Notes under the pieces: generated by a model
Databases searched by the model: none
What the model saw: the letters and a program-made list of their open reading frames with translations, nothing else
What the model was told of the DNA's origin: nothing
Position numbers and translations under genes: made by a program
Shown: piece by piece, positions 1-64,000 of the stretch
Layout: each line of letters begins with the position of its first letter
How positions within the stretch are numbered: the first letter of the stretch is position 1
Assembly: GCA_000091205.1 (NCBI GenBank)
Contig: AP006487.2
DNA length: 64,000 bases
Origin: Cyanidioschyzon merolae
Lineage: Eukaryota
Direction: 5' to 3' (one strand)

Positions 1-354
1 GCCGCGCAAAATAAAAAAGTTGCACGGGTAACGAATCTTGTACGCCATAAGCAAACATATGGTTTCCAAGGACTGTTTGCCGCGGTCCACATAGTCTCCA
101 AGAAAGAGATAGTTCGCCTCGGGAGGATAGCCTCCATAGTCGAAGAGTCGCAGTAGATCCTGGTACTGTCCGTGGATATCGCCGCAAATCTTGACGGGGG
201 CTTCGATCTCGAGAAGCATCGGTTGTTCGAGTAGAATTCGGCGCGTCTCCATACACAACCATTTTATTTCATCCTCTGCGAGGTTTACCTGACGACCGTG
301 TCGCCCCCTGATTTCTAGAAGACGCTCAATAATGTTGTCCACATCGTAACCCAT
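1..354 (-). CDS. PP1: Ser/Thr protein phosphatase PP1 catalytic subunit, N-terminal ~118 codons only (gene continues past window start)
   Basis: Reverse-strand translation from the ATG at 352-354 gives [17 protein letters not shown]...[72 protein letters not shown]. This is near-identical to PPP-family PP1c, including the GDIHGQ and GDYVDRG metal-binding motifs. It is absent from the ORF track because there is no stop inside the window. Confidence 0.9.
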
Positions 355-900
355 GTTCCAAACGTTGCCCACGAGTGCCGAGAAAACCCCACTGCAACGC
401 CTGGGACACCCTCTTTACCTCACGACGTGAACGGTTGAAGAGGTTTACAGACAGCCCTGTTCGCTTCCGTGGCGACGCAGCCACGAGTGTGTACACGCGG
501 TGCAGATGCGAGCGGAAGTTGGCTTCCCAAGGAAACGGCCAGCAGCAGTGCCCTCCGTTCCGTAACAGTCCTCCCAAATAGAGGCAAAGCACCCAAGACA
601 AGCACACCAGCAAACGCGCTGCCAGACCAGGTGACTATCAGCGCCACCGACCCGAAAGCTGCGTCTGCGCAAACAGTACGTTGTACTGCGCGTGAAGCCA
701 CAGCAACGGTGCACAGAAGTCGTAAAGGGGCGACGCGCGCGCGCCGTGTAGCGAAGACTCGCCAGCCGCAGCCGGCCGGCGACGTGCGCGCGAAATCGAA
801 CGCTTCGCGCCGAGGAAGCAAAAAGAGTCAAACTTGCCCATGATGAACCTCTCATCCCAAGGAGTCCTTGCGTGTGCGCCCCGACGTACAACAGCTGCCC

Positions 901-1686
901 TCAGAGTTTATTTGCAGCCCAGATGCCAAAGGCGATGACCGCCAGGAGCCCCAACATACTCATGACAAAGATGGGTAAATTGCTCGTATCACGGGTGATG
1001 GCTACTTTGCTGCCTAGCTTCTTGGCGAAGCGCCGTTTCCGCGCTCCACACTGAGGACAGCGAAAGGTTTCCGGTTGCAGTTCGAGTGGCATACCGAATG
1101 CCTTCGTCGAATATTCCCAGCCGCAGTCCACGCATAGCCAGCTTCCGGGCCAGATCTCGTAGTCTGCATTCACGTCAATGTCGGCACTTCCAAGCTCTTC
1201 GTATTCATCCGCCTTGGGTTTCTTCCGTCGAGGCCCAATAGGTGGCTGCTGGACTGGCGACTGCCGCGGCGCAGCGCTCGCTTCAACCTGAGCGCCTGCC
1301 GGGGTGTCGTCAACACGCCCTGACAGGTCGTCAGCGCGACCTGCGTTGGCGCCGGCAACCGGACTCTTTCCGTTCCCACTGGACACCGATTTGCTCTCCG
1401 CCTGCTCCGCTGAGTGAGGCACGTCCCCGCCCATGTCTGACCGGTCCTGCCCGCTGCTAGCACTGCACTGAACGCTGAGCCGCGTGCTGCGTGTGCAGAC
1501 TCTGCCCTTTGTGCTTACCGCTCGCGGGCACGTGGACGAAAATCGTTCCCATCTCGTGCACGAGCGTCTTTGCGTGAAACCACTGTTTACTGCATACAAC
1601 CACATCTGACTGGAAGTTAGCTCTGTGCAAACCGTGAGACAAGCGCGTTGTCCCGTTGATGCAGCTAGCGTCGTGCCGCAGAACAC
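901..1686 (-). CDS. membrane-anchored rubredoxin-domain protein (RubA/RBD-like)
   Basis: The C-terminal part reads CVDCGWEY...(about 29 aa)...CPQCGARKRRF. This matches the two rubredoxin knuckles CxxCG(Y/W)xY and CPxCGxxKxxF. It is followed by a hydrophobic tail IFVMSMLGLLAVIAFGIWAA. The N-terminal ~150 aa is S/R/A-rich and looks like a targeting peptide. The true start Met is uncertain. Confidence 0.5.
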   Translation of the reverse strand: MFCGTTLAASTGQRACLTVCTELTSSQMWLYAVNSGFTQRRSCTRWERFSSTCPRAVSTKGRVCTRSTRLSVQCSASSGQDRSDMGGDVPHSAEQAESKSVSSGNGKSPVAGANAGRADDLSGRVDDTPAGAQVEASAAPRQSPVQQPPIGPRRKKPKADEYEELGSADIDVNADYEIWPGSWLCVDCGWEYSTKAFGMPLELQPETFRCPQCGARKRRFAKKLGSKVAITRDTSNLPIFVMSMLGLLAVIAFGIWAANKL

Positions 1687-1788
1687 AGACTCACCCCGCG
1701 ATAGCCGCGCCGTCGAAAACGCCCGTGGCGTTCCGGCCCGCCAACGACTACGCCACTTCGCTGTACTCGAGGGTGCGGCCCACGGAGG

Positions 1789-2760
1789 TTGCGTAGAACA
1801 GAGCCGTCCACGCAGATGAGTGTTTCCAAGGTCTGGCTACTGGTTCCGACCGGCCGACCAGGTCAGCTGTGGCAAAGTCGTGTTGCGGGAGAACCGCCAC
1901 CGCTCACGGACGCACACGTCCACGAGACGCTACGGAGCCTAGAGGCGCAGGGCTTTCGCCTACTCGTTCAAGTGCGTTTACCTGCACGCCTATGCAAAAC
2001 CACGTGCGAGCGAGATAATGAAGGCACTACTGACCGAATGTTTCTCATTTTTGTGGGAAAATCAGGGGAAAGCTTGCTGCGTGGCCAGTCCTTAACGACT
2101 GCGAACTTGGAGTGGCGTTGCGTATTCAGCACGATGGACGCCACCGATGAGCAAAAGGGAGAACTTGGACAGCAGAACTCTCGTCCGCATGGAAAGCCTG
2201 GCCTGCTCGCCAACTTTTGGAGCGCGCTTGAAGATCGTGCCGAGTCGGCTGCAGCTACGGCGCTTGGAGAGCAGTTGACCCTGGGCTCAGAGGAGCCTGG
2301 CGACGATGCCCACCAGCGGCAAACCACTCGACCACCACGTAGTTCAGTTCAAAGTAGCCTTGAGCTAGAGTGGACTCAGGAACCCATGGATGACTCTGCC
2401 GAGGATCTACTGACATCGGACTCAGAAGACGAGGACGCGGTTGTCAATGAAGCGCGACTGCGTCTCGAACGCTGTTCCCAGCAATGCGTGCGTTTCGGTG
2501 ACCCGATGCCGCTTTTACTCTCCGAGCGTCGGAATCGCCAGGCGTCGCCGCGGGAGCAGCGATACTGTAAGCAATGCGGAGGTATGCTCAAATTTGTATT
2601 GCAATTTTTCGTGCAAAAGTGTCTTTTTCTATGTGAGCGACTTGCATTTGCGAACGCTGGACTCGATTTCCCAAAAGAGGTATTCAGCACCGACATTGAG
2701 TCCGCCGACGTCTTCCACTGCGAGGCCGGATGCGGTGCCGCTGAGCTCGATCTGCAGTGA
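1789..2760 (+). CDS. hypothetical acidic protein, no domain recognised
   Basis: A 323-aa ORF that diverges about 100 bp from the rubredoxin gene. It has a DSEDEDA acidic stretch and codon bias like its neighbours. It may be spurious. Confidence 0.3.
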   Translation: MRRTEPSTQMSVSKVWLLVPTGRPGQLWQSRVAGEPPPLTDAHVHETLRSLEAQGFRLLVQVRLPARLCKTTCERDNEGTTDRMFLIFVGKSGESLLRGQSLTTANLEWRCVFSTMDATDEQKGELGQQNSRPHGKPGLLANFWSALEDRAESAAATALGEQLTLGSEEPGDDAHQRQTTRPPRSSVQSSLELEWTQEPMDDSAEDLLTSDSEDEDAVVNEARLRLERCSQQCVRFGDPMPLLLSERRNRQASPREQRYCKQCGGMLKFVLQFFVQKCLFLCERLAFANAGLDFPKEVFSTDIESADVFHCEAGCGAAELDLQ

Positions 2761-4789
2761 AGCTACTTTGTGGAATCCTTGGAAAATTAGTATTATCGAC
2801 TGTGTGGGATCCCGAGAATGAGGATCCCTCACTGCTGCTTGAAACGAGGTCATGCGGCGGCACGAAACCGCCAGTGGTCAAGAGCTTGGATAAGCGTTGC
2901 GCGCTGCGTAGACGCCTCCGCACGAGCCACGACGCTCCTAGCCGCACCAGAGCGATGACGAGGACGCCTTGCATCGGTAATGAATAGTTCTGCTGCAGTT
3001 ACATCTTGCCGTGTACAGAGACTCAGCGGTTACGTCACTTGCGCTGGAGAGCACTGCTGGCGCTCAGATACTCGCGTTTTAGTCTTAATTATCCCGCAGC
3101 GTTTTTTGCTAATCCCACGTCAACACGAGAGAGAACGAACTCGAACTCGCTAACTCGGACGAACACACGAATGTTTGCGTTTTCCGAATGTCATGAATAC
3201 TAGCCTTAGAGGGTTTTTGTGCGACTGCGTCCTTTTCTTCTCTCTCATCTCCGGCTCTCAGTACGTCGCCCTCACCTATCTCCCCAGTTCCCTTGCCAGC
3301 AGTCGAAGGATACTGGAGAGAGCATTCATGTCCCGATTTCGCAGCTTCCGGTTGCTGTCGACACGTTTCGTGCGCATACGATTGTTGCGATGAATTCCTC
3401 GCTTACCTTTTTCATCTTGTTTGCGTACGCTTTCGGTGCGCATTTCGCACTTGCATCAACTTGCTCTGGGAAGGTTCCCGTAAATGTCCAGGACATATCC
3501 TTTTTCACGTGCCGCCATGTGGGGCGCGAACACTCGCTTCGTGGCCGTTTAAGTGCTCTTGATTGGAACTGAAGTCTTGCGTGGATGGCGTCTGCCGTTT
3601 TCGGACTCGGCACAGTAGCCTGTGATCGCACGCCTCAGCGGGGCGATTCACGAGGCGAGTACGCTGTCCGCTGCATGCGCTGGCGCATCTTGTTCCATTC
3701 GGCAGAGGATTTGTGGTACGTAATGTTGTGTATGATGAAACAAGCAGCGGCGGGTAAATCCAGACCGGAGAACCAGTCGTGTGGTATCGATTTGCATGCG
3801 CTCCTTTTGTACAGCTCGGTGACGCACCCGCCAATGACTTCGATCACAGCCATGACACAAGCCCGAGTCGTTGACCGTTTTCTATGCAAACACAAGAGAC
3901 GCTTGCTTCTCGGCGCATGTCCCATGAAAGGCGTCATTCTGCTGCGGAATCCGCTTCCGTCCATGAACTAACACAAAGGAGGATTTTTCTTTCAAACGAA
4001 ATCTATTTTTTGAGGTGACGATTTCAGTTAAATTTTGTGATGCGCTTTTAACAAAGTAGTCGAAGGGCGACATCAAGTCACGTTTTCCATGTTCCACGCA
4101 GCGATTAGCATCCCTGCGCCCACGAGTTGCCTCGAAACAAAGAGATTGACAACATGATTCATGGATGATTTCAGCACGTTACTTGACCGGTAAAATCAAA
4201 ATTGGAGGCTTGCAAGTATAGAATGAATAACAATATTGCTTATTTTACAAACCTTGGCTTGACGGCAACGAGAATCGTCCTGATTCCGATGACGTTACGA
4301 ATTCCAGCGGCAGACTCGAATGAGCCATGCTGCAGTGGAGACTAGGAGTCCTCACTCTACTTGAGGATTTGAAATCTCTTATTGATGCGCTTCGAATGCC
4401 AAACCAGTACATGTAAAAAAGTTCGGAAAAAGTCGCAAGGCAGAAACAGAACGTTCCGCCCAGCACTCCGTGCTAGTCAGACACCGGTTTATCGAGCAAC
4501 TGTACATCCCGCGCCACGGCGAGGCGCGCGTTTCGCTGCACAGAGCGAAATCTGCGATGCGCGGCAGATCGCTGCGGCGGTTATACTCGCGCGCTAATAC
4601 TCGCACTCTTGTACTCGCCCAAGTACACTTCTGCAGTCATACTTGCGTCGTTACAGTTGTGCAGCGTCATTTGCTGCAAAACGGAGGCGATCCTTATTCG
4701 ACGGACTCTGTTGAAGCAACCGCTTGAGGTGTTATTTATTTACTGCAAAACGCGAACACTGTAAGGCTCCAATACTACGAAAGCCATAA

Positions 4790-6283
4790 ATGTCGCGACA
4801 GGTTCAGGACACAATGGAGGGGTTCTTCAAGAGCTGCAAACGTCAACGAATAAACTTGACGTCCACGAAGACAAAGCAGGGCCTTGCGGCGACCGAGTGT
4901 CTCAAGGAGAAACAATGCTCGAGCCTGGGAGCTACACCAGAAGGAACCGGAGCCGGCCGTGCGCCTCAGCGCTCGCCCAGAAGAACGCAACAGGCCGGGG
5001 CTCAGGCTGGAGCGAGTGCACCAGACGCACCACCAGCGGGACGCGCCGTCGAATTCCAGCGCGTTTGCCGAGCACTCGAGACGCTGCTCAGGGACGGCAC
5101 CTCAGAGTCTCTTTTCATCGCAGGGCTCCCCGGCAGTGGCAAGACCTACGTTGTCGAGCGAGCCCTCGCAGCTTTCAGAACACGTCTCCAAGGCGTGCAT
5201 ATCAATCTCGCGGGGATTCTGCGAGATGATATGCTGATCGAGACGCTCGCCAATGCCCTAGCTCCTCCGAAGACAACGGGAGCGAGGTTGCGTGCCAACG
5301 GTGCTGGTCAGGCGCGTCGCCAGGCGACTCGTTCGCTTGGCGCGAACCCGCAAGCGATCGATACGCTGCTTCAAAGCCGCCTCCAGGGCAATCGTCGACC
5401 ACTCTGCCTGGTGTTGGACGAGATCGATCTCTGGTTGACACAGCGTGGACGACGTTCCCTCGCGTATTCGCTTCTAACGATACCAACGCGTTTCCCGGAG
5501 CATTGCTGCATCATCGGCATCGCGAATGCACTGGATTTCACAGAGCGAGTGCTGCCGGCGCTGCGCTGTGCTACAAGCATCGAGCCGAACGTGCTCATTT
5601 TCACGCCTTATACAGCTGAAGATCTGATCGCCATTGCCGTGGAGCGGTTGCTAGAGCAAGGATGCGCTCAAACGGCATCCCGGGACGGCATCGAGGCGTC
5701 TGCACTGGAGCTGGCAGCTCGTAAAGTCGCAGCCGCACATCAGGGCGATGTTCGAACCATGCTGAGCGCCTGTCGAAGCATCGTGGACAAGGCAACAGAG
5801 ACCAGGCCTAGCGCGCATTCAGCGGTCGCCGCGCTGCAGGCAGTGGTCACTCAACTGTACAGCAAGCCTAATGCCAATTCCGTCCTGGAGACGATTCGAT
5901 CCCTGCCGACGCAGCAGCAGATGATTCTGTGGGTGCTCGCCCAGAACGCACACAGCACCGCCATTACACTGCGCGATTTGTGCGCAGAGGCGCGGCGTCT
6001 CTTCACCAAGCTTCGTTTGGATCCCGTGGATCTCTCGACGCTGCATGAGATTTGCAGTATCTCTCTGCGACATCACGGTATGGTAACGTATGCAGCGGCG
6101 TGTAAGCGTGGAGCGCAATACGGCCTCTCTTTGCCAAGCGCCAAGGTGCGGCTGCAGATCGCCCCTGCTGATGTTTACGATGCCCTCAGAGCGACTCCAA
6201 GTTTGCACGCGCTGCTCGGTTCCGCAGCGGTTCCGAGTTACGAAAGCGCCCATGGGCACGTTGAATGTGCACGCACTGCTTGA
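4790..6283 (+). CDS. Cdc6/Orc1-family AAA+ ATPase (replication initiator)
   Basis: Walker A GLPGSGKT and Walker B LVLDEIDLW are present. IGIANALDFTER resembles IGIANTxDL of Cdc6/Orc1. The N-terminus has SPRR CDK-like sites and basic NLS-like stretches. There is no BAH domain, so it is more Cdc6/Cdc18-like than Orc1. Confidence 0.75.
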   Translation: MSRQVQDTMEGFFKSCKRQRINLTSTKTKQGLAATECLKEKQCSSLGATPEGTGAGRAPQRSPRRTQQAGAQAGASAPDAPPAGRAVEFQRVCRALETLLRDGTSESLFIAGLPGSGKTYVVERALAAFRTRLQGVHINLAGILRDDMLIETLANALAPPKTTGARLRANGAGQARRQATRSLGANPQAIDTLLQSRLQGNRRPLCLVLDEIDLWLTQRGRRSLAYSLLTIPTRFPEHCCIIGIANALDFTERVLPALRCATSIEPNVLIFTPYTAEDLIAIAVERLLEQGCAQTASRDGIEASALELAARKVAAAHQGDVRTMLSACRSIVDKATETRPSAHSAVAALQAVVTQLYSKPNANSVLETIRSLPTQQQMILWVLAQNAHSTAITLRDLCAEARRLFTKLRLDPVDLSTLHEICSISLRHHGMVTYAAACKRGAQYGLSLPSAKVRLQIAPADVYDALRATPSLHALLGSAAVPSYESAHGHVECARTA

Positions 6284-6351
6284 ATCTGCAAAGGCTGGGA
6301 ATTGCGAAAGCATCCCTGGGACTGCGCTCCTTGGCGTCTGACGCGAATGCG

Positions 6352-8658
6352 CTAGCTTCGGGCTGCCCGCCGCTGACCCTCGACACGTATCGTTTGCTCG
6401 AGACGCCTTGCCGCCACAGCCAGCTCCGCCGGTGCATAGGTGCGCAAGCGAAGCAGATCAAGATAGAAGCACGTCGAGTGTTGGACGTAGCGATCACGCA
6501 CGCGGGCTGTTCGGGCCTCAGTAGCCTCGAATGCTGGATCGAACTTCCACGAGGCGTCCAGCGCACGCGTATCCCAACCGACGGCCTCCGCGGTGCTTCG
6601 CAGGGTTCCGGTGCTCGTGTCGACCGGAAACAGCGCGCTTGCGTTTGGTGCTTGATCGGGCACCTGGGCAGTAGATTCCTTTCGTGCGGGTGGCGTTATC
6701 GCTAACGCCGTGCCCTGCGTGCCAGTGACCTTCAGCTCGGCCAAGTAAAGATAACGGTCGCGCCAGCACTGTATGACGCGAAGCGCTCTCCGGGCATCCT
6801 CGAAGAGGCCCGCCAGATCCTTGATGCGCTCGTGGAATGCACGCCAAACCATTCCTTCGCGAAGCTCGTTTTCCGGATCGGGGAAAACACATGCACCGTT
6901 GATCGGCGATGATATCGTGTCTAGGTCTACGAATGCCTCGCCTGCAATGCTTCTTTCATTGCAAAGGAGAAACGCCAAGTCACCGAGCGCATCTCCGCGA
7001 CGTACCTCTGCAGCTGGGCTACCGGCTTGCAGTCGGCAACAGCTGCAACGACAGTAGCGATCGGAGCCGCATCGTCGCGATTGCTCGCCGGAAAGCGCTT
7101 CCTCGAGACGCTGCAGATGCTCCAGCGTCTCAGCAACTCGAGTTGCTTCCCGGGCAAGTCGATTGGCGCAGCGTACGTGCCTGTCGACACGCACCTGCAA
7201 GGTTCGTAACAGTTTCTCTTGTGTCTGAAGCAAAATCTCCAAGTCAGGAAGACCCCCCTCCAGCGCAGTCAAGTTGCCGCTTTCGCCGAATGCAGTGCAT
7301 TCCCATCGAGAGCGCTGCATTGGATGCTGTATCAAGCCTGTGATCCATTCATCGATCCGAAGGCGATATTTCCAGTGCCAGAAATGCAGCGCGGCAACCA
7401 AGGCGTGCGGCCTCAACGACGCAAACCACGCCCTCCAGGACGGACCTGAAGGCATCCGGCAGCTTGGTGCGTCGGGCAGCGGGTGCCGTCCTGCAACCGC
7501 AACCACCGGCGGAGCTTCCTCAAAAGTGGGCGCTCCCGCTGCACGCATCCAGCGGAGGTCCTCCGGACACCTGAGAAATGCATCCACCAGGGGACTCTGT
7601 CGCAGAACCGGATGGCTCAGGACGCGGCCCAGGAAGCGCTCCAGGTCGCGCGCGACCTGCGCTGCAATTCCTCTGCTGAACATCGCTCGGAGTTCCAGCC
7701 AAAGCGGAATCGACGGTAACACAGGAATGATACAGGCTGGATGGACTCGCTCAAGCGACGACCTGAGCTCCAAAAAGTCTGCGGCACATCGCCACACGGC
7801 GTATTGGTTTCCTTGCGGGTCCCGCGGTGCCGTATGTTCGCGAACTTGACTCGCCGTGTCCGGCACTTCGAGGTGCCTCTGTCCTCGCCATGCAGCATCG
7901 GTTGGGTCGTTCTCCAGTGAACCTCGACTCGTTTTGGATTTGCCGGGCAGGATCACCGACACCAGGAAGCCCCCTTTCCTGTTCTGACCGAGAAATCCGA
8001 AACATCGCAGGAGGCGCACTGAAAGACGGCGATCGTTCGGTTGCCTTGGCTCTCGTAAAGTGCTTCGATGAACGACCCGCACTGAAGGCGAGCCACAACC
8101 CCAGGATGTCGCTGTTCGCTCCAAGTGTAATCGCTCACCTGCGAAAAAATGCTGCTTCTCGGACATGGCGCTCTGCGTGATCATGGGAGGCTCCATTGCG
8201 CAGCAGTTTGCAACACTGCTGCTGCTGCTGCTGCTGCTAAGCGTCCGGGCGTGAGCTCCTGCAGCGCTCTGCGTTTGCCTTTCGTGACACATACCTGCGA
8301 CCCGCTTCGGATACTCTTCCGCAAACGTGCCTGTGGTTGCTCGTTCGTCAGCATATGTGCTGCGTTGTTCGCCGCTTGCCTCCAGAAGCAGTGCGCAGCA
8401 ACTCGAAGCGCGCGCTCTTGCACCGGCCCGCGAACTGTCAAACCGTTCCCTGTTGCTTCCAGCGGCATCCGCGACGGACTCTCTGGCCACTATCCAAAGC
8501 GTGTGCTTGCGCTTCTCAGAGTCAGGCTTGGACCGGCCGGTGTCCGCTCCAGATTCCCAAGAAGGCGCCGCGGCGAGTTTCGAGAAGCCACAAACGCGAT
8601 GCGCTTCTGAGCGCCATCCAAACTGCATCGAGGACGCCCGAGCGAAAGTCCACAGCAA
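6352..8658 (-). CDS. PX (phox-homology) domain protein, sorting-nexin-like
   Basis: The central segment reads YAVWRCAADFLELRSSLERVHPACIIPVLPSIPLWLE...ARDLERFLGRVLSHPVLRQSPLVDAFL. It fits the PX landmarks R(Y/F)xDFxxL, PxLP and RxxLExFLxxVxxHPxLxxSxxLxxFL. The C-terminal half is helical and charged, possibly BAR-like. Confidence 0.6.
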   Translation of the reverse strand: MLWTFARASSMQFGWRSEAHRVCGFSKLAAAPSWESGADTGRSKPDSEKRKHTLWIVARESVADAAGSNRERFDSSRAGARARASSCCALLLEASGEQRSTYADERATTGTFAEEYPKRVAGMCHERQTQSAAGAHARTLSSSSSSSSVANCCAMEPPMITQSAMSEKQHFFAGERLHLERTATSWGCGSPSVRVVHRSTLREPRQPNDRRLSVRLLRCFGFLGQNRKGGFLVSVILPGKSKTSRGSLENDPTDAAWRGQRHLEVPDTASQVREHTAPRDPQGNQYAVWRCAADFLELRSSLERVHPACIIPVLPSIPLWLELRAMFSRGIAAQVARDLERFLGRVLSHPVLRQSPLVDAFLRCPEDLRWMRAAGAPTFEEAPPVVAVAGRHPLPDAPSCRMPSGPSWRAWFASLRPHALVAALHFWHWKYRLRIDEWITGLIQHPMQRSRWECTAFGESGNLTALEGGLPDLEILLQTQEKLLRTLQVRVDRHVRCANRLAREATRVAETLEHLQRLEEALSGEQSRRCGSDRYCRCSCCRLQAGSPAAEVRRGDALGDLAFLLCNERSIAGEAFVDLDTISSPINGACVFPDPENELREGMVWRAFHERIKDLAGLFEDARRALRVIQCWRDRYLYLAELKVTGTQGTALAITPPARKESTAQVPDQAPNASALFPVDTSTGTLRSTAEAVGWDTRALDASWKFDPAFEATEARTARVRDRYVQHSTCFYLDLLRLRTYAPAELAVAARRLEQTIRVEGQRRAARS

Positions 8659-9352
8659 CTATGTGTGCGGTGGCGGGCACCAGCTTTTGTCGCACGCGAG
8701 TTCCGTCACTGTTGACACAAGTCTTCGTTCCGCAAGAGACACTTCCGCTCTTTCGGTTCGTTCGCAGTCTTCTCGGCTACTTTTCTAAAGGCACAGGGCG
8801 AAATGCGCCCCGTCACCGAGCGCTGCTCAGCACTCGTCCAGAAAGTGGCACCACGAAAACGTCAAGTACAGAGATATCACCAAACGGTGTTGCGAGTAGC
8901 GTCCGCTGGATCCAGTGGAGGCGTTTTTAGTCTTTCAATTCAATTCCTTCGTCTGCGCTGCAGTGCGTAGCAGGAGATCGAAAAGACTAGCCAATGAACC
9001 GAACAGATCGTAGAGGGATTACCTGCAGGAATATACTCGTGAAGGAACAGTGCATGGAGGTCTGCATTCCTCCTTCAGGTCAGTTATGCAACAGGACTCA
9101 GATGGCTGAGGAACTCTGAAACAACCAAGAATACGCGCTCCGCGCCAAAAGCCGATATTCTCGAAGACTGGATGCGGTCAATGGTAGAAAACCACCCGTT
9201 GATCACCTGTTCTGGAAGGAAATAGCGACGATAGTAGCCACCATGGGCGACTCTGTTTCCCACCAGCTTGTTCGTGTGGTGCTGAAAACTCTAGGGTACA
9301 GTCGCTAAAGAGAGTCCGGGTCCACGCATGGCCATCTTCCACCGGCACCAAA

Positions 9353-10313
9353 ATGGCAGCGTTCCTGGAACTCAGCGATCAGTATGACGTCCACGGACGT
9401 CGGTTTGTTTTTTCCCAGTCGATGCGGCTTCCTTCGGACGAGGCGGTCGGTGCGTTTATGGGTATCCTCGGAGATGGCGTCTGTGCTATGTACGAACGAA
9501 CTTTTAGAGAACGAGCATGTCATCAACTGTTCGAGCTGCAGTGGATTCTTTTGGCGGCCTCAGTTTCGCTCATAGACAAGACACATACAAGAGCAGCAAC
9601 GAATTCGTCGAATCACTGAAGACGGTTCTCTGACGTCTTCTGACAACCCTCTGTTGGACAACGTGACATTTCACGATTCTTCTTGCGTTCGAGTCTCTGC
9701 AGATTCTGTTGGAATAGAGCCGCTTTTCATTCCTCCGTACGCGCCGTAGTTTAACGCCATCGAAGAAGTCTTTCTTATCATCGAACGTGGTGATCGCTCC
9801 ACTGGGCGAACCGCTGAAGCGTTCAGCACACCGGGACGCCCGGGTACGCCTCGTCGCTCTTCCGCAAGTCCACCTCTGTCCGGAGACGTCCTTACCTCAA
9901 GGCGTAAAAAAGTGCGTCCATTTAAAGAAATAAAAAATCTGACGGCTGAGCTGGGGTGTACACTTCAGAGGGTCGAGACGGAGATAAGCCAGCGGAGCGC
10001 TTCGGCAACAGATATGCACGGCGAGCTGACAGAGCACCGGGTAGCATAGAGGGCACGGGTTCGATCACTCCTTGCATGGCTGCGTTCCGTCAGAGGCGAT
10101 AAACGCATGGGGTTCGTGAACCGAGAATGCAACGTCGCCAACAATATGAGGCGATGTGTGGCGCTGAAGACGAGACCCGAGGAGATGAAGCGATCCAGCT
10201 TCCTGGGGTGTCCTCGAAGCCTCCAGGTATCCAAGGAGAGGATGAAACGCATGGCAGGGGGCCGGTCGAAAAAGGCTGTGGTGCGTCTACCAGTTGGTAT
10301 TCATTCACCCTAG
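9353..10313 (+). pseudogene. third, strongly decayed TnpB/Fanzor-like nuclease relic (copy C)
   Basis: The ORF at 9353 reads RRFVFSQS...AFMGILGDGVCAMYERTFRE. This parallels copy A, which reads RRTHFQSF...GFVMGIDPGSTRIS/AMVAMPLYDENGIRF. The ORF at 9384 has INCSSCSGFF, a CxxC(G) zinc-knuckle remnant. The ORF at 10107 has NRECNVANNMRR, comparable to DRDxNAAxNIlrr RuvC-III. The pieces are in different frames and widely spaced, so this is heavy decay or a mosaic. Confidence 0.3.
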
Positions 10314-11044
10314 GGTTCTAAAAGTTTTCGTTCTACCGAGTGGAGCCAGCCATGCCCTCTACAGAATGCTCTCGGGATTTGTATGCTCTGCCGCCCAGTC
10401 TCGAGAGCTTATACCGGCCTCTGGTAGTCATTCGCAGACCTGAATCCCTACCGACCTTCGTTTCCTGGCAGCGTCGATCATGTATCTTTGATGAACTTGT
10501 CAAAGGCTGCGGCAGGCCGTCAGAATGCCGTAGGATTCCACTCGAGCAAGGTCGAAGGCATTCGCTCGCACGCATGCTTGCGAAGAAGCTGAACAGAGCT
10601 CGCCTTATCCAGACCACGTATACGTTATATCGATCAATACACTACGCGTCTTCCGTGCATATTGGCCATGCATCATGAAGTGTGCGACCATGCCTCTGGA
10701 GATAAAGCGCACAGGTTTGGTGCTCCCGAAGCCTGCCCCAGCAGAGGGCGCCCCCGGCACAGGCGGAGCTTTCTTTGAGCGCTGGGAACACTTGCACGCA
10801 GTAACGCAGCAAGCCTAGTGTTAACCGTGGATTACATCGAATCTGATCACGCAGTCTGTTTGCACTCTGTATCAGCTTTGTTTCTAAGGGAAGCGACGCG
10901 GGCGTCAGCGGCTCGCTACCGCTACGCAAGCGGGTGCCGCTCGTCCGCTTGCATTTCAACGATCCAGCAGCGCTGTGCTTGCGTTTCCGGTGTGGGAGAA
11001 GCTGGTGCAATCCTCTCTAGCAGACTGAGTTCGTCGCCGTTTGG

Positions 11045-12355
11045 TTGCTCATGATAGACGCTGGAAGTGTCGATGGAGCCTCTGCGAACGATTCCGCTGA
11101 AGTCTACCCGCAACCGCACGCTGGTCTCAGCGATGCAGGTGTTGGACACAGTCGAGTACCCGGCCTGGAGCGTTGCACGTCGCCACCAGGGCAGACAGCA
11201 AAACCGATAAACTGCTTGGTTGTTGGTATGGCTGGGAGCGGTAAGTCGTCCCTGGTTTCGCGGTTGGTCTCGCACGCGAATGAAAAGCAGTGGGCCTGGA
11301 AAGCGATCAATCTCGACCCAGCTGTGCAGACGCTGTCGTTCCCAGCTGATCTGGATATCCGCGACACTGTGTCGTACTCGCGTGTCATGGAAGAGTACAG
11401 GCTCGGTCCGAATGGTGCAATTCTGACGGCGTTGAACCTTTTTGCAGCCCAGTTTGAGCGTGTACTCGATTTTATAGAGAGTGCTTGTGGTCCAAGTCGC
11501 GAAAATGCAACCGCGAATGAAAGCGACCAGGTGCTCGCGAGCTCGACGGCGCCACGTTTCATCTTCTTCGACACACCTGGGCAGATTGAAGCGTTTACCT
11601 GGTCTGCGTCAGGTATGATTGTGACGGAAACGCTGGCAGCGGTTGCCGAGTACCCCACTGTATTGCTGTATGTAGTGGACATTCCGCGCTGTGTTCGGAA
11701 CGTGCTCACATTTACGAGTAATATGCTCTACGCCTGTTCGATGTTGTACAGATCACGAATTCCTCTCCTTGTTTTGTGGAACAAGTGTGACTGTGTCTCC
11801 AGGGAGGAGGCAGATCGTTTAGGAACATGGATGCACGATTTTGAGGCTTTCGATGCAGCCCTCGAAGCCGGTAACGAAGCGAGCCGCACCCCTGGCGGCG
11901 GTGACTATGCGGTGAGTTTCTCACGTAGTCTCGCGCTAGCCCTGAACGAGTTCTATCAACAGGTCCCGTGCGTGTTTGTCAGCGCAACCACCGGCGAGGG
12001 TATGGATCGGCTCTTCGAATCGCTAGAGCACGCGCGAGTCGAGTACGAGCGCAGCGAATACCTCCAGCAAGTGCGTCAGCGGAAACGAGAACGTACAGCT
12101 GCTGAAGAACGCCGGCTGGAAAGGGAACGCCATCGTTTTCGGGCTGCGCATCGATCGACTGGAGATGGTGACAGCAACCAGGCGGGCGCCTCCGCCACGA
12201 CAGAGGCCACGAGCCGTGATCGTTTGCGCATGCGTCTGCAACGTGCTCAGCGGAACGGGTATCACGAGCACCAGGATGCTTCCCCTAATGAGGACGAGTC
12301 TGAAATGCGCCGACTTGCTGAGCGCTTTTCGCGAACGGGCCCGCGCTCCACCTGA
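11045..12355 (+). CDS. GPN1: GPN-loop GTPase 1 (XAB1/Npa3 family)
   Basis: P-loop CLVVGMAGSGKSS is present, as are NLDPAV and the signature YRLGPNGAILTALNLFA (the GPN loop). The C-terminal tail is long, charged and E/R-rich. Confidence 0.85.
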   Translation: MLMIDAGSVDGASANDSAEVYPQPHAGLSDAGVGHSRVPGLERCTSPPGQTAKPINCLVVGMAGSGKSSLVSRLVSHANEKQWAWKAINLDPAVQTLSFPADLDIRDTVSYSRVMEEYRLGPNGAILTALNLFAAQFERVLDFIESACGPSRENATANESDQVLASSTAPRFIFFDTPGQIEAFTWSASGMIVTETLAAVAEYPTVLLYVVDIPRCVRNVLTFTSNMLYACSMLYRSRIPLLVLWNKCDCVSREEADRLGTWMHDFEAFDAALEAGNEASRTPGGGDYAVSFSRSLALALNEFYQQVPCVFVSATTGEGMDRLFESLEHARVEYERSEYLQQVRQRKRERTAAEERRLERERHRFRAAHRSTGDGDSNQAGASATTEATSRDRLRMRLQRAQRNGYHEHQDASPNEDESEMRRLAERFSRTGPRST

Positions 12356-13132
12356 TGGAAATGCGGTTGCGGAGCTGGCTCTGTCGATGCCCGCTGCTAC
12401 GTGTGTGTGTGAACGCGCGCGCCCAGCCCCCGGACCAGGCAGGCCGTATACGCGTTCGGTGTCCATCGCAAAGTGCACCGGCACCGGCACCGGCGAGTCT
12501 CCCGCAGAGTCCCACAGCGAACGAGCACCAAGCAAGCGTCGCCCCGTACTCTGGTTTGGTCTCAAGTCCATGTGCGGGGCGCTGGTACAACGAGCGCTCT
12601 TCGTTCGAGGGCGCAAATATGCGCTTGCGCGCAGTCGCCTCGACCGTGGTTCGATACTGCCCACGGTGTCTGTTCGCGAGCGCTGCGAATACCCTGAAAG
12701 CGCCTGATACGCGATAGGTGGCGCCATGCGGGCTTCATCGGCGCCGCACAGGCGCTGCGTGCGCGTACCCGAATGGCGAGCGTGCAGGGCGGCAGCGGTA
12801 CGCTGCTGGCGCACGATAATCGCTCAAGGCGCTCCGCTACAGCGCGCGTGCAGTGACGTGTCCTGTGCGTGTCTTTGGTATGCGACACGCATTGGCAGTG
12901 CGCGTGCATGCGCGATGCGTGTCGCTGTCCTCGTTGGTAGAGCTGGTGGAGTCTCCTTTTGGTGTCTGCTGGGGATTTCTCCATTCAAGGGGGTCTTGCA
13001 TTCACTTGGGGCGAATATCGAGTTCATAGCGTCTATGACCCGAACCGGCGCCGCCTAGTGAGCGATGTGATTGCGGAATCGCCATGTGCTGGACGTGCGT
13101 GGTTGCGGCTCGGCGAGCAGCTGGGGGCATCC

Positions 13133-15190
13133 CTAGAACTCTGCAGAGTCCAAGCAGTCGTCCGCGTCAGACGCCATGAAGTCTGTATCGCACGCTGCGT
13201 GTGCGTCCAGGTCATTGACGCGGTGCATCCAACGATCGAGCGCGGTTTGTGCTGGCACGTGGGATTTCGGCGATGAGGTTACTTTTCCTCTGGATTCGCG
13301 GCTTTCAGTATTCTTCGTCTTCGATGCGGCACGGCGGCGCTGTAATTGCTCTAGATAAGCATCGTGTGTGGATGGTTTCCCTTTTTTAGACCAGGCCGCC
13401 TTGGGGAGTCGGCCGGCTCGGGATGGACGAGGCGAATCATCTGAGGCGCTCTGGGGAGCCTCCAGTGCTCGCGGTCTATTTTCGTCCTGCACAAAAATGC
13501 TGTCTCCTGCATAGAGCATGGTTGCCGCATCGGAAACGAGCCGGAGGGCGGCTCGCTGACGTTTGGTGCTCATTTCTCCTCGGCCGCTGCTAGTTTGGCG
13601 CAAAGTTGCCAAAGCTTTCTCGAGCGCAGGTGCGGCGGGTACCGCGTTGGCCGCATCCGATTTAGAAGCACGTTTGCGTGTTGGTTTGGTGGGCATGGGA
13701 TGCATCTCAAAGCGGACTCGTTTCGAGTGCCGCTTGTGGGTGTGCAGTGCCGTCGATGCTGTAGCTGCATCCTTGGATTCAGATTTCAGCTCACCGACTG
13801 TGCTGACGCTCTCCGTGCATGTGGTGTTGATAGATTCTTCTCCAGAGGCGCCCGGCGACAAAGGTTCTGCGGACTTGCGTTGAATCTTTTGCCGTCCGCG
13901 TTGTTCTGTGCCTGTCGTTGTTTCGCTCGCGCTTGGGGCTTGCTCCGCTCCCCTTCTGGGACGACGCTTATTCTGAGAAGCGCCTGAAGTTCGGCTCGCT
14001 GATGGTGAACTGGATGCAGGCATCATCTTGATCTTTCCTGATGCTGGATCTAAACTGCTTTGGAAGTGCTCGCGTGTTGCCGGGGTCATGCGATCATGCA
14101 GTGGCATCATCACAGACGCAGCCGCAGCGTCACCAGAGAATGGATCCTCTGTAGCGCGTTGCCCGCACTGGGAAGCGCTTGCTCTATTCGGGTCCCGCGA
14201 CGACGTTTTCCGCTTGTTGGCGGATGCAGCATGAGCCACTCGATGCGAGGAGGCAACCATGTTCTCGAATTCGCTGCGGGTGCCTTTTTCGCAGCTTTTG
14301 CTGTTGCTCGCTTCCGCGCTGTTTGAACTATCAACGGGTTGTTTGCGCGGACGCCCCCTTTTCCGTCTTGTCGGCGAGCGGAGCGGTAGGGTCGCAACCT
14401 CAGACCCAACTATAGCTGAGGCAGTTTGCAGAGACCCTGTTCGGCTTCTCGTTCCGCTCGCACCCAGGATGAGGTCGGGGTGGTGGAAACGGACGCGAAC
14501 AAGCTGCTCTAACAGTCGCCGCGCTTCGCGAGAGATCGATTGCGGTATCTTGCGCATCTGCTCTGCGGTATTGCTGGCCACGGGCCAGTCCGACGGGTTC
14601 TGCTTCGTGGCTGGGGTCTCGCCGGTGAGCTCCTCATCCACTACGAGCAGTGGGCCGCGCTGGTGCGAACGCGTTCGCGTCGCATGCGGCCTCGCTGCCC
14701 GCCGGCTTTCCAAGTCGACTTGATTCCGTACCTCCCGCCAGGAACGATAGCCTTCGATCAAAATCTCACGCCAGTTTTTCGGAAACGCTGTCCCTTTCCC
14801 ATCATTTACGCTTTGAAAGGCGCGGACGGTCGCAACAGGCCACCCGGCAGTGACCATGTGCGCCGCACGCATCCGGCCGCAGAGACGGTACCGAGAACCA
14901 GACTCGGTCTCGATGACTGTATATTCGCGCCCGTCTGTCTGCACGTCCACTACAGCCGAAGTTTGCCACAGCAACGATGCATCCAGAGGCGGTGCAGGAA
15001 CACCAGCGGCGTTCGATTCCGCCGCCGCTTCCCGCGTGCCCCACACTGTAAAATATGTGTTTTGTTTCTTTGCTGTCGTCGAGACATTCTCTCGATCTTC
15101 ATCTGAAATTCTATCGTCTTCAGCAAGGACAGGCTCAAGGAACCAGTCGTAGATCGGGGGAAACTCCATCACCACACGTCTACCAGGCAA
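13133..15190 (-). CDS. SANTA-domain protein; candidate KNL2/Mis18BP1-like CenH3-loading factor
   Basis: The N-terminus reads IYDWFLEPV...YFTVWGTRE...LWQTSAVVDVQTDGREYTVIETESGSRYRLCGRM...AFPKNW. It matches SANTA landmarks: LxDW, GxR, W-(S/T)S-x-I/V, TxSGSxYxLxG and (G)FPxxW. The remainder is S/K/R-rich and disordered. It includes RPSRAGRLPKAAW, which resembles the CENPC-k pattern RxSxRxxxxPxxxW. Confidence 0.45.
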   Translation of the reverse strand: MPGRRVVMEFPPIYDWFLEPVLAEDDRISDEDRENVSTTAKKQNTYFTVWGTREAAAESNAAGVPAPPLDASLLWQTSAVVDVQTDGREYTVIETESGSRYRLCGRMRAAHMVTAGWPVATVRAFQSVNDGKGTAFPKNWREILIEGYRSWREVRNQVDLESRRAARPHATRTRSHQRGPLLVVDEELTGETPATKQNPSDWPVASNTAEQMRKIPQSISREARRLLEQLVRVRFHHPDLILGASGTRSRTGSLQTASAIVGSEVATLPLRSPTRRKRGRPRKQPVDSSNSAEASNSKSCEKGTRSEFENMVASSHRVAHAASANKRKTSSRDPNRASASQCGQRATEDPFSGDAAAASVMMPLHDRMTPATREHFQSSLDPASGKIKMMPASSSPSASRTSGASQNKRRPRRGAEQAPSASETTTGTEQRGRQKIQRKSAEPLSPGASGEESINTTCTESVSTVGELKSESKDAATASTALHTHKRHSKRVRFEMHPMPTKPTRKRASKSDAANAVPAAPALEKALATLRQTSSGRGEMSTKRQRAALRLVSDAATMLYAGDSIFVQDENRPRALEAPQSASDDSPRPSRAGRLPKAAWSKKGKPSTHDAYLEQLQRRRAASKTKNTESRESRGKVTSSPKSHVPAQTALDRWMHRVNDLDAHAACDTDFMASDADDCLDSAEF

Positions 15191-16522
15191 AGAGAGGCAG
15201 TTGTTACCGCGTGCGCGCGCGCGCGGATGCTTCCACAGCGTCGAAGATAGAGGATTTTTAAATTGACATTGGCCAGCGTTTCCAGAGACTGTGCCCCATT
15301 TTTTTCTTTTCTTTCTCTGTCAGCGCGCAGTGAGGCATCCAACAAACCCCCTACTTCCATATTCCATAACATATACTTCTTCTCGAGTATACAGGTCGTT
15401 TCATACATACAATCGTGATGGTAGTGCCTGCAGAATGAACCCGCCATAGCGCCGGTAGCGCCGGTGCAGATGCATCACCTACATACAGAACGGCTTTTCC
15501 ATACCACTGAGGCCGACGGTAATAGCGGCACAACGCGCTTCGCAGCAGGCACTCATGGTGAGCGCGACATGCACCAGGTCGGTGAAAAAACTACCATCAA
15601 CTCAGAGGAATCACGTACTGGGGATGCGTTGCCTAGGCGCGAAACTACAGGGACCGTTGCCTCTTTCTGGGTCTCTGGTGGCAATGGCGCATCCGTGGGA
15701 GACCTGATCAGACTCATGGGATTCGCGCCATAAAAAATGCATAGATCGAGGCAGATTCCCGCCACGGGGCTTGTCTATTTACCGCACGTATCATCGAAGA
15801 AGCACGTTGCCGACGGACTTATGATAGCGCATCACAAGTCGCGCAAGATTGCTTTTCGGGGCCGTATCGCTACGCTGTCGGGCGTATTCAGCAGATCCCA
15901 CCAGTTCTGGAAGCACGGTCAGTCGTTTGCTGTACCGTACTGCGCCCGGCGAAAAGACGCGCGCGGGTGTACCCGCTTGCCATGCACAACGCGAGATCGA
16001 GATATCTAACCAGAACCAGACGGATGTGCAAAAACAGCGGGACATCGGGCAAAAGTCTTCCACTGTTCCGCGAGAGCTCCCGTCTTTGTCAGCTTTTGTT
16101 TGCAAGTCTCTGGGGGTTCAGCGACCCTGCGAGACCCGAACCTTCTGAAGCCTCCACGTGAAGCCTGGTCCGATACTTGTTGCAATCACGTGCATCATCT
16201 CGACACTCACGATCAATAAGCTCAATAGTCTGCGTCGGGGTCACAGAACTCGTCGACTCTACATAAGAAAACGGAAACGCTGGCATGCAGTCCGTTTCAA
16301 CACTCCCGCGACCGATGCAGCCCCACAGGGCGGCTCGTCTGCAACGTCGCCCGCTCCACTGACGACGAGCTCGACGTCAGCCACTTGAGTTCAGGTGTTG
16401 GTACTTGGTGGCCTCTGCGGCCGTTTATGCCTCAACGGAAGCCAAAAGAAACTTGATGACACTGAGTACAGCTTCTTGAATAGGGGTTTTGCTGTTGACT
16501 GTTTGCCTCGCGTCCGAGCTCG

Positions 16523-17939
16523 ATGCTGTGTTCTCGTGGCACTGCCGTTCAGCGTCTTCGTGGACTAGCGGGACTCTTTCACAGCGTTCGTCCGCTCTCC
16601 AGCACGGGCAGCGCAGTGCAAGACGAGGATGTTTACATTCTTTCTTTCGCAAGAACGCCTATCGGCTCTTTCGGTGGCAAGCTTGCTCACTTGACAGCCG
16701 TTGAACTGGGGGTTATTGCGGTGAACGCTGCACTCGCGCGAGCTGCACGTCTGGAGCCGGACCTGGTCACGGACTGCTACCTGGGGCAGGTGCTTACAGC
16801 TGGCTGTGGCCAGTCGCCTGCACGTCAGGTTGCACTCCGAGCCAACTTGCCGGAAACGGTACGCTGCCTCACAGTCAATAAGGTGTGTGCGAGCGGCATG
16901 AAGGCAATCACTTTAGCGTATGATGCAATCCGGCTGGGACACGCTGAAATCGTTGTTGCCGGTGGCATGGAGAGCATGAGTAATGCACCCTTCTATCTAA
17001 TGGAAAACGAGCAGTTGTTGAGTCGGCGCAAGTATCTCATTCGAGGCCGCCTCGCTCGGGAGCTCGGCAACCGCGTGCTCTACGACGGACTGCTCCTGGA
17101 CGGGCTCCTGGACAGCTACAGCCGGCGGGGTTCGTTGAAAGGCGCATCAACGGCAGTTGGCGCTGAAGAAGACAACGCTGACGCAGGCTATCCCATGAGT
17201 TACTACGCGGATCGTTTGGCGTCGAACATGGGTATTCTGCGTGAAGAGCAGGACAACTTTGCCGTGCATAGCTACTCGCGCGCCGCCAAAGCGACTGCAC
17301 AGCAGCTTTTTGCCAAAGAGATCGTGCCCGTAGAGCTGCCTACCGAGTTTGCGACGCACTCATCCCCGGAACGCTTCTCGGACTCTAGTAGAACTACGTC
17401 TGGGGGCCCGGACACCGAAACCCATGGCACCATTGTGAGTCCCGAGCACCTTGCCCTGCTCAAGAGCGATGAAGAGCTCGAACGACTCGAGCAGATTGAT
17501 CGGATGCCGAGGCTGGCGCCGCTGTTTCCCGGCGCTCGCCCGTCGGGTGCCAAAGGTGGCCCAGAGGGACCCGCTGGCGGCACGATCACTGCAGGAAACG
17601 CTTCTAAGCTAAGCGACGGAGCAGCAGCGCTGGTCTTGGCCTCAGGACGAGCTGTTCGTCGATATAACTTGCTGCCGCTAGCGCGCATGCTTTCGCATGG
17701 TGATGCTGAGCAAGACCCGGAACGCTTTGCCACGACACCGGCGTTGGCGTTACCGCTCGCGCTCTCCAGGGCCGGCCTGAAGCTCTCGAACCTCGACTAC
17801 CTGGAGATCAATGAGGCCTTCGCCTGCGTCCCCATTATGGTACTAAGGTTGCTTGCCGCAACACATGCAGCAGAGGGAGCTTTTCTGGATCCAGTACGAG
17901 CGCGCGCCGCAGCTGCTGTGAGCGCAAGCGCTTCCAGTT

Positions 17940-17977
<38 letters not shown>

Positions 17978-18277
17978 CTTCCTCGTTCGTTGGGATCAGC
18001 AGGTACGGGAACCAGTGCTGGTGGCGTCTCTGCACCAACGGGTCTCAGCTCGAGTGCCGCTCTACCGGATATCATCAGCAGTGAGCACGTCAACGCCTGG
18101 GGTGGTGCGATTGCGCTCGGGCACCCATTGGGCTGCTCTGGAGCGCGCATTGTGGTGACCCTCACGAACATCCTGCGCAGTCGGACGGCTCGGTACGGTG
18201 CTGCAACGATCTGCAACGGCGGCGGTGGCGCGACTGCCCTAGTTCTCGAGCGGGTAGATATGACGAGCGGCGGTTGA
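16523..18277 (+). CDS. acetyl-CoA C-acetyltransferase (thiolase II) with low-complexity insertions
   Basis: The N-terminus has VYILSFARTPIGSFGGKL, the catalytic-Cys region is NKVCASGMKAI, and the C-terminus has GHPLGCSGARIV and CNGGGGATALVLE. At 584 aa it is about 190 aa longer than the usual ~395 aa. The excess comes from inserts, including poly-Ala encoded by (GCA)n near 17940-17975. Confidence 0.85.
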
Positions 18278-18742
18278 AACTGGGCCAAGCATCTGATCAA
18301 GATGGATCCCGCGTCGCCATATGCACATCGCCAGCTTCCCTACGGTGCGTAAATGCCGCCGCTACGCATACGGTGCGAAACCTTACTGGGCGGCTCCTCA
18401 ACCAGCGGAATCTAGCAAATGGATGCAGTCTTTACTTTGGATATTCTGTGGGTGAATTCTCGTTGATTCGCGTCACGCTGACCGGTTCCCTAGGCTATAT
18501 ACCGATGTGGCGATCTGGAACACCGCGTCCTGGCAAGCGCATACCTGAGCCCATGAATCGATAGATGGAGAGCACGCTACGGAGATCTCTTCAGCGGTCG
18601 GTATGGAAAAACGCGCGTTCGTTTCCGGAGCGCCGCTGACGTCCAAGCTGCTGGTATGCAGTTTACCCGCCCAGCTGCCAGAAGCCAGTTGCCACAGGCG
18701 CTGGCGCCACTGGTCGGCATGGCTGCCTCCGGAGTCGCCGCT

Positions 18743-21700
18743 TCACTCGTATTCGGATGCAGCTTGTGGTGTTTCCGTAGACGCAACCTGCGATACCGTT
18801 TCAGGCCAGATCACTTCCAGTATAGGCGCGTAAGTGTGCGCCAAATGCATTCCCAAGTGTTGAATTTGGCTGTGGAAATGCCTGAGCTCCTCATGCCAAG
18901 TGCCAAAAACGCGATACGTCGCAGGGAGCTCCCTGACTTGCCGTGCACTCAACAACTCGGCAAGGCGCCTCTCCAGCAATGTATCTAGCGCATCTGCTTC
19001 TACCTGCGCCGCTCGCAGACGACGGATAATCTCTGTTCTCGCAGCGACGTCGAGGTCCAGCGATACCAGGGTGCATTCGATGGCATCAAGGATGCGTTCG
19101 GCGACGTTCGAAGTATTCAGGCCGTGCCCACTTGCCTTGATGGCAGCGTGCAGCGCGCTCCAAACCTCATCTGGCTGAGCGCCGAGATTTGCTCCTGTGT
19201 ACACGCAGTGGCGCGTACGCAGGAGCATCGCCGCTTTCTCGACAAGACACCTGCCTGCGTTTCGCCATGAGAGGAGACGATCCCGATCCAGGAGGAGCAT
19301 CTCGGGGATTTGCTCGGGGCTCAGCAGGCTCTCCGCCTCGGGGTGTGTAAACGTCCAGATCAGTACACGCTGCAGCGTGAATCCCAGCGTTGTCATCAGA
19401 TCCCGCTGCGTTCGTCGATGCGGGTTCAGCAAAGGTCTAGTGCCCGCGGTAGCCGATTCTGCGTCGATCCTCGGAGCGGGCATCTTGGCGCCTTCTGAAC
19501 CAGACTGGATGCCAGCGGACGCGCCGAAAGTCGCTAACCACTGACGACTTCGGGGCAGGCCCGGGAACTTGTTCATCATGACAGCGTACTCCCGCGCAGG
19601 CCCAAACTGCTGAACCAGCGGTATCATGCGCTCGATCCGAGCGATACGCAAATCTCGTTGACGATCCTCAATGAGATCGAACAGCTCCTCCCAGACATGC
19701 ACGATGGCATCTTCGATCAACGAATGCTGATTGATGCGCTCCTGCAGGGCTTTTGCGACCGCGTGCCGCGTCGGCGGCCGTAGCACCGCCTTCTCCCCGG
19801 TGACTCCAGCGGCACGATCGGCTGCTGGTGCCCATGCTTGCACGAGTGACGCGTCCTTAGCCGGCATCTGGACCAGGAAAAGAACCTGCACGGCAATAAA
19901 GATGATATGCGCGAGCGACTCCAGTGCGACTTGGCGTAGCAGCGTCTGATTCGATGTCGATGTCGTCGAGTTCTCTGCCTCGATGAGCGCTTCCAGGCGT
20001 TGACGCCAATAAGACGGATCCAGTTCTCTGTCGATTACATCATGCATCCGCTCGACCTCGGCAGCGTAGAGCGTACGGCGTTGCCGTTGTGGATCCTCTG
20101 CAGGGAAATCGTCCTCTCGCCGAGCGGATAACGACGATGATTGGGGCGTTTTCGAGGGTGGCGGCGGCGGCAGCAACTGCCGCAAGACCTCCCGCAGATC
20201 GCGCACTGCATCCACGAAGAGGGTTACGTAGGCCTTACAAACAAGCGCCTCGCGAAAACGATCAAAATAAGCTTTGCGTAGCCAGCAGTGGATACGCCTC
20301 GAGAGCGCGCTTGGAATCGGCCAGGCGGCAGCGCATGAACTTTGCACCCGTTCGCGGAAAGATGGCAAGTCCACCAGGATTTCGTGCGCGAGAACAGTGT
20401 TCACGTCGAGACCAGCGGCTGCTACTTGGTTGGTATCGCGCACCAGTCCGGAGACGGCGTCCAGTTCGGCTGTTAGGGCGCCGGGCTCTGTCTCCGGCGC
20501 CGCAGAGACCAACCGAGTTGCCAGCCGCTGGACATAGCGCTCGGCCTGGACACCGCCGACGAGTCTCGTCATTTCATGCAGCCGGTCTTGTAACTGGTTG
20601 ACTTCGCGCTCCCAGTATCCGATCGTCTGGTTTGCCACTGTCGCCGATTGATGTGTTGTCGCGCTCCTGACAGTACCGCGTAGCTTGTCCAATGCGGCGA
20701 GTTCGTGGGCGAGTCCCTCGAGAAGCTGCGCCGCATCCCTGCGTTTCCACGCAATGAAGGCTCGTTTCCAGCATCGCCAGGACTGGACGAATCCAGCAAT
20801 GTTCCGCTCAAACTGGTTGTCAGTACGGGGTTTGGTGGCAGCAGCAGCAGCAAGCTGTGCAAAGCGATCTACCAAATTGCGTGCGAAAGCACACAGATGC
20901 TCCGCTGTTTGGTCGCCCAGCGCATATTCTGGGAACCTGTGCACCAGGAACGAGGCCAGGAACACCCGTCCATCACCTCGGCTGTGAAGCCTGCATTCAG
21001 AGGGTGCTGCCGAGTTTGCCGCATCCATCGCAATCAGTGCACGCTCCTGGGCCTGAATCCAACCTGTGAGCGCTTTCAAAAGCTGATCAGCATGCTGAAT
21101 ACATGCCGGTACCTGTAGATGTTCTCTGGTGGCCTCCTCGAACGATATTCCAGCCCGTAAAGGAAAGCCCGCTCTATGTAGATAGCAACATGCTGCGGCG
21201 GCAATTTCGAGCTCCTGACAAGGCACCGCATGCGTTGCCTGACGAGCTGGAGGCTCTGGCCGTGAGCACGACTCTTCTGCGCTCTCATTCTGGTTTGCAC
21301 TTTCCCTCGATTTTCTTGTTGCGTTCGCCTGCGATCCACGGAGTTCTGGCGAAATCCTCTGCTCCGATATAGGGTAAGCGGACGCGCTTTCCAAATACGT
21401 CGCGGAAGCTGAATCCGGGTGAGGAGACGCTCGCTCGGCAAGCTCTTTGGACGATGTATCAGTTTGCACGGCATCGTCCGTTTCTGGGTAACGACCCTGA
21501 CCGCGACACTGAGACGGGCTACCATCGCCGGGTACTATCGCCAGGCGGCGGTGCAGCGCTCTCGACGCGTTACGCACCCTTCTGGCGTTACGGACTCGCT
21601 CTCGCTCCCGCTTCACGGCCGCTGCCTCCATGGCACGCTCTTTGGCTAACCATTGATGTCGATAACGTTCTGCGAGCGCTGTGCGAGCTTCAGCTGCCTT

Positions 21701-22369
21701 GAGCAGCACTCTTTTCCAATGTTGGCGAACTCGCTCTTGTCTATACCGTTGTTTCTCCTCTCGGCGGCGGGCTGCAGCCTCAAGCTCTGCCTGAAGTGCA
21801 TCAAGAGAAACTCTGCCTTCGAAAGAGTGGCTTGCTGAGAGCCATAACTGACGCCGCCGTTGCGCACTGCCGCTCCGTGGCGACTCGGTCACGAAGCAAC
21901 GACGTCGCTTGTCAGCTGAGGCCGGCCGCTTCTCGGCCTTTTCGGGAGATTCAACGAGACGAGGCAATAGAAGGCAACGACGCTGCGGATGAGCGTCGTT
22001 CCCGAGCCTGTCGTTGGTGTTGCGCCCAACGCCTTCGCCTGGGCTAGAAACGCCGCTGCTCCAGGGTTCACTAGCGCGCCCGGGAGTAGTGCATGGCGAG
22101 CACCAGGAAACCTGAGAGTCTGCTGCCTCTTTCGCAAGCGATGATTCACTTCCGTATTTCTCCTTTCGATCCAAACACCATTCGATAATCCATTCGTTGC
22201 TCTGTGTGTCCATGCTTCGAGAACTCCCGTTCCGTTCCAGGCGATAATGCTCACGAATGAACAACCGATGCGGTAGCGATTCGCGGTGTCTCCCATTGGC
22301 CTGCGCAACGGCCGTGTGACAGCCGCCATTGCCAAGCGCCCGTGACAGAATAGGCCGCAATCCCGCCAC
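18743..22369 (-). CDS. large orphan protein (1208 aa), coiled-coil-rich N-terminal third
   Basis: A single uninterrupted ORF. It contains a charged heptad-like region REEKQRYRQERVRQHWKR...RERERVRNARR. I cannot assign a family by eye. Confidence 0.4.
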   Translation of the reverse strand: MAGLRPILSRALGNGGCHTAVAQANGRHRESLPHRLFIREHYRLERNGSSRSMDTQSNEWIIEWCLDRKEKYGSESSLAKEAADSQVSWCSPCTTPGRASEPWSSGVSSPGEGVGRNTNDRLGNDAHPQRRCLLLPRLVESPEKAEKRPASADKRRRCFVTESPRSGSAQRRRQLWLSASHSFEGRVSLDALQAELEAAARRREEKQRYRQERVRQHWKRVLLKAAEARTALAERYRHQWLAKERAMEAAAVKRERERVRNARRVRNASRALHRRLAIVPGDGSPSQCRGQGRYPETDDAVQTDTSSKELAERASPHPDSASATYLESASAYPISEQRISPELRGSQANATRKSRESANQNESAEESCSRPEPPARQATHAVPCQELEIAAAACCYLHRAGFPLRAGISFEEATREHLQVPACIQHADQLLKALTGWIQAQERALIAMDAANSAAPSECRLHSRGDGRVFLASFLVHRFPEYALGDQTAEHLCAFARNLVDRFAQLAAAAATKPRTDNQFERNIAGFVQSWRCWKRAFIAWKRRDAAQLLEGLAHELAALDKLRGTVRSATTHQSATVANQTIGYWEREVNQLQDRLHEMTRLVGGVQAERYVQRLATRLVSAAPETEPGALTAELDAVSGLVRDTNQVAAAGLDVNTVLAHEILVDLPSFRERVQSSCAAAWPIPSALSRRIHCWLRKAYFDRFREALVCKAYVTLFVDAVRDLREVLRQLLPPPPPSKTPQSSSLSARREDDFPAEDPQRQRRTLYAAEVERMHDVIDRELDPSYWRQRLEALIEAENSTTSTSNQTLLRQVALESLAHIIFIAVQVLFLVQMPAKDASLVQAWAPAADRAAGVTGEKAVLRPPTRHAVAKALQERINQHSLIEDAIVHVWEELFDLIEDRQRDLRIARIERMIPLVQQFGPAREYAVMMNKFPGLPRSRQWLATFGASAGIQSGSEGAKMPAPRIDAESATAGTRPLLNPHRRTQRDLMTTLGFTLQRVLIWTFTHPEAESLLSPEQIPEMLLLDRDRLLSWRNAGRCLVEKAAMLLRTRHCVYTGANLGAQPDEVWSALHAAIKASGHGLNTSNVAERILDAIECTLVSLDLDVAARTEIIRRLRAAQVEADALDTLLERRLAELLSARQVRELPATYRVFGTWHEELRHFHSQIQHLGMHLAHTYAPILEVIWPETVSQVASTETPQAASEYE

Positions 22370-22656
22370 AGCAGGCGCCGGCCGTCAACGGCAATCTGCA
22401 GCGATGCATGTCGCTCTGTTTGTGACCGTGACATCATGGATGATGCCTGCCCGCCCCCGACCCGCTCCTCCGAGACCTCGATCCGATTGCCACGTCGCCT
22501 CGGCGATCGGAACATCCCAGCAACAACATCGAAAACTATCGCCGGTTAATATCGAGCACTTTATGAAGCGCACCTTTTGGACGTTGTACGCGCAGTAGCC
22601 TCACATTTACTAGCACATGCGCTTGGAAACTGATTGAATCGATACCCGGGTTTTCG

Positions 22657-24089
22657 ATGGATGCAAATGAGGAGCCGGTGGCGGTATCGCTCGAGTTGGT
22701 AGCGACTTCGGCAGAGATGTCGCTACGAGGGCGAGCGGCACTCCAGATGGTCCAAGCTCATCGTGATATGCTGGACCTCGAACCGGACGGGCGCCATATC
22801 CAAAGGATGGTTGAAACGAGATGCCTGCCTTCATTGCATCTTTCGCTACTTTATGTTCCTGAACAGGGCTCTCCAGAGAAAAACCTGCTTGCCTCCTTGT
22901 ATCCGTGCATCCAGGCCCCTGAGAAAAACCCATTCAATGCGGCACCGGTATGCCGGATTACGGCGCAGGCAACCATCGTAGATATTTGTGTTATGTACTG
23001 CATCGTGTCTGGAGTGAGCTACGGCTGGTCTCTGCGAGCAGGCATGGGACATGCGAGCATCATCTCGAAGAGCATTGGCGGAGCTCGCTCGACGATACGC
23101 ATCCGCTGGTAGAAAGTATAGAAGAGTCAATAGGGACGACAGAGAACGACAGAGTATCAAACCGCATGCAATTCGTGCAATCTAAGCCCAAGTCGAGCAG
23201 AAGGACTCATTTTCAATCGTTCAAGATAGATGATATGAAAGGATTTGTGATGGGTATCGATCCGGGGTCGACAAGAATATCGCGATGGTCGCCATGCCTC
23301 TGTATGATGAGAACGGCATCAGATTTCTGAAAGGCAAGCAGATGACACTGCTCATTTTGTGCAGGGCGTAATATCTTCGCGAGTCATAACGAACAGACGA
23401 AAGAAGCCATACCAACAAATGGAATGATAGCGTCAGAACTGCTTTTGTACGCGCTGAGGAATGTGATGAGCAGAGAAGCATGCTTCGTGCGTCTCAGATA
23501 GAGAGTACACAGATGCGTAACTGGCTCCCGCAGGCATCTTTAGCTGGAGTCCATGAGATGGCGCTGAAATCGCAAACGATTCCTGTTGTACAAGCGCAAG
23601 AAGCACGCATTCTCTAGGTCCTTCAGTGAGTTGGAACAGCGAGTGAAAGACAATGCGCGTCATTCGGTAATAGAGTATGAAGTTGGACATTCCAGCATGC
23701 GCACTGGCTGCACATCTATTCAATCGACAAGAGCGTTCACCAAGAGCAGAAACCTATGCGGGACGATTCCCACTGGAGGCGTTCAGGACAACGCGCATGC
23801 GCATCATGAGTACGACTGCACACTGAAACAGATCGAGAAGAAAAGCGTGGAACAGAGCGCGATACACAATATCATGCAAGGCGAGCTGATGAAATGCCAG
23901 ACACCGAGACATCCTCAGGTGAGAGGCGTACTATTGTGTGATGCCACCAGCGATCATCCATACGAGTACTTTCTGCATCGAGACTTGAATGCCTCAATCA
24001 ACAATCGGGAATGTGTGTGTTGCTGCCAGAGCGTCTATCAACTTTGTTTCCTGCATATTTTCCACGAAATTGATTCGTGCTCGGTGTAG
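22657..24089 (+). pseudogene. decayed TnpB/Fanzor-like RuvC nuclease gene (copy A), frameshifted
   Basis: Frame 0 at 23250-23290 reads KGFVMGIDPGSTRIS, the RuvC-I GIDxG with catalytic Asp. One base later, frame +2 continues AMVAMPLYDENGIRFLKGKQMTLL, comparable to TnpB ...AIVTDGVRFKHEQ... Further downstream fragments are SSRVITNRRKKPYQQ and MRNWLPQASLAGVHEMALKS. The ORF at 23586 reads HAFSRSFSELEQRV...IEYEVGHSS..TGCTS, comparable to WGEF..QLEYKAxWxG...TSQxC, then ...HRDLNASINN, comparable to DRDxNAAxNI RuvC-III. Order and spacing (RuvC-I to RuvC-III about 245 aa) fit TnpB/Fanzor. There are at least 2 frameshifts and several stops. Confidence 0.55.
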
Positions 24090-24497
24090 ACATTTCGATG
24101 AAACGTTGGAGTCTTCCGAGGCAAGACAAAAACTGTGACAAGCAGAGCGGGAATCGGATGCTCGCATGCAGCTACACACCCGTAAGGTACGGTGCAGCAA
24201 CCCAAAAAGGCTGGATCACTGCACCTTTATACCGGAAACGATTTTCCATGGATATTCCTAGACGAAGGTTAGCGTTCCATTATTCGATACGACTGAGCAA
24301 ACGTGCTTGTGGTGATGCCGCACTCGCCCGTGTCGCGCTCCAGCAGCAGGAAACGAATCCCCGCCGCCCGGTGAAAAATCGCAGCAGACGCTGCGGCAAC
24401 GTTCGCCGCCCGTGCTCTAGAACAGAACGAATTACCACGATTTCAAACTAAAGAGAAGTTTGAGGTGTATCCTTTATAGAGACGTACTTGCCGTGTC

Positions 24498-25235
24498 ATG
24501 TTTCCTGCTCCAGGTTCTAGCGCGGGGGGTCAGTCAATGGAGGCGTCCCTTGACGAGGCAGGACTTCCGCGCAAGACTGTGCTAGCCTGCGTTCAGGCCG
24601 TTCTCCAAGAGGGCGGCCTGTCGTCAAGCGCTGAACAGCAGCCTCACAGCGCGCCTTCCGTGAGCTCAAGCCCGTCGCGAGTAGAACATGCGATGGTAAC
24701 AGAGGGGCGACCGCGTGATGCGATAACCGTACAGAACGGCGCTCGTGAGCACGTCAAGCGAGAAGCCTCCACAGAGGAAACGCAACTGGGCGCCACGTCT
24801 CCTGCGACGCTGCAACTCACAGAGGAAACAGCGTGCTCCAACATGGACGCTGAGTGCTCGAAGGACGAGAGTTCACCCCAGAATGGTCCAGAGCCAGCCC
24901 TAACGCTACACCCGGACGCACGTGACCTCATCTGCGCCTGTGCGAACACGTTCGTTCGGTCAATTGCAGTTGAGGCGAATAAGGCAAAGGCCAGAGACCA
25001 GAAACGGACAATCTTCTCGAAACATATCCTAGCCGCCTTGGAGCAGATGGGCCTTGAAGCTTACGTCCCAGTATTGCAGCCACTGCTGGAACGTGTGGAG
25101 GATGAGCAGGTGGAACGCCAACGGCGAAAAACTGGTCGTGCTCGCTTTGAACACACAGGTTTGAGCATAGAGGAGCTCAAAAGACAACAAGCGGAACTAC
25201 TAGCTGCTGCTCGAGAGCAAGCTCTGTGGCCTTGA
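24498..25235 (+). CDS. DR1: NC2-beta / Dr1 histone-fold transcription regulator with a large internal insertion
   Basis: GLPRKTVLACVQAVLQ is alpha1 (compare Dr1 LPRAAINKMIKETLP). ARDLICACANTFVRSIAVEANKAKARDQKRTIFSKHILAALEQMGLEAYVPVLQPLLE is alpha2-alpha3 (compare Dr1 ARELVVNCCTEFIHLISSEANEICNKSEKKTISPEHVIQALESLGFGSYISEVKEVLQ). The C-terminus RARFEHTGLSIEELKRQQAELLAAAREQAL matches Dr1 RLENLGIPEEELLRQQQELFAKARQQQAEL. About 100 aa of S/E/T-rich sequence is inserted between alpha1 and alpha2. Confidence 0.7.
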   Translation: MFPAPGSSAGGQSMEASLDEAGLPRKTVLACVQAVLQEGGLSSSAEQQPHSAPSVSSSPSRVEHAMVTEGRPRDAITVQNGAREHVKREASTEETQLGATSPATLQLTEETACSNMDAECSKDESSPQNGPEPALTLHPDARDLICACANTFVRSIAVEANKAKARDQKRTIFSKHILAALEQMGLEAYVPVLQPLLERVEDEQVERQRRKTGRARFEHTGLSIEELKRQQAELLAAAREQALWP

Positions 25236-26079
25236 CTGCACGCACAATTGCCAAAAGCTGTCAGCGATCGACGCTATGATGAGCACGGTGCATCATCCTT
25301 AACAGCCAAAAACATCAGCTGTTTGTGGATATGCCCAAAGTCGTTTGCGTAGCGATGATGGCCTCCATGTTCAGTGTGTACCAGAAAAGAAAAGCCGTGA
25401 AATGGCCTCGAAGGCGCGGAAGTCGGTACACTGGTGGCGCAGCTCGCCCCGAGATATAGAAATCGAATCCACAGTCGCTTCCCTGGGTTGTTGTCGCAGG
25501 CAGCAACGCAGGATACGGGGAATGCTTGAGAGGAGCTGTAGTCTCCGCTTGCCTAGCTCGTTGCCGGCAGCAGCAAGGATGCTCTCGGGCTATGTTGGTT
25601 CGCTGGATCGATCCCGGTCCATAAAAAATTCGAGACGATGAACATGAGAACCCAGTTATCGGCACTAGAGTTTTTTCATTCAGCATCTTTGGTGATGTTC
25701 ATGAGCGATAACAAAACGATCGCTTTGCCTCTGATTGCAAGCGGTCTCAAGAGTGCCTTTGGTGCCCGGGGGAATATGGTGCAGTCCGCTGTAGCGCCGA
25801 AGGATGCTGCGGATTACAGCTACCGCAACATTTCATTATCCTAGACTCGTACAGAATCTATTGCTCATCGAGAGCGCCTACGAAGCGCCGGCCCATCGAT
25901 GCGATTTTGGTCGATACGCAGCATGGAGCCGGAAGGCGGCCCCCCGTTTGAAATAGAATCAGACGGCTGTACATCATGGCGAGAAAAAGTCCCAATAACT
26001 TTAAACACTCCAAACCGTCCTAGCAAGTCAGAATGTCCAGGCAGATTCGTTCGCTCAAGCGCTGACGAACAAGGCCGAG

Positions 26080-28620
26080 TTACTTGCGGTACGCCATGCG
26101 CCGCCAGAGCGCAGCTGCGTCGCTCGGAACATATGGTGCTCCAGGGCGTCGTCCGTGCCGCCCTAGTGTCGACGGGGCGTACATTGCCTGCCGAGCCGCC
26201 TGAATACCTTCGTGAATGGTCTGCACTAAACCCGAGGCCAACAGTATGATTGCAGCGTTCAACACAATGGTTTCGCGGAGCAATACCAGGTGCTCTGAAG
26301 ATAAACTGCTGGTCTCTGCTCCGACAGCGTTGTCGTCGATACCCGTATTCGTGAGTACCTCCTCGAGGAGTCGTGCATTCTCCACGGCATTGGCACCAAT
26401 CACAGCAGCTAAATCGCCCTTGCTGTACATCTGGTAGCGATGCGGTTGAAGAGGTATCTCGGCGACCTGGGCGATCTCCTCGCCGTCTGCATTGGGGCCG
26501 CGGTAGCAAACCTCGCGCACAGAATTCTGTCCCCAGGGTAGAAGACAGCCCAGATGCTGCTCTCCCGTTGGAGTGTCCTCGTTTGATGCCTCTGGCACCA
26601 GACAAGTGAAGAGCCAGGCTCTTACTGGACGGAAGAACGCGACTGCGTCCGTCAGCGCCTCCAGTTCTGCAGTTCCACTGGGAGCATGGAGACCCGGCGC
26701 AGTCACCAAACGATCAAGGTCGTAGGCATTCAAGAGCGGAGCCACTAAATCTCCCAAAAGCGGTGCTGGCGATGTTGCCACATCTTCCGCGGTAGCCGTT
26801 TCATTCAGTAGGAGTCGAATATCGCGCTTCGCGAGACCTATCGGTGATCGATAAAGCGCTATTCGCAATCGATCAAAAGTTGCACAGGACTCGGCTAGAG
26901 TCGGATAGGGGTTCAGCCCAACAGCAAGCAGGAAAGGGGCATAAGTCGTGCTCAACGTGCTCCGCCAGTCGTCGATGATACAGACGCGGGCACCTGCTGA
27001 TGTGGCAACGACGGCAGCGCCCAACATAATATGGGGAATCATGGCGTTGGAGAAGAGCAGCCCTACTATGGTGGATCTGGAAAGCGGCCCTGAAGGCTGT
27101 GGTGTCCGTGGATGAGCACTTATGTAGGCGGAAAGCTTTGGCAAGTGCGGAAGCAGCAACTGCGCGAGCGCTGCTCGTGCAGAGCCGTGCAAGACGCCAT
27201 CTGCAGCCATCGCGAGAATGCACAGCTTCCGGGCAACTGCGATGGACTCTGCTCGCGACAGGGCCGGAAGCAAGTGCTTCTGTTCATTGGACGATGCCGG
27301 GGCATACGCGCCTGACTTTCCTGCATACTGATATTGTTCGTCAGCGCTCAGCAGTGTAAACAGGCAGCGGGTATCTTCAATACTCAACGGCAACTGGCGA
27401 ATGATAGCCTCGTAGAGATCGGAGACGTCTGCGAACCAGCGGCGCGGCACGGGAGCCGTCTTGTTCGCTATTCGGTCGCTGTGCTGCCTCTGCAACAGTG
27501 CTTCCAGGTGGAAGCGCAGGCGAGCCCACACCATACCCAGAGGCGATGTCAGCGTTCGCGCAGCTCGCTGGTACGCCGGCTTCTTCGCTGGTGGACGCAA
27601 CGGCTGCGGAAACGCTCGCCATCGCTCTGCAAGCTCCTCTCGACCAAGGAAGACGCTGTCTAGTCGCTGTTGTAACTTCCAGAAAAGTCCAAGTATGATG
27701 AGGGCGATGGCACTGATCCAGAATGCCGGTACCGGGAACCGTCCGCCCGGACGGATTGTTTCCAACCCGGGGAGTCGCAGCGGCTCAACGGTAACCATAC
27801 GCCGCTCTCCTTGCCAGGCTCGTCCAGCATGCTCCATTCGTGCCTCATCTGCACGGTCGAGGAAACGTAAAGAGTATCGAACAAGATGACGGGATCTCAT
27901 CCACAGGTGTCTGCATGCGTAGGGCGTTACCCGACGTGCATCAGCAAGGATTTGCGTTGATGACTCGCGACCCCGTCCAAAGCGGTTGCGGGTGTATGCA
28001 TGTTGGCCAGGAAGACGCGTAGGTGTGTTGCTGATCCAGCGCACCAATGGAGCAGAAAACTGAAGTACCGGGAAACCCCATCGAGCCCGCAACGCCCGCG
28101 CCATCCCCAAGGAGCGACCTGTCTCCACATCCGAACGCTTCGGGAAACCATGACACCTATCCAGACTAGTAGACAGAAGCGTTGACGTACGCGCACCCGT
28201 CTCGCTTCTGGAGAGCATTGCACAGTGTTGGCACATGGAACAGGCGTTCGACCGGGGCCTCACGCCGGGCGGCATAACAGGATGCCTGCGGCTCGCAACG
28301 ATACCACTATCCGTTTCGGTGGCTGCTCCTGTATCCAAAAAGGCGCTCCAGGCGACAGGACGGTTCTTGGTCCATCGGTTTGGTATCAAGCTTCCAGTTG
28401 TCGGCCTCACGGTAGTGATTTCCTCTTGTTGACGCTTTGATACTTGCTGCTGCACCATGAAAGCTCGCTGCCGACAGCCACACAATGCAGAGGCCTCCTC
28501 AGCGCAGACAAACAATACCCTCCGACAGAAAGCAAGGTCGTTACTAGCACTACGAATGGTAAACAGTAGTAGTTGTTGTTGTTGCTCTCTTGACTGGGTT
28601 TGAAAAAGCTTTTGCGTCAC
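26080..28620 (-). CDS. membrane protein with C-terminal TrpD-like (glycosyltransferase family 3 fold) domain; catalytic motifs appear degenerate
   Basis: The C-terminal ~330 aa aligns in outline with anthranilate phosphoribosyltransferase. LLGDLVAPLLNAYDLDRLV is comparable to NLLGPLTNPA...LGV. KGDLAAVIGANAVENARLLEEVLTNTG is comparable to GGxAxENAxxLxxVLxG. LRETIVLNAAIILLASGLVQTIHEGIQAARQAM is comparable to RDAVLLNAAAALxVAGxAxSLxEGVxLAxEAI. The KHGNR and GTGGD motifs are not recognisable. The N-terminal half has a TM helix FPVPAFWISAIALIILGLFW. Confidence 0.4.
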   Translation of the reverse strand: MTQKLFQTQSREQQQQLLLFTIRSASNDLAFCRRVLFVCAEEASALCGCRQRAFMVQQQVSKRQQEEITTVRPTTGSLIPNRWTKNRPVAWSAFLDTGAATETDSGIVASRRHPVMPPGVRPRSNACSMCQHCAMLSRSETGARTSTLLSTSLDRCHGFPKRSDVETGRSLGMARALRARWGFPVLQFSAPLVRWISNTPTRLPGQHAYTRNRFGRGRESSTQILADARRVTPYACRHLWMRSRHLVRYSLRFLDRADEARMEHAGRAWQGERRMVTVEPLRLPGLETIRPGGRFPVPAFWISAIALIILGLFWKLQQRLDSVFLGREELAERWRAFPQPLRPPAKKPAYQRAARTLTSPLGMVWARLRFHLEALLQRQHSDRIANKTAPVPRRWFADVSDLYEAIIRQLPLSIEDTRCLFTLLSADEQYQYAGKSGAYAPASSNEQKHLLPALSRAESIAVARKLCILAMAADGVLHGSARAALAQLLLPHLPKLSAYISAHPRTPQPSGPLSRSTIVGLLFSNAMIPHIMLGAAVVATSAGARVCIIDDWRSTLSTTYAPFLLAVGLNPYPTLAESCATFDRLRIALYRSPIGLAKRDIRLLLNETATAEDVATSPAPLLGDLVAPLLNAYDLDRLVTAPGLHAPSGTAELEALTDAVAFFRPVRAWLFTCLVPEASNEDTPTGEQHLGCLLPWGQNSVREVCYRGPNADGEEIAQVAEIPLQPHRYQMYSKGDLAAVIGANAVENARLLEEVLTNTGIDDNAVGAETSSLSSEHLVLLRETIVLNAAIILLASGLVQTIHEGIQAARQAMYAPSTLGRHGRRPGAPYVPSDAAALWRRMAYRK

Positions 28621-28639
28621 TCAGGTACCGCTGCGACGG

Positions 28640-29259
28640 TCTCGAAGCGACGTGCTCTAGAGAAAGCCCTGCAGGAGCCACACGACTCGAAAAAAGAGCA
28701 AGTCGTTACGATGAAGCGTTACCTGCGTAACGACTAGAAACAGCTGCTTCTGAGCGACACGACTCGAATAAAGGGCTAGTCGTTACGATGAAGCGTTACC
28801 TGCGTAACGACTAGAAACAGCTGCTTCTGAGCGACACGACTCGAATAAAGGGCTAGTCGTTACGATGAAGCGTTACCTGCGTAACGACTAGAAACAGCTG
28901 CTTCTGAGCGACACGACTCGAATAAAGAGCAAGTCGTTACGATGAAGCGTTACCTGCGTAACGACTAGAAACAGCTGCTTCTGAGCGACACGACTCGAAT
29001 AAAGGGCTAGTCGTTACGATGAAGCGTTACCTGTGTAACGACTAGAAACAGCTGCTTCTGAGCGACACGACTCGAATAAAGGGCTAGTCGTTACGATGAA
29101 GCGTTACCTGTGTAACGACTAGAAACAGCTGCTTCTGAGCGACACGACTCGAATAAAGGGCTAGTCGTTACGATGAAGCGTTACCTGCGTAACGACTAGA
29201 AACAGCTGCTTCTGAGCGACACGACTCGAATAAAGGGCTAGTCGTTACGAAGAATCGCC
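28640..29259. repeat. 77-bp tandem repeat array, about 7.5 copies, each unit containing a perfect 12-bp-stem palindrome
   Basis: Units start at 28681, 28758, 28835, 28912, 28989, 29066, 29143 and 29220, a period of exactly 77 bp. The unit reads cacgactcgaataaagggCTAGTCGTTACGatgaagcgttacctgCGTAACGACTAGaaacagctgcttctgagcga. Units 1 and 4 share gagcaag in place of ggctag. Units 5 and 6 share the variant ctgTgtaacg. This indicates higher-order structure. The array lies between the divergent starts of the 26080-28620(-) and ALG13(+) genes. Confidence 0.95.
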
Positions 29260-29457
29260 TCCCAAAAGGAGCTTCCCCGGGAACGCTTTACCGTGTAAGG
29301 CTTCGAACGGCTGAGAACGAGCCCAGGCGATACGCGTTACCGCCACCACTTGCATGTGTGCTCCGCGTGGCATCTCCAGTCGATGCTTCTGCACTGCTGT
29401 TCCAAAGTCGTTACACATGACGGTTTTTTCTGGGGGTACTTGTTGCCTTCCTAACAT

Positions 29458-29955
29458 ATGGGTAAACGGGTGTTCGTAACAGTGGGTACAACGCGCTTCT
29501 CGGGACTCGTTCAGGCGCTAGAGAACGAGCAGGTTCTCCGGTCGTTGCGCAGGGCTTGGGACTGCGACACACTGGTGGTCCAGCACGGATCAGGTCCAGC
29601 ACCAGCGAGAGCTTGCATCGAGCGTCATGGTATGACCCTGGAAAGTTTTCCGTACTCGGATTCATTACGGGATGAACAGGAGAGAGCGGACCTCATCATT
29701 TCGCACGCTGGTGCGGGCTCGATCCTCGAAGCACTCGAACATGCTAAACCGTTGGTTGTCGTCGTCAACGAAAGTTTAATGGATAACCACCAATGGGAAC
29801 TTGCCCGTGCACTTGCAGAACGAAAGGCGCTCGTCGCTACCACGTGCGCTGAGCTAGGGCAGGCGTTGGAGCAGGCTCGTCGTCACCGGCAGCAGAGACC
29901 GTTGCCACCGGCTTGTCGTGGGGTGCTCACGCGAGTTCTCTTCGAAGAGAGCTGA
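29458..29955 (+). CDS. ALG13: UDP-GlcNAc transferase subunit ALG13 (GT28 C-terminal domain)
   Basis: The N-terminus MGKRVFVTVGTTRF is the ALG13 signature VFVTVGTT. It also has ISHAGAGSILEAL, and KPLVVVVNESLMDNHQWELARAL, which is comparable to ALG13 LMNNHQxELA. The size of 165 aa is typical. Confidence 0.85.
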   Translation: MGKRVFVTVGTTRFSGLVQALENEQVLRSLRRAWDCDTLVVQHGSGPAPARACIERHGMTLESFPYSDSLRDEQERADLIISHAGAGSILEALEHAKPLVVVVNESLMDNHQWELARALAERKALVATTCAELGQALEQARRHRQQRPLPPACRGVLTRVLFEES

Positions 29956-31785
29956 GAGAGCATCAGGCGTTTATGCACCTACGGGAATGAATCGGGCCTG
30001 GAGGCATGCGTTCAACTGGTACACGGAATGGTGACCGAACGCCGAAACACCGACACTAGTACTTTTTGGAGGGAATCGCTTAAAGAAAACCTGGCGACTG
30101 GTAGTAGTTTCATTGTAAAACGATATGGAAGCTGCTCGCCTGTGTCGATACTTGACTCGTGCTAGAAAGATGCATGCTATCGATGAAATCGCATGGGCTT
30201 TCATGCCAAACTAGTGTGCACTTCTCTTTCTCCAGAGCGTACAGTATTGATTCTACAACGCTGGTACTCAACCTCATGGTATCGTTGAAACGGTACGGAT
30301 TCACGTCACCATTCACGCGTCCTCGTGCTCGGAAAGCATCGACCTCTTATCGGTTTGTTGGTAGGCACGTTGCCTTGGTCGTCGCCCAGCAGATGCGAGA
30401 ACCTTCTCCAGTTCGCATTCGTGGCATCTCCCTATCGCACACTTTTTCGAATGCTAAAAGGGCTTGGTTGTTCGTCAGTGCGAATGAATTGATCACTGGT
30501 GTGCCTCAACTCGAAAGTCTACATCGTTCACAGAGGCTGCGTTCGAATCGACTCGGAAACGGCAAAGAACAGCGCGATCCAATCTGTGTTTCATTGGTCT
30601 AGAGGATCAAAGCCAGCACCAACATGGAAAGGGAATGCTTCGATAGATTCAAACCACTTACAACAACGCAACGTTCATGATCTTTGGTGGCATTTAGCGA
30701 GCACTGCTGTTTCGCCATGCGATCGGAAACGACAGCGTCGATGACTGCCTTTATCGTCGGAGTCTAACGATATGTAATCCATCCTGAGGGTGAGCGTGTC
30801 ACGGTGCAATTGTGACAGAGACACTTGAAGGACGGGCCAGGGAGAAAGCAGGGTCCCTGAGCTATTTAACAGGTCTACAAAAAGCAGGCGCACAGACCCG
30901 AACTCCTGTGCAGCGTCGCAAAACCGACCTAGACGAGAACCGGGTTCTCCTTATTCAAACAAGTCTTGGAGCAGGAAACACTTCCTCGCTCCATAGCCTG
31001 AATATCTGCAGCAAACCGAGCTGTGGAAACTGGATTCGTGAGATACTCGACTGACACTTAACCCATAGAGCAGAGGAGAGGGCTCTCGGGGAGAGCCCGC
31101 ATCCACCGCAGAGTCCACGTGTCCCCCTTTCCCGACGACTGAATTATAGTGCGTTTCAGTACTTCCGACCTCGAATTTATGGTTCGCTGCGTTTCGAACA
31201 GGTGATGCTGAGCAGCACCACAAGAACAGGCATCTCGAGATCGCTCTACGGTGTCTAGACTGCAGTCAACGCAAACCTACCAGATCGGAAACAAAGAAAC
31301 CCAATTTCGGGAGAGCAGCACCGGGTCAACGATACCAGCCTCCGTATACGATAACATTACCGCTATCGTTCTGTCTGGCTAGTGCTAGCGAGTAGCGAAT
31401 GCACGTAGGCATGCATACTAGGGGTACTGCACGTCATGGAGTTGCCTGCAGCGCTTCCGCATACCCTCAGCGACTGCGCGTTCGTGCCTGTGCATGCCGA
31501 CATTGGATGCATTCGCAGTTGGATCCAAGTTTAACAAGACTGCATCTCGGTGGATACAGACCAGAGCGACGACTCGGCCGCAGACGAGTCACCGCTGCTG
31601 CCCAAGGCATCTGCTAGACGCTCAGGTGCTCTCACGGGTATCCCCGTGTACTCCAGACAAGTCTAGATCGCGTTCGATACACTAGCAGCCTGCTCCCCGT
31701 ACATCTGCTGCAAAGTGGCAACGACAAGAGGCGCAAGCGTCGACACCATCGCTCTTCCATCGAGCCGAATGTGTTCCTGTCCGAC

Positions 31786-34581
31786 TCAGTCACCCACGAG
31801 ATCCTTAATCCAGGCGTCCCAGCAGCCCGGTGGTGCCGCTGCCGTTGTTGTTGTTGTTGTTGTAGTCGTTGTCGTTGTCGTGGATCCCGGAAATGCCGAG
31901 GGCGCTACCGACCCTGCATCCAGGGCAGGCATCGAGTGGTGGCATTGTGAATCGCCTCCATGCCGTTTCTCGTGTGCTCCGTCGCTGGGCTCGGGACCAT
32001 TGAGCAGCGGCGATACACTCGATGGTGTCGAGTTCTCTGTCTGCAGAGACGGTGTGCCGGTGCATGTGCCGGTGCCGGTCTCGCTGGGGCCTCCTCCAAA
32101 CTCCGGTCCTTCGCTAGATGATGCAGCGCGGCTAGCGCACGCGTTCTCAGCAACCGCTGCTGGTACGACTCCAGTCCCAAGGATGCTTCCTGGCGTGATT
32201 GTGGCCGCAGCCGAAGCCGCAGCAGCTGCGTGGGGCGAAAGCGGCGATATGCGCGCATAGCTCCATGGGCCCCAGTCTGCTTGAGGCTGCTCCAAGAACG
32301 TTCCTCTCATTGGGGCCAGGTAAAACGAGTGCCCGAACGGGTCTAGGTGCTGATCAGATTCATCATTGCTGGGAGTACCAAGAACAGAGCAACCAGCTGC
32401 ACCGGTAGGCGCGACACACAGCGAGCTGCTGAATCCTCCAGGGTGCTGCTCGCAGACCTCTCCGCCTGGAATCTCCAGCGGCGGGAGCAGCCTCTGGCGA
32501 GCGCGTACACCCCGCAAGGCATCTTGCGTTGCTATCGCTCGAGACGGTGACCTTGTCGCTGCGAACATGAGCGGTGTCGGTGTCGGTATCGGTGTCGGCG
32601 GTACTGCTGTAGCGCACTGCTCCATTGGGGTAGAGGGCGCTCGGCTCAAAGCTCGTGTCGTTTGTGGTGCGCATGTCGATGCTACCGACAACGAAGTCGA
32701 TGCTGATGTTGACGACGACGACGACGACGACGATGGCGGCGGCGGCGGCGGTACATGCAAGGCATCCGTTGTCCTCGTTGCCGACAGGAAGCGTAGCAGC
32801 TCTGCAACGACCTCGTTGTGGCCATGCTGCGCAGCCAGGTGAACCGCAGTCTGTCCGTTCATGTTCGCTGCGTGCGCATTGACGGCGGGCAGTACACCAG
32901 CGCCCCGAATCCAAGCTGCAACCTGCAGCAAAAGGCGCACGCTTTCCGTCTTACCGTACTTGGCTGCGATCATAAGCGGCGTGTTCCCATCCTGTGCATC
33001 GGGCATGTCAAGCACATCGGCGGCATCCCAGAGCGGTACGCCCTGTGCCACCGGTGGTAAACCCAAGCACGCGCGCACGTCTGTGACCGTGATGAGTTCG
33101 CGCAGCACTTCGACATGGCCATAGCGTGCAGCGAAAGTCGCCGCCGTCCACCCTCGAGTGGAAGTTCTGCGCCTAGGATCGACACCGTCCCACAACGAGA
33201 GCAAATGGCGTACACATTTCGCGTGCCCGTGCTGCGCTGCGAGCATGAGCGCGGTGGCGCCCTCACCACATGGTGCATCGAGCACTGCCTGAAGCCACCG
33301 CTTTGCTGTGATAGTGACTGTCCCATTGGAGTCTGTGCCTGTCGTAAGGAGTGCAGATACCCTATGTTTCGCGAATTCGACCAGGAGCGCAACCACAGCC
33401 TCTTGACCGTGCTTCGCCGCGACGTGAATCGGCGTCATCCGCTTCCAATCAGCGGCAACGAGGTCCGCTTCGATTCGGACGAGCTCTTCGCCACCGTTCT
33501 TCAGCGCCGATTCGAGAATGGTCTGCACAACCTGAATATGGCCAAAGCGGCATGCGTAGTGCAGCGGAGTTGAGTTCTTCTTCCGAGACGGCGACACTGG
33601 GCCTTGAATGGCGGTCAGGGACGAGTAATTCGTGGTCGCCGAAGTTGGCGTGCTGATCGTGGACAACGGTGACGCCAGAGGGCATGTGCCTGCGCCCGCC
33701 GTTGCCAGCGGGCTTGGTTGCACTGCGCACACCAACCCTGGCGCCAGCGCTTGCGCAGCGGCAGGCGCGCACTTCACATACTGGAGCCCAGCGGAGACGC
33801 ACGCAGTGGTGCCGCTTTCGCTGCCGGTGTGCTCGCCTCGGAACGTGAACGCTGGGTCAGTTCGCTCATCGATGGAGCATAGAGGCGGCGTTATCTCGGC
33901 GGGCGCAGTTGCTCCACAGCGACTCTGTCTGAGCCCGGCGATATGCCCCGCGAACGTCTGCTCGTTCCGTGTACTGACGGCAGCGGCGCTTGCAAACGCG
34001 GGCGCATTTGGGTTCGGTGCTCCCGTTGCCTTCGCCGACGCTCCCTGGATGGCTGCATTCGCGTACGGAGTATGAACGTCCGCAGGGATTCCCGATACCG
34101 TTGCCGACGCCGGCGGTAGGCAGTTCGTCTCGAAAGCGCGGTTTCGGAGTGAACTTGCTTGAAACGCCTCTGCGACCCGAGAGGCACGCAGGCCGCCGAC
34201 CCGAGCACATCCAGCCGAACGCTCAGCGCCCGCTCCCGGCAATCTACGAGCCACGCTGGGCAAGGGCTTGCGTTCTGCTTGGGACCTATGTATGGCATCT
34301 TTGTGAAATCTCTGCTCCTCGTTTGAAGCTAGCGATTGCTCTGACCCGAGAGCATTCCGGACCGAGAAGTGACCATTGATATAGCTGCCAGTGCTGCTGG
34401 GTATACGCTCCGTGCTTTGCGTTCCCATCCGAGGCTCGCCCGATGGTCGCCGTTCCAGACGCTCTGACGATACGGGCTTTGCGCCCAGCACACCCGGAGT
34501 TCCAGCTCCGTGCTCCATTGTGCAATCCAATGTTCCCAGATGCAATCTATATGCTAGCAACGAAGAAGTAGTAGGCTTCAA
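31786..34581 (-). CDS. ankyrin-repeat protein with poly-Thr/poly-Ser/poly-Asp low-complexity tracts
   Basis: There are multiple 33-aa ANK repeats: TPLHYACRFGHIQVVQTIL, TPIHVAAKHGQEAVVALLV, TALMLAAQHGHAKCVRHLL, TPLMIAAKYGKTESVRLLL and TAVHLAAQHGHNEVVAELL. TTTTTTTTTTTTT and SSSSSSSSS tracts are encoded by the (GTT)n/(GAC)n microsatellites at about 31844-31888 and 32711-32751. Confidence 0.8.
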   Translation of the reverse strand: MKPTTSSLLAYRLHLGTLDCTMEHGAGTPGVLGAKPVSSERLERRPSGEPRMGTQSTERIPSSTGSYINGHFSVRNALGSEQSLASNEEQRFHKDAIHRSQAERKPLPSVARRLPGAGAERSAGCARVGGLRASRVAEAFQASSLRNRAFETNCLPPASATVSGIPADVHTPYANAAIQGASAKATGAPNPNAPAFASAAAVSTRNEQTFAGHIAGLRQSRCGATAPAEITPPLCSIDERTDPAFTFRGEHTGSESGTTACVSAGLQYVKCAPAAAQALAPGLVCAVQPSPLATAGAGTCPLASPLSTISTPTSATTNYSSLTAIQGPVSPSRKKNSTPLHYACRFGHIQVVQTILESALKNGGEELVRIEADLVAADWKRMTPIHVAAKHGQEAVVALLVEFAKHRVSALLTTGTDSNGTVTITAKRWLQAVLDAPCGEGATALMLAAQHGHAKCVRHLLSLWDGVDPRRRTSTRGWTAATFAARYGHVEVLRELITVTDVRACLGLPPVAQGVPLWDAADVLDMPDAQDGNTPLMIAAKYGKTESVRLLLQVAAWIRGAGVLPAVNAHAANMNGQTAVHLAAQHGHNEVVAELLRFLSATRTTDALHVPPPPPPSSSSSSSSTSASTSLSVASTCAPQTTRALSRAPSTPMEQCATAVPPTPIPTPTPLMFAATRSPSRAIATQDALRGVRARQRLLPPLEIPGGEVCEQHPGGFSSSLCVAPTGAAGCSVLGTPSNDESDQHLDPFGHSFYLAPMRGTFLEQPQADWGPWSYARISPLSPHAAAAASAAATITPGSILGTGVVPAAVAENACASRAASSSEGPEFGGGPSETGTGTCTGTPSLQTENSTPSSVSPLLNGPEPSDGAHEKRHGGDSQCHHSMPALDAGSVAPSAFPGSTTTTTTTTTTTTTAAAPPGCWDAWIKDLVGD

Positions 34582-36297
34582 AGAAGCGATGTCAACCGTC
34601 TCTTACCAGTAAGAGTCGGACAAAGCACTCAGCACAAAACGAAGCAGAACGAAACGGTGGCACTTGCGCTGCAGCGTGCCAGAGTGCGTGTCCAGCTGTC
34701 AGACACCGTCGTCACTTACGCGTCCGCTCTGAAAGCTGGACACGAACTTGCCCAAGGGCCTTGGCGAGAACGCGTCTTCGTTCCAAAAGCCTACTTTCGT
34801 ATGCCCAGTTTCCGAGGCTCCTTCACTATAAGAGAGCAAAGTCACAACCAAAGTCGTTGATTTGTTGCAACTTTCCCGCAACGTACCAAACTCGCGACTC
34901 TGCGTCTTGGTTGCGCTTTCACCAACTCGATTCCAGTAGCTGGAGGCTAGTGTCCACAAAAAGCACAAGTCCGACGTGAAACTCGTTCTACGCAGGTAGA
35001 GATGCTCCCAGAGGTCCGCACCGTCGTCGAGTCACCCCGAGGGCGTTGTCGGGTTTCGCGAACGAAGGAATATGTCGCAGTAGCAACGAGTTCCTTTCGA
35101 ATCCGAAACCTACGCCTCGTCAGTGTGTTTGGCCCGTCGATATCAAGTATGCGTTTCCCCGTATATGATATGACGTAACGGCACAATTGTCTGTTACTCG
35201 AAGAGCGAGCGACGCACGGACCGATGCGCGGGAAAAACCGACGGAACGGATGCGTGCACCGCCGTGACGCAGCGTCGATTTCTCCTTCGACGACACGCAT
35301 TCGATTTTGTGACACTTTAATGTAACGCTCGCGGGAGCGCGCGCGGCCACCCCGCGGGGATTTCGATTACATAGAGGTTATAGAGTTTCATGTCAATTGT
35401 GTTCCACTGCCAGGTGCAAGTACGCAACTGGTGTTTCGCGGTTCATAGAAGATGTATTCGGAGTGCGTTCAGTTCAAGAAATAAATACGCTAGAGGCAAT
35501 GGTTTCGACATGGGGTTCGTGGATCCCAGAGGCCCCGTATTGCAGGTTTCGACAAAAAAAGTGAAAAAATTCCTCTTCTTACGGAGCGTCGAGCAAAGAA
35601 GAGCGATTGACGAAGAAGCAGAAGGGGCGAACTGGGCGAGAAGAGGTATTTTCCGGACGGTGCGAAAATGAGACTCATGTCATACATAGGACGCTAGTCT
35701 TACGAATACTTGCATCGGTGAGTTCAACCAGAGGCAATGAACGCAATGAGTTCGTGAACCGGGAATCTCACACCGTCATTAAAATCAGAAAATGTGCGGT
35801 GCTGAACATGAGATTCGAGGAGCTGACGCGATCGAAGTAACTTGGGCAGCCTCTGGTACTCGACGTGTCCAGAAATATTCTGAAACCGATAAAAGTCGGC
35901 CGGTCAACGAAGGCGGGGAGGCGTATGCGCGTGCGTATACATACATAGCCTCCGTGGTCGTAGAACGTCTATTGGTTTCACGAAACATCGTATAAATGGA
36001 GCAGGTGCACTTGGCTAACTCTCGCGTCTACCCTAAAGATTTAGGCTGTTTCCAATGTCATCGACACCAGGCTTTGTGGAGGTTTTCTGAGACTGCTCCC
36101 TTTTTCTTGGACGTTGATACAGTTTTTTATACGCTGCTCCGTCCTTTCATCCAGTTTCCCTCCTGATAGTCGAAGGCTGTCAACAGCTGCGTTCGAGTTC
36201 GGACGTGAAGTTTCGGGCACTTATCTATCTATGCCGTTCATGCAGAGGCCGAAGTCGTCATCTACATTTCGCTCGCCATTTTGATCTTCTTTGTATG

Positions 36298-36324
36298 CAG
36301 CAGCAGCAGCAGCAGCAGCAGCAG
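36298..36324. repeat. (CAG)9 microsatellite
   Basis: Direct read: cagcagcagcagcagcagcagcagcag. It sits in an ORF-poor block. Confidence 0.9.
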
Positions 36325-38338
36325 TGCACCGTCTCCAGCGGCGACACTTGGGTGCCGTCGGGTGCTTCTATAGGCGCACCACCATCCAGCCTCCTCCAGA
36401 CGCTGCCTCGTGTCGCGTCAAACTTGCTTCATCGCAAGGTGTACGCCCTTGAAGGACACAGGGGCGCTCCACTCGATGCCCCCCTCCGTTTCGACGCCTG
36501 GTGTCGTACACTGTGGTCGCGGCCTTCCTCTTGGCGATTCGTTCTGCGACTGTTCTGTCTGCTGGACACGCAAGAACGTACTGTTGCATCCAATAAGATA
36601 TTTTGTGGAAAGCGATCTTGTCCTTGATAAAACACGAACCAGAAGGAGAATTCAGACTGGACAACACGTCGAGGAATTCCGACCCGGCTACGCTTGCACC
36701 ATTGCGAGCGAGAGATACAAAAAAACTCAGACCGGAGTCCAAGCGCCTGTCCCGTGCAAACAGAAGCGACGTCAGCCACTGAGCACAGATCCCCAAAGAG
36801 GTATCATGCAGATTTCGAATCCAGATTCGTCGATGGCCACGACGAGAGGAGCAATCATCTATCAAACCGAAATTATTACAGGACATGGTATGTTCAGTGA
36901 TCTTTTCGCATGAGCTTGCGAAAAATTCGCCAACGGTCAACGTCGAGATTTTCTCCTCGTCAGTTCAGCAGCGCGAATCGCTGCGTACGATGGTTGCCTT
37001 TAAACATAAAGATCGAGAACGTGAAGAATATGTGATTTGAACCTGCTACACACAAGCAAAGAAGGATCGTGGATGCTTGCACGTCTGCATTGCATACGGA
37101 TATCGATTCTTTCTTGCGTTCCCATGTTCGACTGCGTCGCGAATCCTCTTCATTCCAGTGGTGTCACGCCTTGCAGCGACAATGCTTCCAAGGCGCTACA
37201 TCGAAAAAAAATAACGACCGAGAATCCTGAATCGACGTATGAATCCGCATCCCCTTATGGTTGCTCTTCTAGTATCGAGTCTGTACATCTCAAAAACATG
37301 CTCGGAAAATATCGACATGCCGGCACTGGCCAAGCAGTTCAGTATTCCATTCTAGTGTGACATGGGCGTAGCGTTCGAACGTTTCCGCATTGATCGACGG
37401 AAATGACATACTCAGTAGAGATCCCGGCTGGCAGGGTGATTTTCCGGGATTCGCGCCCATATTCCACCATTCCTCGCGCAAACCCCAGGTTCCGACATCC
37501 TCCTCCTAAACGCCCGTCGGAGACAATAGCCGTTTCGTAAGTTCCGGCCTGCACTGAGCCTGCCAAGAGCGTTTGCAATAATCCCTATGGCACCGGTGCG
37601 TACCTGGCACGACGAGAGCGCGGCTTTGGGAAACCACTGAAGGCGTCGGCTTGAGGCATGGTTCACCCGACACGAGGTCAGATCTCATAGACATTCCGAA
37701 GTCCAGCGGACTTGCTATGCAGGCGTGCCTTAAAGGCAAGACCCGTTCGAGTTACATGGCTTACAGGAGGAATCCTGGGGGCTCGTCTCCCCTTCACAAC
37801 CCTCTGAGGAAAGCGTCGTCGTTTCGCAAAATAGCGGTTTTGCTCCGAACCCGCGCGTGAGAAGGTGCACGAATCGCTGAACTCGTGTGCTCTTCCGTTT
37901 CGTGCCAAATTTCGCCTAAAAGGTACGGAGCACACGAAAGCGCACGCTCTTGGTGAACGTACCACCCGGCTCGATGGCCGACCCGGGGGATTCAGGTCAA
38001 AATGATCAGACTTGCAACGTAAAAAATCCGTTCAAGCTGATTCCACCTCAAGACGACTCCACTCTAAATCATCCATACCATAGCATAGAATTTGCTCTCG
38101 AGCCGGCAACCAACGGCATCCAAATGTTTTTCTGAGGAAGCACCACGACACAGCAAACCGGGAAGCGGAACACGCGCGGCAACGTCGGCGCCACCGGACA
38201 CACCATCATCTGCGCCACTACATAACTGCATATTTGTGCTGCTACTTGTTCAGTTCAAGCTGGTGCATTTTTTTGAAAAAGTGATCCTAGTCGACGTGAA
38301 CAAATACATATTTCCTTCCAACATACTACGAACAAGGT

Positions 38339-39652
38339 ATGCGGTTGAGATCACCGGACCAGTGGCTACGGATTCGGCGCTGGCGAAGAACTGGCGGGCG
38401 TTCAGGGCACCCCGTGCGCAACCTTGCCCTGCTTGTTGTTATGCTTGGCGTTGGCCTGCTCTGGCTACACCCCGAAGCGCACTGGTACCAGCGCCTCAGC
38501 GGGCAAGTTCGGGCTAGGTTACGAGAGCAGTCTGCCGGACACCTCGTGAGCAGCGCCGACCGGAGCGAATCGGCCTTGCGTGAGGCTGGACGTGGAATGA
38601 GTGCGACTGCGTCAGTGAAACTGGGTCAAGCTCGCTGCAGCTGTGCACAAGAAATAGATACAGCGTTTAACTGCTTAAAAGTTCAAAGCGACGTTTTGGT
38701 AAGAGCGCTGGTGACGACGGCGCTCAGTTACGCGAAACCGTGGCGCTGTCAAGACGCTGCCAGCCTGCTGGCTACGTGTTATCTGGATCAACGATATGGG
38801 AACTTGTCCAGCCCGACAGTAAGTCTCGCTACGGTGGAACAGCGCGTACTTGGCGGGTACAGTGATCCGTTCCAGGCGCTCTGGGCCTGTGAGTTCTACC
38901 TCGCCAACTTCCTGCTCTGCGTCGACGACCTGGTTGGCGGTTCCGGAAACACAACGCGGAGCCTCCTCGGCGGTGCAGGACATATTCTGGGCGAGCTCCT
39001 GGTGCCTGTGAGTCGACCAGACATGCGGAGTCGGCAAATACTTCGCGATCCGAAGCGGACGAGTAGCATCCTTTATTGTCTCTTGAACTGGCATCGATGG
39101 GTGCTCCATCTTCAAGAAAATACTGCATGTATCGAGCCCTGCGAGGCTGTTGATGCAGCGCCCACATTCGACAAGATCTGCACGGGCTCGCTCTGTGCGG
39201 TGCTGTTTCGCGAGCCGCGGGGTCCACCGGTGACGCTCGCGAGCCTCACGACACCGGAACGGCCAGTACCGCGAGCCTGCATCGCCTGGTTGTTTGATGT
39301 GCTCGCGCAACTGGCGCTGCTCGCGGACGAGAAAGAGCTCGGGTCCAATAACCTATTCGCGCTCAGTGAAACAGCGAGCTATGGATCATGCTGGCCAATC
39401 GCTCAGCGTCTCGCTGGTTGCCTGTATACAAACGTTGTCGACGGCAATGGTGGTGGCCTCATCGGCCCAGTGCATCGTTGTGATAAATCACTAGGTGATC
39501 TCAGCGAATGCATCGGGGGGATCGCTCTTCGAGAGACGGCCCTACATTGTGCGACGCGGGATAATCTCTGGGCAGTGCGATGTGCACCCATGGTAGATCT
39601 TGACTATCGATCTTGGTACTTTGGTACCATGCAACTTGCCGCAAAAACGTAG
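38339..39652 (+). CDS. hypothetical Cys-rich protein with N-terminal hydrophobic segment
   Basis: A 437-aa uninterrupted ORF. The N-terminus has LALLVVMLGVGLLWL, a signal/TM-like segment. It is cysteine-rich and no family is recognised. Confidence 0.4.
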   Translation: MRLRSPDQWLRIRRWRRTGGRSGHPVRNLALLVVMLGVGLLWLHPEAHWYQRLSGQVRARLREQSAGHLVSSADRSESALREAGRGMSATASVKLGQARCSCAQEIDTAFNCLKVQSDVLVRALVTTALSYAKPWRCQDAASLLATCYLDQRYGNLSSPTVSLATVEQRVLGGYSDPFQALWACEFYLANFLLCVDDLVGGSGNTTRSLLGGAGHILGELLVPVSRPDMRSRQILRDPKRTSSILYCLLNWHRWVLHLQENTACIEPCEAVDAAPTFDKICTGSLCAVLFREPRGPPVTLASLTTPERPVPRACIAWLFDVLAQLALLADEKELGSNNLFALSETASYGSCWPIAQRLAGCLYTNVVDGNGGGLIGPVHRCDKSLGDLSECIGGIALRETALHCATRDNLWAVRCAPMVDLDYRSWYFGTMQLAAKT

Positions 39653-41337
39653 TGAGCACATCGAAAGCGACATTCCCGCTTCTCGTTCCTTGAATATCTT
39701 ATGGAGCACGGGCGTGGTGCGGATGCTTTTCTGGTGCAGTGCTCCAGGTGGTAAGAGCGTTCGCAGAGCTGCGCGCTCGCCACCGAAAACGGTGCGGATT
39801 CACATCCGTGGACGAACGAGATGTCGTCATGACCGGAATTGGCTAGTTTTGGCCAGAACACTTTGCATATGGCTACCCTCGAGCTATTTGATGGCCAATC
39901 GGGTACCGCAAGCGGTGCACGACATGAGGGCGTCTCTTCCGAGCGAAGCGTGCTCGCAGACAGACAACCGCACAACCGTGCCGTCGTACAGGAACGCTGC
40001 CAAACAATTTCGCGAAGCAGTCCCACCGTCAACAAATCCTTTCCCCGCATGTTTTCACGAGGCGCTCGATCTCTAAGTCCAATACCCGGTACGAGGCAAA
40101 AGCAGCCAACAAACATCCTCGTTGGTGAACCCAATGGTCGCGACTCGCGAGACCTACACTGCCACAGACAGAGTGACTCGAATGCGTCATTATCAGCGGA
40201 CCAAAAGCATTCTCACCTCGTGTCTGAGAATATCATCGCAATGAGCGTCTTGACTCTATCTACGGACTCGCATCTGGGCAAGCGGGCTGCTTCGTTCCAG
40301 GCGCCACCTCGAACCACAAGGCGTGACACCATAGAGAGCACCTGTACCAGCAAAATAGACGGACACCGTCGACGTTCACGACCAAGAGGAGCAGCGCTAG
40401 CAACGACGAAGTACAGTTGCAAAGCTAAAATTGCAGTGCTCGAGTACGAATGCGTTATGACACACACACACACACACGTAAATCTTCGACGTAATCCACT
40501 GCACTGTCCAGCGCCGGGCGGGTTGTTCGGAAGCGGCGCACCGCGCACGCGAGCTCAGTTAGCGCAGCGAAAAAGACGCACGCTCAAAAAATCAGTCGCA
40601 TAAAATGCCCAACATGTGAAGCGGATCTACCGCAAACAATCGGGAGACAACAGTCGACGTTGCGCCAAGTGCACCTGCCCTGAGAACAACCGTCAAGCTA
40701 CTGTTTCAGTGGAGGCGGCACACAGGCAAACCCATGAACCACCTTGATGCGTACCTCTAGAGCATCATAGAACTTCTCTTGCGCGCTCAGCGACGGTCGT
40801 CCCAGTTCCACTTTGTTCTCGTGTACCATAGACGGAGCCTTCGCGAGCGTAACTCCTCCACGTCCATCGCAAGTGGCGAAACGGAAGCCTGCCTGCAGCG
40901 CCTATCGGCACGTCGCTTGCGCCAGGACGTGCGATCACGCGCTCCTTTGCGCATCCTTCGTGTCATATTCATACGAAAATGTTCTATTATGTACTATATG
41001 CACGAAACGCGCACCAGCGCCCATCGATGGCGTCCAATGAATCCGAAAGGGTCATGTGCTGTACCAGTAGGGCAAACGCGCACCAGCGCCCATCTGTCAC
41101 GTCCAATTAATCCAAACTTGTTCCTATTCTCATGCAACCGGCCTGTCGACGCCGCGGCCGCGCGAGCATTCATGGCCCCTCAACGTCTGCTTGCGATCCA
41201 GATGCGCGCAGTGCCCCGAGCCGCCGCAGCCGCCGCAGCTGCCGCAATGCATCTGTGGCGATGGCGGCATTCTTCCATACGTTGAGCTCCACTGAAATTT
41301 CAGGGATTGGTCGTAGCTGCCCCAACTGCCCCACAAC

Positions 41338-44157
41338 ATGAATAGTTCTCTCATGAAACGTGTCGATTCAGTCGACTTTACCTCCCCGTTGCAGGCTAAC
41401 GTCGAGTTGCTGACCTCGTTGCTGGTGAGCGTCGTCGAACAGCACTGCGGTGAGGCAGTCGCGGGAGCTTTCGAGAAAGTGAGAACGCTGTCGCGTCTCT
41501 ACGACCTCACGCACGAAGAAAAGCACTTTGAGGAACTGTGGTCGCTTGTGCAAGAGCTCCCGATTGATGATCTCGTGAAAATCTGTTCTACTTTCAGCAA
41601 CCTGTGCAACTTGACGAACATTGCAGACCATGTGCACCGCATCCGCCGCCGCCGAGCTTACGAGCGGGGCGAGTCCTCGTTCCTCTTGCACTACGGCGCC
41701 GCGGAAACCTTCGAGTACCTGGTCAAGGCAGGCTTCACTCCTGAGGAGATCTATCGCAATTTATGCAACCAGACGATCGATATGGTTTTGACGGCGCACC
41801 CGACGCAGTCGGTGCGACGCTCGCTGCTAAGCAAGCTGCACAGCATTGGAATGCTGCTCATTGAGCTGGATCGCAACGACTTGACCCCACAGGAGCGAGA
41901 TCTCTTGCACATGCGGATTGAAGCAGAAATGAATGCCTTATGGCGGACAGATGAGGTTCGACGCAGTCGTCCGAAGCCGGAAGACGAAGCGCGGGCCGCC
42001 CTCAATGTCATCACGTCTACGGTATGGGACTCTGTTCCGCGTTTCCTACGGCTGTTGGATATTGCGCTCCGCAAGATTGGTATCGAGGGGGGGATACCCC
42101 TTGATTGTCGTCCGTTCGTGTTTTCCTCGTGGGCCGGCGGCGATCGCGACGGGAACCCCAACGTGACCGCTCAAGTGACTTGGGAGACGGTGCTCCTTAA
42201 TCGTTTCCGCGCTGCAGAGCTCTTCCTTGAGGCGATCGAGAGCCTAATGTTTGATCTCTCGCTGCATTACTGTAGCCCCGAGCTGCGCAAGTACATTCAG
42301 ACGTTACCCGAGCCACAGCTGGTTGAAAAAGGCGCCCGAATATCTCTCATATATCGCGAGTTTTCGCACCACGTACCACCATCGGAACCTTATCGACAGG
42401 TTCTGGCCCACGTGCGTGATCGAGTACGTCTCACGAGAGACTATTTCGGGGCATTGCTCTCCCAAAATCATGCGTTAGCGGATCAGATCGATCCCAGCAT
42501 TGTGCTTACCCACGAAGAAGAGCTACTGGAGCCACTGCGCCAAATCTACGCCTCCTTGCTAGCCGAGAGTGACGTTGCGGTGGCTCGCGCAGGACTCACC
42601 GACCTTATCCGCCGTGTTCAGGCCTTTGGTTTATCACTTTTGCGCCTCGATATTCGTCAAGAGGCGAGCATGCATACCGAAACCATGGACGCAATCACTC
42701 GGTATATCGGCGGCGGGTTGAAGCCGTACACCGAGATGACCGAAGCAGAACGGATGGCGTTTCTGTCGGAGACGCTGCAAGGACGCCGCCCACTCATTCC
42801 CCGCGACGGCATACCGGACTGCAGCGCTGCCGTCCAGGAGGTCTTGCGTACCTTTGAGGTATGCGCGAAAATCTCCCGTGAGATATCCACCACCGCGCTC
42901 GGTGCCTACGTCATTTCGATGTGCATGGAGCCGAGCGACGTCCTCTGTGTGGAGGTACTCCAACGCGAGTTCGCACCAAAACGGCCTCAGAGGGTGGTAC
43001 CGCTCCTCGAGACCATCGGAGCGTTGCAGAAGGCTACTGAATTGTTGACAAGCCTGTTTGAAGTGCCGTGGTACCGCGAGCACCTCAGGAGCGACCACGA
43101 CAATGTTCAGGAGGTCATGATCGGTTACAGCGACAGTGGCAAGGACGGTGGTCGAATCACCTCGGCGTGGGAGCTTTATCTTGGCCAAGAGCGTCTGGCC
43201 CAGACTGCCCGAAAGTACGGCGTGCACTTGCGCTTCTTTCACGGTCGCGGAGGCACCGTGGGCCGCGGCGGTGGGCCCCAGCACCTCGCGATCATGTCAC
43301 AGCCGCCGGATACCATCAACAAGTATTTGCGGGTAACCATCCAGGGAGAAGTCATTCAGCAGGATTTCGGAATGCCGGCCCTTGCGGATCGTACGCTGGA
43401 AACCTTCACAACAGCAGTTCTCCGGCAAGAACTGATGCCTTTCCGCAACGTACATCCCAAGTGGCGTGAAATCATGGACCGCATGAGCCACGTGAGCTGT
43501 GAGCACTATCGTTCGATCGTCTACAAGCAACCGAACTTTGTGCGCTATTTCCGGTGCGCTACACCAGAACCTGAGCTCGGCATCCTGAACATTGGGTCAC
43601 GACCCCAGAAGCGACGCGAAGGTGGCGTGGAAACGCTGCGGGCGATACCATGGGTCTTCAGTTGGAGCCAAAATCGACTCCAGTTACCGGTCTGGCTGGG
43701 CATCGGCGACGCCATCGAGGATGCCATCGAGCGAGGCGATGGCGACACCCTTCGCAAAATGTACCTCGAATGGCCCTTCTTCCGGTCGTTTATGGACCTT
43801 ATTGAAATGGTGCTCGCAAAGGCCGATACCCATATCGCTGCCAAGTACGACGAGGTGCTGGTTCCGGATCCCGACATGCACGCCATTGGGTCAGAGCTGC
43901 GGAGGCGGCTCCAGCATACCATCGCTTTGGTGATGCGCGTGTCGGGCTCTCGGCGTCTTCTCGATAACGACCGTCCACAGCAACGAGCGATTGATGCGCG
44001 GCGGCCTTGGTTGACCCCCATGAACTTGGCACAAGTGCGAGCGCTGAAACTCATGCGCACTGCAGCAGCGCAACAGAGCGAGCCGGAGTCGAACGTCACC
44101 GATTTGTTTGTGATTAGTGTCAAGGCGTTGGCGGCAGGCCTGCAGAACACCGGTTAA
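41338..44157 (+). CDS. PEPC: phosphoenolpyruvate carboxylase
   Basis: It carries the signature VLTAHPTQSVRRSLL and FHGRGGTVGRGGGPQHLAIMSQPP, and ends with the canonical C-terminus ...GLQNTG. The length of 939 aa fits the eukaryotic/bacterial PEPC. Confidence 0.92.
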   Translation: MNSSLMKRVDSVDFTSPLQANVELLTSLLVSVVEQHCGEAVAGAFEKVRTLSRLYDLTHEEKHFEELWSLVQELPIDDLVKICSTFSNLCNLTNIADHVHRIRRRRAYERGESSFLLHYGAAETFEYLVKAGFTPEEIYRNLCNQTIDMVLTAHPTQSVRRSLLSKLHSIGMLLIELDRNDLTPQERDLLHMRIEAEMNALWRTDEVRRSRPKPEDEARAALNVITSTVWDSVPRFLRLLDIALRKIGIEGGIPLDCRPFVFSSWAGGDRDGNPNVTAQVTWETVLLNRFRAAELFLEAIESLMFDLSLHYCSPELRKYIQTLPEPQLVEKGARISLIYREFSHHVPPSEPYRQVLAHVRDRVRLTRDYFGALLSQNHALADQIDPSIVLTHEEELLEPLRQIYASLLAESDVAVARAGLTDLIRRVQAFGLSLLRLDIRQEASMHTETMDAITRYIGGGLKPYTEMTEAERMAFLSETLQGRRPLIPRDGIPDCSAAVQEVLRTFEVCAKISREISTTALGAYVISMCMEPSDVLCVEVLQREFAPKRPQRVVPLLETIGALQKATELLTSLFEVPWYREHLRSDHDNVQEVMIGYSDSGKDGGRITSAWELYLGQERLAQTARKYGVHLRFFHGRGGTVGRGGGPQHLAIMSQPPDTINKYLRVTIQGEVIQQDFGMPALADRTLETFTTAVLRQELMPFRNVHPKWREIMDRMSHVSCEHYRSIVYKQPNFVRYFRCATPEPELGILNIGSRPQKRREGGVETLRAIPWVFSWSQNRLQLPVWLGIGDAIEDAIERGDGDTLRKMYLEWPFFRSFMDLIEMVLAKADTHIAAKYDEVLVPDPDMHAIGSELRRRLQHTIALVMRVSGSRRLLDNDRPQQRAIDARRPWLTPMNLAQVRALKLMRTAAAQQSEPESNVTDLFVISVKALAAGLQNTG

Positions 44158-44307
44158 GCGTGGTATCCAGGGTTCGTCCCTGGATGCTCTGTACGATAGG
44201 GAAAAGAGCGGAGCTTGTCTGCGTGAGTTCACGATTGAACAAGCGCAGAACGAGCGATCGGCGAAAGCGTCTTTCAGGCCAAGCGTAAAGCAGCACAGCC
44301 TCCACCT

Positions 44308-45558
44308 GTGATTGATCAGCGCGGAACACCGACCCGTGCGCTCTGTTCGTGCATTCCGATTCTCTCTGGGAAGTTTCTCTCTCAGATGCACCGACTCGAT
44401 ATTCCAAGGGCCGGCACAAGGGCTGGTGGATGCATACATAGGTACGGGATGCTCGGTCTGTTTTCCCAAGCGACTTCAGCGACGCTTTCTCGCGGGAATT
44501 CGATACGTTACTGGCATCAAAATGGTTCATGGTAGGTCAGGACTCGGATTCAGAGTACTGCGGTTATCATGAGACCATGGAGACATACAGGGCTCCTCTC
44601 TGCTTTTTCACTGACATGCAGCATGCTCGAATCGCGCGTTCATCAAGTTTCCGATATTTCTGTTTCAGGTTGCTTTGTCGACACATCCATTCGCGCTGCG
44701 GAATGGATGAGGGGAACGGGAACGAAGATGCCCCTTGGCGATTTCCTCACAAGCTCCGGCAGCAAGCCCCCTGAATCTATCGCCTCAAACAATCGACTCG
44801 GTCTGAACGGCAAATCCCCCGCTCTTGGTGATCATCGACGGAACAACATTGGACGGCAGCATGAAACCTCCCACGGGAGATGATGCAGGACGCGTTCTTT
44901 CGTTCGGTGTTTGCCAGGAAGAAGACCACGGGATCGGAATGGATTCCAGTCAGCGATCGCTTCGAGTGGAGCGTGCTTCACTGCGTTGCCCGAACGAAGC
45001 GTGTTCAGATCGATATTCGTCGAATTGTTCTCCCGTTTTGGATGTTCGTTTCGGTACTTGTTTTTCCATGGTAAACATCGCGCTCCATAAACACTCTATC
45101 GAATGGAATAGCCTGTTCTTGCACGTCCAATAGACAGCGTGCTCGAGCAGGAAATCGCAAACGAGAAGCCTGTCATCGTTGCATGTTGCAGCGGGCGCGA
45201 AAACGAGCAAGCACATCGCGGGAAGCCTTCTGTACCAGTCGAGGGCATGTACCGAACGATGAAATGAGGTTTCACGCGCCACAGCGTTGTCGTCTTCCTC
45301 CTCAGCGGAGGACTAGGACTAGTTGGAGAAAGTTTGATATACTTATGAGAACACGCAACTACCGTGGATTGTCAGCGCTACGAAGCGCGCACCGATGCTT
45401 TATACAAAGCAGATGAAAATGGCAAGCAACGCTTACATCTCAACGAAAAGCTGCGCATCCAGTGTGTCGATAGCAGCTGTGCGTGTCGACATTGCGACTG
45501 GAACACCGCAATCAACATCCTTCGACTCCTGACAACAGAGCTGGAGGGGCAGGAATGA
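44308..45558 (+). pseudogene. decayed TnpB/Fanzor-like RuvC nuclease gene (copy B), multiple frameshifts
   Basis: The ORF at 44529 reads RCGMDEGNGNEDAPWRFPHKLRQQ. This is RuvC-I GxDxG followed by (P/I)RFxxKxxQ, compare copy A IRFLKGKQ and TnpB VRFKHEQ. The ORF at 44569 reads GDHRRNNIGRQHETSH, compare TnpB ARIHKRIVNKRQDFLHK. The ORF at 44825 reads MVIIDGTTLDGSMK, a RuvC-II region, compare EIIGTEHLKPDNM. The ORF at 45364 reads TTVDCQRYEARTDALYKADENGKQ...IQCVDSSCACRHCDWNTAINILRLL. This is LxYKAxxxGK plus zinc finger plus DxNxAxNI RuvC-III. Coordinates here are accurate only to +/-1 (see the track/sequence discrepancy in the summary). Confidence 0.55.
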
Positions 45559-45760
45559 CCGGCGTCTTTCATGCTGCAGAGAAGAGATAGAGGAAACGGA
45601 GCTAATCATACAAAACCCCGCAACAGGCTGGTGATGACGACAAAGTATACTGACCCAAACTTGAGCATGATCATCCGAATGAGAGCACCCGTCCCTTTCT
45701 AGTCTAACATGGGCGTCACGTGATGCACGCCGTATAAACGCCGGGAACTGGACCAGAGCG

Positions 45761-45862
45761 TCACCATCACCATCACTATCATCATCACGATCATTATCAT
45801 CATCACCATCACCGTCACTATCAGCATTGTCATCACCATCATCACTATCATTATCACCATCC
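45761..45862. repeat. imperfect (CATCAC/CATTAT)n hexamer-like low-complexity tract
   Basis: It reads tcaccatcaccatcactatcatcatcacgatcattatcatcatcaccatcaccgtcactatcagcattgtcatcaccatcatcactatcattatcaccatcc. On the minus strand it encodes a poly-Asp/Gly run inside a doubtful 210-aa ORF (45433..46065). It lies immediately 3' of Fanzor-like copy B. Confidence 0.8.
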
Positions 45863-46471
45863 TGGATTCGGATCGCGAGTGTACGCTTTACAGGGGCTGT
45901 CTCCGTGTATACCCTCGGATGAAGCAATCCAAAACCGCCTGACGTGTCGCACACTATATCCAGGGAACCGGAGTATCGCCTTCTTGGGTACGGCGTGCGA
46001 GCGCAGACTTGACACCAGATGCCTCCGCAATGAACATCAGGTAGAACAACCACAGCAGCAGACATAGCGTCCTACATACTGACCTCTATGTAACGGTAAA
46101 GCGGTACGCAGTCTGTTCTCTGATGATGTGCCAGGCGATGCTCCAGCGTCGCAGCATCGATGCACTGTGCTGCATCCTGCCCGCTGCTGGTCAGCTGCTG
46201 CTCTTGCAACTGCCACTGTTCCGAAGAGCAGACACGTGCTTCTCGTTTGCTGTTACTTTGCAAACAAAACTGCGCTCGTGTTCAAAACGACTCCATGAAA
46301 CAGCCCGTTGACGTGAACGGTGAGCGATCACGACGGACGCGCTGTAGCCCGCACAGCGACTCTGGACTAGCACCCATGCAATGATGACCATGATACATTA
46401 ATCTTTAAGACCTATGCACGTACAAAAGCATACACAAATCCAGACACCCCGCATTCTCGTTCCCGATAGCT

Positions 46472-46474
<3 letters not shown>

Positions 46475-46511
<37 letters not shown>

Positions 46512-46522
46512 GGAGAGAGAGA
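46475..46522. repeat. (CA)17(GA)6 compound dinucleotide microsatellite
   Basis: Direct read. It lies about 150 bp downstream of the stop of the CCCH zinc-finger gene, in the 3' flank. Confidence 0.95.
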
Positions 46523-46675
46523 TCCCCTAGTTTCCTGAAGAGCGTCGATGCGCTCGTCCGTGCCTGCGACTCGCGGTCACTCGCCACCGTTGTGCGGCAG
46601 CAGCATGGATCCAGTCCTCCGTCGACTTCGAGCTTGCTCCGTGGTAGGGCATACAAACACCGATCGTACGGGTCG

Positions 46676-48748
46676 TTAAGGTCGCTCCAGTGAGGGCGTG
46701 GGCGCTGCGGTGGCCGCTGTCGTGCGCTCCGGGTTCGTGGACCTCCCGGCGGCATGCTCGGATCCGGGTGTCGGTAACGATGTCGGATGCACTGCGGAAG
46801 CGCGCAACGGAGGTGAGAAATCATCCAGCCATTCTGCAGTTAGCTCAGGTTCGTTCGGTGTTCGCCCAACAGGCCAACTTGAGTACGGAGCGCTCGACGA
46901 TAGCGCCTTGGAATCGTTCGATGACCATACAGAAGCTTGCCACTCGTGCATTTCCCGGCCCGTGGTATAGACGGGGTCCGCCCCGGCGTCACGTCCAGGA
47001 CCCGCTTCGAGTCCACTGAACGACAGCCGGCCAGCGCTGACACCGTCTTCGTTCCATGATGAAGCCGGCTCTGTGCTCGGGCGCTGCGGACCCGACCAGT
47101 AACCCTGTGTTGTCCAGGTATTTGGCGGCACCGGGCTTGCAGCAAAAGGCACTGCGTTCACGTTCGTGCCCGGTGTACCGGGCACGTGGTCGCGCACATC
47201 CAACACGCTCGAAACCAGCGGTGCATGAAAACTTCTCGCGATGGACTCTCGAGTTGCCGAGGCCGGCGAGTGCCCCGTGGTGCCCCCTGGAATCGTTTTG
47301 CCCAGTGATGCATTACCTGCGATCGACAAGCAACCCGCCCCGCTGGTATCCGGTGTCGAGAACGAGTGTGGCGAACGTGCAGGCGGCAGGAGCGGCGGTG
47401 GCGGTAACGATCGATGAACCGGTGTTCCAGGTGCTGCATTGAAGGGTTTCAGTACAGGTTGACTGCGGCCGTGCGATAACCCGCGCTGGGACGGCGACCA
47501 CAGCAGCGGATCCGAACTTCGCTCCGCTGCACCTGGCCAACTGCCAACATGTTTCTCGGACGGCGTTTGTTCGCGTGGCGACGGCAGCGACCAGGAAAGC
47601 TCTGTGGGCGAGCACGTTGGTGCCGATCCAATGCTCACTGTGCTCTCTGCTCGGCACATGGTGTCGTCGTCACACGAGCGATGTTTTGGGACGCTGCTGG
47701 ACAACCAGGAGGATGCGGCATCCGCGGCTCGCTCGTGTTCGGAGCGGCGGCGAGCGTCACGCGGGGCTGCAGCCCCCACCGAACCGCTCACGTGATGCAG
47801 GCGCATAGGCCGCTCCGCGGGATCCAGTGCGGGATGGTTATACTTACAGCTGCTCCCATAAGGACATGAGCCGGTCATGACCCAGTCGAAGCAGTCACGA
47901 CGGTTGAGCGAATCAATCAGTCGTGCGTCTCGGGGCGGATGATTGAACTTGCAGCGAGCCCCGAACTGGCAGCGGCCAGTCTTCAGATAATGCAAACAAT
48001 CGGGTGCACCCTCGCGACACGGGTAGACGCCCGGTCGACTCGTGAGCTGGGCGGTGTTCGCGCCAGCCGACAGCATTCCAGCAGCACCCGACGCATTGTT
48101 TCTGGGTCCACTGGATGCATGACTTCGCGGAGCACCGCGTCGATCAGACATGGCGAGTGAGCTGCCGGGACTCGATACGCTCGCTGTTGTCGCTAGCGAG
48201 CTATTCGACGAGAACTTGGGTGAGCGCGGGTGAAGCGGAGACGATGCGCTGCTCCGTATGACCGGAGCCCCGGAAGCAGGAACATTCACGTTCGGGGATG
48301 GAGGCGCAGAGGCACGTCCCGCTCCAGTGCCGTTGGTCGGTGGGAGATTCGCACCTGGCGGCTCACGCCTTGGCCAACTAGTGGTGCCGGCCTCTGCTCG
48401 AGTGACTGGCCATTTTTGCTCTGCGACGTGACTAGAACCCAGAACGCTATCGAATGAAGACCCCAAGCTGCTGGAGTGGGCGGCTCCTGCAAGAGAGCGG
48501 CGGGCGCTCGGATACTGCTGCGTGTCCCGTGCGGAACCCGAGGTTTTCGGCCAACCCCCGGATTCATCTTTATCCACCAAACTCCATGCTCCCTGCAAGT
48601 CCAGACCAAACTCGAGTGGAGAATAGGAGCTTGCGGCGTTTTCACTCGCTACCGCCTCGGCAGCAGAAGCAGCCGTGTCCGTGCGATCCCAGGCAGGTAC
48701 GATACCCTCCGAGTTTCGCTCTAGCTGCACACGCTGTGCCATTCTCAC
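46676..48748 (-). CDS. tandem CCCH (C-x8-C-x5-C-x3-H) zinc-finger protein, likely RNA-binding
   Basis: Two fingers, [20 protein letters not shown] and [20 protein letters not shown], are separated by about 15 aa, a TIS11-like spacing. The rest is S/P/A-rich and disordered. Confidence 0.75.
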
Positions 48749-51700
48749 TAGTTACACGCCCGCAATTCAGAATACACGGAGTCAACAGATCGGCTCCACC
48801 CAAGAAAACTGTGCAAAAGATACAAAACTCTTGTCCAGGAAGCGAGTACGCCCCGCGAAAGCTCCCGGAACAAAAAAGCGCTTCAGAGGGCACGGAGCTA
48901 CCGCGCACCCTAGTCTGTGCGGTAGCAAACTTTGCGTCGTGTACGCTCTATGCTCGCCAGTCCGCTGCCTGAATAGACACAAGACAACACACCAGAGCAG
49001 TGCGTGCGGTACACGCGCACCAAAAAAAAACGACGAATGACGTTACACTCAAAGCTCGTGGAGTCTCTGCCAGAAGCGCTCCTAACGAGCGCTGCCGGAC
49101 TCGCGTGCCCGTTGCACGTCACCACCCTCAGATGCATTATTGTACATGATTGTACTAAATGGAACCGTTTCTAAGAATCTCCTGGTGGCGGCAAGCGCAC
49201 TGCGCCTCTCGTGATCGGGTTCGTGACGCGCGCACGCAGCATCTCGCCACCGGAGTCGGCAGGCGTCGTTGACGGACAGCGCGCGTGTCACGCAAGCGCC
49301 TGGCGTCGCTCCGGCACGCAGCGCGGCTGAACGGAGGCACGCAGGATGTCGCCACTGGCGTCGCTGCGGCACGCGATGCCCATGAGGCGCAGCCAGGTCG
49401 CAGTGCGCGCTAGCTGACGGGCTCAATAGGACTCTTGCACGCGCATGCAAGCGGAACCGGCGCTATGGGCTGTGCACGAGCAAGGCAGATCACGGTCGTG
49501 ACATGTGTACAGGAGCAGGATTCGAGCTTCTGCATCGGGCCTGGACATTGCCTGTGCAAACGCGAACGGAAAAGATGTCGACGCTGTAGGCGGCGTTTCG
49601 TGTGCCAGCTGCCGACGACGCATGGCGCACGGTAATGCGCAGGCATGTCGGGAAAAACTGGAACAGGCCCTGTAACTCGGGTATACATTCTAAAGTTTGG
49701 GTATCTTCCTGCGATTGTCAATTGCAGGTGTTGCAGGATTTTCTGTCACTGATTCTTTACCTCTCTCTTGTCTCCGCCCGTATATACGACAGTCGATACT
49801 GACCAGCCAGCTTCGATGTCAGGATTCGAAGGGTGTTGACGGTGGCACGCAAGTGCCGAGTTCACGGCGTCCGGCTGTTGCCCAGGCATTTCATGCACTA
49901 GTGAAAGTTACGATCTAGGCTTCGGTTGCCGAATTCACCTTCCATGTATACAGGCCTGGTGCGTTCTTTTGGAGCGATGACGTACCCGGTTGTGATCGGG
50001 TGTTCAGTGATGTCTAACGCGCCTCTTCCTCCGAGTGCTGCCCTGTGGCGCGCAAACGCTTGCTTTATTGCCTGATACTCGTACTTGGCGGGTACGAAAG
50101 GCCCCTTTGGATGCCGTCCTCAGTTTCCTCGCCAGCCGCGGCACCCTGCGATGACGGCATTCTTGTGCGCGATTCCATCGGCGCGTACGATGCCCGTTGC
50201 ACACACCAAAAGCGGCTGCAGCCCACTTGGTGGAGGATTTGTGAAACGTGGTGTTTTCCATGATGAAACAAGTGCCGGACGGCGAAGGCTCGTCGGAGAA
50301 CAAATCGAGAGCTCATGATCCGTGTACACTACCCTGGTGCAAATTGGTGAAGAACGATGCACTGGAAGCGATCGCTGCGATGACTCATATCCGAGTTTCA
50401 GACATTTTCGCATGCAAACCGGAGGAGTGCGAGCCTCAGGGAACATGTCACATGACGCACCCCGCACTGGGTTCGAATCCCGTTTTATCGATGTTCACAC
50501 CGAGAGGACGTGTCTCCTTTACAAACGAGATCAACGATTTGACGCGACAGGTCCAGTGAACCTTTGGGATGCGCTGGTGAACAAAGCGTCAAGAGACGAC
50601 ATCGATGATCTTGCTGTTTTACTCCTGCCACGCAAATCGCTTCGCCCACGATCAGCCTTGAAACAGAGAGGTCGATAACGTGAAGTATACGTGATTTGAA
50701 CATTCTGCACATGAAGAGAGGAGAGGAGTCGATGCTTGTACGTACGCTTTGAATGATCATATTTGTTATGTTGTATGCCCGTATTCAAGGGAGTCATGAA
50801 TCATGGCAATTCCGATGACGCTAAGAATTCCAGTGTTCAAGCGTCGGAGGAGCCTTTCCAAAACGAAGACCGAGACACCCGAACCTGCGTTTGAGTCCAA
50901 AAAAACCCGGACTGCTGCACTGGTACTGTCGAAGATGTACTTGTACAAAAGAATCAAAAGCCAAGAACACACCATGCAGTTCAGCGTTCTATTCTAAACT
51001 GAGACAAGCGTAGATTCGATTTGTGCGAGATAATCCTTTCGTTCTGGATAGAATGCATTCCTGCAGGAAGACCGCGGAAAGCACCACGATTCAGTCAATC
51101 TGGACACCATGCTCTCCAGCTGACTTTTGATTTACGGTCCTAGTCGTTTCAAACACCAGGTCGGGACGACTCCGGGCAGCTCGATACCCCCGTGAAAGCG
51201 CAAGCGTAGCGGCCAGAGAACGCTGGAGCGCAGGCGTGTTCTGACCCAGGGCGGGCAGCAGCGTCTCGAGACGGTGCAGAGCGGCGAGCAGCGCAGGCGC
51301 TCGACGACCCCAACAAGGAGATAGCGTCGCCGTTCCGTTTCTGTGCGATGTCTGCGGTAGCGCTATAGGATTCATTGCCGGCGCCCGCGCGACAGAATGC
51401 ACGGAGCGTGTTCCCAAAAGTAAAGCAGAGTTCGGAACCGGTGAAACTCGGATGTATGGTGCGGAATAATGGGTGCTCTCCCGAACGGAAGCGACACTCT
51501 GGCAGTCGGGTGTCTCTTTGTTCGTGAGAACGATACGACAACTATACGTGCCTCGTGAAACAAAAAATATTTCACGAACTTGTCGGGTACATGAATATGC
51601 CCACGCGCAGACGCGTCCCAGCATTGTTTTACCGACCGACGGCTATCGGCTTCAGTTTCTAATTGAACACTTCAACTCTGGGAAGCAGCCCCACAAAGTT

Positions 51701-52513
51701 GGATCGCAACAGCTTCTCGGGCATCGTCTTCCGCACCGCACATCATCTGATACGGAGAGCGTTGTTAAAGTCCCGGTTACCGAATTCCATTCGTCAATTG
51801 CCTCTGGTTGAACGCACCAATGCAAGGATTCCTACAATTCGAACCAACTGAACAACTACAGACTCTTCATCGCTCCCTCAGGGAAACACAGTTTCTCGCC
51901 TATCTCCCATGTTCTTCACCTGCTTTTCCTCGCTCGATAGTAGCCGAAACGAGGATTCTCTCGTTCTTTTCCAGCAGCCAGCGATGCAGGCCTTCCAGAA
52001 TCCTCGACTTGCAAGTCCAAGCCTTTCCCTTTGATTTTTGTTTCTTCAATATGAACGCAATTCGAACGCGTCAGCTATAAAGGCGCCAAACAGCATGTGC
52101 GCACACGCTCCCGGGGGCGAAGCTCTGGTGCGATGAAAGCCCTGCGCAAAACTCGCGGATCGGTGCGGCGCATCGCCCTGCAGGCGCGATTGCTGTCGCT
52201 TTCGGCAGGCTCGTCACACGATAGGACGTATGAAACGACCAGAATATCCGAGATGAAGTATAGGTAATGCAACTTGGGAATAGGGGGTTGATGGATACCT
52301 CACCGCGCACTGAAACAAACACACATAAAAAAGTAAGAGAAGAAAAATGCGCATAATCGGAGAACGCTGGCCTAGGGAAACGTTTTGTGCATGAAAAAAA
52401 TCGCCCTGCAGGTCCATGACATCAATCCTTCCTTTTTATAAACCTTTAGGTATATAGCGGCCACAGGGTTCGCAAACGCTCCAGCGGCGCGCCAATTCAA
52501 ATCCGATCGTGTA

Positions 52514-53425
52514 ATGGTGCGCGCAGCACGCGTTCGCTTACCAGCTACCAGGGGGCAGGCAGTGCCGCACGAGCACGCTTGCGGTGAGCAGGTCTCCATG
52601 GTGCGCGTGTTTGGGAACCCCGTCGGGGGTGCGCATCAATACCGTCAGACTCAGGCGTTGAACCGCGATGAGTCTCTTAGAGAACAGCTACAAAGAACGA
52701 CTGTGGCGGAGCAGGATGAAAACATTGAGCCAGAACCTGAACGCAGTTCACCGGACGAGGCACAGTCGCGCCTCAAGTCGCTGCTGGGGAGCGTCGCACG
52801 CTCCAGTTCACTGCTCGGTCGACGCGTGGCCGGTCCGCCCGGCTCGTCGTTATCGAATCTAGCGGAGACGAGGCTTCTCACGGAAGAAGCGGCAAACAGG
52901 CCTACTGGCGCGGGACGCAGCGAACGCGTCTCAGCCGGCAGAGCGGAGCCGTTGCCACCGGGACCCACCACCGCCACTACCAACGCTGATGCGAATACAG
53001 TTCAGCGAGGGCTATCTGTGGCGAGCGCGTTTCCACCTCGAGCACCGCTGCAAGCCGCCGGTTTCACTGTCGCGCGACGGACGACACGGTCTGGTGTACA
53101 ACGCAAGCACCGCTTCCGGCCCGGATCACGTGCTATCATGGAGATTCGCAAGTTCCAACGCTCCACGGAGTTGCTGCTCCGCCGTTTACCGTTCGCGCGC
53201 CTTGTACGAGAGATTTGTGAGCGTTTGTTTGGAAGCTCCGCGTTCCGCTGGCAGGCAAGTGCGCTCGAGGCATTGCAAACCGCAGCAGAGGATTATCTCA
53301 TACACCTCTTCGAAGACAGCAATCTTTGTGCAATCCACGCTCGCCGAGTGACCATCATGCCGCGAGATATCGCCCTTGCACGAAGAATTCGTGGCTATCA
53401 TAGCGATCCGCACGGGTACCTCTGA
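52514..53425 (+). CDS. CENH3: divergent histone H3 variant; candidate centromeric H3 (CenH3/CENP-A)
   Basis: The C-terminal histone fold reads [95 protein letters not shown]. Canonical H3 reads [39 protein letters not shown]...[30 protein letters not shown]. The roughly 200-aa N-terminus is not H3-like (no ARTKQTARK). Loop1 and alpha2 are divergent. The true start Met is probably internal. Confidence 0.6.
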
Positions 53426-54746
53426 GCACGGACGCGCGGCATTTACGTTGCCCGGTGCGAATCGCACACCGAAGCCAGCCGCCTGCGCACGCAGCGTTGT
53501 GGTGCCTCTTGCCAGTGCCTATATCTGGCATGGAACTGGTGGGAGCGGCGGCGGCGGCGGCGGCGGCGCTCAAAGTGCCGATGCAGCCACGGAGACGCAA
53601 CGTGGATGTATGCGTAGATGCACCAGAATCTCACGACAAGCATGCCGCTGCGCATGCGTTCGTATGACGCCCGAACTGGAGCGTCGCTGCGGCGAATACT
53701 CACGACCTCGGGACATAGACCGATGCCTATCGCTCGACGCTAGAAGACGTGCATCTAGAACGCATCTGGTACGCGTTTGAATCCGTGGCATTTTTTGGTG
53801 ACATGATCTGGTTGAAAAGCTCGTGTGCACGAACTCTATCAGAAGCCGTCATTCAGGGCTAGCGTCATTCCAGATCATCATGCGTTTATGGCATGATGTT
53901 CATGAAACTGCAGGGCATGAACAAGTGGCTTGTGCGTTCGAATGCGGTCCGCTGCAGCCGGCGTCGTGTGCTATAAGCAAGCCGACAAGCGGATGCAGTG
54001 AATACACGTGCGCGCTCGCTGGTCTGGCGATGCAACATCGCATATGTGCAGCTCATCCCTTTTGGATTGCATGAAGCACGCGTAGAATGCGGCGCTCGCT
54101 ACCCGGATGGTGCCTGCGTACGTTGCATGCCAGCCGAGGCCACTCGACATGCAATTCGAGATGCCGGCTATCAGAAGCATGATGAGCGTCCAAAGCGCAC
54201 TGCAGAGCTCTCTTCGGGAATTTCGTCGTTCGTTGCAATCGACTTGTGCAACTTTTTTGACGCCTGCATCGTGACCAACGTTACGTATGACTATATGCAG
54301 CACCCGATTCGTTTCTGCAACAGACGGGCAACTCAGCTCTTCCGCTCTCAAGCGTGCGTCCTAACCACTCACCTCGAATATCGATTGTCGGCCGGTATCC
54401 GGTTACCGTGAACCACAGCGCATGCGGCTGACGTTGCAAAAGAAAGCTTGCGCCGCCTCTAAACCTGCAGCCGATACGCATTCTCGGTAAGTCGAGTTCG
54501 GCCAATGTGCGCTCGTCGTCAACGAATCATCGCAGCGGGCGTGCCTCTGCGACTCGACGTATACCTATACGTACGAAACGTATCACCAAACGAGATGCCA
54601 GCCGATGCACCGGACGGCGGCTTTGCACATCATCGCGTAGAACGCTCTACACACACACACCCATACACACAGAAGCAAACGCCCAGAAACATGAACAAGT
54701 AGCCGCCACCGCTTTACAGATCAAACCAACGCATCATGAACTCCCG

Positions 54747-56267
54747 TTAATGACCCTGATAGTAGTCTTTGGAATACAGCAAAAAAAGCAATGCGGGTCC
54801 AAAGAACATTCCGAACCAGAAGAAGAGGTTCGCTCCACGCCGCATGAGCGGCTTGTTCGACGTTTTCGCCGGTATGAGCTTCGCCATGTATATGAGCGGA
54901 ATCTGTAACATCATGAGCGTGAACATCCAGACCCGCACTCGCAGAAAAGTTATGCTCAGCAACATTTCATGAAAAATGGCGCTGAACAGGAACACGAACA
55001 TCTGCGCGATGGCCTTGGGATAGCGCTGCTTCACCAAACAGCGGTACACGTGCAGGTAGAGCCAGTCGTGAACTGGTCGATTCCATTTGCGGGAAAACTC
55101 GCTCAGATTGGTGCTGTTCCACCAGTCCTCGTAAAAGCGCCGATCACCGAAGTACGTCACTTCGGCAAACACGTTCAGGATCACCTCGAAGGTCACCGTG
55201 AAAAGCATTGTCCAGAGCAGCACAGCCGGTATCATGAGCTCCACGATGAACTCCACGTTCGATAGCTCGTTGACCTGTTTAAACACCGGCAGCATGGAAT
55301 AGACGACGAGCTCGTAGATGAGGAACATGCAGCCCAGTGCCTGGAGCGTGCGCCGCACCAAAAAGTCGACCCGAATGCGGGGTGAATGCGGGTAACCCTC
55401 AATGCGGTAGACCAGCGTGGGGATAACCAAAAAGTACAGGAAACGTCGCAGGCTGACGAGTTCGGGGCACAGGGACTGGCGTTCTAGTTGGACAGCGCGA
55501 ATACCAAAATAGTAGGAATGGTTTTTCAGGAGCAGCGAAAGGCTCTGAAGTCCAATGAAAAAGGCGGGTACCGGTGAAAGCGAGCGCTGAAAGAAGACCT
55601 TATAGGGCACCAAAAGATGGATGCCACAGGCGAAACGATAGAGCAACTCTCGAAGCGGAACCGATATCCAACCGTTGGCGGCGAGCCAGTGCAGGACAAA
55701 CACCGAAAAGGAGCCCACGACCATTGCGGCATAGAGTAGCAACGTGCTCACTGCGCCGTCCAGTGACCACATCAAGAACTCGAGATCCAAGGGCGGCTTC
55801 CCGCGGATATAGTTCAGCAGCAGTGGACGCAGCGCCAGTACCGCGATAATGAGAAAGAGGAGGTTGGTGAATCCCCACAGAACAGCTGTCGTCACTTCAT
55901 TATCGTCCCAAAAATCTTTCTCCGGGAGACGAGAGTTCTCCAGATGTGTCGTCACCTCTTGTATGAGCGATGGCTGCAGCTCATATTTGCCTTTGCTGGG
56001 ACGATGCCACAGCGGCGTGAAACGTCCATGCGAACCGAACGAAAATGAGCGAGGCGTTTCGAGCTCTTGCTCGGTCTCCGTATCGTGCGCAGTGCCGCCC
56101 CGCTTCACGTGCCGTGCGGCAGCGGAGGACGCTGCCTCAGTTTCGGAGGTTACGGCGAGCAGCGCGCCGAACTCTCCGGTACCGGCTGCCTCGGTGGTAT
56201 GCTCATCGGCAGTCAACACCTGGCCTGCAACTGCTGTAGAGGCAACGGAGTTCTGACGTCGACGCAT
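54747..56267 (-). CDS. DGAT1: diacylglycerol O-acyltransferase 1 (MBOAT family)
   Basis: FGDRRFYEDWWNSTNLSEFSRKWNRPVHDWLYLHVY matches the DGAT1/ACAT FYxDWWNS motif. SAIFHEMLLSITFLRVRVWMFTLMMLQIPLIYM, with the catalytic His, is closest to DGAT1 [32 protein letters not shown]. It is multi-pass hydrophobic. Confidence 0.8.
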   Translation of the reverse strand: MRRRQNSVASTAVAGQVLTADEHTTEAAGTGEFGALLAVTSETEAASSAAARHVKRGGTAHDTETEQELETPRSFSFGSHGRFTPLWHRPSKGKYELQPSLIQEVTTHLENSRLPEKDFWDDNEVTTAVLWGFTNLLFLIIAVLALRPLLLNYIRGKPPLDLEFLMWSLDGAVSTLLLYAAMVVGSFSVFVLHWLAANGWISVPLRELLYRFACGIHLLVPYKVFFQRSLSPVPAFFIGLQSLSLLLKNHSYYFGIRAVQLERQSLCPELVSLRRFLYFLVIPTLVYRIEGYPHSPRIRVDFLVRRTLQALGCMFLIYELVVYSMLPVFKQVNELSNVEFIVELMIPAVLLWTMLFTVTFEVILNVFAEVTYFGDRRFYEDWWNSTNLSEFSRKWNRPVHDWLYLHVYRCLVKQRYPKAIAQMFVFLFSAIFHEMLLSITFLRVRVWMFTLMMLQIPLIYMAKLIPAKTSNKPLMRRGANLFFWFGMFFGPALLFLLYSKDYYQGH

Positions 56268-56296
56268 TCGCGTTCAGTGACGCTCGAACCTATCCT

Positions 56297-56329
56297 GGTG
56301 GTGGTGGTGGTGGTGGTGGTGGTGGTGGT
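56297..56329. repeat. (GGT)11 microsatellite in the DGAT1 / RPC2 divergent intergenic region
   Basis: Direct read ggtggtggtggtggtggtggtggtggtggtggt, 30 bp upstream of the DGAT1 start on the opposite strand. Confidence 0.95.
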
Positions 56330-57091
56330 CGGACGGCTTCACGGCCCACGAGTCGTTGCTCGGCACTCGCGCTGCAGGTTCCGCCTCGAGCACGCGCAGA
56401 CCCCCTAAACGGTATTCCCCAAAGAAGATTTGCAAAAAAAGGTACACCCGTTATGTGGCGTACCAGCAGGTGCGGTCTGAAACACAACCAGCGCTCTTGA
56501 CCAGCACCGGCAACGTTCTCCGTGTTATTCGCTTTTGACAAGCGCCCTGTAACGCAAGCCGGATGTAGTACCCCAGAAGACAAACTTGAGCGAAAGCCAC
56601 AACGAGGCACGCACGCGCACAGGCCCAAGAGACACTCGGAAACGCGTTGCCCACCCACTGAGCAAAAGAAACACACACAGACAAGTTGCGTTTGGGGGAG
56701 CTCTTTCTCGAGCGCCGCTGAGCGCTACGCAGAAGCATCTCAGTAGCTCGTGCGTCGAGATGAACGCATCGCAGCTTCCGGAGCGCACCGGGGCGTGCCG
56801 CGCTGCACAGAGGGGCGGGACGCATGCGCCACATCCGCATGGGGCAATACATCCCTAAATATTCATAAAAGTTCGTTTAGTCACTGCTTCAGACACGAGA
56901 TCGACATGTCCGTTATTAACGTTTATTTCCATACATGTTCCAAAAGGACCTGAATTTAGGAAACCTGCCAGTGCGAGGCGCTGCTGCTCCGCGGCAGCGA
57001 TCGCGCCATCGCGCACAGGGTACCAGCTCGGAAGCCAAGTGCTGGAGCCGCCAAAAAAAACACAAAACACCGCCAAGACACCTGGAAACGA

Positions 57092-60000
57092 ATGAATGAT
57101 CCTGGAACGGCGAATGATCTAGAACTAGCATCACCTGTTCGCGATCTGGAGTACAAGTGGAAGCTCATTCCACTCTATCTCCAAGCACAGCCGCTCATTC
57201 GTCACCACATTGCCTCATTTAACTACTTCGTCGACACGGAGCTCAAAAAGATCGTTAAATGGAACGGCTACGTAACCAGTGAAGCTTCATCACAATGGTT
57301 TCTCAAGTACCTGGATATACGGGTCGGTACGCCCAGCGTCTATGAGCACGTTGACGTGCAGCGACCGCTGACACCGCACCAGTGTCGCGTCAGCGACCTC
57401 ACCTACGCTGCGCCAATCTTCGTCGATATTGAGCACTATCACTGCGGTCGGCGCGAAACGGTATCGAACTTGTTCATAGGTTACTTACCGATCATGCTGC
57501 GCTCTTCGCGTTGCTGCCTCCTGCAGGCTCGCAGCGACACCGAGCTTGCGGAGCGCTTCCGTGAGTGCCCGCTCGACCCCGGCGGCTACTTCATTGTGCG
57601 TGGCGCAGAACGTGTCATCGTCATCCAGGAGCAACTCTGTAAGAATCGCATGTTGATTGAGCTCGATTCGCGCGGCGACCTGTGTGCGACGGTGACGAGT
57701 TCCACTGCGGAGCGCAAGTCACGCACTGCGGTTGTTTACCGGGGTGAGCGTCTCTTTCTGCGGCATAACACCTTGACGGAGGATATTCCGATCGTGGTGA
57801 TCTTCCGCGCCATGGGCATACGGAGTGCAGCAGAGCAGGTTGCGCTCATCAGTTGGGATGCATCGCTGTTGGAGCCGTCGCTAGAGCACGCCGAAAGACT
57901 CGGCGTGCACTCGGCAAGCGATGCCCTGCGCTACATAGGGCAGCGCCTGCGTTCGTTGAGCCGCCTGTATGCGTGGCGAAGTGCGGAGATAGCTACCGAG
58001 CAACGCCAACGACGGAAACCGAGCCTAGAAGAGGAAGCTCGTGCGCTACTTCGGACCCTCGTGCTCCCGCACATCCCCTGTGACGGCATCGATTTTAGCG
58101 ACAAGTGTCTATATCTCGCACTGATGATTCGAGGTGTCCTGGCGGCCAAGGCGAATCCAGAGAGCCTCGATGACAAGGACTATTATGGGAACAAACGGCT
58201 AGAGCTTGCGGGTCCCTTGTTGGCGTTGCTCTTCGAGGACCTGTTCAAGAAGCTGAATGCGGATATCCGCCGGCACGCGGATCAGGTGCTCGCGAAGCCC
58301 AGTCGAACGCAGGACTTTGACGTGACGCGCTGTATACGCAGCGAAACCATTAGCCACGGATTTGAACACGCCCTCAGCTCGGGAAACTGGGCGCTGAAAC
58401 GGTTCCGTATGGAGCGGCAAGGCGTCACGCAGGTGCTCAGTCGACTCAGCTACGTCGCTGTCATCGGGATGATGAGCAGAATCACCTCGCAGTTCGAGAA
58501 GACGCGCAAAATTAGCGGACCACGGGCTTTACAACCTAGCCAATGGGGTATGGTCTGCCCGTGTGATACCCCCGAGGGTGAATCCTGCGGCCTCGTCAAG
58601 AATCTGGCGTTGCTGGCCGACGTTACCACCGAGGAAGAGGATACGGCGGTGCGTCGCCTGGTGTACGACCTGGGTACGCAGGATATCCGAGCCCTCGCCG
58701 ATTACGACTTGGCAAGTAGCGAAAGCTGGCGCTCCGCGTCTGGTGACGGCCTCCGACCTGCCGGGGCGCCCGATGCCGATGAACGGCCGGCTTTGGTGTT
58801 TGTGAATGGTCTTCTGCTGGGTATGCACCTGCATCCCAGCGCGCTCACTGAACAGTTACGAGCGCATCGCCAGCGCGGGGCCCTGGGTGCTTTTCTTTCC
58901 ATATGGGAAAGCTCAACGCGGGCATGGCGAGCTGTGCACGTCGCCACGGATGCTGGACGCGTTTGTCGACCGCTTCTCGTCGTAGATCGTGAACGGGGGA
59001 CGCTGCGACTCCAGCGTCGCCACCTGGAGGACCTGGAACTCGGGCTCTTGCGTTGGGAAGACCTCCTCCAGCAAGGTATTGTAGAATATCTGGATCCGAA
59101 TGAAGAGAACGACGCGCTGATCGCTCTCGATATTGCGCAGTTACAACAGGACGATCGACAGCAGGAACAAGAGCAGCGTTTAACGCAAAAAACGAATCGT
59201 TATACGCACTTGGAAATATCGCCAGAGAGCATTCTAGGTGCTTGTGCGGGTCTGATTCCGTTCGCAAACCATAACCAGTCACCTCGCAACACCTATCAGT
59301 GTGCCATGAGCAAACAGGCTATCGGTGCAATGGCCTATAATCAGCATCTACGAACGGATGCACTGCTTTATCTGCTGAACTATCCCCAGCGACCCCTGGT
59401 CCAGACACGAGCAGTAGAGTTTACGCACTATCATCGACTACCCGGTGGACAGAACGCTGTCGTGGCAGTCATGTCGTACAGCGGATACGACATCGAGGAT
59501 GCCCTGGTCGTGAACAGGGCCAGTGTGGATCGCGGCCTGGGGCGTTGCACGGTGCTGCGCAAGTACCCCGTGAGCCTGCGCGTCTACCCAAACGGCACTC
59601 GTGACACCATTGAACCGGCAATGACAACGACAACGACGACGACAACACCGACCGTGGCCTACACAACTGCCACCGAGGGTGCCCCGGGCACCACTGCCTC
59701 CATATCTGTGACGGGGGTGCGTTCGACGTCCGGCCAGGAACCCGAGCTCGCCGCCGAACGCAGACGACGCTATCTAGAGCAAGCACTCGATAGCGACGGT
59801 ATCGTTGCTCCGGGTATGCCGCTGCCGCCGGGGGCAATCCTGGTCAACAAGGTGATGCCGACCGAGACGCTGCACCAGCCGTTGCTGCGTTCCGGACCAG
59901 AGTCGCAGGCAGGTCATTCCACAGCGCTCACTGCTGGTGCTGCTGCTGGTGCTGCTGCTGCTGCTGCTGCTGGCACTACAGGAACCCAACGAGATGCCGC

Positions 60001-60901
60001 TGGCTCTCTCGCCTCTAGTTGGCAACGCTCGCTTCGACGACCGGCACCGGCGGTTTATCGAGCGCCGGGCGGTGCCGGTGTCGTTGATCAGGTGCTCGTC
60101 ACACAGGATCAGAATGACCTGCGCCTCATCAAAGTCATGGTGCGGCAAACGCGTCGAGTCGTTGAGGGTGACAAGTACGCTTCTCGTTTCGGTCAAAAGG
60201 GCGTCGTTGGACTGATTCCCCCTGAAACCGACTTGCCATGGCACGGCAACAGCGGCATACGCCCAGACATTGTGTTCAATCCGCACGGTATGCCGTCGCG
60301 GATGACAGTTGGCAAGGTGTTCGAGTTGATCGCGGGCAAAGCGGCAGCTCTTGACGGGTGTTTGCGCGACGCAACCGCTTTTGTGGAACGCACCGGACTC
60401 GATAGCACCGAGGCTTGCGCCGAAGTGCTCCTTCGTTCGGGCTACTCTTACGCCGGCCGCGACCTGCTGTATTCCGGCATCACCGGGGAGCCGCTCGCTG
60501 CGCACGTCTTTTTTGGACCGATCTACTATCAACGCCTGAAACATATGGCAGTGGATAAGTGCTTCGGGCGGGCACGAGGGCCTCGTGCGGTGCTCACGCG
60601 CCAGCCCACGGAGGGTCGCAGTCGCGACGGCGGTCTCCGACTCGGTGAAATGGAACGCGACTCGCTGTTGGGTCACGGGGCGAGTTTGTTAGTGCTCGAG
60701 CGTCTCATGTACAGTTCGGACGCCTTTACGGCTTTTGTGTGTGAGTCGTGCGGGTATCTGGGCGCCAGAGACTGGTGTCAGGTTTGCCGTCGAGGGGATG
60801 CGATGCAGCGAGTCCTGTTACCGTATGCCTGCAAACTTTTGTTCCAGGAGTTACAAGCGATGAACATTGTAACCAAGCTGCGACTTGGAGAGGCTGCTTG
60901 A
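57092..60901 (+). CDS. RPC2: DNA-directed RNA polymerase III second-largest subunit (RPC2/Ret1-like)
   Basis: Diagnostic blocks are DKDYYGNKRLELAGPLLALLFEDLFKK, SPRNTYQCAMSKQAIG, SGYDIEDA, GDKYASRFGQKGVVG, NPHGMPSRMTVGK, YSGITGEPL, RAVLTRQPTEGRSRDGGLRLGEMERD and the C-terminal CESCG...CQVC zinc ribbon. These are closest to Pol III RPC2 rather than RPB2 or RPA2. Low-complexity inserts (TTTTTTTTPT, AAAGAAAAAAAAGTTG) come from (ACG/ACA)n and (GCT)n tracts. Confidence 0.85.
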   Translation: MNDPGTANDLELASPVRDLEYKWKLIPLYLQAQPLIRHHIASFNYFVDTELKKIVKWNGYVTSEASSQWFLKYLDIRVGTPSVYEHVDVQRPLTPHQCRVSDLTYAAPIFVDIEHYHCGRRETVSNLFIGYLPIMLRSSRCCLLQARSDTELAERFRECPLDPGGYFIVRGAERVIVIQEQLCKNRMLIELDSRGDLCATVTSSTAERKSRTAVVYRGERLFLRHNTLTEDIPIVVIFRAMGIRSAAEQVALISWDASLLEPSLEHAERLGVHSASDALRYIGQRLRSLSRLYAWRSAEIATEQRQRRKPSLEEEARALLRTLVLPHIPCDGIDFSDKCLYLALMIRGVLAAKANPESLDDKDYYGNKRLELAGPLLALLFEDLFKKLNADIRRHADQVLAKPSRTQDFDVTRCIRSETISHGFEHALSSGNWALKRFRMERQGVTQVLSRLSYVAVIGMMSRITSQFEKTRKISGPRALQPSQWGMVCPCDTPEGESCGLVKNLALLADVTTEEEDTAVRRLVYDLGTQDIRALADYDLASSESWRSASGDGLRPAGAPDADERPALVFVNGLLLGMHLHPSALTEQLRAHRQRGALGAFLSIWESSTRAWRAVHVATDAGRVCRPLLVVDRERGTLRLQRRHLEDLELGLLRWEDLLQQGIVEYLDPNEENDALIALDIAQLQQDDRQQEQEQRLTQKTNRYTHLEISPESILGACAGLIPFANHNQSPRNTYQCAMSKQAIGAMAYNQHLRTDALLYLLNYPQRPLVQTRAVEFTHYHRLPGGQNAVVAVMSYSGYDIEDALVVNRASVDRGLGRCTVLRKYPVSLRVYPNGTRDTIEPAMTTTTTTTTPTVAYTTATEGAPGTTASISVTGVRSTSGQEPELAAERRRRYLEQALDSDGIVAPGMPLPPGAILVNKVMPTETLHQPLLRSGPESQAGHSTALTAGAAAGAAAAAAAGTTGTQRDAAGSLASSWQRSLRRPAPAVYRAPGGAGVVDQVLVTQDQNDLRLIKVMVRQTRRVVEGDKYASRFGQKGVVGLIPPETDLPWHGNSGIRPDIVFNPHGMPSRMTVGKVFELIAGKAAALDGCLRDATAFVERTGLDSTEACAEVLLRSGYSYAGRDLLYSGITGEPLAAHVFFGPIYYQRLKHMAVDKCFGRARGPRAVLTRQPTEGRSRDGGLRLGEMERDSLLGHGASLLVLERLMYSSDAFTAFVCESCGYLGARDWCQVCRRGDAMQRVLLPYACKLLFQELQAMNIVTKLRLGEAA

Positions 60902-61092
60902 GCCGCCTTGGCGACACGCGCCAGCCGGGAAGCTTTTGCTGTCGCATGTGACAGCGCCAGTGGCTCGCGGTTGTACGCGGGAGCGACTGTCCGTCGAGTG
61001 TCTTGTGCGGGGGCGTCCCAGGTCAGCGCGGCAGTCGATTGTGGCCTGCGTCGTGGTTAGATAATGGCGATACTCGATAGCCAGTGGCGATC

Positions 61093-62175
61093 TCATGGCG
61101 AGGGTCGCTCAACGAAGTAGTGTCGCCGCGCCCATTCGGTATCGCTCGGCGCGTACGGTAGACTTGTCAGGGCAGCATCATGAGCCGCACAGTAGTATCC
61201 AAAGACCGCTCGGTCGTCTGGATCGAACAAGAGGTGCCACGACGCTGGTGTTTTGGCGTTGGCCTCACGTGGCACTGTGCGTTCAAGGGGTATCGGGTTG
61301 GCGTTCGCCGCTGCGGCTATGCCGAGCGCGTTCGTGGCACCTGGGGCGCTGCAAGGCGGTGTCATGCGCTCGACACAGGGCGCAAACGGCGCTCGACCGC
61401 GAACAGGTCGTGTCCGCTGACGCCGGCCCTGTGCTGCCGCCGAGCGAGGTGGCTGGATATTGACGGAAGAGCCGGAACCGGATCGAAGCGCGACCGGCAG
61501 CGCTGGTGTTCGCTCGGCGCCCGTCCAAGGGGGCGCTCCTGCTCCTGTTGCTACATCTACGGACGTCCGGTGCAGCGACGGCAGGCTGGACGCATCCATT
61601 GCGAGCTTGGCGTCGATGTCGCTGCCGGTGTGGTGGAGGCGCTTCTTGTAGCGTACACCACAGGCGTTACAGAGCGACTTGGGCCCGGCGGGTCCAGAGC
61701 GCCATAGTGGTGTCACGGTGGCACCGCACTGGGCACAACGACGAACCGTTCCAGCATTCACGAACAGATGACTGCCTCCAGCGGAATTCAGGGTGGTTGT
61801 CGTTGTCGCCGTTGTGGCGTCGTCGATCCATGCGACGGGGCTAGACTTGAGCGCAGAGCGTGCAGGGAACGTTGCCGCAGGTCGTCGTCCGCGTTTGATC
61901 ATGCAGCGTTTTGTGGTCAGCAGTTCGTAGTTGAGCGCGTTACCCCAATCATTCCATGAACTTGCACATGGTTGGTGCCCAGAATCTGCCTTGCCCTTAA
62001 AAGCGGCTAAAGCTCCGCGCCAGGAACCTACGTGACGCTCCAGACTGTCTTCCGTCTCGCTCGTACACTGCTCTGGGGTTCGGTCGTCCTCATCCGAGGT
62101 AACTGCGTCCGGTAAGCTGTCCACGTGGCAACTCATAGGCAAAAGCACACGCGCGCTGCGTTTCAGCGCTGTCAA
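61093..62175 (-). CDS. GATA-type zinc-finger transcription factor
   Basis: [34 protein letters not shown] is a C-x2-C-x18-C-x2-C GATA finger with the TPLWR and LCNACG signatures, followed by a basic tail. Confidence 0.8.
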
Positions 62176-62512
62176 GTGAGGCGTACTACCGCCAAACGGA
62201 GGAATAGCGCCAGACGCCGCGTGCGCCCGGCGGAGAGCACTCGCCTCCGACGCGTTTCCCCTCAGAGACTCTCCGAAGTTTCGTCACCGAGAGTACGCCT
62301 CACACCCCGAGTGCCGTATACAATACACCAAGTTTTCTCAAGTTCCTTATGCGCTGCGATAGCGTCTTGTGGTGTCACGCCCCAGCACTGCTTCGAAGCG
62401 TACCACCGCAGTGAGTGGACGCGATCCCAGGGAGGCGGCAGATGCAGCGCGCACGTATCTCGCGCGTCCAGATGAACGGCGCCTGCGTGCATCTCCGGGG
62501 CCATGCGTGTCT

Positions 62513-62534
62513 GCGTGCGTGCGTGCGTGCGTGC
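62513..62534. repeat. (GCGT)5 tetranucleotide microsatellite
   Basis: Direct read gcgtgcgtgcgtgcgtgcgtgc, in the divergent region between the GATA gene and the terminal partial gene. Confidence 0.9.
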
Positions 62535-63122
62535 ATTCGAAACCCTTTTGGCGCCAAATTTGGAGCGTGCGTGCCACCGGACACCAAATTAAAACCTGAA
62601 TCTTTCTGTATATATCTGGATAAGAAGGACACTTCCAATGGAGATGCGCGCACCTTGCCGGCTGCGACTTCTCTGCAGCGCCCTCGCCCGAGTGCCGAGC
62701 GCCTCCATCCGGGCCATCTCCGTCGCGTCCTGCCTCCGCATGGCGCCCGCAGCGGCGTATCCAGTGTGGCAGGGCGCGCGCGCCCGCAGTAGACGCCGCA
62801 CACGTCCAGTTGCTGGATCGATCAGGCTGCTGTTCAAGATGAACGGACTGCTCTGGAGCCTGCCAATTCCAGGAGCGCCTCTGCGCGGGCATCGCGCTGG
62901 TCTCGCGGTGTCCCGCCAAGCAGCGCACAGCCTCGGCGTATCTGCTGGGTGCGGCGGATGCACCCCCCAGCGTCACGTCCAGCGTTGATCGCCGCCGCGG
63001 CTTTTTCGATGTGCCTGCGGCGATTCGAAATGCGCGTCACGAAGGCGCGGTGCAGCGACGCGGCGGGCGCGCTCCCTCAGGTTCCTCGGGGGCGTACTGC
63101 GCAGGTTCTGGCGTTCCGGGGT

Positions 63123-64000
63123 ATGGAGCTTGCTGCCAAGCGCTACTCGACAGCGTTCTGTGAACGACCGATCAGAGCGTGGAGAGAGCACAGTCCGGCT
63201 CGGTCATCTGTTGTATTAGCGCGGCTGCTTGCAGAGGACGCGGTTGCTGCGGAGGTGCGGAACGATTACGAAGCTGCCTACGAGCGGTATTTCGCTTCGG
63301 CAGACGCTCTCTTCCGTGCCGTACAAGTTTTGGAAGCGTGCCCCGATGATCAGGTGCTGACTAGTCATGATCCGGTTGGTGAAAGAGTCCACGGTAATGA
63401 CTTTCAAAAAGAGACCCCAGAGCGGGCGCGGGGCTCAAGTCCGCTCCCCAGTGAGACGTTGCGCACGCTCTGTTATCGGCAAATCGAAGCGCTCATTGCG
63501 CGCTGCGAAGCCATTCGAGAGTACCTGTACGCGTCTGCCATGGCCAACGAGGACGCATCCGACTCGTCGCTTGATGAAAACTTTCTACACATTGGATATT
63601 CGCCTGGAGAGAAGCTGCGCTCGGAAAAGCCCCGTTGTACCGGTAGCGACAGCGGAGACAGAGAGCAGGTCGGATCTGCACTTCGCCAGCGCCTAGAAGC
63701 GTGTCGAGCGATGCAGGAGGCGCTTGAGCAGAGTCGCTCGGCAGCATGGCTCATGGATGCCACCTTGCTCGTTCAGCGGAATCATACGAGCGCCCGCATT
63801 CCGCTGCAGAAAATCCCCGAGCGTGCCGTTCCGTCGGAAGCAGCGCCAAAGCGAAACCTAGCAGCGGGAAAATTCGATGAGCGCTGGAATCTTGTTCCAG
63901 GCTCTGATCCCGTCCACATCTCTTCTCCGGGTGACGAAGCGCGTACACCGTCACCAGCGCAGCGCAGGCTCGCTCGGGGACTCGCTTGGATGCAATCACC
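63123..64000 (+). CDS. hypothetical protein, 3'-truncated by window end; N-terminal helical segment is MIT-domain-like
   Basis: The frame is open from the ATG at 63123 to the last base with no stop. It begins MELAAKRYSTAFCERPIRAWREH...ARLLAEDAVAAEVRNDYEAAYERYFASADALFRAVQV...EALIARCEAIREYL. This is loosely like MIT three-helix pattern AxxLxxxAvxxDxxgxyxeAxxxYxxaxe...YLxRAE. It is not in the ORF track because there is no stop. Confidence 0.4.
   Translation, partial: MELAAKRYSTAFCERPIRAWREHSPARSSVVLARLLAEDAVAAEVRNDYEAAYERYFASADALFRAVQVLEACPDDQVLTSHDPVGERVHGNDFQKETPERARGSSPLPSETLRTLCYRQIEALIARCEAIREYLYASAMANEDASDSSLDENFLHIGYSPGEKLRSEKPRCTGSDSGDREQVGSALRQRLEACRAMQEALEQSRSAAWLMDATLLVQRNHTSARIPLQKIPERAVPSEAAPKRNLAAGKFDERWNLVPGSDPVHISSPGDEARTPSPAQRRLARGLAWMQS

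Follow-up and report, generated by a model that had tools for sequence, protein, structure and literature searches.

A probable hybrid transposon remnant in Cyanidioschyzon merolae, with a broken Tc1/mariner-type transposase gene followed by the last quarter of a Fanzor gene

Among the described Fanzor1 elements, the nearest to the locus reported here is CMe-1A, a repeat of ~3 kb in Cyanidioschyzon merolae that was described as a Fanzor1 element whose class is not known (Bao & Jurka 2013, Mob DNA 4:12, PMC3627910), and the CMe-1 Fanzor repeats were left unclassified, with no transposase, terminal inverted repeats (TIRs) or target-site duplication (TSD) (Bao & Jurka 2013, PMC3627910). Their list of Fanzor elements also includes one from white spot syndrome virus (PMC3627910). 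C. merolae was reported to contain 253 copies of an interspersed repeat of 3.2 kb that carries a WSV486-like ORF, and eight elements related to transposases (Nozaki et al. 2007, PMC1955436), and this repeat and CMe-1A are probably the same family. A further set of relatives comprises PUl-1 and PUl-2 from Pythium ultimum and PGv-1 from Phaeocystis globosa virus, which are mariner-type elements with Fanzor1 (PMC3627910) in which the two are separate, complete genes bounded by TIRs of 24-33 bp and by TA duplications. For this mariner-Fanzor1 group, chimeras have been described in which one part is common to the elements and another is not (PMC3627910). The motif of a complete Fanzor is D-X(125,275)-[TS][TS]-X-X-[C4 zinc finger]-X(5,50)-RD (Bao & Jurka 2013, PMC3627910).

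We analysed a 64,000-nt stretch of C. merolae DNA (contig AP006487.2; hereafter the window), which has ~57% G+C and carries long intron-free ORFs on alternating strands, with ORF-poor gaps of 1-4 kb between the genes; no tRNA genes are present in it, and Rfam gave no match. On the + strand of one such gap, with the gene for GPN-loop GTPase 1 (GPN1; 11051-12352) as its right-hand neighbour, positions 8928-10335 form a non-coding unit of ~1.39 kb that we regard, with a probability of roughly 80%, as a single decayed copy of a hybrid DNA transposon unable to mobilise itself, here called R3-type. It consists of a broken Tc1/mariner-type transposase gene and the final quarter of a gene for a TnpB-like Fanzor, laid out as 5' end, transposase pseudogene, Fanzor1 C-terminal remnant and 3' end. 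Interrupted by three or more in-frame stops and three or more frameshifts, the copy encodes no protein and is without a present function. The locus, now dead transposon debris, is a new family-level member of the known CMe-1/Fanzor1 transposon group of C. merolae.

The comparison with CMe-1A is closest at the right-hand side, where 9834-10313 is homologous to the last 157 codons and the stop codon of the CMe-1 gene (41% identity in amino acids and 69% in nucleotides), and neither element shows TIRs or a recognisable TSD; unlike CMe-1A, R3 is without the ~570 N-terminal Fanzor codons that hold RuvC-I and RuvC-II and has a DDE transposase gene instead, and its identity lies below the ~80% to consensus that was reported within C. 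merolae. With PUl-1, PUl-2 and PGv-1 it has in common a Tc1/mariner-type (DDE_3) transposase that precedes Fanzor1 sequence on one strand, whereas in R3 the last quarter of the Fanzor is fused to a truncated transposase and no TIRs or TA duplication were found. The region of R3 from the second catalytic aspartate to the glutamate aligns with the PUl-1 mariner transposase, a weak likeness of 31% over 55-83 residues.

The stretch 9085-9800 is, as judged from its sequence, a frameshifted pseudogene of a Tc1/mariner/IS630-type transposase and not Fanzor. The DDE_3 catalytic core (9403-9800, + strand) was recognised by Pfam PF13358 on the raw + frame at 9651-9788 with 31.2 bits (gathering score, 28.6), and on the stitched R3 frames with 40.9 bits (E 2.4e-10, profile positions 39-131 of 146); the stitched reading also matched residues 107-279 of P0003, an intact 329-residue DDE_3 transposase from a metagenome (blastp, E 4e-13). 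The motifs FFPVDAASF…YGYPRR, LLDNVTFHD and PLFIPPYAP*FNAIEEVF are typical of Tc1/mariner/IS630, and they place the first catalytic D in FFPVDAASF (within 9403-9504), the second in LLDNVTFHD (9645-9683) and the catalytic E in NAIEEVF (9750-9773). Upstream of the DDE motifs, 9085-9305 (+ strand) is a putative helix-turn-helix (HTH) DNA-binding region whose reading changes frame near 9220, giving the peptides …RWLRNSETTKNTRSAPKADILEDWMRSMVENHPLIT and EIATIVATMGDSVSHQLVRVVLKTLGYSR and the HTH-like stretch SVSHQLVRVVLKTLGYSR; its sequence pattern fits an HTH and is kept in two other proteins (P0001 and P0002), its alignment with P0003 begins at residue 107 of that protein, and the Pfam HTH models gave no match to it. 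R3 thus resembles IS630 and Tc1/mariner transposases such as P0003 in its HTH-like region and DDE core, in LLDNVTFH and PLFIPPYAPxxNxIEEVF, and in scoring above the PF13358 gathering threshold; unlike P0003, it is a pseudogene that is cut short and runs into Fanzor sequence, and the C-terminal ~40 residues are absent. Followed along its homologues, the reading passes from frame 1 (9085-9222) to frame 0 (9219-9305), back to frame 1 with one stop (9403-9630) and again to frame 0 (9645-10313, with TAG stops at 9747 and 10047). The transposase ORF is therefore not intact, its frame changing near 9220, near 9400 and near 9635 and being interrupted by in-frame stops after 9305, after 9504 and at the TAG at 9747.

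From 9834 to 10313 (+ strand, stop codon TAG at 10311-10313) the element is what is left of the C-terminal part of a Fanzor1 (TnpB-like) gene and corresponds to residues 572-728 of CMe-1. Two sequences from Bao & Jurka 2013 (PMC3627910, supplementary file 3) served as references, namely the Fanzor1 protein of CMe-1, which has 734 residues, and the consensus of CMe-1A, which is 3169 bp long. In tblastn the protein aligned with 9834-10295 over 157 residues at 41% identity (E 1.7e-25; z = 40.6 against shuffles), a significant homology to a described Fanzor1 that covers the C-terminal ~21% of the protein only, and nothing upstream of 9834 aligned with CMe-1 residues 1-571 by tblastn. On the nucleotide level, blastn matched 9947-10297 with CMe-1A 2738-3095 (69%, E 1e-48), including a 31-nt identical block. 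The RuvC-III motif of the tail reads VNRECNVANNMRR, where CMe-1 has NRDFNAAINIRR; E stands in place of the catalytic D, so that the RD of the motif reads RE (NRECN); the [TS][TS] motif is deleted, leaving a gap in the alignment at that position, and the complete Fanzor motif, with RuvC-I, RuvC-II and RuvC-III all present, does not occur in R3. With ~160 codons left and an in-frame TAG at 10047, the ORF of the tail is broken as well. Pfam gave no PF07282 match on the R3 tail, and PDB sequence searches with its consensus, with stitched copy A (see below) and with the B-type tail returned noise (L26, ONECUT) or nothing. In a self-comparison of the window, 10069-10310 was repeated at 35709-35945 and at 51828-51585 with ~67% identity (E 1e-27 to 1e-28). 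A repeat of ~260 nt had been considered as a long mariner TIR, a reading that was dropped as the repeat is the end of the Fanzor coding region.

The breakpoint between the transposase and the Fanzor sequence falls between 9783 and 9834, ~17 residues past the catalytic E of the transposase. Outward of the two coding remnants, the 5' terminal region (8928-9084, + strand) has the terminus TAGTCTTTCAATTCAA, and TAGTCYTTCAAMTCA is the common start, at the same position, of five R3-type copies. The first ~30 nt resemble CMe-1A consensus 791-822, a likeness that by shuffling is not significant alone. The 3' terminal non-coding end (10314-10335, + strand) is where the likeness to other copies stops; R3-type copies terminate shortly past the stop codon, and in several of the others this post-stop end carries a CGTGAAA-N9-TTTCACG hairpin. 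TIRs and a TA duplication are expected for Tc1/mariner mobilisation. A search for an inverted repeat pairing the ends at 8928 and 10335 found none, the termini of the five copies are not mutually inverted and have varying flanking dinucleotides, and a target-site duplication of TA was not recognised at the ends either; how far these comparisons reach is limited by the decayed state of the copies.

The same unit, with identical ends and junction, recurs at at least four other loci on metagenome contigs, at 67-71% identity and between unrelated flanks. One of these loci, represented by two contigs (L001 and L017), holds the whole unit at 71% and 68% identity, between unrelated flanks and with another 163 nt deleted; in L022, 3304-4673 is the counterpart of window positions 8928-10311 at 69% identity, in L023, 559-1905 is that of 8961-10332 at 67%, and L024 is a partial copy that shares the junction. 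An exhaustive metagenome search with a junction-spanning query (window fragment 9750-10046) found five separate clusters of short ORFs with the R3 junction (P0124, P0127, P0128, P0131 and P0132), and returned short ORF fragments only and no intact relative; L022, L023 and L024 are contigs of these clusters. No intact R3-type copy turned up either in a word-indexed search of 5.8 billion proteins, using the stitched pseudogene and R3/B alignments as queries, which gave decayed ORF fragments and one ordinary transposase only. Because the same junction and ends recur at independent loci with unrelated flanks, we treat 8928-10335 as one unit and not as two neighbours. Directly left of the window lies a second copy of window positions 9045-10331; it is 97-98% identical and shares the stops, which makes it a recent duplication of an already dead copy.

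A second, diverged lineage with the R3 architecture is present in the window as the B-type hybrid, a family of ~1.3-1.4 kb with four copies of ~58-60% identity. Copy B of the first-pass annotation (44323-45717, + strand) consists of a DDE_3 pseudogene followed by a diverged TnpB zinc-ribbon/RuvC-III tail, and was matched by the stitched B-type consensus in tblastn with E 4e-54; the others lie on the - strand at 49644-50899 (found by window self-comparison and by tblastn with the consensus), at 36011-37348 and at 3132-4309. The domains of copy B were detected on the family consensus only, where PF13358 scored 33.3 bits and PF07282 (TnpB zinc-ribbon; gathering score, 26.3) scored 26.5 bits (E 7e-6) ~120 residues past the DDE_3 domain. 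The stitched B-type and R3-type readings are collinear at 26% identity, and the likeness of the B-type tail to CMe-1 is weak (hhalign P 0.0018; z = 2.1). All four B-type window copies have two frameshifts in common, so their master copy was probably already non-coding. The B-type probably has the same origin as the R3-type.

The identities of both R3 domains, the position of their junction and its recurrence at independent loci are read directly from the data, and the most economical origin that we infer for them would be the internal deletion of a parent in which a transposase gene was followed by a full Fanzor1 gene on one strand, a layout documented in PUl-1, PUl-2 and PGv-1. The last ~480 nt of R3 would then derive from a CMe-1-type Fanzor1 element, with the first ~570 Fanzor codons replaced by a DDE transposase gene that was cut just past its catalytic E, and the resulting R3 unit may have been mobilised in trans, spread and decayed neutrally. 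A parent with an intact transposase and a full-length Fanzor was not found among the loci examined; in one of these, L016, a CMe-1-like Fanzor pseudogene is present at nearly full length, and the ~2 kb upstream of it gave no transposase match. The last ~250 nt of the Fanzor gene and the 3' end are retained in all deletion derivatives, which would fit a requirement for the right end in cis. The right end of TnpB/Fanzor elements encodes the guide RNA. RNAalifold on six copies returned -20.9 kcal/mol and a covariation term of +1.28, and thus no convincing conserved guide RNA fold.

An unlikely alternative to internal deletion, which nevertheless accounts for several observations, is that the R3-type and B-type descend from a true in-frame fusion gene of a Tc1/mariner transposase and the Fanzor1 zinc-ribbon/C-terminal domain, once an active partner of CMe-1. 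In R3, 9636-10313 is a single frame with just two stops and with the junction in frame, and P0127 is a continuous ORF of 190 residues that begins at the second D of the DDE motif, crosses the junction in frame and reaches the RuvC-III motif. The tail of the five-copy R3 consensus is an intact 131-codon ORF, and its dN/dS against CMe-1 is 0.41, although this estimate takes in the branch of the functional Fanzor lineage. The B-type lineage, moreover, retains the architecture at the divergence given above, and R3 is CMe-1-like in its 3' ~480 nt and, in a likeness not significant alone, in its first ~30 nt. Against this stand the lack of any intact copy in the word-indexed search of 5.8 billion proteins, the yield of short ORF fragments only from the junction search, the stops and frameshifts that persist in the transposase part of the five-copy R3 consensus, and the two frameshifts shared by 4/4 B-type copies, whose master was probably dead already. 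Without RuvC-I and RuvC-II, the tail of such a fusion could not be a nuclease. If the fusion were true, it would supply the missing transposase-encoding partner that mobilised the TIR-less, unclassified CMe-1 Fanzor repeats of Cyanidiales, and it would physically link a DDE transposase with an RNA-guided TnpB module.

Much less probable is a chance neighbourhood, in which a 3'-truncated mariner-like element would lie beside an independently inserted, 5'-truncated CMe-1 copy. Nested or adjacent insertions are common in the gaps, and tail-to-tail pairs occur at three loci; however, the junction falls within the same ~50 nt and is flanked by the same outer ends in the 67-71% identical copies at the at least four independent loci, and the five further, diverged ORF clusters have that junction too.

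Hardly credible is the remaining reading, that all of 9353-10313 is one degenerate Fanzor/TnpB collinear with copy A (RuvC-I, CxxC zinc finger and RuvC-III), for although the tail from 9834 to 10313 is truly Fanzor-like and RRFVF before a catalytic aspartate on an RNase-H-fold beta strand looks superficially like RuvC-I, 9403-9800 matches DDE_3 and an intact transposase, CMe-1 aligns from 9834 only, the proposed N-terminal motifs are out of frame and do not rise above shuffles, and a ~1.4-kb unit leaves no room for the ~570 N-terminal Fanzor1 residues. This was the reading of the first-pass annotation, and of its Fanzor/TnpB remnant at 9353-10313 the part from 9834 onwards stood, whereas the DDE_3 match and the frame analysis refuted a Fanzor identity for 9353-9800, which belongs to the DDE transposase pseudogene. 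The peptides on which it relied do occur where they were placed (RRFVFSQS at 9398-9421, AFMGILGDGVCAMYERTF at 9452-9505, INCSSCSGFF at 9522-9551 and NRECNVANNMRR inside 10107-10202), and NRECNVANNMRR, the sole meaningful one among them, was rightly called RuvC-III-like, since it lies within the 157-residue alignment to the CMe-1 C-terminus. The supposed parallel of RRFVFSQS and AFMGILGDGVCAMYERTF with copy A reached z = 2.5 (16 of 500 shuffles attained the score) and, against CMe-1, z = 0.5, and the frame of INCSSCSGFF, a peptide taken for a CxxCG motif, gave z ~0 against shuffles. The frame that matches the transposase at 9403-9630 is that of position mod 3 = 1, while RRFVFSQS and AFMGILGDGVCAMYERTF are read in frame 2 and INCSSCSGFF in frame 0. 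Of these three peptides, probably no more than the five residues RRFVF go back to the ancestral frame, where they stand directly ahead of the first catalytic aspartate, as the family consensus has RRFVFPVDETCF.

Read as a hybrid of transposase and Fanzor1 sequence, R3 corrects the domain assignment of this locus, half of the supposed Fanzor remnant being a mariner-type transposase, and as a repeat annotation it explains the content of ORF-poor gaps in a red-algal genome. The presence of a DDE_3 gene, in two diverged lineages, in an element that is CMe-1-like at its 3' end and resembles CMe-1A in its first ~30 nt suggests that the CMe-1-type Fanzor elements may be grouped with those Fanzor1 elements of oomycetes and algal viruses that are associated with mariner.

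Elsewhere in the window, copy A (22817-24020, + strand) is a larger decayed CMe-1-like Fanzor1 remnant that includes the RuvC-I motif GIDPG; it matched CMe-1 residues 329-682 in tblastn with 26% identity (E 6e-17), and its tail stood at z = 23 against shuffles. The unstitched frames of copies A, B and C gave no Pfam match. Two internal-deletion derivatives of CMe-1-like elements were also recognised, r35 (35379-35990, + strand), in which CMe-1A 786-969 is joined to 2841-3088 and which lies tail-to-tail with the B-type copy at 36011-37348, and r51 (51556-52284, - strand), which combines CMe-1A 84-188, 826-965 and 2855-3088. Pieces resembling TE-N2_CMe occur at 15335-15519, 37505-37696 and 52284-52182. 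TE-N2_CMe is a separate C. merolae repeat and forms the first 635 bp of the CMe-1A consensus.

A fourth copy had been proposed at 30812-31054, where no feature could be demonstrated: tblastn with CMe-1 gave no match at E <= 10, an HMM from Fanzor tails, blastn against the window and all fetched loci, and Pfam in six frames gave none, and shuffle tests stayed at z <= 0.2. That the copies lie in the gaps between genes was confirmed, and all window copies examined are non-coding. The + strand, stated for all copies, applies to the four that were listed, whereas the - strand carries four related copies (3132-4309, 36011-37348, 49644-50899 and 51556-52284). Likewise, the idea that the gaps are a graveyard of one transposon family held in so far as most ORF-poor gaps contain related debris, which is, however, of at least three kinds and on both strands, namely CMe-1-like Fanzor with its internal-deletion derivatives, the R3-type hybrid and the B-type hybrid.

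As for the neighbouring gene, GPN1 is 100% identical to P0004, a protein that occurs only in JGI, ENA and Logan metagenomes, with the red alga Cyanidium caldarium as the source of its best named relative (52% identity). This relative and the alternating strands of the genes spoke against a trypanosomatid or an oomycete as the host, and together with the transposon content the relative makes one of the Cyanidiophyceae most likely. The GPN1 locus is found in ten metagenome contigs at ~99% identity.

The R3-type element, a 1.4-kb hybrid of a DDE_3 (Tc1/mariner-type) transposase pseudogene and a Fanzor1 C-terminal remnant, had a second dead copy a few kb to the left of the window. This copy was represented on two metagenome contigs (L014 567-1854 and L018 14201-14606), was 97-98% identical to window 9045-10331, and carried the same stops and frameshifts as the window copy. 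This pattern appears to reflect a recent event, either a segmental duplication or gene conversion. Contig L009 is apparently a chimera that assembly created from both R3 copies, switching between them near 9045.

We also found R3-type or CMe-1 copies (CMe-1 being the Fanzor1 element of Cyanidioschyzon merolae) paired tail-to-tail, with 3' ends facing, with copies of the B-type family, a diverged hybrid in which a DDE_3 core is followed by a TnpB zinc-ribbon tail. Such pairs occurred at three independent loci (window 35379-37348, L017 1881-3819, and the L014/L018 locus, immediately to the left of where the window begins), with a spacing of 30-80 nt or an overlap, and their junction positions were not the same from locus to locus. 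An insertion preference or recombination could account for this pairing.

At window 9945-9975, a 31-nt block (GAGCTGGGGTGTACACTTCAGAGGGTCGAGA) was identical to positions 2738-2768 of CMe-1A, the 3169-bp consensus of the C. merolae element, while the surrounding DNA was just ~69% identical to CMe-1A; exact or degenerate matches to this block were present in nine metagenome stretches. The metagenome that yielded the window-like contigs also contained a near-full-length CMe-1-like Fanzor1 (residues 1-733; L016 2094-4366), split into several ORFs and sharing 64-81% amino-acid identity with the C. merolae consensus. A short hairpin lay 20-30 nt 3' of the Fanzor stop codon in the window (51560-51590, minus strand), L024 (~590-615), and CMe-1A (3118-3145), and its sequence varied among lineages (GCCGCCA-N13-TGGCGGC for C. 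merolae, CGTGAAA-N9-TTTCACG for the window lineage); this hairpin may represent a structure conserved at the 3' end. Three window fragments (15335-15519, 37505-37696, and 52284-52182) resembled, at 67-79% identity, the initial ~300 nt of CMe-1A, a segment that belongs to a separate repeat, TE-N2_CMe (Bao & Jurka 2013, PMC3627910).

The ORF-poor gap at 29300-31790, where the first-pass annotation had proposed a fourth Fanzor/TnpB-like remnant (30812-31054), showed no similarity to the rest of the window, any fetched locus, or Pfam. Two tandem repeats were also detected. At 28675-29254, closely adjoining an 846-residue ORF (26080-28620, minus strand), a 77-nt unit with an inverted repeat (CTAGTCGTTACG…CGTAACGACTAG) was present in 7.5 tandem copies (97% matches). 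Immediately following a B-type copy, 5.8 copies of an imperfect 18-nt repeat (TCATCATCACCATCACTA; 45761-45861) translated to His/Ile/Thr-rich runs in every frame.

Follow-up and report, generated by a model that had tools for sequence, protein, structure and literature searches.

A diverged SANTA-domain protein of the red alga Cyanidioschyzon merolae and its probable place in the KNL2/M18BP1 family

The question raised by CME086C, a gene on chromosome 5 of Cyanidioschyzon merolae 10D, is whether a KNL2/M18BP1 protein has been retained in a red alga. Of the machinery that loads CENP-A/CENH3, no part is harder to trace than KNL2/M18BP1. The SANTA domain is present in all KNL2 proteins (PMC9210943) and "may be unique to M18BP1" (PMC12953894). 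A BLAST survey by Zuo et al. in 2022 retrieved no KNL2 from five algae, including one red alga, and left open whether algal KNL2 had been lost or had diverged past recognition by BLAST, divergence being suspected (PMC9210943). Supplementary Table S1 of that survey seems to give one KNL2 per alga; the main text, in which none was retrieved, is followed here (PMC9210943).

The CME086C locus and its product

A preliminary description of the window (the whole 64-kb stretch of DNA that was analyzed) had pointed to an open reading frame at 13133-15190. The frame and its strand are real, but its start is not, as the 685-amino-acid reading begins at a bacterial-code TTG while the eukaryotic reading opens with the ATG at 15169 and gives a product of 678 amino acids (Table 1). 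This product matches BAM79311.1 (XP_005535597.1; UniProt M1UPH4; CYME_CME086C) exactly. It is annotated as a "hypothetical protein" and its UniProt entry is "uncharacterized"; a literature search for "CME086C" found no paper. The strings on which the preliminary description relied (IYDW, VWGTR, LWQTSAVV, TVIETESGSRYRLCG and AFPKNW near the N-terminus and RPSRAGRLPKAAW in the tail) are all found in the translation.

Table 1. Coordinates of CME086C, its parts and the CenH3 gene in the window.
Feature	Position	Strand	Residues	Description and basis
CME086C	13133..15169	minus	678 codons + stop	intron-less, complete; ORF list, product identity
Extension of first ORF	15170-15190	minus		bacterial-code TTG extension, non-coding
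SANTA domain, divergent	14735..15157	minus	5-145	
Acidic low-complexity insertion	15056..15124	minus	16-38	between the first two SANTA beta-strands; lineage-specific; alignment with 13 canonical domains
Conserved block 2	14336..14533	minus	213-278	SREARRLLEQLVRVRFHHPD...LG...G.E......SP.RR.RGRPRK.P.; four-species alignment
AT-hook TRRKRGRPRKQP	14336..14371	minus	267-278	invariant in 4/4 species
Conserved block 4	13472..13624	minus	516-566	LEKALATLR..SG......KQRAALRLVS.AA..LY.GDSIFV.DEN.; four-species alignment
Claimed CENPC-k motif RPSRAGRLPKAAW	13391..13429	minus	581-593	neither significant nor conserved
Conserved block 5 DAYLEQLQRRRAA	13325..13363	minus	603-615	four-species alignment
CenH3-type histone H3 variant CME099C	52514..53425	plus	190-293 (histone fold)	context only

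Orthologues are found in Cyanidiococcus, in Cyanidium and in a fourth cyanidiophyte (P0002 / L001), where synteny around the gene is conserved. The protein of Cyanidium caldarium (KAK4537345.1) is a direct orthologue with 30-40 % identity and has its blocks in the same order: the SANTA domain, an LRFHHPD block, an AT-hook, a KQRAA.RLV..GDS.F block and DAYL.QLQRRR.

The preliminary description had placed the putative KNL2 orthologue in the same window as CenH3. The gene is indeed there (CME099C, annotated "histone H3 variant"); its product has a long divergent N-terminal tail and a 2-residue insertion in loop 1, shares 63 % identity with H3 by tblastn and scores 127 bits against Pfam Histone. 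However, the two genes lie 37 kb apart and their linkage is no evidence of function. No Mis18/Yippee or CENP-C gene was found within the 64-kb window. The centromeres of C. merolae are 2-3 kb long and have a GC content of 48 %, below the average of 55 % for the genome; a scan of the window found no stretch of this length with a GC content near that of the centromeres.

The N-terminal domain

SANTA (PF09133) is the sole Pfam match on CME086C, with 18.9 bits (E 0.0022) over profile positions 45-91 only, which is marginal and below the gathering threshold of 21 bits, an operational cut-off and not a biological feature. Four of the five orthologue sequences scanned gave 18.9-21.0 bits (19.7, 20.2 and 21.0 in the orthologues other than C. 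merolae), and P0002 gave no match at E <= 0.01. The shortfall of CME086C is due to four lineage-specific insertions in the domain, which also explain why BLAST as well as Pfam nearly misses it. The longest stretch of these named in Table 1, at residues 16-38, has a predicted-structure pLDDT below 50, and shorter insertions lie at about residues 50-60, 76-79 and 120-126.

Comparisons between profiles place the N-terminus with SANTA well above chance, as the preliminary description had proposed. In hhalign the orthologue N-termini matched 5 animal SANTA domains with a probability of 98.1 % (E 1.3e-13) and 13 animal and plant domains with 98.1-98.5 % (E 9e-14 to 2e-15). These alignments reach no further than residues 60-143, the last two thirds of the domain; for the first third the match comes from IYDW and VWG as aligned by MAFFT. 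A purpose-built HMM of 13 canonical SANTA sequences scored CME086C at 28.7 bits (p about 6e-11), the values over three orthologues being 28.7, 25.6 and 25.4 bits. A profile of the cyanidiophyte N-terminus, run against 1.84 billion proteins, returned only 7 matches, the first three of which are the full-length orthologues P0001, P0002 and P0019. The best matches beyond these were a Haliotis "mis18-binding protein 1-like" protein (E 7e-6, over query positions 25-167), followed by a homologue from Solemya (E 4e-5). These two mollusc M18BP1 proteins are the only SANTA-bearing non-orthologue matches, and each has two SANTA domains, Myb and CENPC-k. Among PDB sequences the best match of the N-terminus is the M18BP1 SANTA entry 9r6h. 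Word-indexed searches recovered little: with full-length CME086C as the query, near-identical strains of Cyanidioschyzon and a single orthologue were the only matches, one SANTA domain from a mollusc found no match, and a merged alignment found plant fragments only. A metagenome scan gave nothing but Cyanidioschyzon strains of 97-99 % identity.

The landmarks of the domain in CME086C are IYDW (the N-terminal xLxDW motif), FTVWG, LWQTS, ESGSRYRLCG and GWPVATVRAF...AFPKNW. The N-terminal hydrophobic motif VxLxDW is represented by PPIYDW in C. merolae and TCLFDW in Cyanidium; this part is not covered by the local alignment from hhalign. All four orthologues have D8 and W9, and the latter falls in the column of the tryptophan that never varies in the 13 canonical domains. 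The C-terminal motif GFxxxxxxxFxxGFPxxW is found as GWPVATVRAF and AFPKNW with the insertion QSVNDGKGT between them, so that the motif (GFx7Fx2GFPxxW) is split by a 7-residue insertion. In the alignment with the 13 canonical domains all of the SANTA invariants are retained (W9, G44, G91, G109, F118, F129, P130 and W133). In the human sequence the residues aligned to W68 and Q69 are W413 and H414, and the WQ pair is also present in one Haliotis SANTA domain. Human M18BP1 W413 is essential for centromere recruitment (PMC12953894).

The published SANTA fold (9r6h) has two beta-sheets packed together and then three helices, of which the third is long (PMC12953894). The predicted N-terminus of CME086C may resemble it, with a beta-core and three helices, the last one long; Foldseek on the PDB returned no match with E below 1, and a structure prediction made from a shallow alignment of orthologues only has a pLDDT of 48.6, too low for use. 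Profiles and motifs, with a predicted fold that may agree, support the N-terminus of CME086C as a real but very diverged SANTA domain.

The tail and the probable place of CME086C in the family

Behind the SANTA domain is a long, mostly disordered, S/A/R-rich tail. It contains a single AT-hook that is invariant, together with four or five conserved blocks, all of them short. Outside SANTA, conservation is highest in block 2, which matched no known family in Pfam or the PDB. An R-G-R-P core is the mark of an AT-hook. By regular expression there is one AT-hook in C. merolae, with two in Cyanidiococcus and P0002 and six in Cyanidium; Pfam AT_hook gave a weak match in P0092. A full-length orthologue profile found no other domain among PDB sequences, and no SANT/Myb domain was found in Pfam even at E <= 10. 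The SANTA domain starts at residue 5 and the Mis18-binding region that precedes it elsewhere is absent.

Among known family members, CME086C resembles plant betaKNL2 and deltaKNL2 (Arabidopsis At1g58210 type) in its near-N-terminal SANTA domain, in having no SANT/Myb domain, in its occurrence in Archaeplastida and in that CENPC-k is missing or, in deltaKNL2, only truncated (RRLRSGKV/I). It differs from them in its AT-hook and conserved tail blocks, which have no counterpart there, and in the four insertions in its SANTA domain. This domain shares no more than about 20 % identity with those of plants. BetaKNL2 is short (281 amino acids) and lacks the part needed for DNA interaction (PMC9210943), whereas CME086C has 678 amino acids. 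With plant alphaKNL2 (Arabidopsis At5g02520) it shares an N-terminal SANTA domain and a long disordered tail with a capacity for DNA binding, which in CME086C is predicted, and both are candidate CENH3 loading factors. Targeting of alphaKNL2 depends on a strongly conserved CENPC-k flanked by basic DNA-binding regions; CME086C has no significant CENPC-k, and any DNA binding would come from canonical AT-hooks. Animal M18BP1/KNL-2 proteins (human Q6P0N0; Haliotis XP_067680694.1) possess a pre-SANTA region that binds Mis18 and CENP-C, a SANT/Myb domain and often CENPC-k, all of which CME086C lacks, and mollusc M18BP1 has two SANTA domains where CME086C has no second. SANT/Myb occurs in animal KNL2 only, plant KNL2 lacking it as well, and CENPC-k, while present in alphaKNL2, gammaKNL2 and non-eutherian animal KNL2, is absent in eutherians and betaKNL2 and is thus not obligatory.

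CME086C is best read, with a probability of roughly 0.7, as a new and diverged member of the KNL2/M18BP1 family, of a cyanidiophycean form that combines an insertion-diverged SANTA domain with a disordered AT-hook tail and has neither SANT/Myb nor a recognizable CENPC-k. It would belong to a lineage for which the published survey found none in algae. The earlier proposal of a KNL2/Mis18BP1 orthologue holds to the extent that it rests on SANTA and loses the support that it drew from CENPC-k.

A SANTA and AT-hook protein of KNL2 descent might also have lost, or never have had, a role in CENH3 deposition and serve, for example, as an architectural factor of AT-rich DNA or chromatin or as a transcription factor. 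Searches for CENPC-k, Myb and a Mis18-binding region were negative, AT-hooks are a usual feature of general chromatin proteins and their number differs by species from 1 to 6. The transcript is found at all times of day and night, and its level changes little: in published arrays from 0 to 24 h the values were 957, 939, 337, 527, 1099, 693 and 315 in replicate 1 and 903, 1177, 640, 1369, 2424, 1238 and 534 in replicate 2. However, these values have a modest local maximum (2-4.5 fold) at 16 h of the light-dark cycle, though replicate 1 is equally high at 0-4 h, and this maximum coincides with that of CENH3 (CME099C), whose mRNA peaks at 16-20 h. So far SANTA is known from M18BP1/KNL2 proteins alone, the tryptophan critical for function is kept as W68, and plant betaKNL2 also lacks CENPC-k yet is centromeric and needed for CENH3 loading. 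Such a loss of function is thus unlikely.

Less probable again is an alphaKNL2-type protein in which the tail segment RPSRAGRLPKAAW is a working, degenerate CENPC-k, its arginine anchor binding the H2A-H2B acidic patch and its tryptophan the C-terminal tail of CENH3. The segment has SRxGRL in common with true CENPC-k (SRAGRL against the SRSGRL core of plant and animal motifs) and a relaxed R-x4-P-x3-W core. In an ungapped register R581, R584, P589 and W593 are spaced as in RxxxxPxxWW, the functional core; the pattern R..R.{4}P.{3}W, picked post hoc, occurs in only 0.6 % of shuffles, and an arginine lies nine residues ahead of the tryptophan in 3/4 orthologues. Against this, a CENPC-k motif HMM gave -1.3 bits at RPSRAGRLPKAAW, a score equalled by 6 % of shuffles, while real KNL2 proteins reach 46-49. 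An ungapped matrix gave -0.9 against 58-60 for true motifs, with its best site in CME086C elsewhere (P = 0.125), and over the four orthologues it performed no better than on shuffled sequence. The Kato core is absent in its strict regular expression, and its relaxed form occurs in C. merolae only, with a 5.8 % probability by chance. Alanine replaces the aromatic residue before the tryptophan, the downstream R/N/Q residues are missing, and the proline is missing in P0002 and Cyanidiococcus. In KNL2 tails no part is better conserved than a true CENPC-k, whereas this segment is among the least conserved of the C-terminal half, varying among three orthologues and being partly deleted in Cyanidium, so that KAK4537345.1 lacks it. 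The CENPC-k claimed for the tail is not supported, its resemblance being no better than chance.

That the N-terminus is an unrelated small domain with a few hydrophobic motifs alike by chance is close to refuted: a Pfam score under the gathering value, the lack of a Pfam match in P0002, the empty Foldseek search and the low-confidence model are outweighed by hhalign at 98.5 % (E 2e-15), the reciprocal exhaustive search that reaches M18BP1 among 1.84e9 proteins, the SANTA HMM (p about 6e-11) and the conservation of all invariant columns.

A possible role in centromere licensing in cyanidiophytes

If CME086C is a KNL2/M18BP1 protein, a role in CENH3 loading can be inferred by analogy. As in the KNL2 of animals and plants, the surface of the SANTA domain around W68 may dock on a centromeric or inner-kinetochore ligand, and the protein would license or recruit the deposition of CENH3. 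Centromere targeting of plant alphaKNL2 requires unspecific DNA-binding regions (PMC11879092); the AT-hook or AT-hooks could provide comparable sequence-unspecific affinity for DNA, which alphaKNL2 needs beside its targeting motif, and could help to keep CME086C on the 2-3 kb, relatively AT-rich centromeres of C. merolae. A tentative extension is that cyanidiophytes possess a stripped-down form of CENH3 licensing in which a KNL2 consisting of SANTA and AT-hooks, with neither CENPC-k nor Myb, locates regional centromeres that are short and mildly rich in AT, and loads CENH3 at about the time of S phase.

The preliminary description had expected a wider distribution of the CenH3 licensing pathway. 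Red algae belong to Archaeplastida, and since C. merolae is a red alga, the finding fills a gap within the plant lineage and adds no new supergroup. The surprise is limited, as KNL2 is common to animals and plants and therefore expected to be ancient, and as automatic annotation has already given the Cyanidium orthologue a SANTA label ("SANTA domain-containing protein" for UniRef100_A0AAV9IZ52 in UniRef), which the C. merolae entry lacks. At least one red-algal class nevertheless retains a SANTA protein, and the insertion-tolerant cyanidiophyte SANTA profile is usable for finding further cases. C. merolae offers 20 mapped centromeres of 2-3 kb, a CENH3 antibody, homologous recombination and an inducible knock-down system, and is suited to a direct test of whether SANTA and AT-hooks suffice for centromere licensing. 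If the stripped-down licensing is true, insertions in SANTA would have hidden KNL2 from detection in algae, and its reported "absence" there would be an artefact.

The SANTA domain of CME086C

The CME086C open reading frame begins with TTG under the bacterial code, and its first ATG opens a 678-aa product identical to BAM79311.1, XP_005535597.1 and UniProt M1UPH4. It is labeled 'hypothetical protein CYME_CME086C' (C. merolae 10D, 528,682-bp chromosome), and a full-text literature search for 'CME086C' returned no paper. All strings quoted from the translation in the preliminary description occur in this protein. Five neighboring proteins in the window have exact database matches, which confirm C. 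merolae as the host (Cdc6-like, GPN-loop GTPase, PEP carboxylase, RPC2 and the H3 variant in its 275-aa model). Unlike these neighbors, a thiolase ORF lacks an exact match in the protein collection, which suggests that the annotation of CME087C uses another start or gene model.

A word-indexed protein search with CME086C retrieved nothing but 54 Cyanidioschyzon sequences clustering at 98% and a single orthologue at 40%, P0002, whose synteny is conserved (GPN GTPase, PX, Cdc6 and PDCD2 genes lie alongside). Two more orthologues came from the exhaustive search: one of Cyanidiococcus yangmingshanensis (P0019, with P0092 as its full-length form) and one of Cyanidium caldarium (P0023, full-length form P0098). 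A metagenome scan found nothing beyond Cyanidioschyzon strains at 97-99% identity.

The Pfam scan proposed earlier gave a divided answer: SANTA was the sole match on the protein (profile positions 45-91), but its 18.9 bits fall under the 21-bit cut-off. Further orthologue sequences scored 19.7, 20.2 and 21.0 bits and P0002 had no SANTA match, so that Pfam by itself is equivocal. The stronger tests agree with one another and bear out the claimed N-terminal SANTA domain. A HMMER search with a profile of residues 1-180 against 1.84 billion representatives returned seven hits, headed by three full-length orthologues (P0001, P0002 and P0019). Next ranked the Haliotis 'mis18-binding protein 1-like' P0020 (E 7e-6, query 25-167 aligned) and its Solemya homologue P0022 (E 4e-5), both carrying a pair of strong SANTA domains (1e-36 to 1e-39) along with a Myb domain and a classic CENPC-k motif; the seven were completed by P0021, a repeat protein, and by P0023, the Cyanidium orthologue in truncated form. 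By hhalign, the orthologue N-termini matched five animal SANTA domains at 98.1% (E 1.3e-13) and thirteen animal and plant domains at 98.1% (8.8e-14), or 98.5% (2e-15) with the complete N-terminus from Cyanidium added. An HMM built from the thirteen canonical domains only gave the window protein 28.7 bits (p about 6e-11) and two orthologues about 25.5 bits, and the best match of the N-terminus among PDB sequences was the human M18BP1 SANTA construct 9r6h.

In the joint alignment, all invariant or near-invariant SANTA columns are retained (W9, G44, G91, G109, F118, F129, P130 and W133), and both published motifs can be recognized: VxLxDW as PPIYDW, and GFx7Fx2GFPxxW as GWPVATVRAF...AFPKNW. Simple searches nearly miss the domain because of four lineage-specific insertions. 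Human M18BP1 depends on its exposed W413/H414 pair to be recruited to centromeres and to load CENP-A (PMC12953894); this pair aligns with W68/Q69 of CME086C, and WQ also occupies these positions in a Haliotis SANTA domain. A structure model from the orthologue-only alignment was unusable (pLDDT 49), while one from eleven sequences including canonical SANTA domains reached pLDDT 70 (76-90 over residues 70-160); since its input included SANTA sequences, this fold evidence is supportive rather than independent. A Foldseek search of the PDB with the predicted N-terminal structure gave no match with E below 1.

P0021 (957 aa, NCBI/ENA, outside the window) contains nine or more tandem copies of a unit of about 37 aa, 'GWPEWKDEDGQFSMERFRAFSSMNNGKGLPKQDEVKKVL'. 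Of the cyanidiophyte SANTA profile, these copies match the helical C-terminal portion alone (GWP..TVRAFQ.VNNGKG; E 2.5e-5). Pfam found no SANTA match in it; the repeat could be built from a SANTA sub-motif or reflect convergence.

The tail and the proposed CENPC-k motif

The tail contains the canonical AT-hook RKRGRPRK; it is invariant among the four species, in 1, 2, 2 and 6 copies. Outside SANTA, five elements are conserved (see table), and Pfam and PDB-sequence searches of CME086C gave no relationship besides SANTA.

The preliminary description also noted a tail string (residues 581-593) reminiscent of the CENPC-k motif; such a motif is not supported by the HMM, ungapped-matrix, functional-core and conservation tests. 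The motif model was trained on the two mollusc proteins together with eight plant KNL2 sequences (supplement of PMC9210943). As an HMM it gives genuine proteins 46-49 bits, whereas the window protein scores -1.3, aligned only over SRAGRL, a value attained by 6% of composition-matched shuffles. On the ungapped matrix, true motifs score 58-60 and the flagged site -0.9; the best site in CME086C lies elsewhere (4.2; P = 0.125), and none of the four orthologues exceeds its own shuffles. The strict functional core of Kato et al., RxxxxPxxWW, is absent from CME086C. The relaxed R-x4-P-x3-W occurs in C. merolae only and in 5.8% of shuffles, and adding an upstream R lowers chance to 0.6% for a pattern picked after the data were seen. 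Although flanked by a conserved block on either side, the segment itself has no invariant residue in the four-species alignment; two species lack its proline, and 10 residues are deleted at this place in Cyanidium. No other tail element of genuine KNL2 proteins is as well conserved as CENPC-k. A degenerate basic-plus-Trp contact at the flagged site is improbable.

A weak CENPC-k HMM match also falls on the conserved ALATLRxxxSG: 'TLRQTSSGR' of C. merolae scores -2.0 bits and 'TLRDSRSG' of P0002 0.7 bits (vs 'GLKTSRSGR'). It lacks the P...W half and is probably coincidence.

Features of CME086C and of the window
Feature	Window position	Strand	Residues	Remark
CME086C ORF	13133-15190	-		first ATG at 15169
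SANTA insertions			16-38, about 50-60, 76-79, 120-126	lineage-specific
SREARRLLEQLVRVRFHHPD...RSPTRRKRGRPRKQP			213-278	conserved, four-species alignment
SKRVRFE			482-488	conserved, four-species alignment
LEKALATLR...KQRAALRLVS...GDSIFVQDEN			516-566	conserved, four-species alignment
ALATLRxxxSG (block 4)	13595-13624		516-525
DAYLEQLQRRR			603-613	conserved, four-species alignment
LDRWMHR			644-650	conserved, four-species alignment
Thiolase (acetyl-CoA acetyltransferase) ORF	16523-18277	+		584 aa
Histone-fold protein	24498-25235	+		245 aa
Poly-V reading	31769-32260			opposite ankyrin-repeat gene; reflects trinucleotide repeat within it
Gene-poor stretches	34600-38300, 48800-52500			about 3.7 kb each, otherwise compact genome
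Poly-Q run	36295-36330			opens an unannotated ORF
CME099C (H3 variant)	52514-53425	+		303-aa ORF or 275-aa NCBI model

CenH3 and expression

The CenH3-type gene reported in the same window, CME099C, is real. Some dozen genes over 37 kb separate it from CME086C, and the linkage carries no evidence of meaning. Its start codon is ambiguous: the 303-aa ORF from an upstream ATG has exact matches in metagenome sources only, and metagenomic Cyanidioschyzon relatives have 303, 287 and 275 aa. The 245-aa protein has a histone fold (CBFD_NFYB_HMF, 30 bits) after a long low-complexity N-terminus and may be an NF-Y, NC2, Pol epsilon or CENP-type histone fold. Window GC has 1-kb minima of about 49% at 36.5-37.5 kb and a few other places, and nowhere a clear block of 2-3 kb at 48%, the pattern described for C. 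merolae centromeres.

The centromeric CENH3 signal of C. merolae grows stronger in S phase. In published light-dark arrays, CME086C and CENH3 mRNAs co-vary weakly in the expected direction.

Array signal over the light-dark cycle
Gene	Replicate	0 h	4 h	8 h	12 h	16 h	20 h	24 h	Maximum
CME086C	1	957	939	337	527	1099	693	315	local, 16 h
CME086C	2	903	1177	640	1369	2424	1238	534	local, 16 h
CENH3 (CME099C)	1	88	72	155	299	817	815	280	16-20 h
CENH3 (CME099C)	2	132	107	200	465	1214	675	267	16-20 h
MCM2 (CMD025C)	1	235	201	2758	16948	31031	6825	1350	12-16 h
MCM2 (CMD025C)	2	362	268	5171	39008	30494	7258	1685	12-16 h
Condensin core subunit C (CME029C)	1	595	225	136	420	4160	9443	2759	20 h

A putative cyanidiophycean KNL2

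The SANTA domain is known so far from KNL2/M18BP1 proteins only and may be unique to M18BP1 (PMC12953894); therefore, the simplest reading of the sequence is that CME086C would be a cyanidiophycean KNL2. Like plant betaKNL2 and deltaKNL2 it is without CENPC-k and Myb, but unlike them it has a long tail with explicit predicted DNA-binding hooks. Because centromere targeting of plant alphaKNL2 needs sequence-unspecific DNA-binding regions (PMC11879092) and C. merolae centromeres (2-3 kb) are lower in GC (48% vs 55%), it is plausible that the AT-hook contributes to centromere targeting.

Novelty is tempered by the Cyanidium orthologue, already named automatically 'SANTA domain-containing protein' in UniRef. 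The anticipated extension of the CenH3 licensing pathway does not follow: since the host belongs to Archaeplastida, the known range of the KNL2 pathway is filled in rather than extended. Zuo et al. (PMC9210943) retrieved no KNL2 from five algae and suspected divergence beyond BLAST recognition; their supplementary table, as machine-read, seemingly contradicts the main text, which is followed here. CME086C is a concrete instance of the algal KNL2 divergence that they suspected.

Follow-up and report, generated by a model that had tools for sequence, protein, structure and literature searches.

A predicted membrane-anchored TrpD-like protein with eroded catalytic motifs in Cyanidioschyzon merolae

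The CME090C locus and its relatives

The gene analyzed here lies on the minus strand of a 64-kb window (the whole stretch of DNA that was analyzed, 64,000 nucleotides) and is an open reading frame of 846 codons, stop included, with a GTG start. It corresponds to the nuclear gene CYME_CME090C (XP_005535601.1) of Cyanidioschyzon merolae 10D, which is annotated in GenBank as a 'hypothetical protein' of 792 amino acids that starts at Met55. Literature searches on CME090C, and on Cyanidioschyzon together with TrpD, gave no match. The features of the N-terminal part and of the divergent neighbourhood are as follows.

26080..28620, minus strand: maximal ORF, CME090C, 846 codons from GTG
26080..28458, minus strand: GenBank CDS, 792 amino acids from Met55, the first ATG in strain 10D (MVQQQ at 28444..28458)
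27901..28458, minus strand: unconserved N-terminal extension, residues 55–240, basic (pI 11.6), Ser/Thr-rich and acid-poor
27886..27900, minus strand: Met241, a possible alternative start at which conservation between species begins; the Met is kept in the three closest orthologues
27838..27879, minus strand: conserved basic motif RYSLRFLDRADEAR, residues 248–261, upstream of the transmembrane helix
27676..27738, minus strand: predicted single transmembrane helix FPVPAFWISAIALIILGLFWK, residues 295–315 (Kyte-Doolittle 19-residue maximum 2.2)
28675..29254, no strand: 77-bp tandem array (7.5 copies) between the two divergent genes, outside the protein
29458..29955, plus strand: divergent ALG13-like neighbour (Glyco_tran_28_C, PF04101, E=2e-24)

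In strain 10D the first 54 codons of the maximal ORF open with GTG and contain no eukaryotic start; in environmental C. merolae strains codon 1 is ATG. Residues 1–240 show no conservation between species, and the orthologues do not align there. The frame across the extension is open in all orthologues and its composition is alike in all five (pI 10–12, S+T 13–20%, D+E 3–7%). Judging by this composition only, the extension is possibly an organellar targeting peptide or a disordered region. Another option is that part of it might be 5' UTR with translation from Met241, since residues 55–240 have a codon-position pattern of GC1/2/3 that is atypical for coding sequence; codons 241–846 have the typical pattern GC1>GC3>GC2. 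The transmembrane helix, which the sequence-only reading had placed in the N-terminal part, was located at residues 295–315, and a hydrophobic segment is kept at its position in all orthologues. It is connected to the TrpD-like module by a basic linker of ~75 residues (pI 11–12).

CME090C belongs to a family of five clusters, four of them found among 1.84 billion representative proteins and the fifth being P0003. The named members come from Cyanidioschyzon, Cyanidiococcus and Cyanidium (P0022 is Cyanidium caldarium CDCA12G3366), and so far the family is seen only in cyanidiophycean red algae. An exhaustive family-profile search found no homologue in Galdieria or other algae, a word-index search with the five-sequence profile gave no further members, and a scan of metagenome contigs returned near-identical C. 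merolae copies only and no new lineages. A conserved core of ~600 codons is intact in the five lineages, with 32–55% identity to CME090C. When Cyanidiococcus is compared with the P0003 species, the TrpD-like domain has a pN of 0.18 and a pS of 0.65 (omega about 0.14), and the N-terminal extension has a pN of 0.56 and a pS of 0.71. The environmental C. merolae copies, which form a cluster of 42 sequences, carry no frame disruptions; strain-level dN/dS in C. merolae was dropped, as 3–8 substitutions per 2.5 kb are too few. Judged from these comparisons, the gene is under purifying selection.

It was also proposed from the sequence that the gene is divergently paired with ALG13 across the 77-bp array, and this arrangement was confirmed. 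The pairing is retained in two relatives. The NF-YB/TrpD-like block has the opposite orientation in Cyanidium caldarium and the array is specific to C. merolae, so the pairing looks like plain synteny and not like a functional unit. A partnership of the ALG13/ALG14 type with the divergent neighbour was considered and rejected: the domain is GT3 and not Alg14, and in Cyanidium the genes stand in a rearranged order.

The TrpD-like module and its former active site

The sequence-only reading described a membrane-anchored protein whose TrpD-fold domain has eroded catalytic motifs, and the profile and fold matches, together with the motif alignment, bear this description out. The size of the domain had been underestimated; instead of the last ~330 amino acids, the TrpD-like region takes up ~440, including an N-terminal helical bundle and four insertions, and is followed only by a 31-residue tail. 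Its parts are listed below.

27070..27426, minus strand: TrpD-like N-terminal helical-bundle region, residues 399–517 (relaxed hhalign to TrpD 1–75; AF2 helices)
26176..27069, minus strand: TrpD-like alpha/beta domain, residues 518–815
26179..26457, minus strand: residues 722–814, the sole stretch found by single-sequence HMM searches (PF00591 174–248, TIGR01245 239–316)
27049..27063, minus strand: GLLFS (520–524), aligned with the PRPP-binding GTGGD loop
26965..26979, minus strand: IIDDW at the KHGNR position, by alignment; the Asp-Asp is invariant in the family
26725..26742, minus strand: APLLNA at the GPLxNP position, by alignment; all five members keep P, L and N
26512..26517, minus strand: R702-E703, aligned with the Mg-binding Asp-Glu; the Asp is lost in all five members and the Glu kept in four

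On the evidence of profile comparisons the module is homologous to anthranilate phosphoribosyltransferase (AnPRT, TrpD), although very divergent. PF00591 is the only or the top Pfam family for all five members (best E=2.7e-13). The family member P0023 reaches 48.3 bits (E=1.3e-12) and CME090C 20–21.5 bits (E=5.7e-4), which is below the gathering score of 27; a Pfam scan of CME090C found no family besides PF00591. Homology to the GT3 superfamily can be regarded as established from these profiles, and the CME090C sequence alone falls short of strict Pfam membership. TIGR01245 (trpD) is the best NCBIfam match in all five members, with 16.6 bits for CME090C and a family maximum of 34 bits, both under the equivalog cut-off of 199 bits. 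Using hhalign, the family was aligned to a 6-sequence TrpD alignment over 223 columns (Prob 97.4%, E=1.3e-11) and, with relaxed settings, over 324 columns that cover TrpD 1–331. AnPRT chains rank top in a PDB search with the 5-sequence domain profile; neither a single-sequence phmmer search of CME090C nor a 3-sequence full-length profile gave a relevant match in the PDB.

An AF2 model created from a family-only MSA without templates gave a Foldseek top 50 that are all AnPRT (E about 5e-5). Its confidence is low (pLDDT 47, pTM 0.47) and hence the pocket geometry is unreadable in it; a model of residues 241–846 with a 3-sequence MSA (pLDDT 34) was unusable. The two-domain AnPRT fold, an N-terminal helical bundle and a C-terminal alpha/beta domain, is found in CME090C, and the top match in both fold and profile is GT3/TrpD and not another fold. 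The helical-bundle region carries a ~45-aa insertion and holds the most conserved block of the family, RRWFADVSDLYE...LSIE.TR.IFTLLS., which lies outside the cleft. Three peptides that had been quoted as following the TrpD/GT3 pattern are all present and were aligned by hhalign to the TrpD elements that they implied: LLGDLVAPLLNA to TvFNvLGPLxNP, GDLAAVIGANAVENARLLEEVL to l..l.GgdaeENa.il..vL.G., and VLNAAIILLASGL to the 'valNaa..l..ag' helix.

The residue roles of the AnPRT motifs are taken from a review (PMC9835598), according to which the loop between beta1 and alpha5 holds GTGGD, a motif that binds both anthranilate and the 5'-phosphate of PRPP. GTGGD and KHGNR, which the first reading could not find, are indeed absent on proper alignment in all five family members. 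The GTGGD column reads G/A/L-L/V/I-L/V/S-F-S/A, so the motif is lost. The Ser-rich beta2-alpha6 loop, SxxGSxD, has become T-L-x-x-x-Y-x-P, and the replaced region, with IIDDW, covers residues 548–562. Equivalents of Mtu K135, N138, R139, S142, S143 and G147 are kept in none of the five members. Of the Mg2+ ligands (Mtu S119 on alpha5, D251 and E252 on beta5-beta6) the Ser is replaced by M/A/T and the Asp by R/Y, and the Glu alone remains, in four of the five members. The anthranilate-binding R193 of Mtu, in alpha8, is placed differently by two hhalign runs, in an insertion/gap or opposite R602; this residue is Arg in the three closest species only, while Cyanidium has W there and P0023 a gap. 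From the TrpD motifs, only the P-L-x-N of GPLxNP and one Glu remain. The invariant residues at the former active-site loops are F523, D550-D551, Y560, P628/L629/N631 and H803-E804-G805. Equally well, these residues could mark a catalytic or ligand site that is new; invariant positions make up ~29% at these loops and 21% elsewhere, a slight excess that is unpersuasive either way.

Possible roles of CME090C

The order of elements in CME090C would be a basic, Ser/Thr-rich, fast-evolving extension, the basic motif, the transmembrane helix, the basic linker and a complete two-domain GT3 module. The protein is probably without TrpD chemistry nowadays; it would not catalyse the AnPRT reaction because the bulky hydrophobic L-L-F occupies the position of the phosphate-binding Gly-rich loop. 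The explanation that we favour, and consider reasonably likely, is that CME090C is a membrane-tethered non-AnPRT TrpD paralogue, either a pseudoenzyme or a neofunctionalised binder. It may act as a membrane-tethered module that is non-catalytic or re-purposed, and the retained fold, most plausibly the conserved N-terminal helical bundle, may bind a partner protein or a small ligand. In TrpD this bundle is the dimer interface. The site is probably an organellar membrane, most likely that of the plastid, since in algae the TrpD from which it descends is targeted to the plastid and the extension resembles transit peptides in composition. The earlier suggestion of a 'pseudo-enzyme or regulatory or sensor derivative' agrees with these data and is still an interpretation of them.

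A bolder and rather doubtful proposal is that CME090C is a Cyanidiophyceae-specific, organelle-membrane-tethered TrpD derivative with one of two roles: regulation or anchoring of the tryptophan pathway in the plastid, or a newly gained ligand or catalytic activity. In the first role it would pair, in the manner of a 'prozyme', with the active TrpD, the contact being the dimer interface on the conserved helical bundle, and a new activity would use a site built on the invariant Asp-Asp/Tyr/His-Glu that replaces the PRPP site. If either were true, this would be a new eukaryotic functional class of the GT3 fold, independent of the bacterial TrpD2.

An alternative to the non-catalytic paralogue, possible yet unlikely, is a neofunctionalised enzyme, in which the GT3 cleft, rebuilt on Asp550-Asp551, Tyr560, Glu703 and His803-Glu804, would carry out other chemistry at the membrane, for instance a phosphorolysis or the transfer of a glycosyl or phosphoribosyl group in a reaction other than that of AnPRT. 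The GT3 fold already hosts AnPRT, nucleoside phosphorylase and AMP phosphorylase chemistries (PMC9835598), the domain is under strong purifying selection, and invariant acidic and aromatic residues stand at the positions of KHGNR, the Ser-rich loop and the Mg-binding pair. Yet, the change of the Gly-rich loop to L-L-F with the loss of the Lys/Arg/Ser phosphate ligands is what a dead site typically looks like, the invariant positions are only slightly enriched at the old loops, and the strongest conservation is found in the helical bundle rather than in the cleft.

We regard as quite improbable that CME090C is a DNA- or RNA-binding protein of the TrpD2/YbiB kind on an organellar membrane, for example a nucleoid anchor. 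In structure, TrpD2 proteins are homologues of AnPRT; they have no PRPP motif and bind DNA (PMC9835598). The linker beside the transmembrane helix is very basic. However, hhalign gives E=1.3e-4 to E. coli TrpD alone versus E=0.089 to YbiB, trpD is the best NCBIfam match in every member, and the TrpD2 family is described as soluble and prokaryotic. Global charge was rejected as a test for YbiB-like DNA binding, as the domain has a pI of ~6 (6.0) and YbiB itself 6.4.

Very improbable is a genuine, highly divergent anthranilate phosphoribosyltransferase of the Cyanidiales. The PRPP and Mg ligands, and apparently those of anthranilate, are all replaced but one Glu in all five members, the TIGR01245 score is far from the cut-off, and no homologues were detected in Galdieria or other algae, which one would hardly expect of an enzyme in an essential pathway. 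These points outweigh the presence of a TrpD homologue in an obligate photoautotroph, which must make tryptophan, and the finding of no other TrpD within the 64-kb window, which is far too small a part of the genome to count for much. The reading as a non-functional locus, either a chance ORF or a TrpD pseudogene in decay, to which the eroded motifs and the unconserved N-terminal 240 codons with their atypical GC1/2/3 could point, is effectively refuted by the intact core in five lineages, the conserved synteny, a pN far below pS, the undisrupted environmental copies and the typical codon pattern of codons 241–846.

With the membrane-tethered non-AnPRT paralogue as the favoured reading, a 'hypothetical protein' of the genetically tractable C. 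merolae becomes a concrete target for functional work and a possible case of pseudoenzyme evolution from an enzyme of a core amino-acid pathway. The general impact is moderate, as motif-less paralogues are common and no long-standing question is addressed.

Comparison with known TrpD-fold proteins

AnPRT (TrpD; EC 2.4.2.18, PRT type III; PF02885+PF00591; TIGR01245) shares with CME090C the two-domain fold, colinear over the whole TrpD chain, and is the GT3 subfamily that matches it best in HMM, profile-profile and structure comparisons. Besides the fold, CME090C has kept from TrpD the C-terminal 'ENa...LNaa' helices, a single Mg-binding Glu and, within GPLxNP, the P-L-x-N. Unlike TrpD, CME090C lacks GTGGD, KHGNR, the Ser-rich loop and the Mg-binding Asp, contains four insertions and ~400 extra N-terminal residues including the transmembrane helix, belongs to a family confined to Cyanidiophyceae and scores 16.6 bits against a 199-bit cut-off. 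TrpD2/YbiB is farther from CME090C than TrpD in both sequence and structure; it is prokaryotic, soluble, about 320 aa long and SOS-linked, whereas CME090C is eukaryotic, about 600–800 aa long and predicted to be membrane-anchored. The loss of motifs in the CME090C family and in TrpD2 was probably independent. Nucleoside phosphorylase II (thymidine/AMP phosphorylase) shows no profile similarity (hhalign versus DeoA, E=0.31), and its C-terminal alpha/beta hammerhead domain is missing in CME090C, which has only the short tail at this place.

The plant TrpD-like group ('alpha/beta domain alone', e.g., Arabidopsis At1g70570) is also a TrpD paralogue of Archaeplastida, with an uncharacterised function (PMC9835598), and At1g70570 was listed as a second, non-co-expressed PAT isoform (PMC10142997). 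Pfam recognizes this group through PF00591 only and CME090C through a part of PF00591. The exhaustive family-profile search found no plant protein at E<0.001, so the kinship with the At1g70570-type group is at least as remote as that with TrpD. The known offshoots of the GT3/TrpD fold are few, namely the nucleoside phosphorylases, the DNA-binding TrpD2 of bacteria and the uncharacterised plant group. CME090C adds to them one that is eukaryotic and, by prediction, membrane-anchored, in which the PRPP/Mg ligands are lost except for one Glu and which appears to have been kept by purifying selection across the Cyanidium–Cyanidioschyzon divergence.

Homology to TrpD and loss of the AnPRT ligand set

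CME090C has a single Pfam match, PF00591 (Glycos_transf_3), at residues 722-814 (E=5.7e-4; 20 bits, under the 27-bit gathering score). PF00591 is the top family in all five members of the CME090C family, reaching 48 bits (E=1.3e-12) in the relative P0023, and the best NCBIfam match of each is TIGR01245 trpD, far under its cut-off. When a profile of the five C-terminal domains was compared with PDB sequences, the best matches were anthranilate phosphoribosyltransferase (TrpD, AnPRT) chains (9ucw, E=6e-4; also 5noe and 4hkm). Aligned by hhalign with six TrpDs, that of E. coli and five diverse ones from the PDB, taken from printed alignments, the family gave a probability of 97.4% (E=1.3e-11, 223 columns); under a relaxed threshold the alignment grew to 324 columns, matching family positions 9-451 to TrpD 1-331 and spanning the entire enzyme, N-terminal helical bundle included. 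Against single sequences TrpD (E=1.3e-4) scored better than YbiB (0.089) and thymidine phosphorylase (0.31). Based on these profile matches, the TrpD-fold resemblance proposed in the sequence-only reading is borne out: it can be called real, and the module is established, at the level of sequence, as GT3/TrpD-homologous.

The residue roles in TrpD were taken from the literature (PMC9835598) and mapped onto the family through the hhalign alignments.

TrpD motifs and their counterparts in the CME090C family
GTGGD (5'-phosphate and anthranilate): GLLFS at 520-524; gone, all five members have the Phe
N-x-S-T at alpha5 (pyrophosphate, Mg): H-I-M-L; gone
KHGNR: IIDDW at 548-552; gone, all five members have Asp-Asp
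S-S-x-x-G-S-x-D: T-L-x-x-T-Y-x-P; gone
Mg-binding D-E: R702-E703; no Asp in any of the five, Glu kept in 4/5
Anthranilate Arg (Mtu R193): placement ambiguous; Arg, if at all, in no more than the three closest species
GPLxNP: P-L-x-N within APLLNA; kept in 5/5
C-terminal helices: kept

GTGGD and KHGNR, which the sequence-only reading could not find, stay missing upon proper alignment with TrpD, and CME090C is therefore not simply a TrpD fusion. As far as the aligned residues tell, the AnPRT ligand set has been lost in the whole family; fold assignment and motif loss are both solid.

Conservation between species starts at Met241 (motif M..R.YSLRFLDRADEAR). The only strong TM candidate is the 21-residue hydrophobic segment FPVPAFWISAIALIILGLFWK (residues 295-315, KD 2.2), which bears out, as a prediction, the TM helix first noticed in the N-terminal part; it establishes a predicted membrane anchor. 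All orthologues have a hydrophobic segment at this position. P0023 apparently has more than one hydrophobic segment ahead of its TrpD-like domain. The TM candidate is followed by a basic linker (pI 11-12) and, from about residue 399, by the TrpD-like module. The most conserved block of the family, RRWFA[DE]V[ST]DLYE..I.....LSI[ED].TR.IFTLLS, lies where the helical bundle begins, a region that in TrpD contributes to the dimer interface (PMC9835598).

Insertions relative to TrpD (relaxed hhalign alignment)
1: ~45 aa, within the helical bundle
2: ~12 aa, ahead of APLLNA
3: ~25 aa, ahead of the beta5-equivalent strand
4: ~17 aa, ahead of the last helices

Gene model, N-terminal extension and selection

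The ORF at 26080..28620 (minus strand) falls in a 90%-identity cluster with XP_005535601.1 / CYME_CME090C, a 792-aa 'hypothetical protein' of which no mention was found in the literature searched. The maximal ORF has 846 codons and opens with GTG; the GenBank model begins at Met55, the first ATG. Codon 1 (28618..28620) is GTG in the window and, by a single G>A change, ATG in the environmental C. merolae contigs L007 and L008. In both strains an in-frame ATG thus precedes the annotated Met55 by 54 codons, which makes the true start codon uncertain; translation from Met241 is also possible.

Residues 1-240 could not be aligned from one species to another; this holds even for the relatives P0002 and P0003, with a pN of 0.22 between their cores. 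GC1/2/3 is 0.56/0.60/0.57 in this part and 0.65-0.69/0.50/0.59 from codon 241 on, the latter a coding pattern as in the neighbouring genes. In three species, however, the 160-240 codons ahead of the conserved Met are free of stops in this frame, with 4-5 stops in the other frames, and all five extensions have a similar composition (pI 10-12, Ser+Thr 13-20%, Asp+Glu 3-7%), which argues that the extension is translated. Its composition and divergence would fit a fast-evolving transit peptide for an organelle.

Between Cyanidiococcus and the P0003 organism the TrpD-like domain shows pN 0.18 and pS 0.65 (omega ~0.14, with dS near saturation), the TM/linker part omega ~0.31, and the N-terminal extension pN 0.56 against pS 0.71. 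No frame disruption was found in 42 near-identical copies from hot-spring metagenomes. CME090C is under purifying selection; a pseudogene is excluded by these intact copies and by pN well under pS in the TrpD-like domain.

Locus and distribution

Features of the locus
28675..29254: tandem array of 7.5 77-bp units (97% identical) between CME090C and ALG13, in their divergent promoter region
29458..29955 (+): ALG13-like GT28 C-terminal-domain protein (E=2e-24), divergent neighbour of CME090C
18743..34581: Tcp11 / NF-YB-like histone-fold / CME090C / ALG13-like / ankyrin protein
13133..15190 (-), 685 aa, and 38339..39652 (+), 437 aa: long ORFs without a Pfam match at E<=0.001
52514..53425 (+): 303-aa ORF, core-histone fold in residues 190-293 only, behind a long N-terminal extension

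The divergent pairing with ALG13 across the array holds, with an intergenic region of 837 bp; nothing found links ALG13 functionally to CME090C. Within each 77-bp unit two 12-bp arms, CTAGTCGTTACG / CGTAACGACTAG, form a perfect inverted repeat and are separated by 15 nt. The array has no further copy in the window. Its copy number differs among environmental C. merolae contigs (4.5 in L008, 7.5 in L007), and the two closest relatives, Cyanidiococcus (L009) and the P0003 organism (L010), lack it in their orthologous intergenic regions of 330-370 bp. In both of these the five-gene order is kept; in Cyanidium caldarium microsynteny is kept with the NF-YB/TrpD-like pair inverted. PEP carboxylase lies near the block there, as in the window. 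The other large ORFs are ordinary nuclear genes (Cdc6/ORC-like, PX-domain protein, GPN GTPase, thiolase, Tcp11, PEP carboxylase, CCCH zinc-finger protein, histone-fold protein, MBOAT, RNA polymerase second-largest subunit and GATA factor), and no tryptophan-pathway gene was found among those of the 64-kb window. The 303-aa ORF may encode a CENP-A/CENH3-type variant histone.

Outside C. merolae, a word-index search brought up just two orthologues, P0002 and P0003. When 1.84 billion representative proteins were searched exhaustively by HMMER with a profile of three sequences, only four clusters came out at E<0.001, two of them new (P0022, E=2e-107; P0023, E=8.5e-47); none was from Galdieria, another red alga, a plant or a bacterium. 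A metagenome scan returned C. merolae copies only.

Relatives of CME090C
P0002: Cyanidiococcus yangmingshanensis F1559_000829, 55% identity
P0003: JGI metagenome protein, 53% identity
P0022: Cyanidium caldarium CDCA12G3366
P0023: sequencing run SRR31152685, locus L002 1171..3297

The family is so far restricted to Cyanidiophyceae, and P0023 may indicate a distribution wider than the named Cyanidiales. P0023, whose source organism is very rich in GC and Ala, resembles TrpD more than any other member does (PF00591, 48 bits).

Possible function and comparison with known families

It is common for metabolic enzymes to have dead paralogues; C. merolae is genetically tractable. We suggest that CME090C is unable to bind PRPP-Mg as TrpD does, in which case it would not be an AnPRT, and that it acts as a membrane-tethered binding module (a pseudoenzyme), which, as in other GT3 proteins, is probably a dimer and possibly sits at a plastid membrane. 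There are two main alternatives. One, less likely but possible, is a re-purposed catalytic or ligand site, for which the invariant D550-D551, Y560, E703 and H803-E804 are candidates. The other, a putative nucleic-acid binder of the YbiB type, is disfavoured, since the family is nearer TrpD than TrpD2 by every measure. That CME090C is the real AnPRT of C. merolae appears very unlikely from the motif table.

By homology CME090C is assigned to the GT3 superfamily, nearest TrpD. Of the AnPRT-defining features that gave a clear outcome it has only the fold, and it should therefore not be filed as TrpD. Like TrpD2/YbiB it is a TrpD homologue without the motifs, yet it falls outside that family. There is also a third group, in plants and uncharacterised, which Pfam sees as 'alpha/beta domain alone' (PMC9835598), with Arabidopsis At1g70570 as an example (PMC10142997); any kinship between it and the red-algal family would be too remote for HMMER across the 1.84 billion representatives. 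Taken on its predicted features, CME090C is an unannotated, lineage-restricted, membrane-anchored and catalytically eroded offshoot of TrpD.

Follow-up and report, generated by a model that had tools for sequence, protein, structure and literature searches.

Eukaryotic minisatellites (VNTRs) with mapped variant units include human MS32, and those placed at promoters include the INS VNTR and MAOA-uVNTR. Such arrays occupy a single locus, are non-coding, run head-to-tail in units of 10-100 bp beside promoters, and differ between individuals in copy number and in the interspersion of variant units while their flanks remain nearly identical. In Saccharomyces, tandem repeats in promoters, mostly short AT-rich units with measured effects, reportedly tune expression through nucleosome occupancy (Vinces et al. 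2009, Science). The rare fragile sites FRA16B (33-bp unit) and FRA10B (~42-bp unit) are AT-rich hairpin-forming repeats with kilobase expansions and cytological consequences, and CRISPR arrays consist of regularly spaced short palindromic repeats.

The array described here shares features with each of these systems. It lies in a 64,000-nucleotide stretch of DNA, hereafter the window, from the 528,682-bp chromosome of Cyanidioschyzon merolae 10D that carries the locus; two proteins encoded in the window, ALG13 and a PEP carboxylase, are exact matches to 10D entries (BAM79316.1 / XP_005535602.1 and BAM79319.1, respectively). As in MS32, INS and MAOA-uVNTR, the repeat is a non-coding, head-to-tail array at one locus beside promoters, with copy number and variant order that differ between near-identical flanks. 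Unlike classic minisatellites, its unit is longer than most, is not G-rich, and contains an internal 12-nt inverted repeat; its host also differs, being a red alga of 16.5 Mb in which repetitive DNA is very scarce. Like the Saccharomyces repeats, it is variable and lies in the compact intergenic promoter DNA of a single-celled eukaryote, where a change in copy number might in principle affect nucleosome placement, spacing, or the number of sites, but a 77-bp unit of 49% GC is unlike the short AT-rich units of yeast. Its units can fold back like those of FRA16B and FRA10B, a property thought to promote slippage and expansion, whereas the array is at most 580 bp long and balanced in composition. 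Finally, the resemblance to CRISPR ends at the regular spacing of short palindromic elements, as there are no unique spacers, no cas genes nearby, and the host genome is eukaryotic and nuclear. Overall, the array has the properties of a minisatellite or VNTR and lacks those of a CRISPR array, a MITE, a higher-order repeat, a centromeric or telomeric satellite, or a structured RNA. We favor, with a probability of roughly three in four, the reading that it is a young, locus- and lineage-specific minisatellite, neutral or nearly so, in the ~1-kb spacer between a TrpD-like gene and ALG13.

Tandem Repeats Finder reported a single tandem array of period 77 and 7.5 copies (97% matches, 0% indels, score 1097), and an independent repeat finder gave a unit start-to-start distance of 77 across its whole length (Table 1). 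Both results bear out an earlier note on this DNA, which had described about 7.5 head-to-tail copies at an exact 77-bp period, except that the array had been started at 28640 and the repeat begins at 28675. No other tandem repeat in the window has a period above 18, and the array's score is more than ten times that of the next best. The consensus unit is GAGCGACACGACTCGAATAAAGGGCTAGTCGTTACGATGAAGCGTTACCTGCGTAACGACTAGAAACAGCTGCTTCT, no open reading frame of 80 or more codons lies inside the array, and Rfam, applied at gathering thresholds to the entire window, gave no match. The earlier note was also correct that the array is not CRISPR-like, since the sequence between the inverted repeats is itself repeated at 97% identity. 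By contrast, the recurrence of variant positions with a 3-unit phase, which had been taken to imply higher-order duplication, did not survive re-examination: identity at lag 231 (97.99%, 7 mismatches) is barely above that at the monomer lag of 77 (97.81%, 11 mismatches), units 5 and 6, which have a variant in common, are adjacent rather than three apart, and environmental alleles do not have a 3-unit pattern. A higher-order 231-bp repeat was rejected on these grounds. Derivation of the unit from adjoining sequence was likewise considered and rejected, as the 77 nt 5' and 3' of the array are only ~26% and ~35% identical to the unit (estimated from repeat-finder identities) and local alignments to the flanks are marginal (at best 5/300 and 9/300 shuffles). 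Just beyond the 3' boundary, all environmental alleles printed also have a short palindrome, CTTCCCCGGGAAC (core TTCCCCGGGAA), which in the window lies at 29270-29282.

Table 1. Features of the array, its inverted repeats, and its neighbors, in window coordinates.
Feature	Position	Strand	Details
TrpD-like neighbor	26080..28458	-	From first in-frame ATG; Pfam below cut-off
Solitary GTCGTTAC, unique left flank	28537..28544	+	79 bp upstream of TrpD-like ATG
77-bp minisatellite	28675..29254	.	7 full units + ~0.5 terminal partial unit; TRF, spacing
Full-unit starts	28675, 28752, 28829, 28906, 28983, 29060, 29137		
Terminal partial unit	29214..29254	.	Left arm CTAGTCGTTACG kept at 29238-29249; right arm absent
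Perfect interrupted inverted repeat, unit 2 (representative)	28776..28814	.	Pattern search
Other perfect inverted-repeat copies	28853-28891; 29161-29199		
One-mismatch inverted-repeat copies	28699-28737; 28930-28968; 29007-29045; 29084-29122		
Unit-like segment GCTGTTCCAAAGTCGTTACACA, unique right flank	29395..29417	+	Exact 9-mer AGTCGTTAC at 29406-29414; ~45 bp upstream of ALG13 ATG
ALG13 (UDP-GlcNAc transferase subunit)	29458..29955	+	Pfam Glyco_tran_28_C, E = 2.2e-24

The placement of the array between two divergent gene starts was confirmed, with the TrpD-like gene on the minus strand and ALG13 on the plus strand. The ALG13 assignment, already made in the earlier note, stands on its Pfam match, and UniRef gives the protein the same name. 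The start of the minus-strand gene had been put at 28620, a GTG codon produced by bacterial-style ORF calling, and moves to the first in-frame ATG at 28458, as a result of which the ATG-to-ATG spacer measures 999 bp. The array makes up 58% of this spacer and is separated by 217 bp from the start codon of the TrpD-like gene and by 204 bp from that of ALG13. The TrpD-like label itself derives from a sub-threshold match of the C-terminus to Glycos_transf_3 (E = 5.7e-4, 20 bits vs a cut-off of 27), in a Cyanidiophyceae-specific protein with one hydrophobic segment. Elsewhere in the window, 52514-53425 (+) encodes a 303-aa protein with a C-terminal histone H3-type fold (Pfam Histone, E = 4.5e-37) and an N-terminal extension of ~190 aa, an architecture typical of a centromeric H3 variant.

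To follow the locus in natural populations, we retrieved records for ALG13 and for the representative of its 90%-identity cluster, which led to 20 environmental contigs (JGI, ENA) with the locus, and added further contigs from a metagenome scan for the inverted-repeat pattern. The 2-kb flanks in 24 such contigs are 99.0-99.8% identical to 10D with 0-1 indel, which indicates that the contigs are conspecific with 10D or nearly so. A '10D-like' C. merolae is present in JGI short-read metagenomes from Yellowstone (PMC11662350); the sample numbers here could not be matched to that study. Across the window and the 24 contigs we counted 69 full units, all at a spacing of 77, which fall into 12 distinct variants with 10 variable columns. 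The left and right junctions are identical in every contig that includes the boundary, and register print-outs gave the same 3' boundary of the terminal partial unit in every environmental allele that includes it.

As assembled, the alleles differ in both copy number and unit order. Assembled copy numbers are 1.5, 2.5, 3.5, 4.5, and 7.5, of which the short ones (especially 1.5) are lower bounds and may in some cases be collapses: the environmental contigs look like products of short-read assembly, and a number of them (L014, L016-L019, L023, L026, L028) stop within the array, as is usual for short-read assemblers at repeats of this type. Some short unit maps could be derived from longer ones by unit skipping, for example L011 from L020. 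The 10D map reads u0 u8 u8 u4 u9 u9 u8, a second 7-unit allele (L020/L025, 7.5 copies) reads u1 u6 u2 u7 u6 u8 u3, and other allele families begin with u10 or u2 or hold the divergent unit u11. Order is a more robust character than copy number; collapse could not produce the difference in unit order between the two 7-unit alleles. Varying copies and unit order between flanks at least 99% identical make the array a VNTR, and mosaic unit maps like these are what slippage or unequal exchange leaves behind. Of the three origins that the earlier note had offered (a minisatellite, an array of transcription-factor sites, or the end of a mobile element), the first is thus upheld for a single-locus, head-to-tail repeat. 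The same contigs speak to the concern that the reference array was produced by misassembly, to which tandem repeats are prone: the array recurs with identical boundaries in over 20 independent environmental assemblies, one of which (L020/L025) likewise has 7.5 copies, and the 10D reference is a finished Sanger assembly. We give the idea practically no credence.

The age of the array is bracketed by comparison with Cyanidiococcus. A homology search with the TrpD-like protein returned only three clusters, namely C. merolae, Cyanidiococcus yangmingshanensis (55% identity), and a related metagenome protein (53%). Gene order around the locus, with ALG13 and the TrpD-like gene divergent, is kept in a contig of C. 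yangmingshanensis (L021) and in a related metagenome contig (L022), where the orthologous spacers measure 366 bp and 328 bp, respectively; subtracting the array from the C. merolae spacer leaves ~420 bp, near the outgroup length. Neither outgroup spacer contains a minisatellite, the sole tandem repeat in them being a (GAAC)10 microsatellite at 7676-7716 of L021, and searching them with the 77-bp unit returned chance-level matches only (<=12 nt, E >= 0.7). The GTCGTTAC inverted repeat is also absent from both. With the same gene pair present and the unit missing, the array probably arose later than the Cyanidioschyzon/Cyanidiococcus split but earlier than the divergence of the sampled C. merolae alleles. 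Both outgroup spacers contain an E2F-like site TTTCCCGC (7784-7791 in L021 and 7790-7797 in L022), 150 bp and 118 bp upstream of ALG13, respectively, and none is found in the C. merolae array spacer.

Outside annotated conserved genes, the Cyanidiococcus-type contig L022 carries tandem repeats of 51 bp x 2.8 (6443-6583) and 90 bp x 2.9 (13027-13286), the latter with 100% identical copies. The presence of intergenic minisatellites in this contig suggests that such repeats are not unusual in these genomes, and young minisatellites seem to be recurrent in these compact genomes.

Within the sequence covered, about 64 kb of 10D plus the metagenomes, the array appears to be confined to this locus. 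There is no second copy of the unit in the 64-kb window, and of the 8 stretches recovered by scanning metagenomes with the inverted-repeat pattern, 5 are this locus, to which all C. merolae-like metagenome matches map. The same pattern had no match in the viral contigs scanned, and 596 Gb of prokaryotic genomes gave a single one, in a Pyrinomonadaceae genome and with a 6-nt spacer, where a rough calculation predicts ~0.9 by chance. The remaining three metagenome stretches, all from sample Ga0049107 (L024 2106-2156, L027 1505-1555, and L029 410-461), are a ~52-nt AT-rich perfect palindrome ACTAGTCGTTACATTATTACATATACAGTATATGTAATAATGTAACGACTAGT on three contigs with similar left flanks. They represent an unrelated, dispersed hairpin element of another organism whose 11-nt arms are alike by chance.

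These searches weigh on the proposal, also made in the earlier note, that the array is a mobile-element terminus or remnant, such as a MITE-like hairpin unit amplified in tandem after insertion. The inverted repeat does resemble short terminal inverted repeats, and an insertion would also account for the sister genus lacking the sequence. However, no second copy turned up in the window, metagenomes, viral contigs, or prokaryotic genomes, the three other metagenome matches share only their 11-mer arms with the unit, no target-site duplication surrounds the 39-bp hairpin, and no transposase lies nearby. A MITE or terminal inverted repeat transposon was rejected accordingly, and a mobile origin is extremely improbable. 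We also rejected a centromeric or telomeric satellite, as genes extend for more than 28 kb on both sides, GC never falls below 0.52 in any 2-kb bin, and the unit itself is 49% GC; C. merolae centromeres are AT-rich. A search of the C. merolae literature on tandem repeats and minisatellites, promoters and cis-elements, H3K27me3 at repeats, and nucleosome maps returned nothing on this array.

The consensus unit contains CTAGTCGTTACG-15 nt-CGTAACGACTAG, whose arms are true reverse complements, and a pattern search for CTAGTCGTTACG-N15-CGTAACGACTAG gave 7 matches at no more than 2 mismatches vs 0 in 100 shuffles. What had been called a palindrome does have 12-nt reverse-complement arms and is, strictly, an interrupted inverted repeat with a 15-nt spacer. 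Similarly, the 12-bp perfect stem ascribed to every unit holds for the consensus and for units 2, 3, and 7, but not for the other four: units 1 and 4 read CAAGTCGTTACG (CAAG...), with an A/A mismatch at stem pair 2, and units 5 and 6 read TGTAACGACTAG (TGTAACG...), with G/T at the innermost pair. The invariant stem core is 9 bp, AGTCGTTAC/GTAACGACT, and is constant in all 69 pooled units. In agreement with the hairpin anticipated from the sequence, the 45-nt hairpin segment has a computed folding energy of -11.3 kcal/mol as single-stranded DNA (z = -4.2), and variant hairpins are weaker (-9.2, -9.3, and -8.1 kcal/mol), the unit 1/4 and 5/6 types accounting for the -9.2 and -9.3 values.

Selection on the hairpin was assessed on the 12 distinct units. 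Of the 12 stem pairs, 9 are invariant, one alternates between G-C and G-T, and two are broken (by T26A and A34T), with no compensatory stem change. Variable columns are distributed evenly, with 3/24 in the arms vs 7/53 elsewhere (Fisher p = 1.0), and the imperfect T52 state is the commoner one in the pooled units (38 vs 31). Arms that vary as often as the other columns, together with the lack of compensation, give no sign of selection on the hairpin, and a young repeat evolving in concert would be expected to show just this uniformity across the array. These observations bear directly on a reading in which the hairpin is itself functional, either as cruciform or slipped DNA acting as a replication or recombination signal, or as a repeated RNA stem-loop in a 5' UTR or non-coding RNA. 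The thermodynamic reality of the stem favors such a role, as does the fact that the common C-to-T change at column 52 would keep a G-U pair in plus-strand RNA. With two of the three variable stem sites breaking pairs, no Rfam match, and no conservation outside the species, however, the array lacks the marks of a structured RNA or selected DNA hairpin, and the 15-nt spacer disfavors cruciform extrusion from duplex DNA. We consider a functional hairpin very improbable. Binding of a single dimeric factor across both arms, which the earlier note had raised, is unlikely, as arm centers 27 bp apart make a poor geometry.

The main rival reading is regulatory. Under this alternative, the array would be an amplified cis-regulatory block in which GTCGTTAC, or the longer CTAGTCGTTACG, binds a C. 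merolae transcription factor on the bidirectional promoter, so that the repeat would supply 15 extra sites in alternating orientation and its copy number would tune the expression of ALG13 and/or the TrpD-like gene, much like yeast promoter repeats. The case for it comes from motif positions. Outside the array, GTCGTTAC occurs only 4 times in 64 kb, and 2 of these copies are located in the unique part of the spacer, 419 bp in all (binomial P = 2.6e-4): that at 28537 is 79 bp from the TrpD-like ATG, and that at 29407 is 51 bp from the ALG13 ATG. The unit-like segment around this copy (29395-29417) aligns 19/22 to the minus strand of the unit, a score reached by 5/300 shuffles, and the 9-bp core is unchanged in 69/69 units. 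The only other intergenic GTCGTTAC in the window, at 4647-4654 (+), lies 143 bp upstream of a CDC6/ORC1-like AAA+ gene (4790-6283), and can be counted on the same side.

The solitary copies in both flanks suggest that the motif may mean more than neutral repetition; they could be decayed pieces of older repeats or single copies of a real cis-element multiplied by the array. Against a regulatory block, the flank copies may be no more than such decayed pieces, the core is no more invariant than the non-arm columns (Fisher p = 1), a constancy that concerted evolution explains equally well, the motif is absent from the orthologous Cyanidiococcus spacers, and assemblies with only 1.5 copies exist. 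No known factor could be matched to the motif either, a comparison by eye with MYB, bZIP/PAR, HSF, and CDC5 consensus sites yielding no convincing match. On balance, we regard an amplified regulatory block as unlikely. Its more specific form, in which the array would act as a natural 'tuning knob' that multiplies the candidate cis-element GTCGTTAC, with copy-number alleles in hot springs setting ALG13 and/or TrpD-like expression and possibly phasing nucleosomes (two units amount to 154 bp), is more doubtful still.

A neutral or nearly neutral minisatellite suggests the following history. A 77-bp piece of the spacer that already held the 12-nt inverted repeat was probably duplicated after the Cyanidioschyzon/Cyanidiococcus split, and the resulting array would then have expanded, contracted, and been reshuffled through replication slippage and/or unequal exchange between sister chromatids or homologues. 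Pairing of the arms is possible both inside a unit (15-nt loop) and between neighboring units (38-nt loop), so out-of-register fold-backs should favor misalignment, and single-stranded hairpins formed during replication probably promote out-of-register realignment. The hairpin would in this case be a passenger of the duplicated sequence rather than a selected structure. Short alleles in several assemblies suggest that a long array is probably not required for the expression of either neighbor, and at most the array may alter promoter spacing or add binding sites.

As one more minisatellite, ordinary in kind, the array carries little biological weight. Its value is practical: it could serve as a PCR-sized, hypervariable marker for C. 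merolae, a model alga with an otherwise almost repeat-free genome, in strain typing, in tracking hot-spring populations, and in scoring recombinants in crosses. Were copy number to affect both neighbors, the locus would provide a red-algal example of repeat-driven promoter variation like that of yeast. Length variation among the environmental contigs is also seen in a coding GTT/CGTTGT repeat encoding poly-Thr (31843-31881), inside an ankyrin-repeat ORF at 31786-34581 (-): this repeat measures 45, 48, or 51 nt between fixed anchors, and the ankyrin products are called at 907 to 912 aa across contigs.

Follow-up and report, generated by a model that had tools for sequence, protein, structure and literature searches.

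The sequence at 44303-45715 (+ strand; 1,413 bp), hereafter copy B, is most probably (about 80%) a fossilized insertion of a cut-and-paste DNA transposon, non-autonomous and ~1.4 kb long, in which the remnant of a mariner-type transposase is followed by the tail of a Fanzor1 protein. It is ordinary transposon debris and does not contain a whole TnpB/Fanzor gene. The limits of the element are given by its terminal inverted repeats (TIRs) and by its alignment to a consensus of the family, with which it is 72.7% identical. The window, that is the whole 64-kb stretch of DNA that was analyzed, belongs to chromosome 5 of Cyanidioschyzon merolae 10D.

A preliminary description of this DNA had read copy B as a decayed OMEGA-type gene. 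That reading holds for the 3' part, which is Fanzor/TnpB-derived, but the gene is not whole, and only the last third of Fanzor1 is represented. The motif strings quoted in its favor are all present in the DNA, but they occupy three frames and cannot be read as one sequence. The domain map obtained by joining motifs from different frames of one decayed copy was plausible yet mostly wrong, and the right map came from a consensus of diverged copies.

Family copies and terminal inverted repeats

Searching the 64-kb window with nhmmer and blastn and a model of the family recovered exactly four copies. Copies A (36014-37374), C (49619-51014) and D (3148-4499), all on the - strand, are colinear paralogues of copy B that have their 5' and 3' limits in common with it. 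Pairwise identities among the four are 57-63%, which bears out the earlier view that these are old paralogues of low identity. At least nine further independent copies were found in hot-spring metagenome contigs, all of them ~1.35-1.4 kb long and none longer. From 13 copies (the four in the window and nine from the metagenomes) we built a family consensus without reference to any protein family. Because this family-blind consensus exceeds the Pfam gathering scores for both TNB and DDE_3, the colinearity of the copies lies far above chance. The scores also climb as copies are added, from 52 bits with four copies to 76 bits with 13 for a Fanzor1 HMM, and from 18.8 to 40.2 to 43.4 bits for DDE_3, as expected if the family descends from coding sequences that were once functional. 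The decay of copy B has gone too far for such tests on it alone, and only those based on the consensus worked: a Pfam scan of its own eight ORF pieces (E <= 10) returned nothing relevant. Likewise, a search for homologous proteins with the tail of a four-copy consensus gave nothing at E <= 0.01, and the 13-copy consensus gave 11 matches.

The left TIR of copy B (44303-44327, + strand; CACCTGTGATTGATCAGCGCGGAAC, consensus CACCCGTGTCAGATTAAAATGGAAC) is decayed; the right TIR lies at 45691-45715 (+ strand; GTCCCTTTCTAGTCTAACATGGGCG, consensus GTTCCATTTTATTCTAACATGGGTG). The repeats are ~25-28 bp long, and the two consensus ends agree at 24 of 28 positions once the 3' end is reverse-complemented, so that the consensus carries the TIRs that characterize the Tc1/mariner/IS630 superfamily. 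They emerged only when 5' ends were aligned with reverse-complemented 3' ends; with short words, BLAST retrieved no more than an 8-mer from single copies and from an eight-copy consensus. In single copies the TIRs are badly decayed, and the case for them is made mainly by the consensus and by comparison across copies, for example between the 5' end of copy A and the reverse-complemented 3' end of copy B (~21 of 25 positions match). A TA dinucleotide precedes the left TIR in about five of 10 copies and none clearly follows the right TIR, in flanks that are too decayed to judge; TA may nonetheless have been the target site of the family. Farther downstream, 45 nt outside the element, lies the hexamer tract that had been described there (TCACCA, 13.5 copies, 45761-45861), which is absent from the other copies.

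Transposase remnant and Fanzor1 tail

The 5' part of copy B (44386-45096, + strand) is the remnant of a Tc1/mariner/IS630-type transposase that extends from the N-terminus to just beyond the second catalytic aspartate, and transposase-derived DNA makes up the first ~790 nt of the element. The assignment comes from the consensus, whose translation matches Pfam DDE_3 (PF13358) over model positions 3-117 of 146 with 43.4 bits (E 4.1e-11; gathering score 28.6). In the consensus, the first two DDE motifs share one frame at normal spacing. Motif 1 (44828-44854, + strand) reads VVIDETAFD in the consensus and VIIDGTTLD in copy B; motif 2 (45059-45091, + strand) reads CFIMDNIAFHK in the consensus and CFSMVNIALHK in copy B, where the aspartate has become a valine. 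Upstream of DDE_3, at the expected position, are weak matches below the gathering scores to HTH_Tnp_Tc3_2 (E 0.0017-0.0075) and HTH_33 (E 0.025-0.065). The third acidic DDE residue is absent; its place is beyond the deletion junction. In copy B this part is disabled by stops at 44533 and 44804 and by frameshifts at 44717 (+1), 44906-07 (+2) and 45036 (+1). Two candidate motifs were dropped along the way: VIIDG as RuvC-I, when more copies revealed the DDE_3 signature VVIDETAFD..GYAPRGSRP, and 'AYSPRESP' as the third DDE motif, since intact Fanzor1 relatives show that this DNA codes for Fanzor ('QRALARAAD..') in another frame.

The 3' part (45097-45665, + strand) corresponds to the C-terminal ~180 amino acids of Fanzor1, as judged from a Fanzor1 HMM, Pfam TNB and homology to the DNA of L027, a related Fanzor1 gene. 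It comprises a helix ('YRxxQRALARAAD'), a strand ('KPVIVGYGTG'), the segments 'GGHxxxPSVPVKG' and 'EHxTT', a CxxC...CxxC zinc ribbon, the RuvC-III motif 'RDxNxAINIL' and a tail, 'ERPxYL'. The HMM, which has 263 positions and was made from 13 published Fanzor1 C-terminal halves, aligns to the 13-copy consensus over positions 113-257 with 76.2 bits (E 3.4e-23), whereas 200 shuffles reached at most 6.2 bits. Pfam TNB (PF07282; Cas12f1-like_TNB) scores 27.2-28 bits on the consensus (gathering score 26.3). Even copy B alone aligns to the Fanzor1 HMM, at 45166-45570 over positions 134-257 of 263 (12.6 bits, i-E 5e-5 among 12 six-frame sequences), and the match therefore extends past the 40-residue C-terminal tail outside which it might have failed. 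That tail, ALYKADENGKQ...CDWNTAINILRLL (45397-45531, ORF 45364-45558), was correctly recognized at the outset as truly Fanzor.

The Fanzor1/TnpB superfamily is defined by the motif D-X(125,275)-[TS][TS]-X-X-[C4 zinc finger]-X(5,50)-RD (Bao & Jurka 2013, PMC3627910). Its central part is found in the consensus as 'EHLTTAKCHRCEG...LCMKCVD', and the zinc ribbon has decayed in copy B to 'EHATTVDCQRYE ... IQCVDSSCAC'. The RuvC-III remnant at 45490-45531 (+ strand; HCDWNTAINILRLL in copy B, NRDLNTAINILRLL in the consensus) retains the 'RD' and the 'NAAxNI' helix, and is the sole match to D.N[AGST]A.N[IVL] in the six-frame translation of the 64-kb window. The Fanzor1-type strand and loop ('VVAYGxG....G..xPVKG'), 'DE..TS' and the C-terminal 'RPxxL' are likewise present in the consensus. 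Lesions in this part of copy B are stops at 45109, 45265, 45346 and 45556, a 27-nt insertion at 45287-45313 and two extra nucleotides at 45587-88. Homology thus indicates that the 3' part of copy B is descended from a Fanzor/TnpB-type gene.

The first catalytic residue of that gene type is missing. In no frame of the consensus did the HMM positions 1-112, which include the RuvC-I aspartate ('GxDPG'), find a match, and the alignment starts at 113/114. L027, which spans HMM positions 7-258 and has RuvC-I ('GLDPG'), is 71% identical to the family in DNA, only from consensus nt 934 (window 45097) onward, and its 'GLDPG' lies upstream of the start of this homology.

Origin, decay and alternative explanations

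We propose that the ancestor of the family was a Tc1/mariner/IS630-type element with ~25-28-bp TIRs that would have carried a transposase gene and, behind it, a captured Fanzor1 gene between one pair of TIRs. An internal deletion from just past the second catalytic aspartate of the transposase to the 'Y..QRAL' helix of Fanzor1 would have removed RuvC-I and joined the two remnants out of frame. Such a derivative would have coded for no working enzyme and could have moved only in trans, by means of a transposase that recognized its TIRs. One old burst of amplification in the Cyanidioschyzon lineage, followed by neutral decay of every copy, would then account for the family as it appears now.

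The same anatomy could have arisen if a fragment of a separate Fanzor1 element had entered, by insertion or recombination, a mariner-type element in which a whole Fanzor gene was never present, and the chimera had then been amplified. Among the loci fetched we did not find a full-length parent with a complete transposase and a complete Fanzor1 gene within these TIRs, and a search for an intact transposase of the family's type found none. Fanzor1 relatives of the tail do occur without an adjoining transposase, and none of the closest intact-looking ones (L027-L030) has a DDE_3 gene beside it. Different element families also lie side by side in the intergenic regions of the window. Against this origin, the Fanzor tail sits inside a matched pair of TIRs and in the same orientation as the transposase, which is the known Mariner-Fanzor1 layout, and one deletion is the simpler route. 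We therefore consider a chimeric origin unlikely, even though the evidence here cannot really separate it from an internal deletion.

The idea that copy B is a once-complete TnpB/Fanzor-like gene, with RuvC-I (GMDEG), RuvC-II (VIIDG..) and zinc finger/RuvC-III in order and damaged by frameshifts only, draws on a tail that is truly Fanzor-like and on the distance from 'WIDEE'/'GMDEG' to the 'VIVGYG' strand (~137 amino acids), which would suit Fanzor1. The Fanzor frame of the consensus is moreover open across this stretch: it runs for 336 codons, ~158 of which are upstream of the junction over transposase-derived DNA. An off-frame open stretch of this length occurs in only 0.4% of windows in the real genes of the 64-kb window, and this counts against our preferred reading, an internally deleted mariner-type element. 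By contrast, the unmatched HMM positions 1-112, and the homology to the RuvC-I-bearing L027 that starts only at nt 934, argue against a complete gene. The same DNA, read in the other frame, gives the significant DDE_3 match, with both aspartate motifs normally spaced and the HTH matches upstream.

The upstream motifs of the preliminary description dissolve on this comparison. GMDEG..WRFPHKLRQQ (44700-44765, in the frame of ORF 44529-44774), taken there for RuvC-I, is an out-of-frame reading of transposase-derived DNA, as is HRRNNIGRQHETSH (HRRNN..; 44833-44874, in the frame of ORF 44569-44883), which had been included in the motif order. VIIDGTTLDGSMK (VIIDGTTLDG; 44828-44866, in the frame of ORF 44825-45133), assigned to RuvC-II, is the first DDE motif of the transposase. 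Since HRRNN.. and VIIDG.. are the same nucleotides in two frames, the supposed motif order counted a single stretch twice. A decayed complete gene is thus largely refuted already, and we hold it to be very improbable.

Every copy of the family carries stops and frameshifts. First, second and third codon positions diverge alike, by 26-28%, whichever region and frame is considered (chi-square p 0.29-0.93). Between strains, copy B shows 12 differences in 1,413 nt compared with 10 in 4,133 nt of flanking coding sequence (Fisher p = 0.005). Because its rate is ~3.5 times that of the flanking genes, and about the same as that of spacers, we regard copy B as a neutral fossil. The one-base discrepancies that had been suspected are not errors of the assembly: the orthologous locus, assembled independently from two metagenomes (L003 and L004), shows no indel anywhere in 44303-45715. 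Introns were rejected as an explanation of the frame changes, given that the lesions differ among paralogues, that there are in-frame stops and that codon periodicity is absent.

It is hardly credible, in view of this decay, that the element or its 3' part still has a function, whether as a gene, a domesticated protein or a conserved regulatory RNA. Two observations lean that way: polyadenylation of the PEPC mRNA takes place 8 nt into the left TIR, and the 3' region of the consensus (224 nt) folds slightly better than shuffled sequences (z = -2.2; three of 200 shuffles do as well). They are set against four stops in the Fanzor part of copy B, stops and frameshifts in its transposase part, evolution faster than the flanking genes at about the spacer rate, and the lack of codon periodicity. 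Nor is the predicted fold better paired than chance, with 68.8% of cells paired across 10 sequences compared with 67.5% in column shuffles.

A related idea is that the deletion derivative retained the Fanzor 3' end for a reason. This end and the adjoining right end would then encode an omega or guide RNA, which we judge improbable. The Fanzor 3' part is retained in every copy found, which is compatible with a guide RNA, as is the slightly better folding of the consensus. In the predicted fold, 21 pairs are changed on both sides compared with 14.2 in column shuffles (four of 500 shuffles reach 21). Rfam gave no match in the whole 64-kb window. If the idea were true, the 1.4-kb family would be a eukaryotic counterpart of the bacterial IS200/605 derivatives that consist of a guide RNA without a nuclease, and would have relied on a full-length Fanzor1 in addition to a transposase, both acting in trans.

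The chance that copy B belongs to the published C. merolae family CMe-1A / TE-N2_CMe is practically nil: organism and age are alike (~80% identity of CMe-1A copies to their consensus and ~73% of copy B to its own) and CMe-1A fragments lie nearby, but membership is refuted at the sequence level by the lack of any nucleotide similarity, the matches of the CMe-1A consensus (3,169 bp) and of the CMe-1 protein (blastn, tblastn) fall at six sites elsewhere in the window and in none of the four copies, the CMe-1 protein and our consensus have only the RD.NAA.NI motif in common, and CMe-1A is reported to have neither TIRs nor a transposase.

Relation to known elements and significance

Capture of Fanzor1 genes has been described for Mariner elements that have TIRs and TA duplications (PMC3627910). 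The architecture of a transposase plus Fanzor1 occurs in PUl-1, PGv-1 and similar elements from oomycetes and viruses, while PUl-4 and SPu-1 are transposase-less (Bao & Jurka 2013, PMC3627910). Like PUl-1 and PGv-1, our family is bounded by TIRs and has a mariner/IS630-type DDE transposase upstream of Fanzor1 on one strand, and the motifs 'vvAyGdw..kGh..gPvKg', 'vDEfrTS..C..C', 'nRDvNAa.Nil' and 'RPaa' of that group are all recognizable in its consensus. Unlike those elements (3.4-3.8 kb), it measures 1.4 kb, both genes are truncated and fused out of frame by what appears to be an internal deletion, RuvC-I and the third DDE residue are lacking, and a red alga is its host. Between its transposase and that of PUl-1 there is no more than a distant similarity (7 bits).

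Fanzor1 has been known in C. merolae since 2013, as the old family CMe-1A / TE-N2_CMe with ~150 and ~70 copies; CMe-1A is 3.2 kb long and encodes a 734-amino-acid Fanzor1 (PMC3627910). The new family resembles it in genome, comparable age and type of Fanzor protein, and fragments of both lie in the same intergenic regions of the window. It differs in its length of 1.4 kb, its TIRs, its DDE_3 remnant and its possession of only the Fanzor tail, and the similarity between the proteins is confined to motifs. With prokaryotic TnpB (IS200/IS605, IS607; OMEGA nucleases) and Cas12f, the family shares the zinc-ribbon/TNB domain and the RuvC-III motif. It lacks, however, the RuvC-I and the helical RuvC-II parts of these proteins, and in place of a Y1 or serine TnpA context and subterminal hairpins it has TIRs and a DDE transposase remnant. 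Its consensus fits the eukaryotic Fanzor1 profile (76 bits) much better than the general TNB model.

In their uniform length, shared ends, coding remnants of a parent, burst-like spread, neutral decay and presumed dependence on a transposase in trans, the copies resemble internal-deletion derivatives of class II elements, and at 1.4 kb they are longer than typical MITEs. One published MITE survey is reported to have detected none in C. merolae (PMC3964958).

The current picture of how Fanzor/TnpB works is unchanged by these results. What they add is a second Fanzor1-related repeat family for C. merolae, distinct in sequence from CMe-1A and of a kind already known. Descriptions of C. merolae usually credit it with very few transposons; this family has at least 13 independent copies, four of them within 64 kb, and many intergenic regions in the window are old DNA-transposon fossils, one of which now provides the PEPC gene with its poly(A) site. 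Our analysis suggests that mariner-type transposons have been vehicles of Fanzor1 in red algae as well.

A family of short elements with inverted ends

Five of the six long ORFs in the window are identical to annotated C. merolae 10D proteins, all encoded on chromosome 5; they include phosphoenolpyruvate carboxylase (PEPC, BAM79319.1; 41338-44157) and RPC2 (BAM79323.1). The window is therefore nuclear red-algal DNA, and we accordingly term TnpB-like sequence in it Fanzor. In a self-search, 44300-45700 (+) proved colinear with three further sites, all on the minus strand, and a DNA profile search recovered exactly four copies of the family: copy D (4499-3148, minus), copy A (37374-36014, minus), copy B (about 44261-45713, plus) and copy C (51014-49619, minus). 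The four start and end at common positions in the repeat unit and are 57–63% identical pairwise, in line with the preliminary description of old paralogues. Scanning metagenomes and looking up ORF fragments yielded additional copies from hot-spring contigs of close Cyanidioschyzon strains: orthologues of copies B (contigs L003 and L004, 99.1% identical), C (L007, 99.4%), D (L005 and L006, 99.2–99.7%) and A (L013-L017, 97–98%), and nine independent insertions (L010, L011a, L011b, L018, L020, L021, L023, L024 and L026). On L011, two independent copies stand head to head with ~50 nt between them (1717-2923, minus; 2974-3535, plus). Every family copy found measures ~1.35–1.4 kb, and none among the window and metagenome copies is longer.

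Aligning 5' ends against the reverse complements of 3' ends revealed terminal inverted repeats (TIRs). The consensus ends, 5'-CACCCGTGTCAGATTAAAATGGAAC...GTTCCATTTTATTCTAACATGGGTG-3', match at 24 of 28 positions, and the 5' end of copy A matches the 3' end of copy B at ~21 of 25. In copy B, the TIRs occupy 44303-44327 and 45691-45715. As to a target-site duplication, about half of the copies have TA before the left TIR, and the right flank gives no information.

Remnants of two genes in the consensus

We derived a majority consensus, from four copies and then from 13, without reference to any protein family. The last 204 codons of the 4-copy consensus match Pfam PF07282 (Cas12f1-like TNB, formerly OrfB_Zn_ribbon) above the gathering score (28 bits, E 2.4e-6), and two coding remnants are evident in the 13-copy consensus. 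One frame of the 5' remnant, '...LFVVIDETAFDSSMIPLMGYAPRGSRPFCLHGKGSWTR.VIAAIASSG....GS.DGSKFLDLFSSLDSPSGTCFIMDNIAFHKSS', matches Pfam DDE_3 (PF13358, IS630/Tc1-mariner type; 43.4 bits, E 4.1e-11), with weak HTH_Tnp_Tc3_2 and HTH_33 matches upstream, their usual place in such transposases. Judged by these sequence matches, the 5' remnant is a transposase. The 3' remnant lies in a different frame and reads 'YRMEQRALARAADSVLAEGIAQKKPVIVGYGTGRGNGGGHREEPSVPVKGMYRAMKQ...VMDIWEHLTTAKCHRCEG...LCMKCVDNSRKQRNRDLNTAINILRLLTTELEGKERPAYL...'. An HMM of 263 positions, built from 13 published Fanzor1 C-terminal halves (Bao & Jurka 2013 supplement), scores 12.6 bits on copy B itself (45166-45570), 52 bits on the 4-copy consensus and 76.2 bits on the 13-copy consensus (E 3.4e-23; model positions 113-257 of 263), against a maximum of 6.2 bits among 200 shuffled controls. 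This increase with a better consensus is as predicted by descent from a working gene, and homology identifies the 3' remnant as the terminal part of a Fanzor1 gene.

A protein search with the consensus returned ORFs of near-intact relatives of the Fanzor part. One of these, P0090, contains RuvC-I ('VKGLDPGRVNLY') followed by '...EYRLGQRALARAADHLVSEGILQKKPVIIGYGTGRGNGGGHKGEPSVPVKAMYRAL', and its contig, L027, aligns to the Fanzor1 HMM over positions 7-258. Similarity between L027 DNA and the family consensus (71% identity) begins at consensus nt 934 and does not extend further 5'; this position corresponds to window 45097, directly 3' of the DDE motif 'MDNIAFHKSS'. The element therefore comprises the remnants of two genes joined there. 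Two-thirds of a mariner-type transposase gene, from its 5' side, are followed out of frame by the last ~180 codons of Fanzor1. The element lacks both the RuvC-I region of Fanzor and the third DDE residue, and HMM positions 1-112 are unmatched in every consensus frame. Between nt 463 and 1470 of the 13-copy consensus (window ~44620-45665), the Fanzor frame is stop-free for 336 codons; ~158 of these precede the junction and overlie transposase-derived DNA, where the transposase frame itself is interrupted in the consensus by two TGA codons. In real genes of the window, off-frame stretches this long without a stop are rare (0.4% of windows).

The closest relatives of the Fanzor part, near-intact in appearance, lie at L027 5001-6120 (also on L028 and L029) and L030 4983-5375. 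The L027 Fanzor1 gene has RuvC-I and one frameshift and adjoins Skp1 and peptidase M16 genes on a eukaryotic contig (GC 53%). On a 33-kb contig (GC 45%), the L030 relative has for a neighbour a protein of 778 aa with weak Prim-Pol matches, possibly viral. Neither locus has a DDE transposase beside the Fanzor1 relative.

These results recast the preliminary description of copy B as a decayed TnpB/Fanzor-like sequence with RuvC-I, RuvC-II and a zinc-finger/RuvC-III tail: the region does not represent a whole TnpB/Fanzor gene in decay. Each quoted peptide string can be located in the copy B translation: GMDEG..WRFPHKLRQQ (44700-44765), HRRNNIGRQHETSH (44833-44874), VIIDGTTLDGSMK (44828-44866) and the C-terminal tail (45397-45531). 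Rather than following a single motif order, they occupy three different frames, and that order counts one stretch twice, HRRNN.. and VIIDG.. being two readings, in different frames, of one nucleotide sequence. Three of the four motifs were misassigned, the RuvC-I region being absent and the 5' remnant a transposase, while the Fanzor origin of the tail holds. With the window translated in all six frames, the RuvC-III-like pattern D.N[AGST]A.N[IVL] matches once, in this tail; the ORF pieces of copy B taken singly have no Pfam match. The earlier observation is partly confirmed and its interpretation partly supported.

Decay and origin of the family

Copy B is 72.7% identical to the consensus. Its transposase part carries stops (44533 and 44804), frameshifts (44717, 44906-07 and 45036) and a change of the second catalytic Asp to Val; its Fanzor part carries stops (45109, 45265, 45346 and 45556), a 27-nt insertion (45287-45313) and a broken zinc-ligand pattern. 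The lesions of the other copies differ from these. Because the element contains no indel between strains, the frame breaks are real and not the one-base assembly errors once suspected. Codon positions 1–3 are all 26–28% diverged from the consensus in both remnants and both frames (p 0.29–0.93), so that all divergence postdates the loss of coding function. In comparisons between strains, 12 differences in 1,413 nt of copy B stand against 10 in 4,133 nt of flanking coding sequence (Fisher p = 0.005), and spacers diverge about as fast as copy B.

Bao & Jurka (2013; PMC3627910), who named Fanzor, list one C. merolae Fanzor1 family, CMe-1A, with a 3,169-bp consensus, ~150 copies at roughly 80% identity to that consensus and a 734-aa protein; it lacks TIRs and is accompanied by a related 635-bp element, TE-N2_CMe. 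They also describe Mariner elements with TIRs and TA duplications that captured Fanzor1 genes, some of which, such as PUl-1 and PGv-1, also encode a transposase. The published CMe-1A consensus and protein match at six other places in the window but leave all four copies of our family unmatched; the CMe-1 protein and the consensus of our family have only the RD.NAA.NI motif in common. CMe-1A fragments (9834-10295, 15350-15519, 35379-35933, 37608-37674 and 51599-52277; 69–87% DNA identity to its consensus) in several cases adjoin present-family copies, so that fossil transposons are clustered within shared intergenic regions. A further decayed Fanzor1 pseudogene of a different lineage lies at 23244-24023 (+); it retains RuvC-I ('FVMGIDPGSTR', ORF 22950-23330) and RuvC-III ('HRDLNASIN', ORF 23586-24089), covers Fanzor1 HMM positions 6-246 and shares 29% identity with the CMe-1 protein across 263 aa (E 4e-16).

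The family has the look of a non-autonomous Mariner-Fanzor1 derivative that arose by internal deletion. The PUl-1 transposase is only a distant relative of its own. The evidence best supports a cut-and-paste element with no enzyme of its own: a mariner-type transposase would have acted in trans on the TIRs, amplification would have come in one old burst, and the element would have been dead ever since. We found no intact transposase of this type and, in the loci examined, no full-length parent, so that a parent with both genes inside one TIR pair is an inference; alternatively, a Fanzor fragment may have recombined into a mariner element. A candidate omega-RNA remnant could lie in the 3' region of the consensus, which folds slightly better than shuffles (z = -2.2); across copies, its pairing is no better than in column shuffles, with double-sided changes slightly in excess. 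The family may already stand in Repbase or Dfam as an unclassified entry.

Flanking features and the PEPC transcript end

An imperfect (TCACCA)n tract (45761-45861) starts 45 nt beyond the right end of copy B; none accompanies the other family copies, and between strains it shows two substitutions and unchanged length. It encodes the Asp/Gly-rich part of a 210-aa ORF (45433-46065, minus) that overlaps the 3' end of copy B and is seemingly not an annotated gene, since the stretch from PEPC to ACAT contains just two protein accessions. A (CA)17 microsatellite (46475-46508) is the sole length polymorphism across 6.6 kb; in L003 and L004, the orthologous metagenome contigs, it is shorter by 14–16 nt.

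On the other side, two polyadenylated PEPC transcript contigs from related strains (L001 and L002) terminate in '...ctccacctgtga' and then a poly(A) stretch (window 44300-44311). The PEPC mRNA is therefore cleaved at ~44310-44311, 8 nt within the left TIR of copy B, and the PEPC poly(A) site is supplied or abutted by this transposon fossil.
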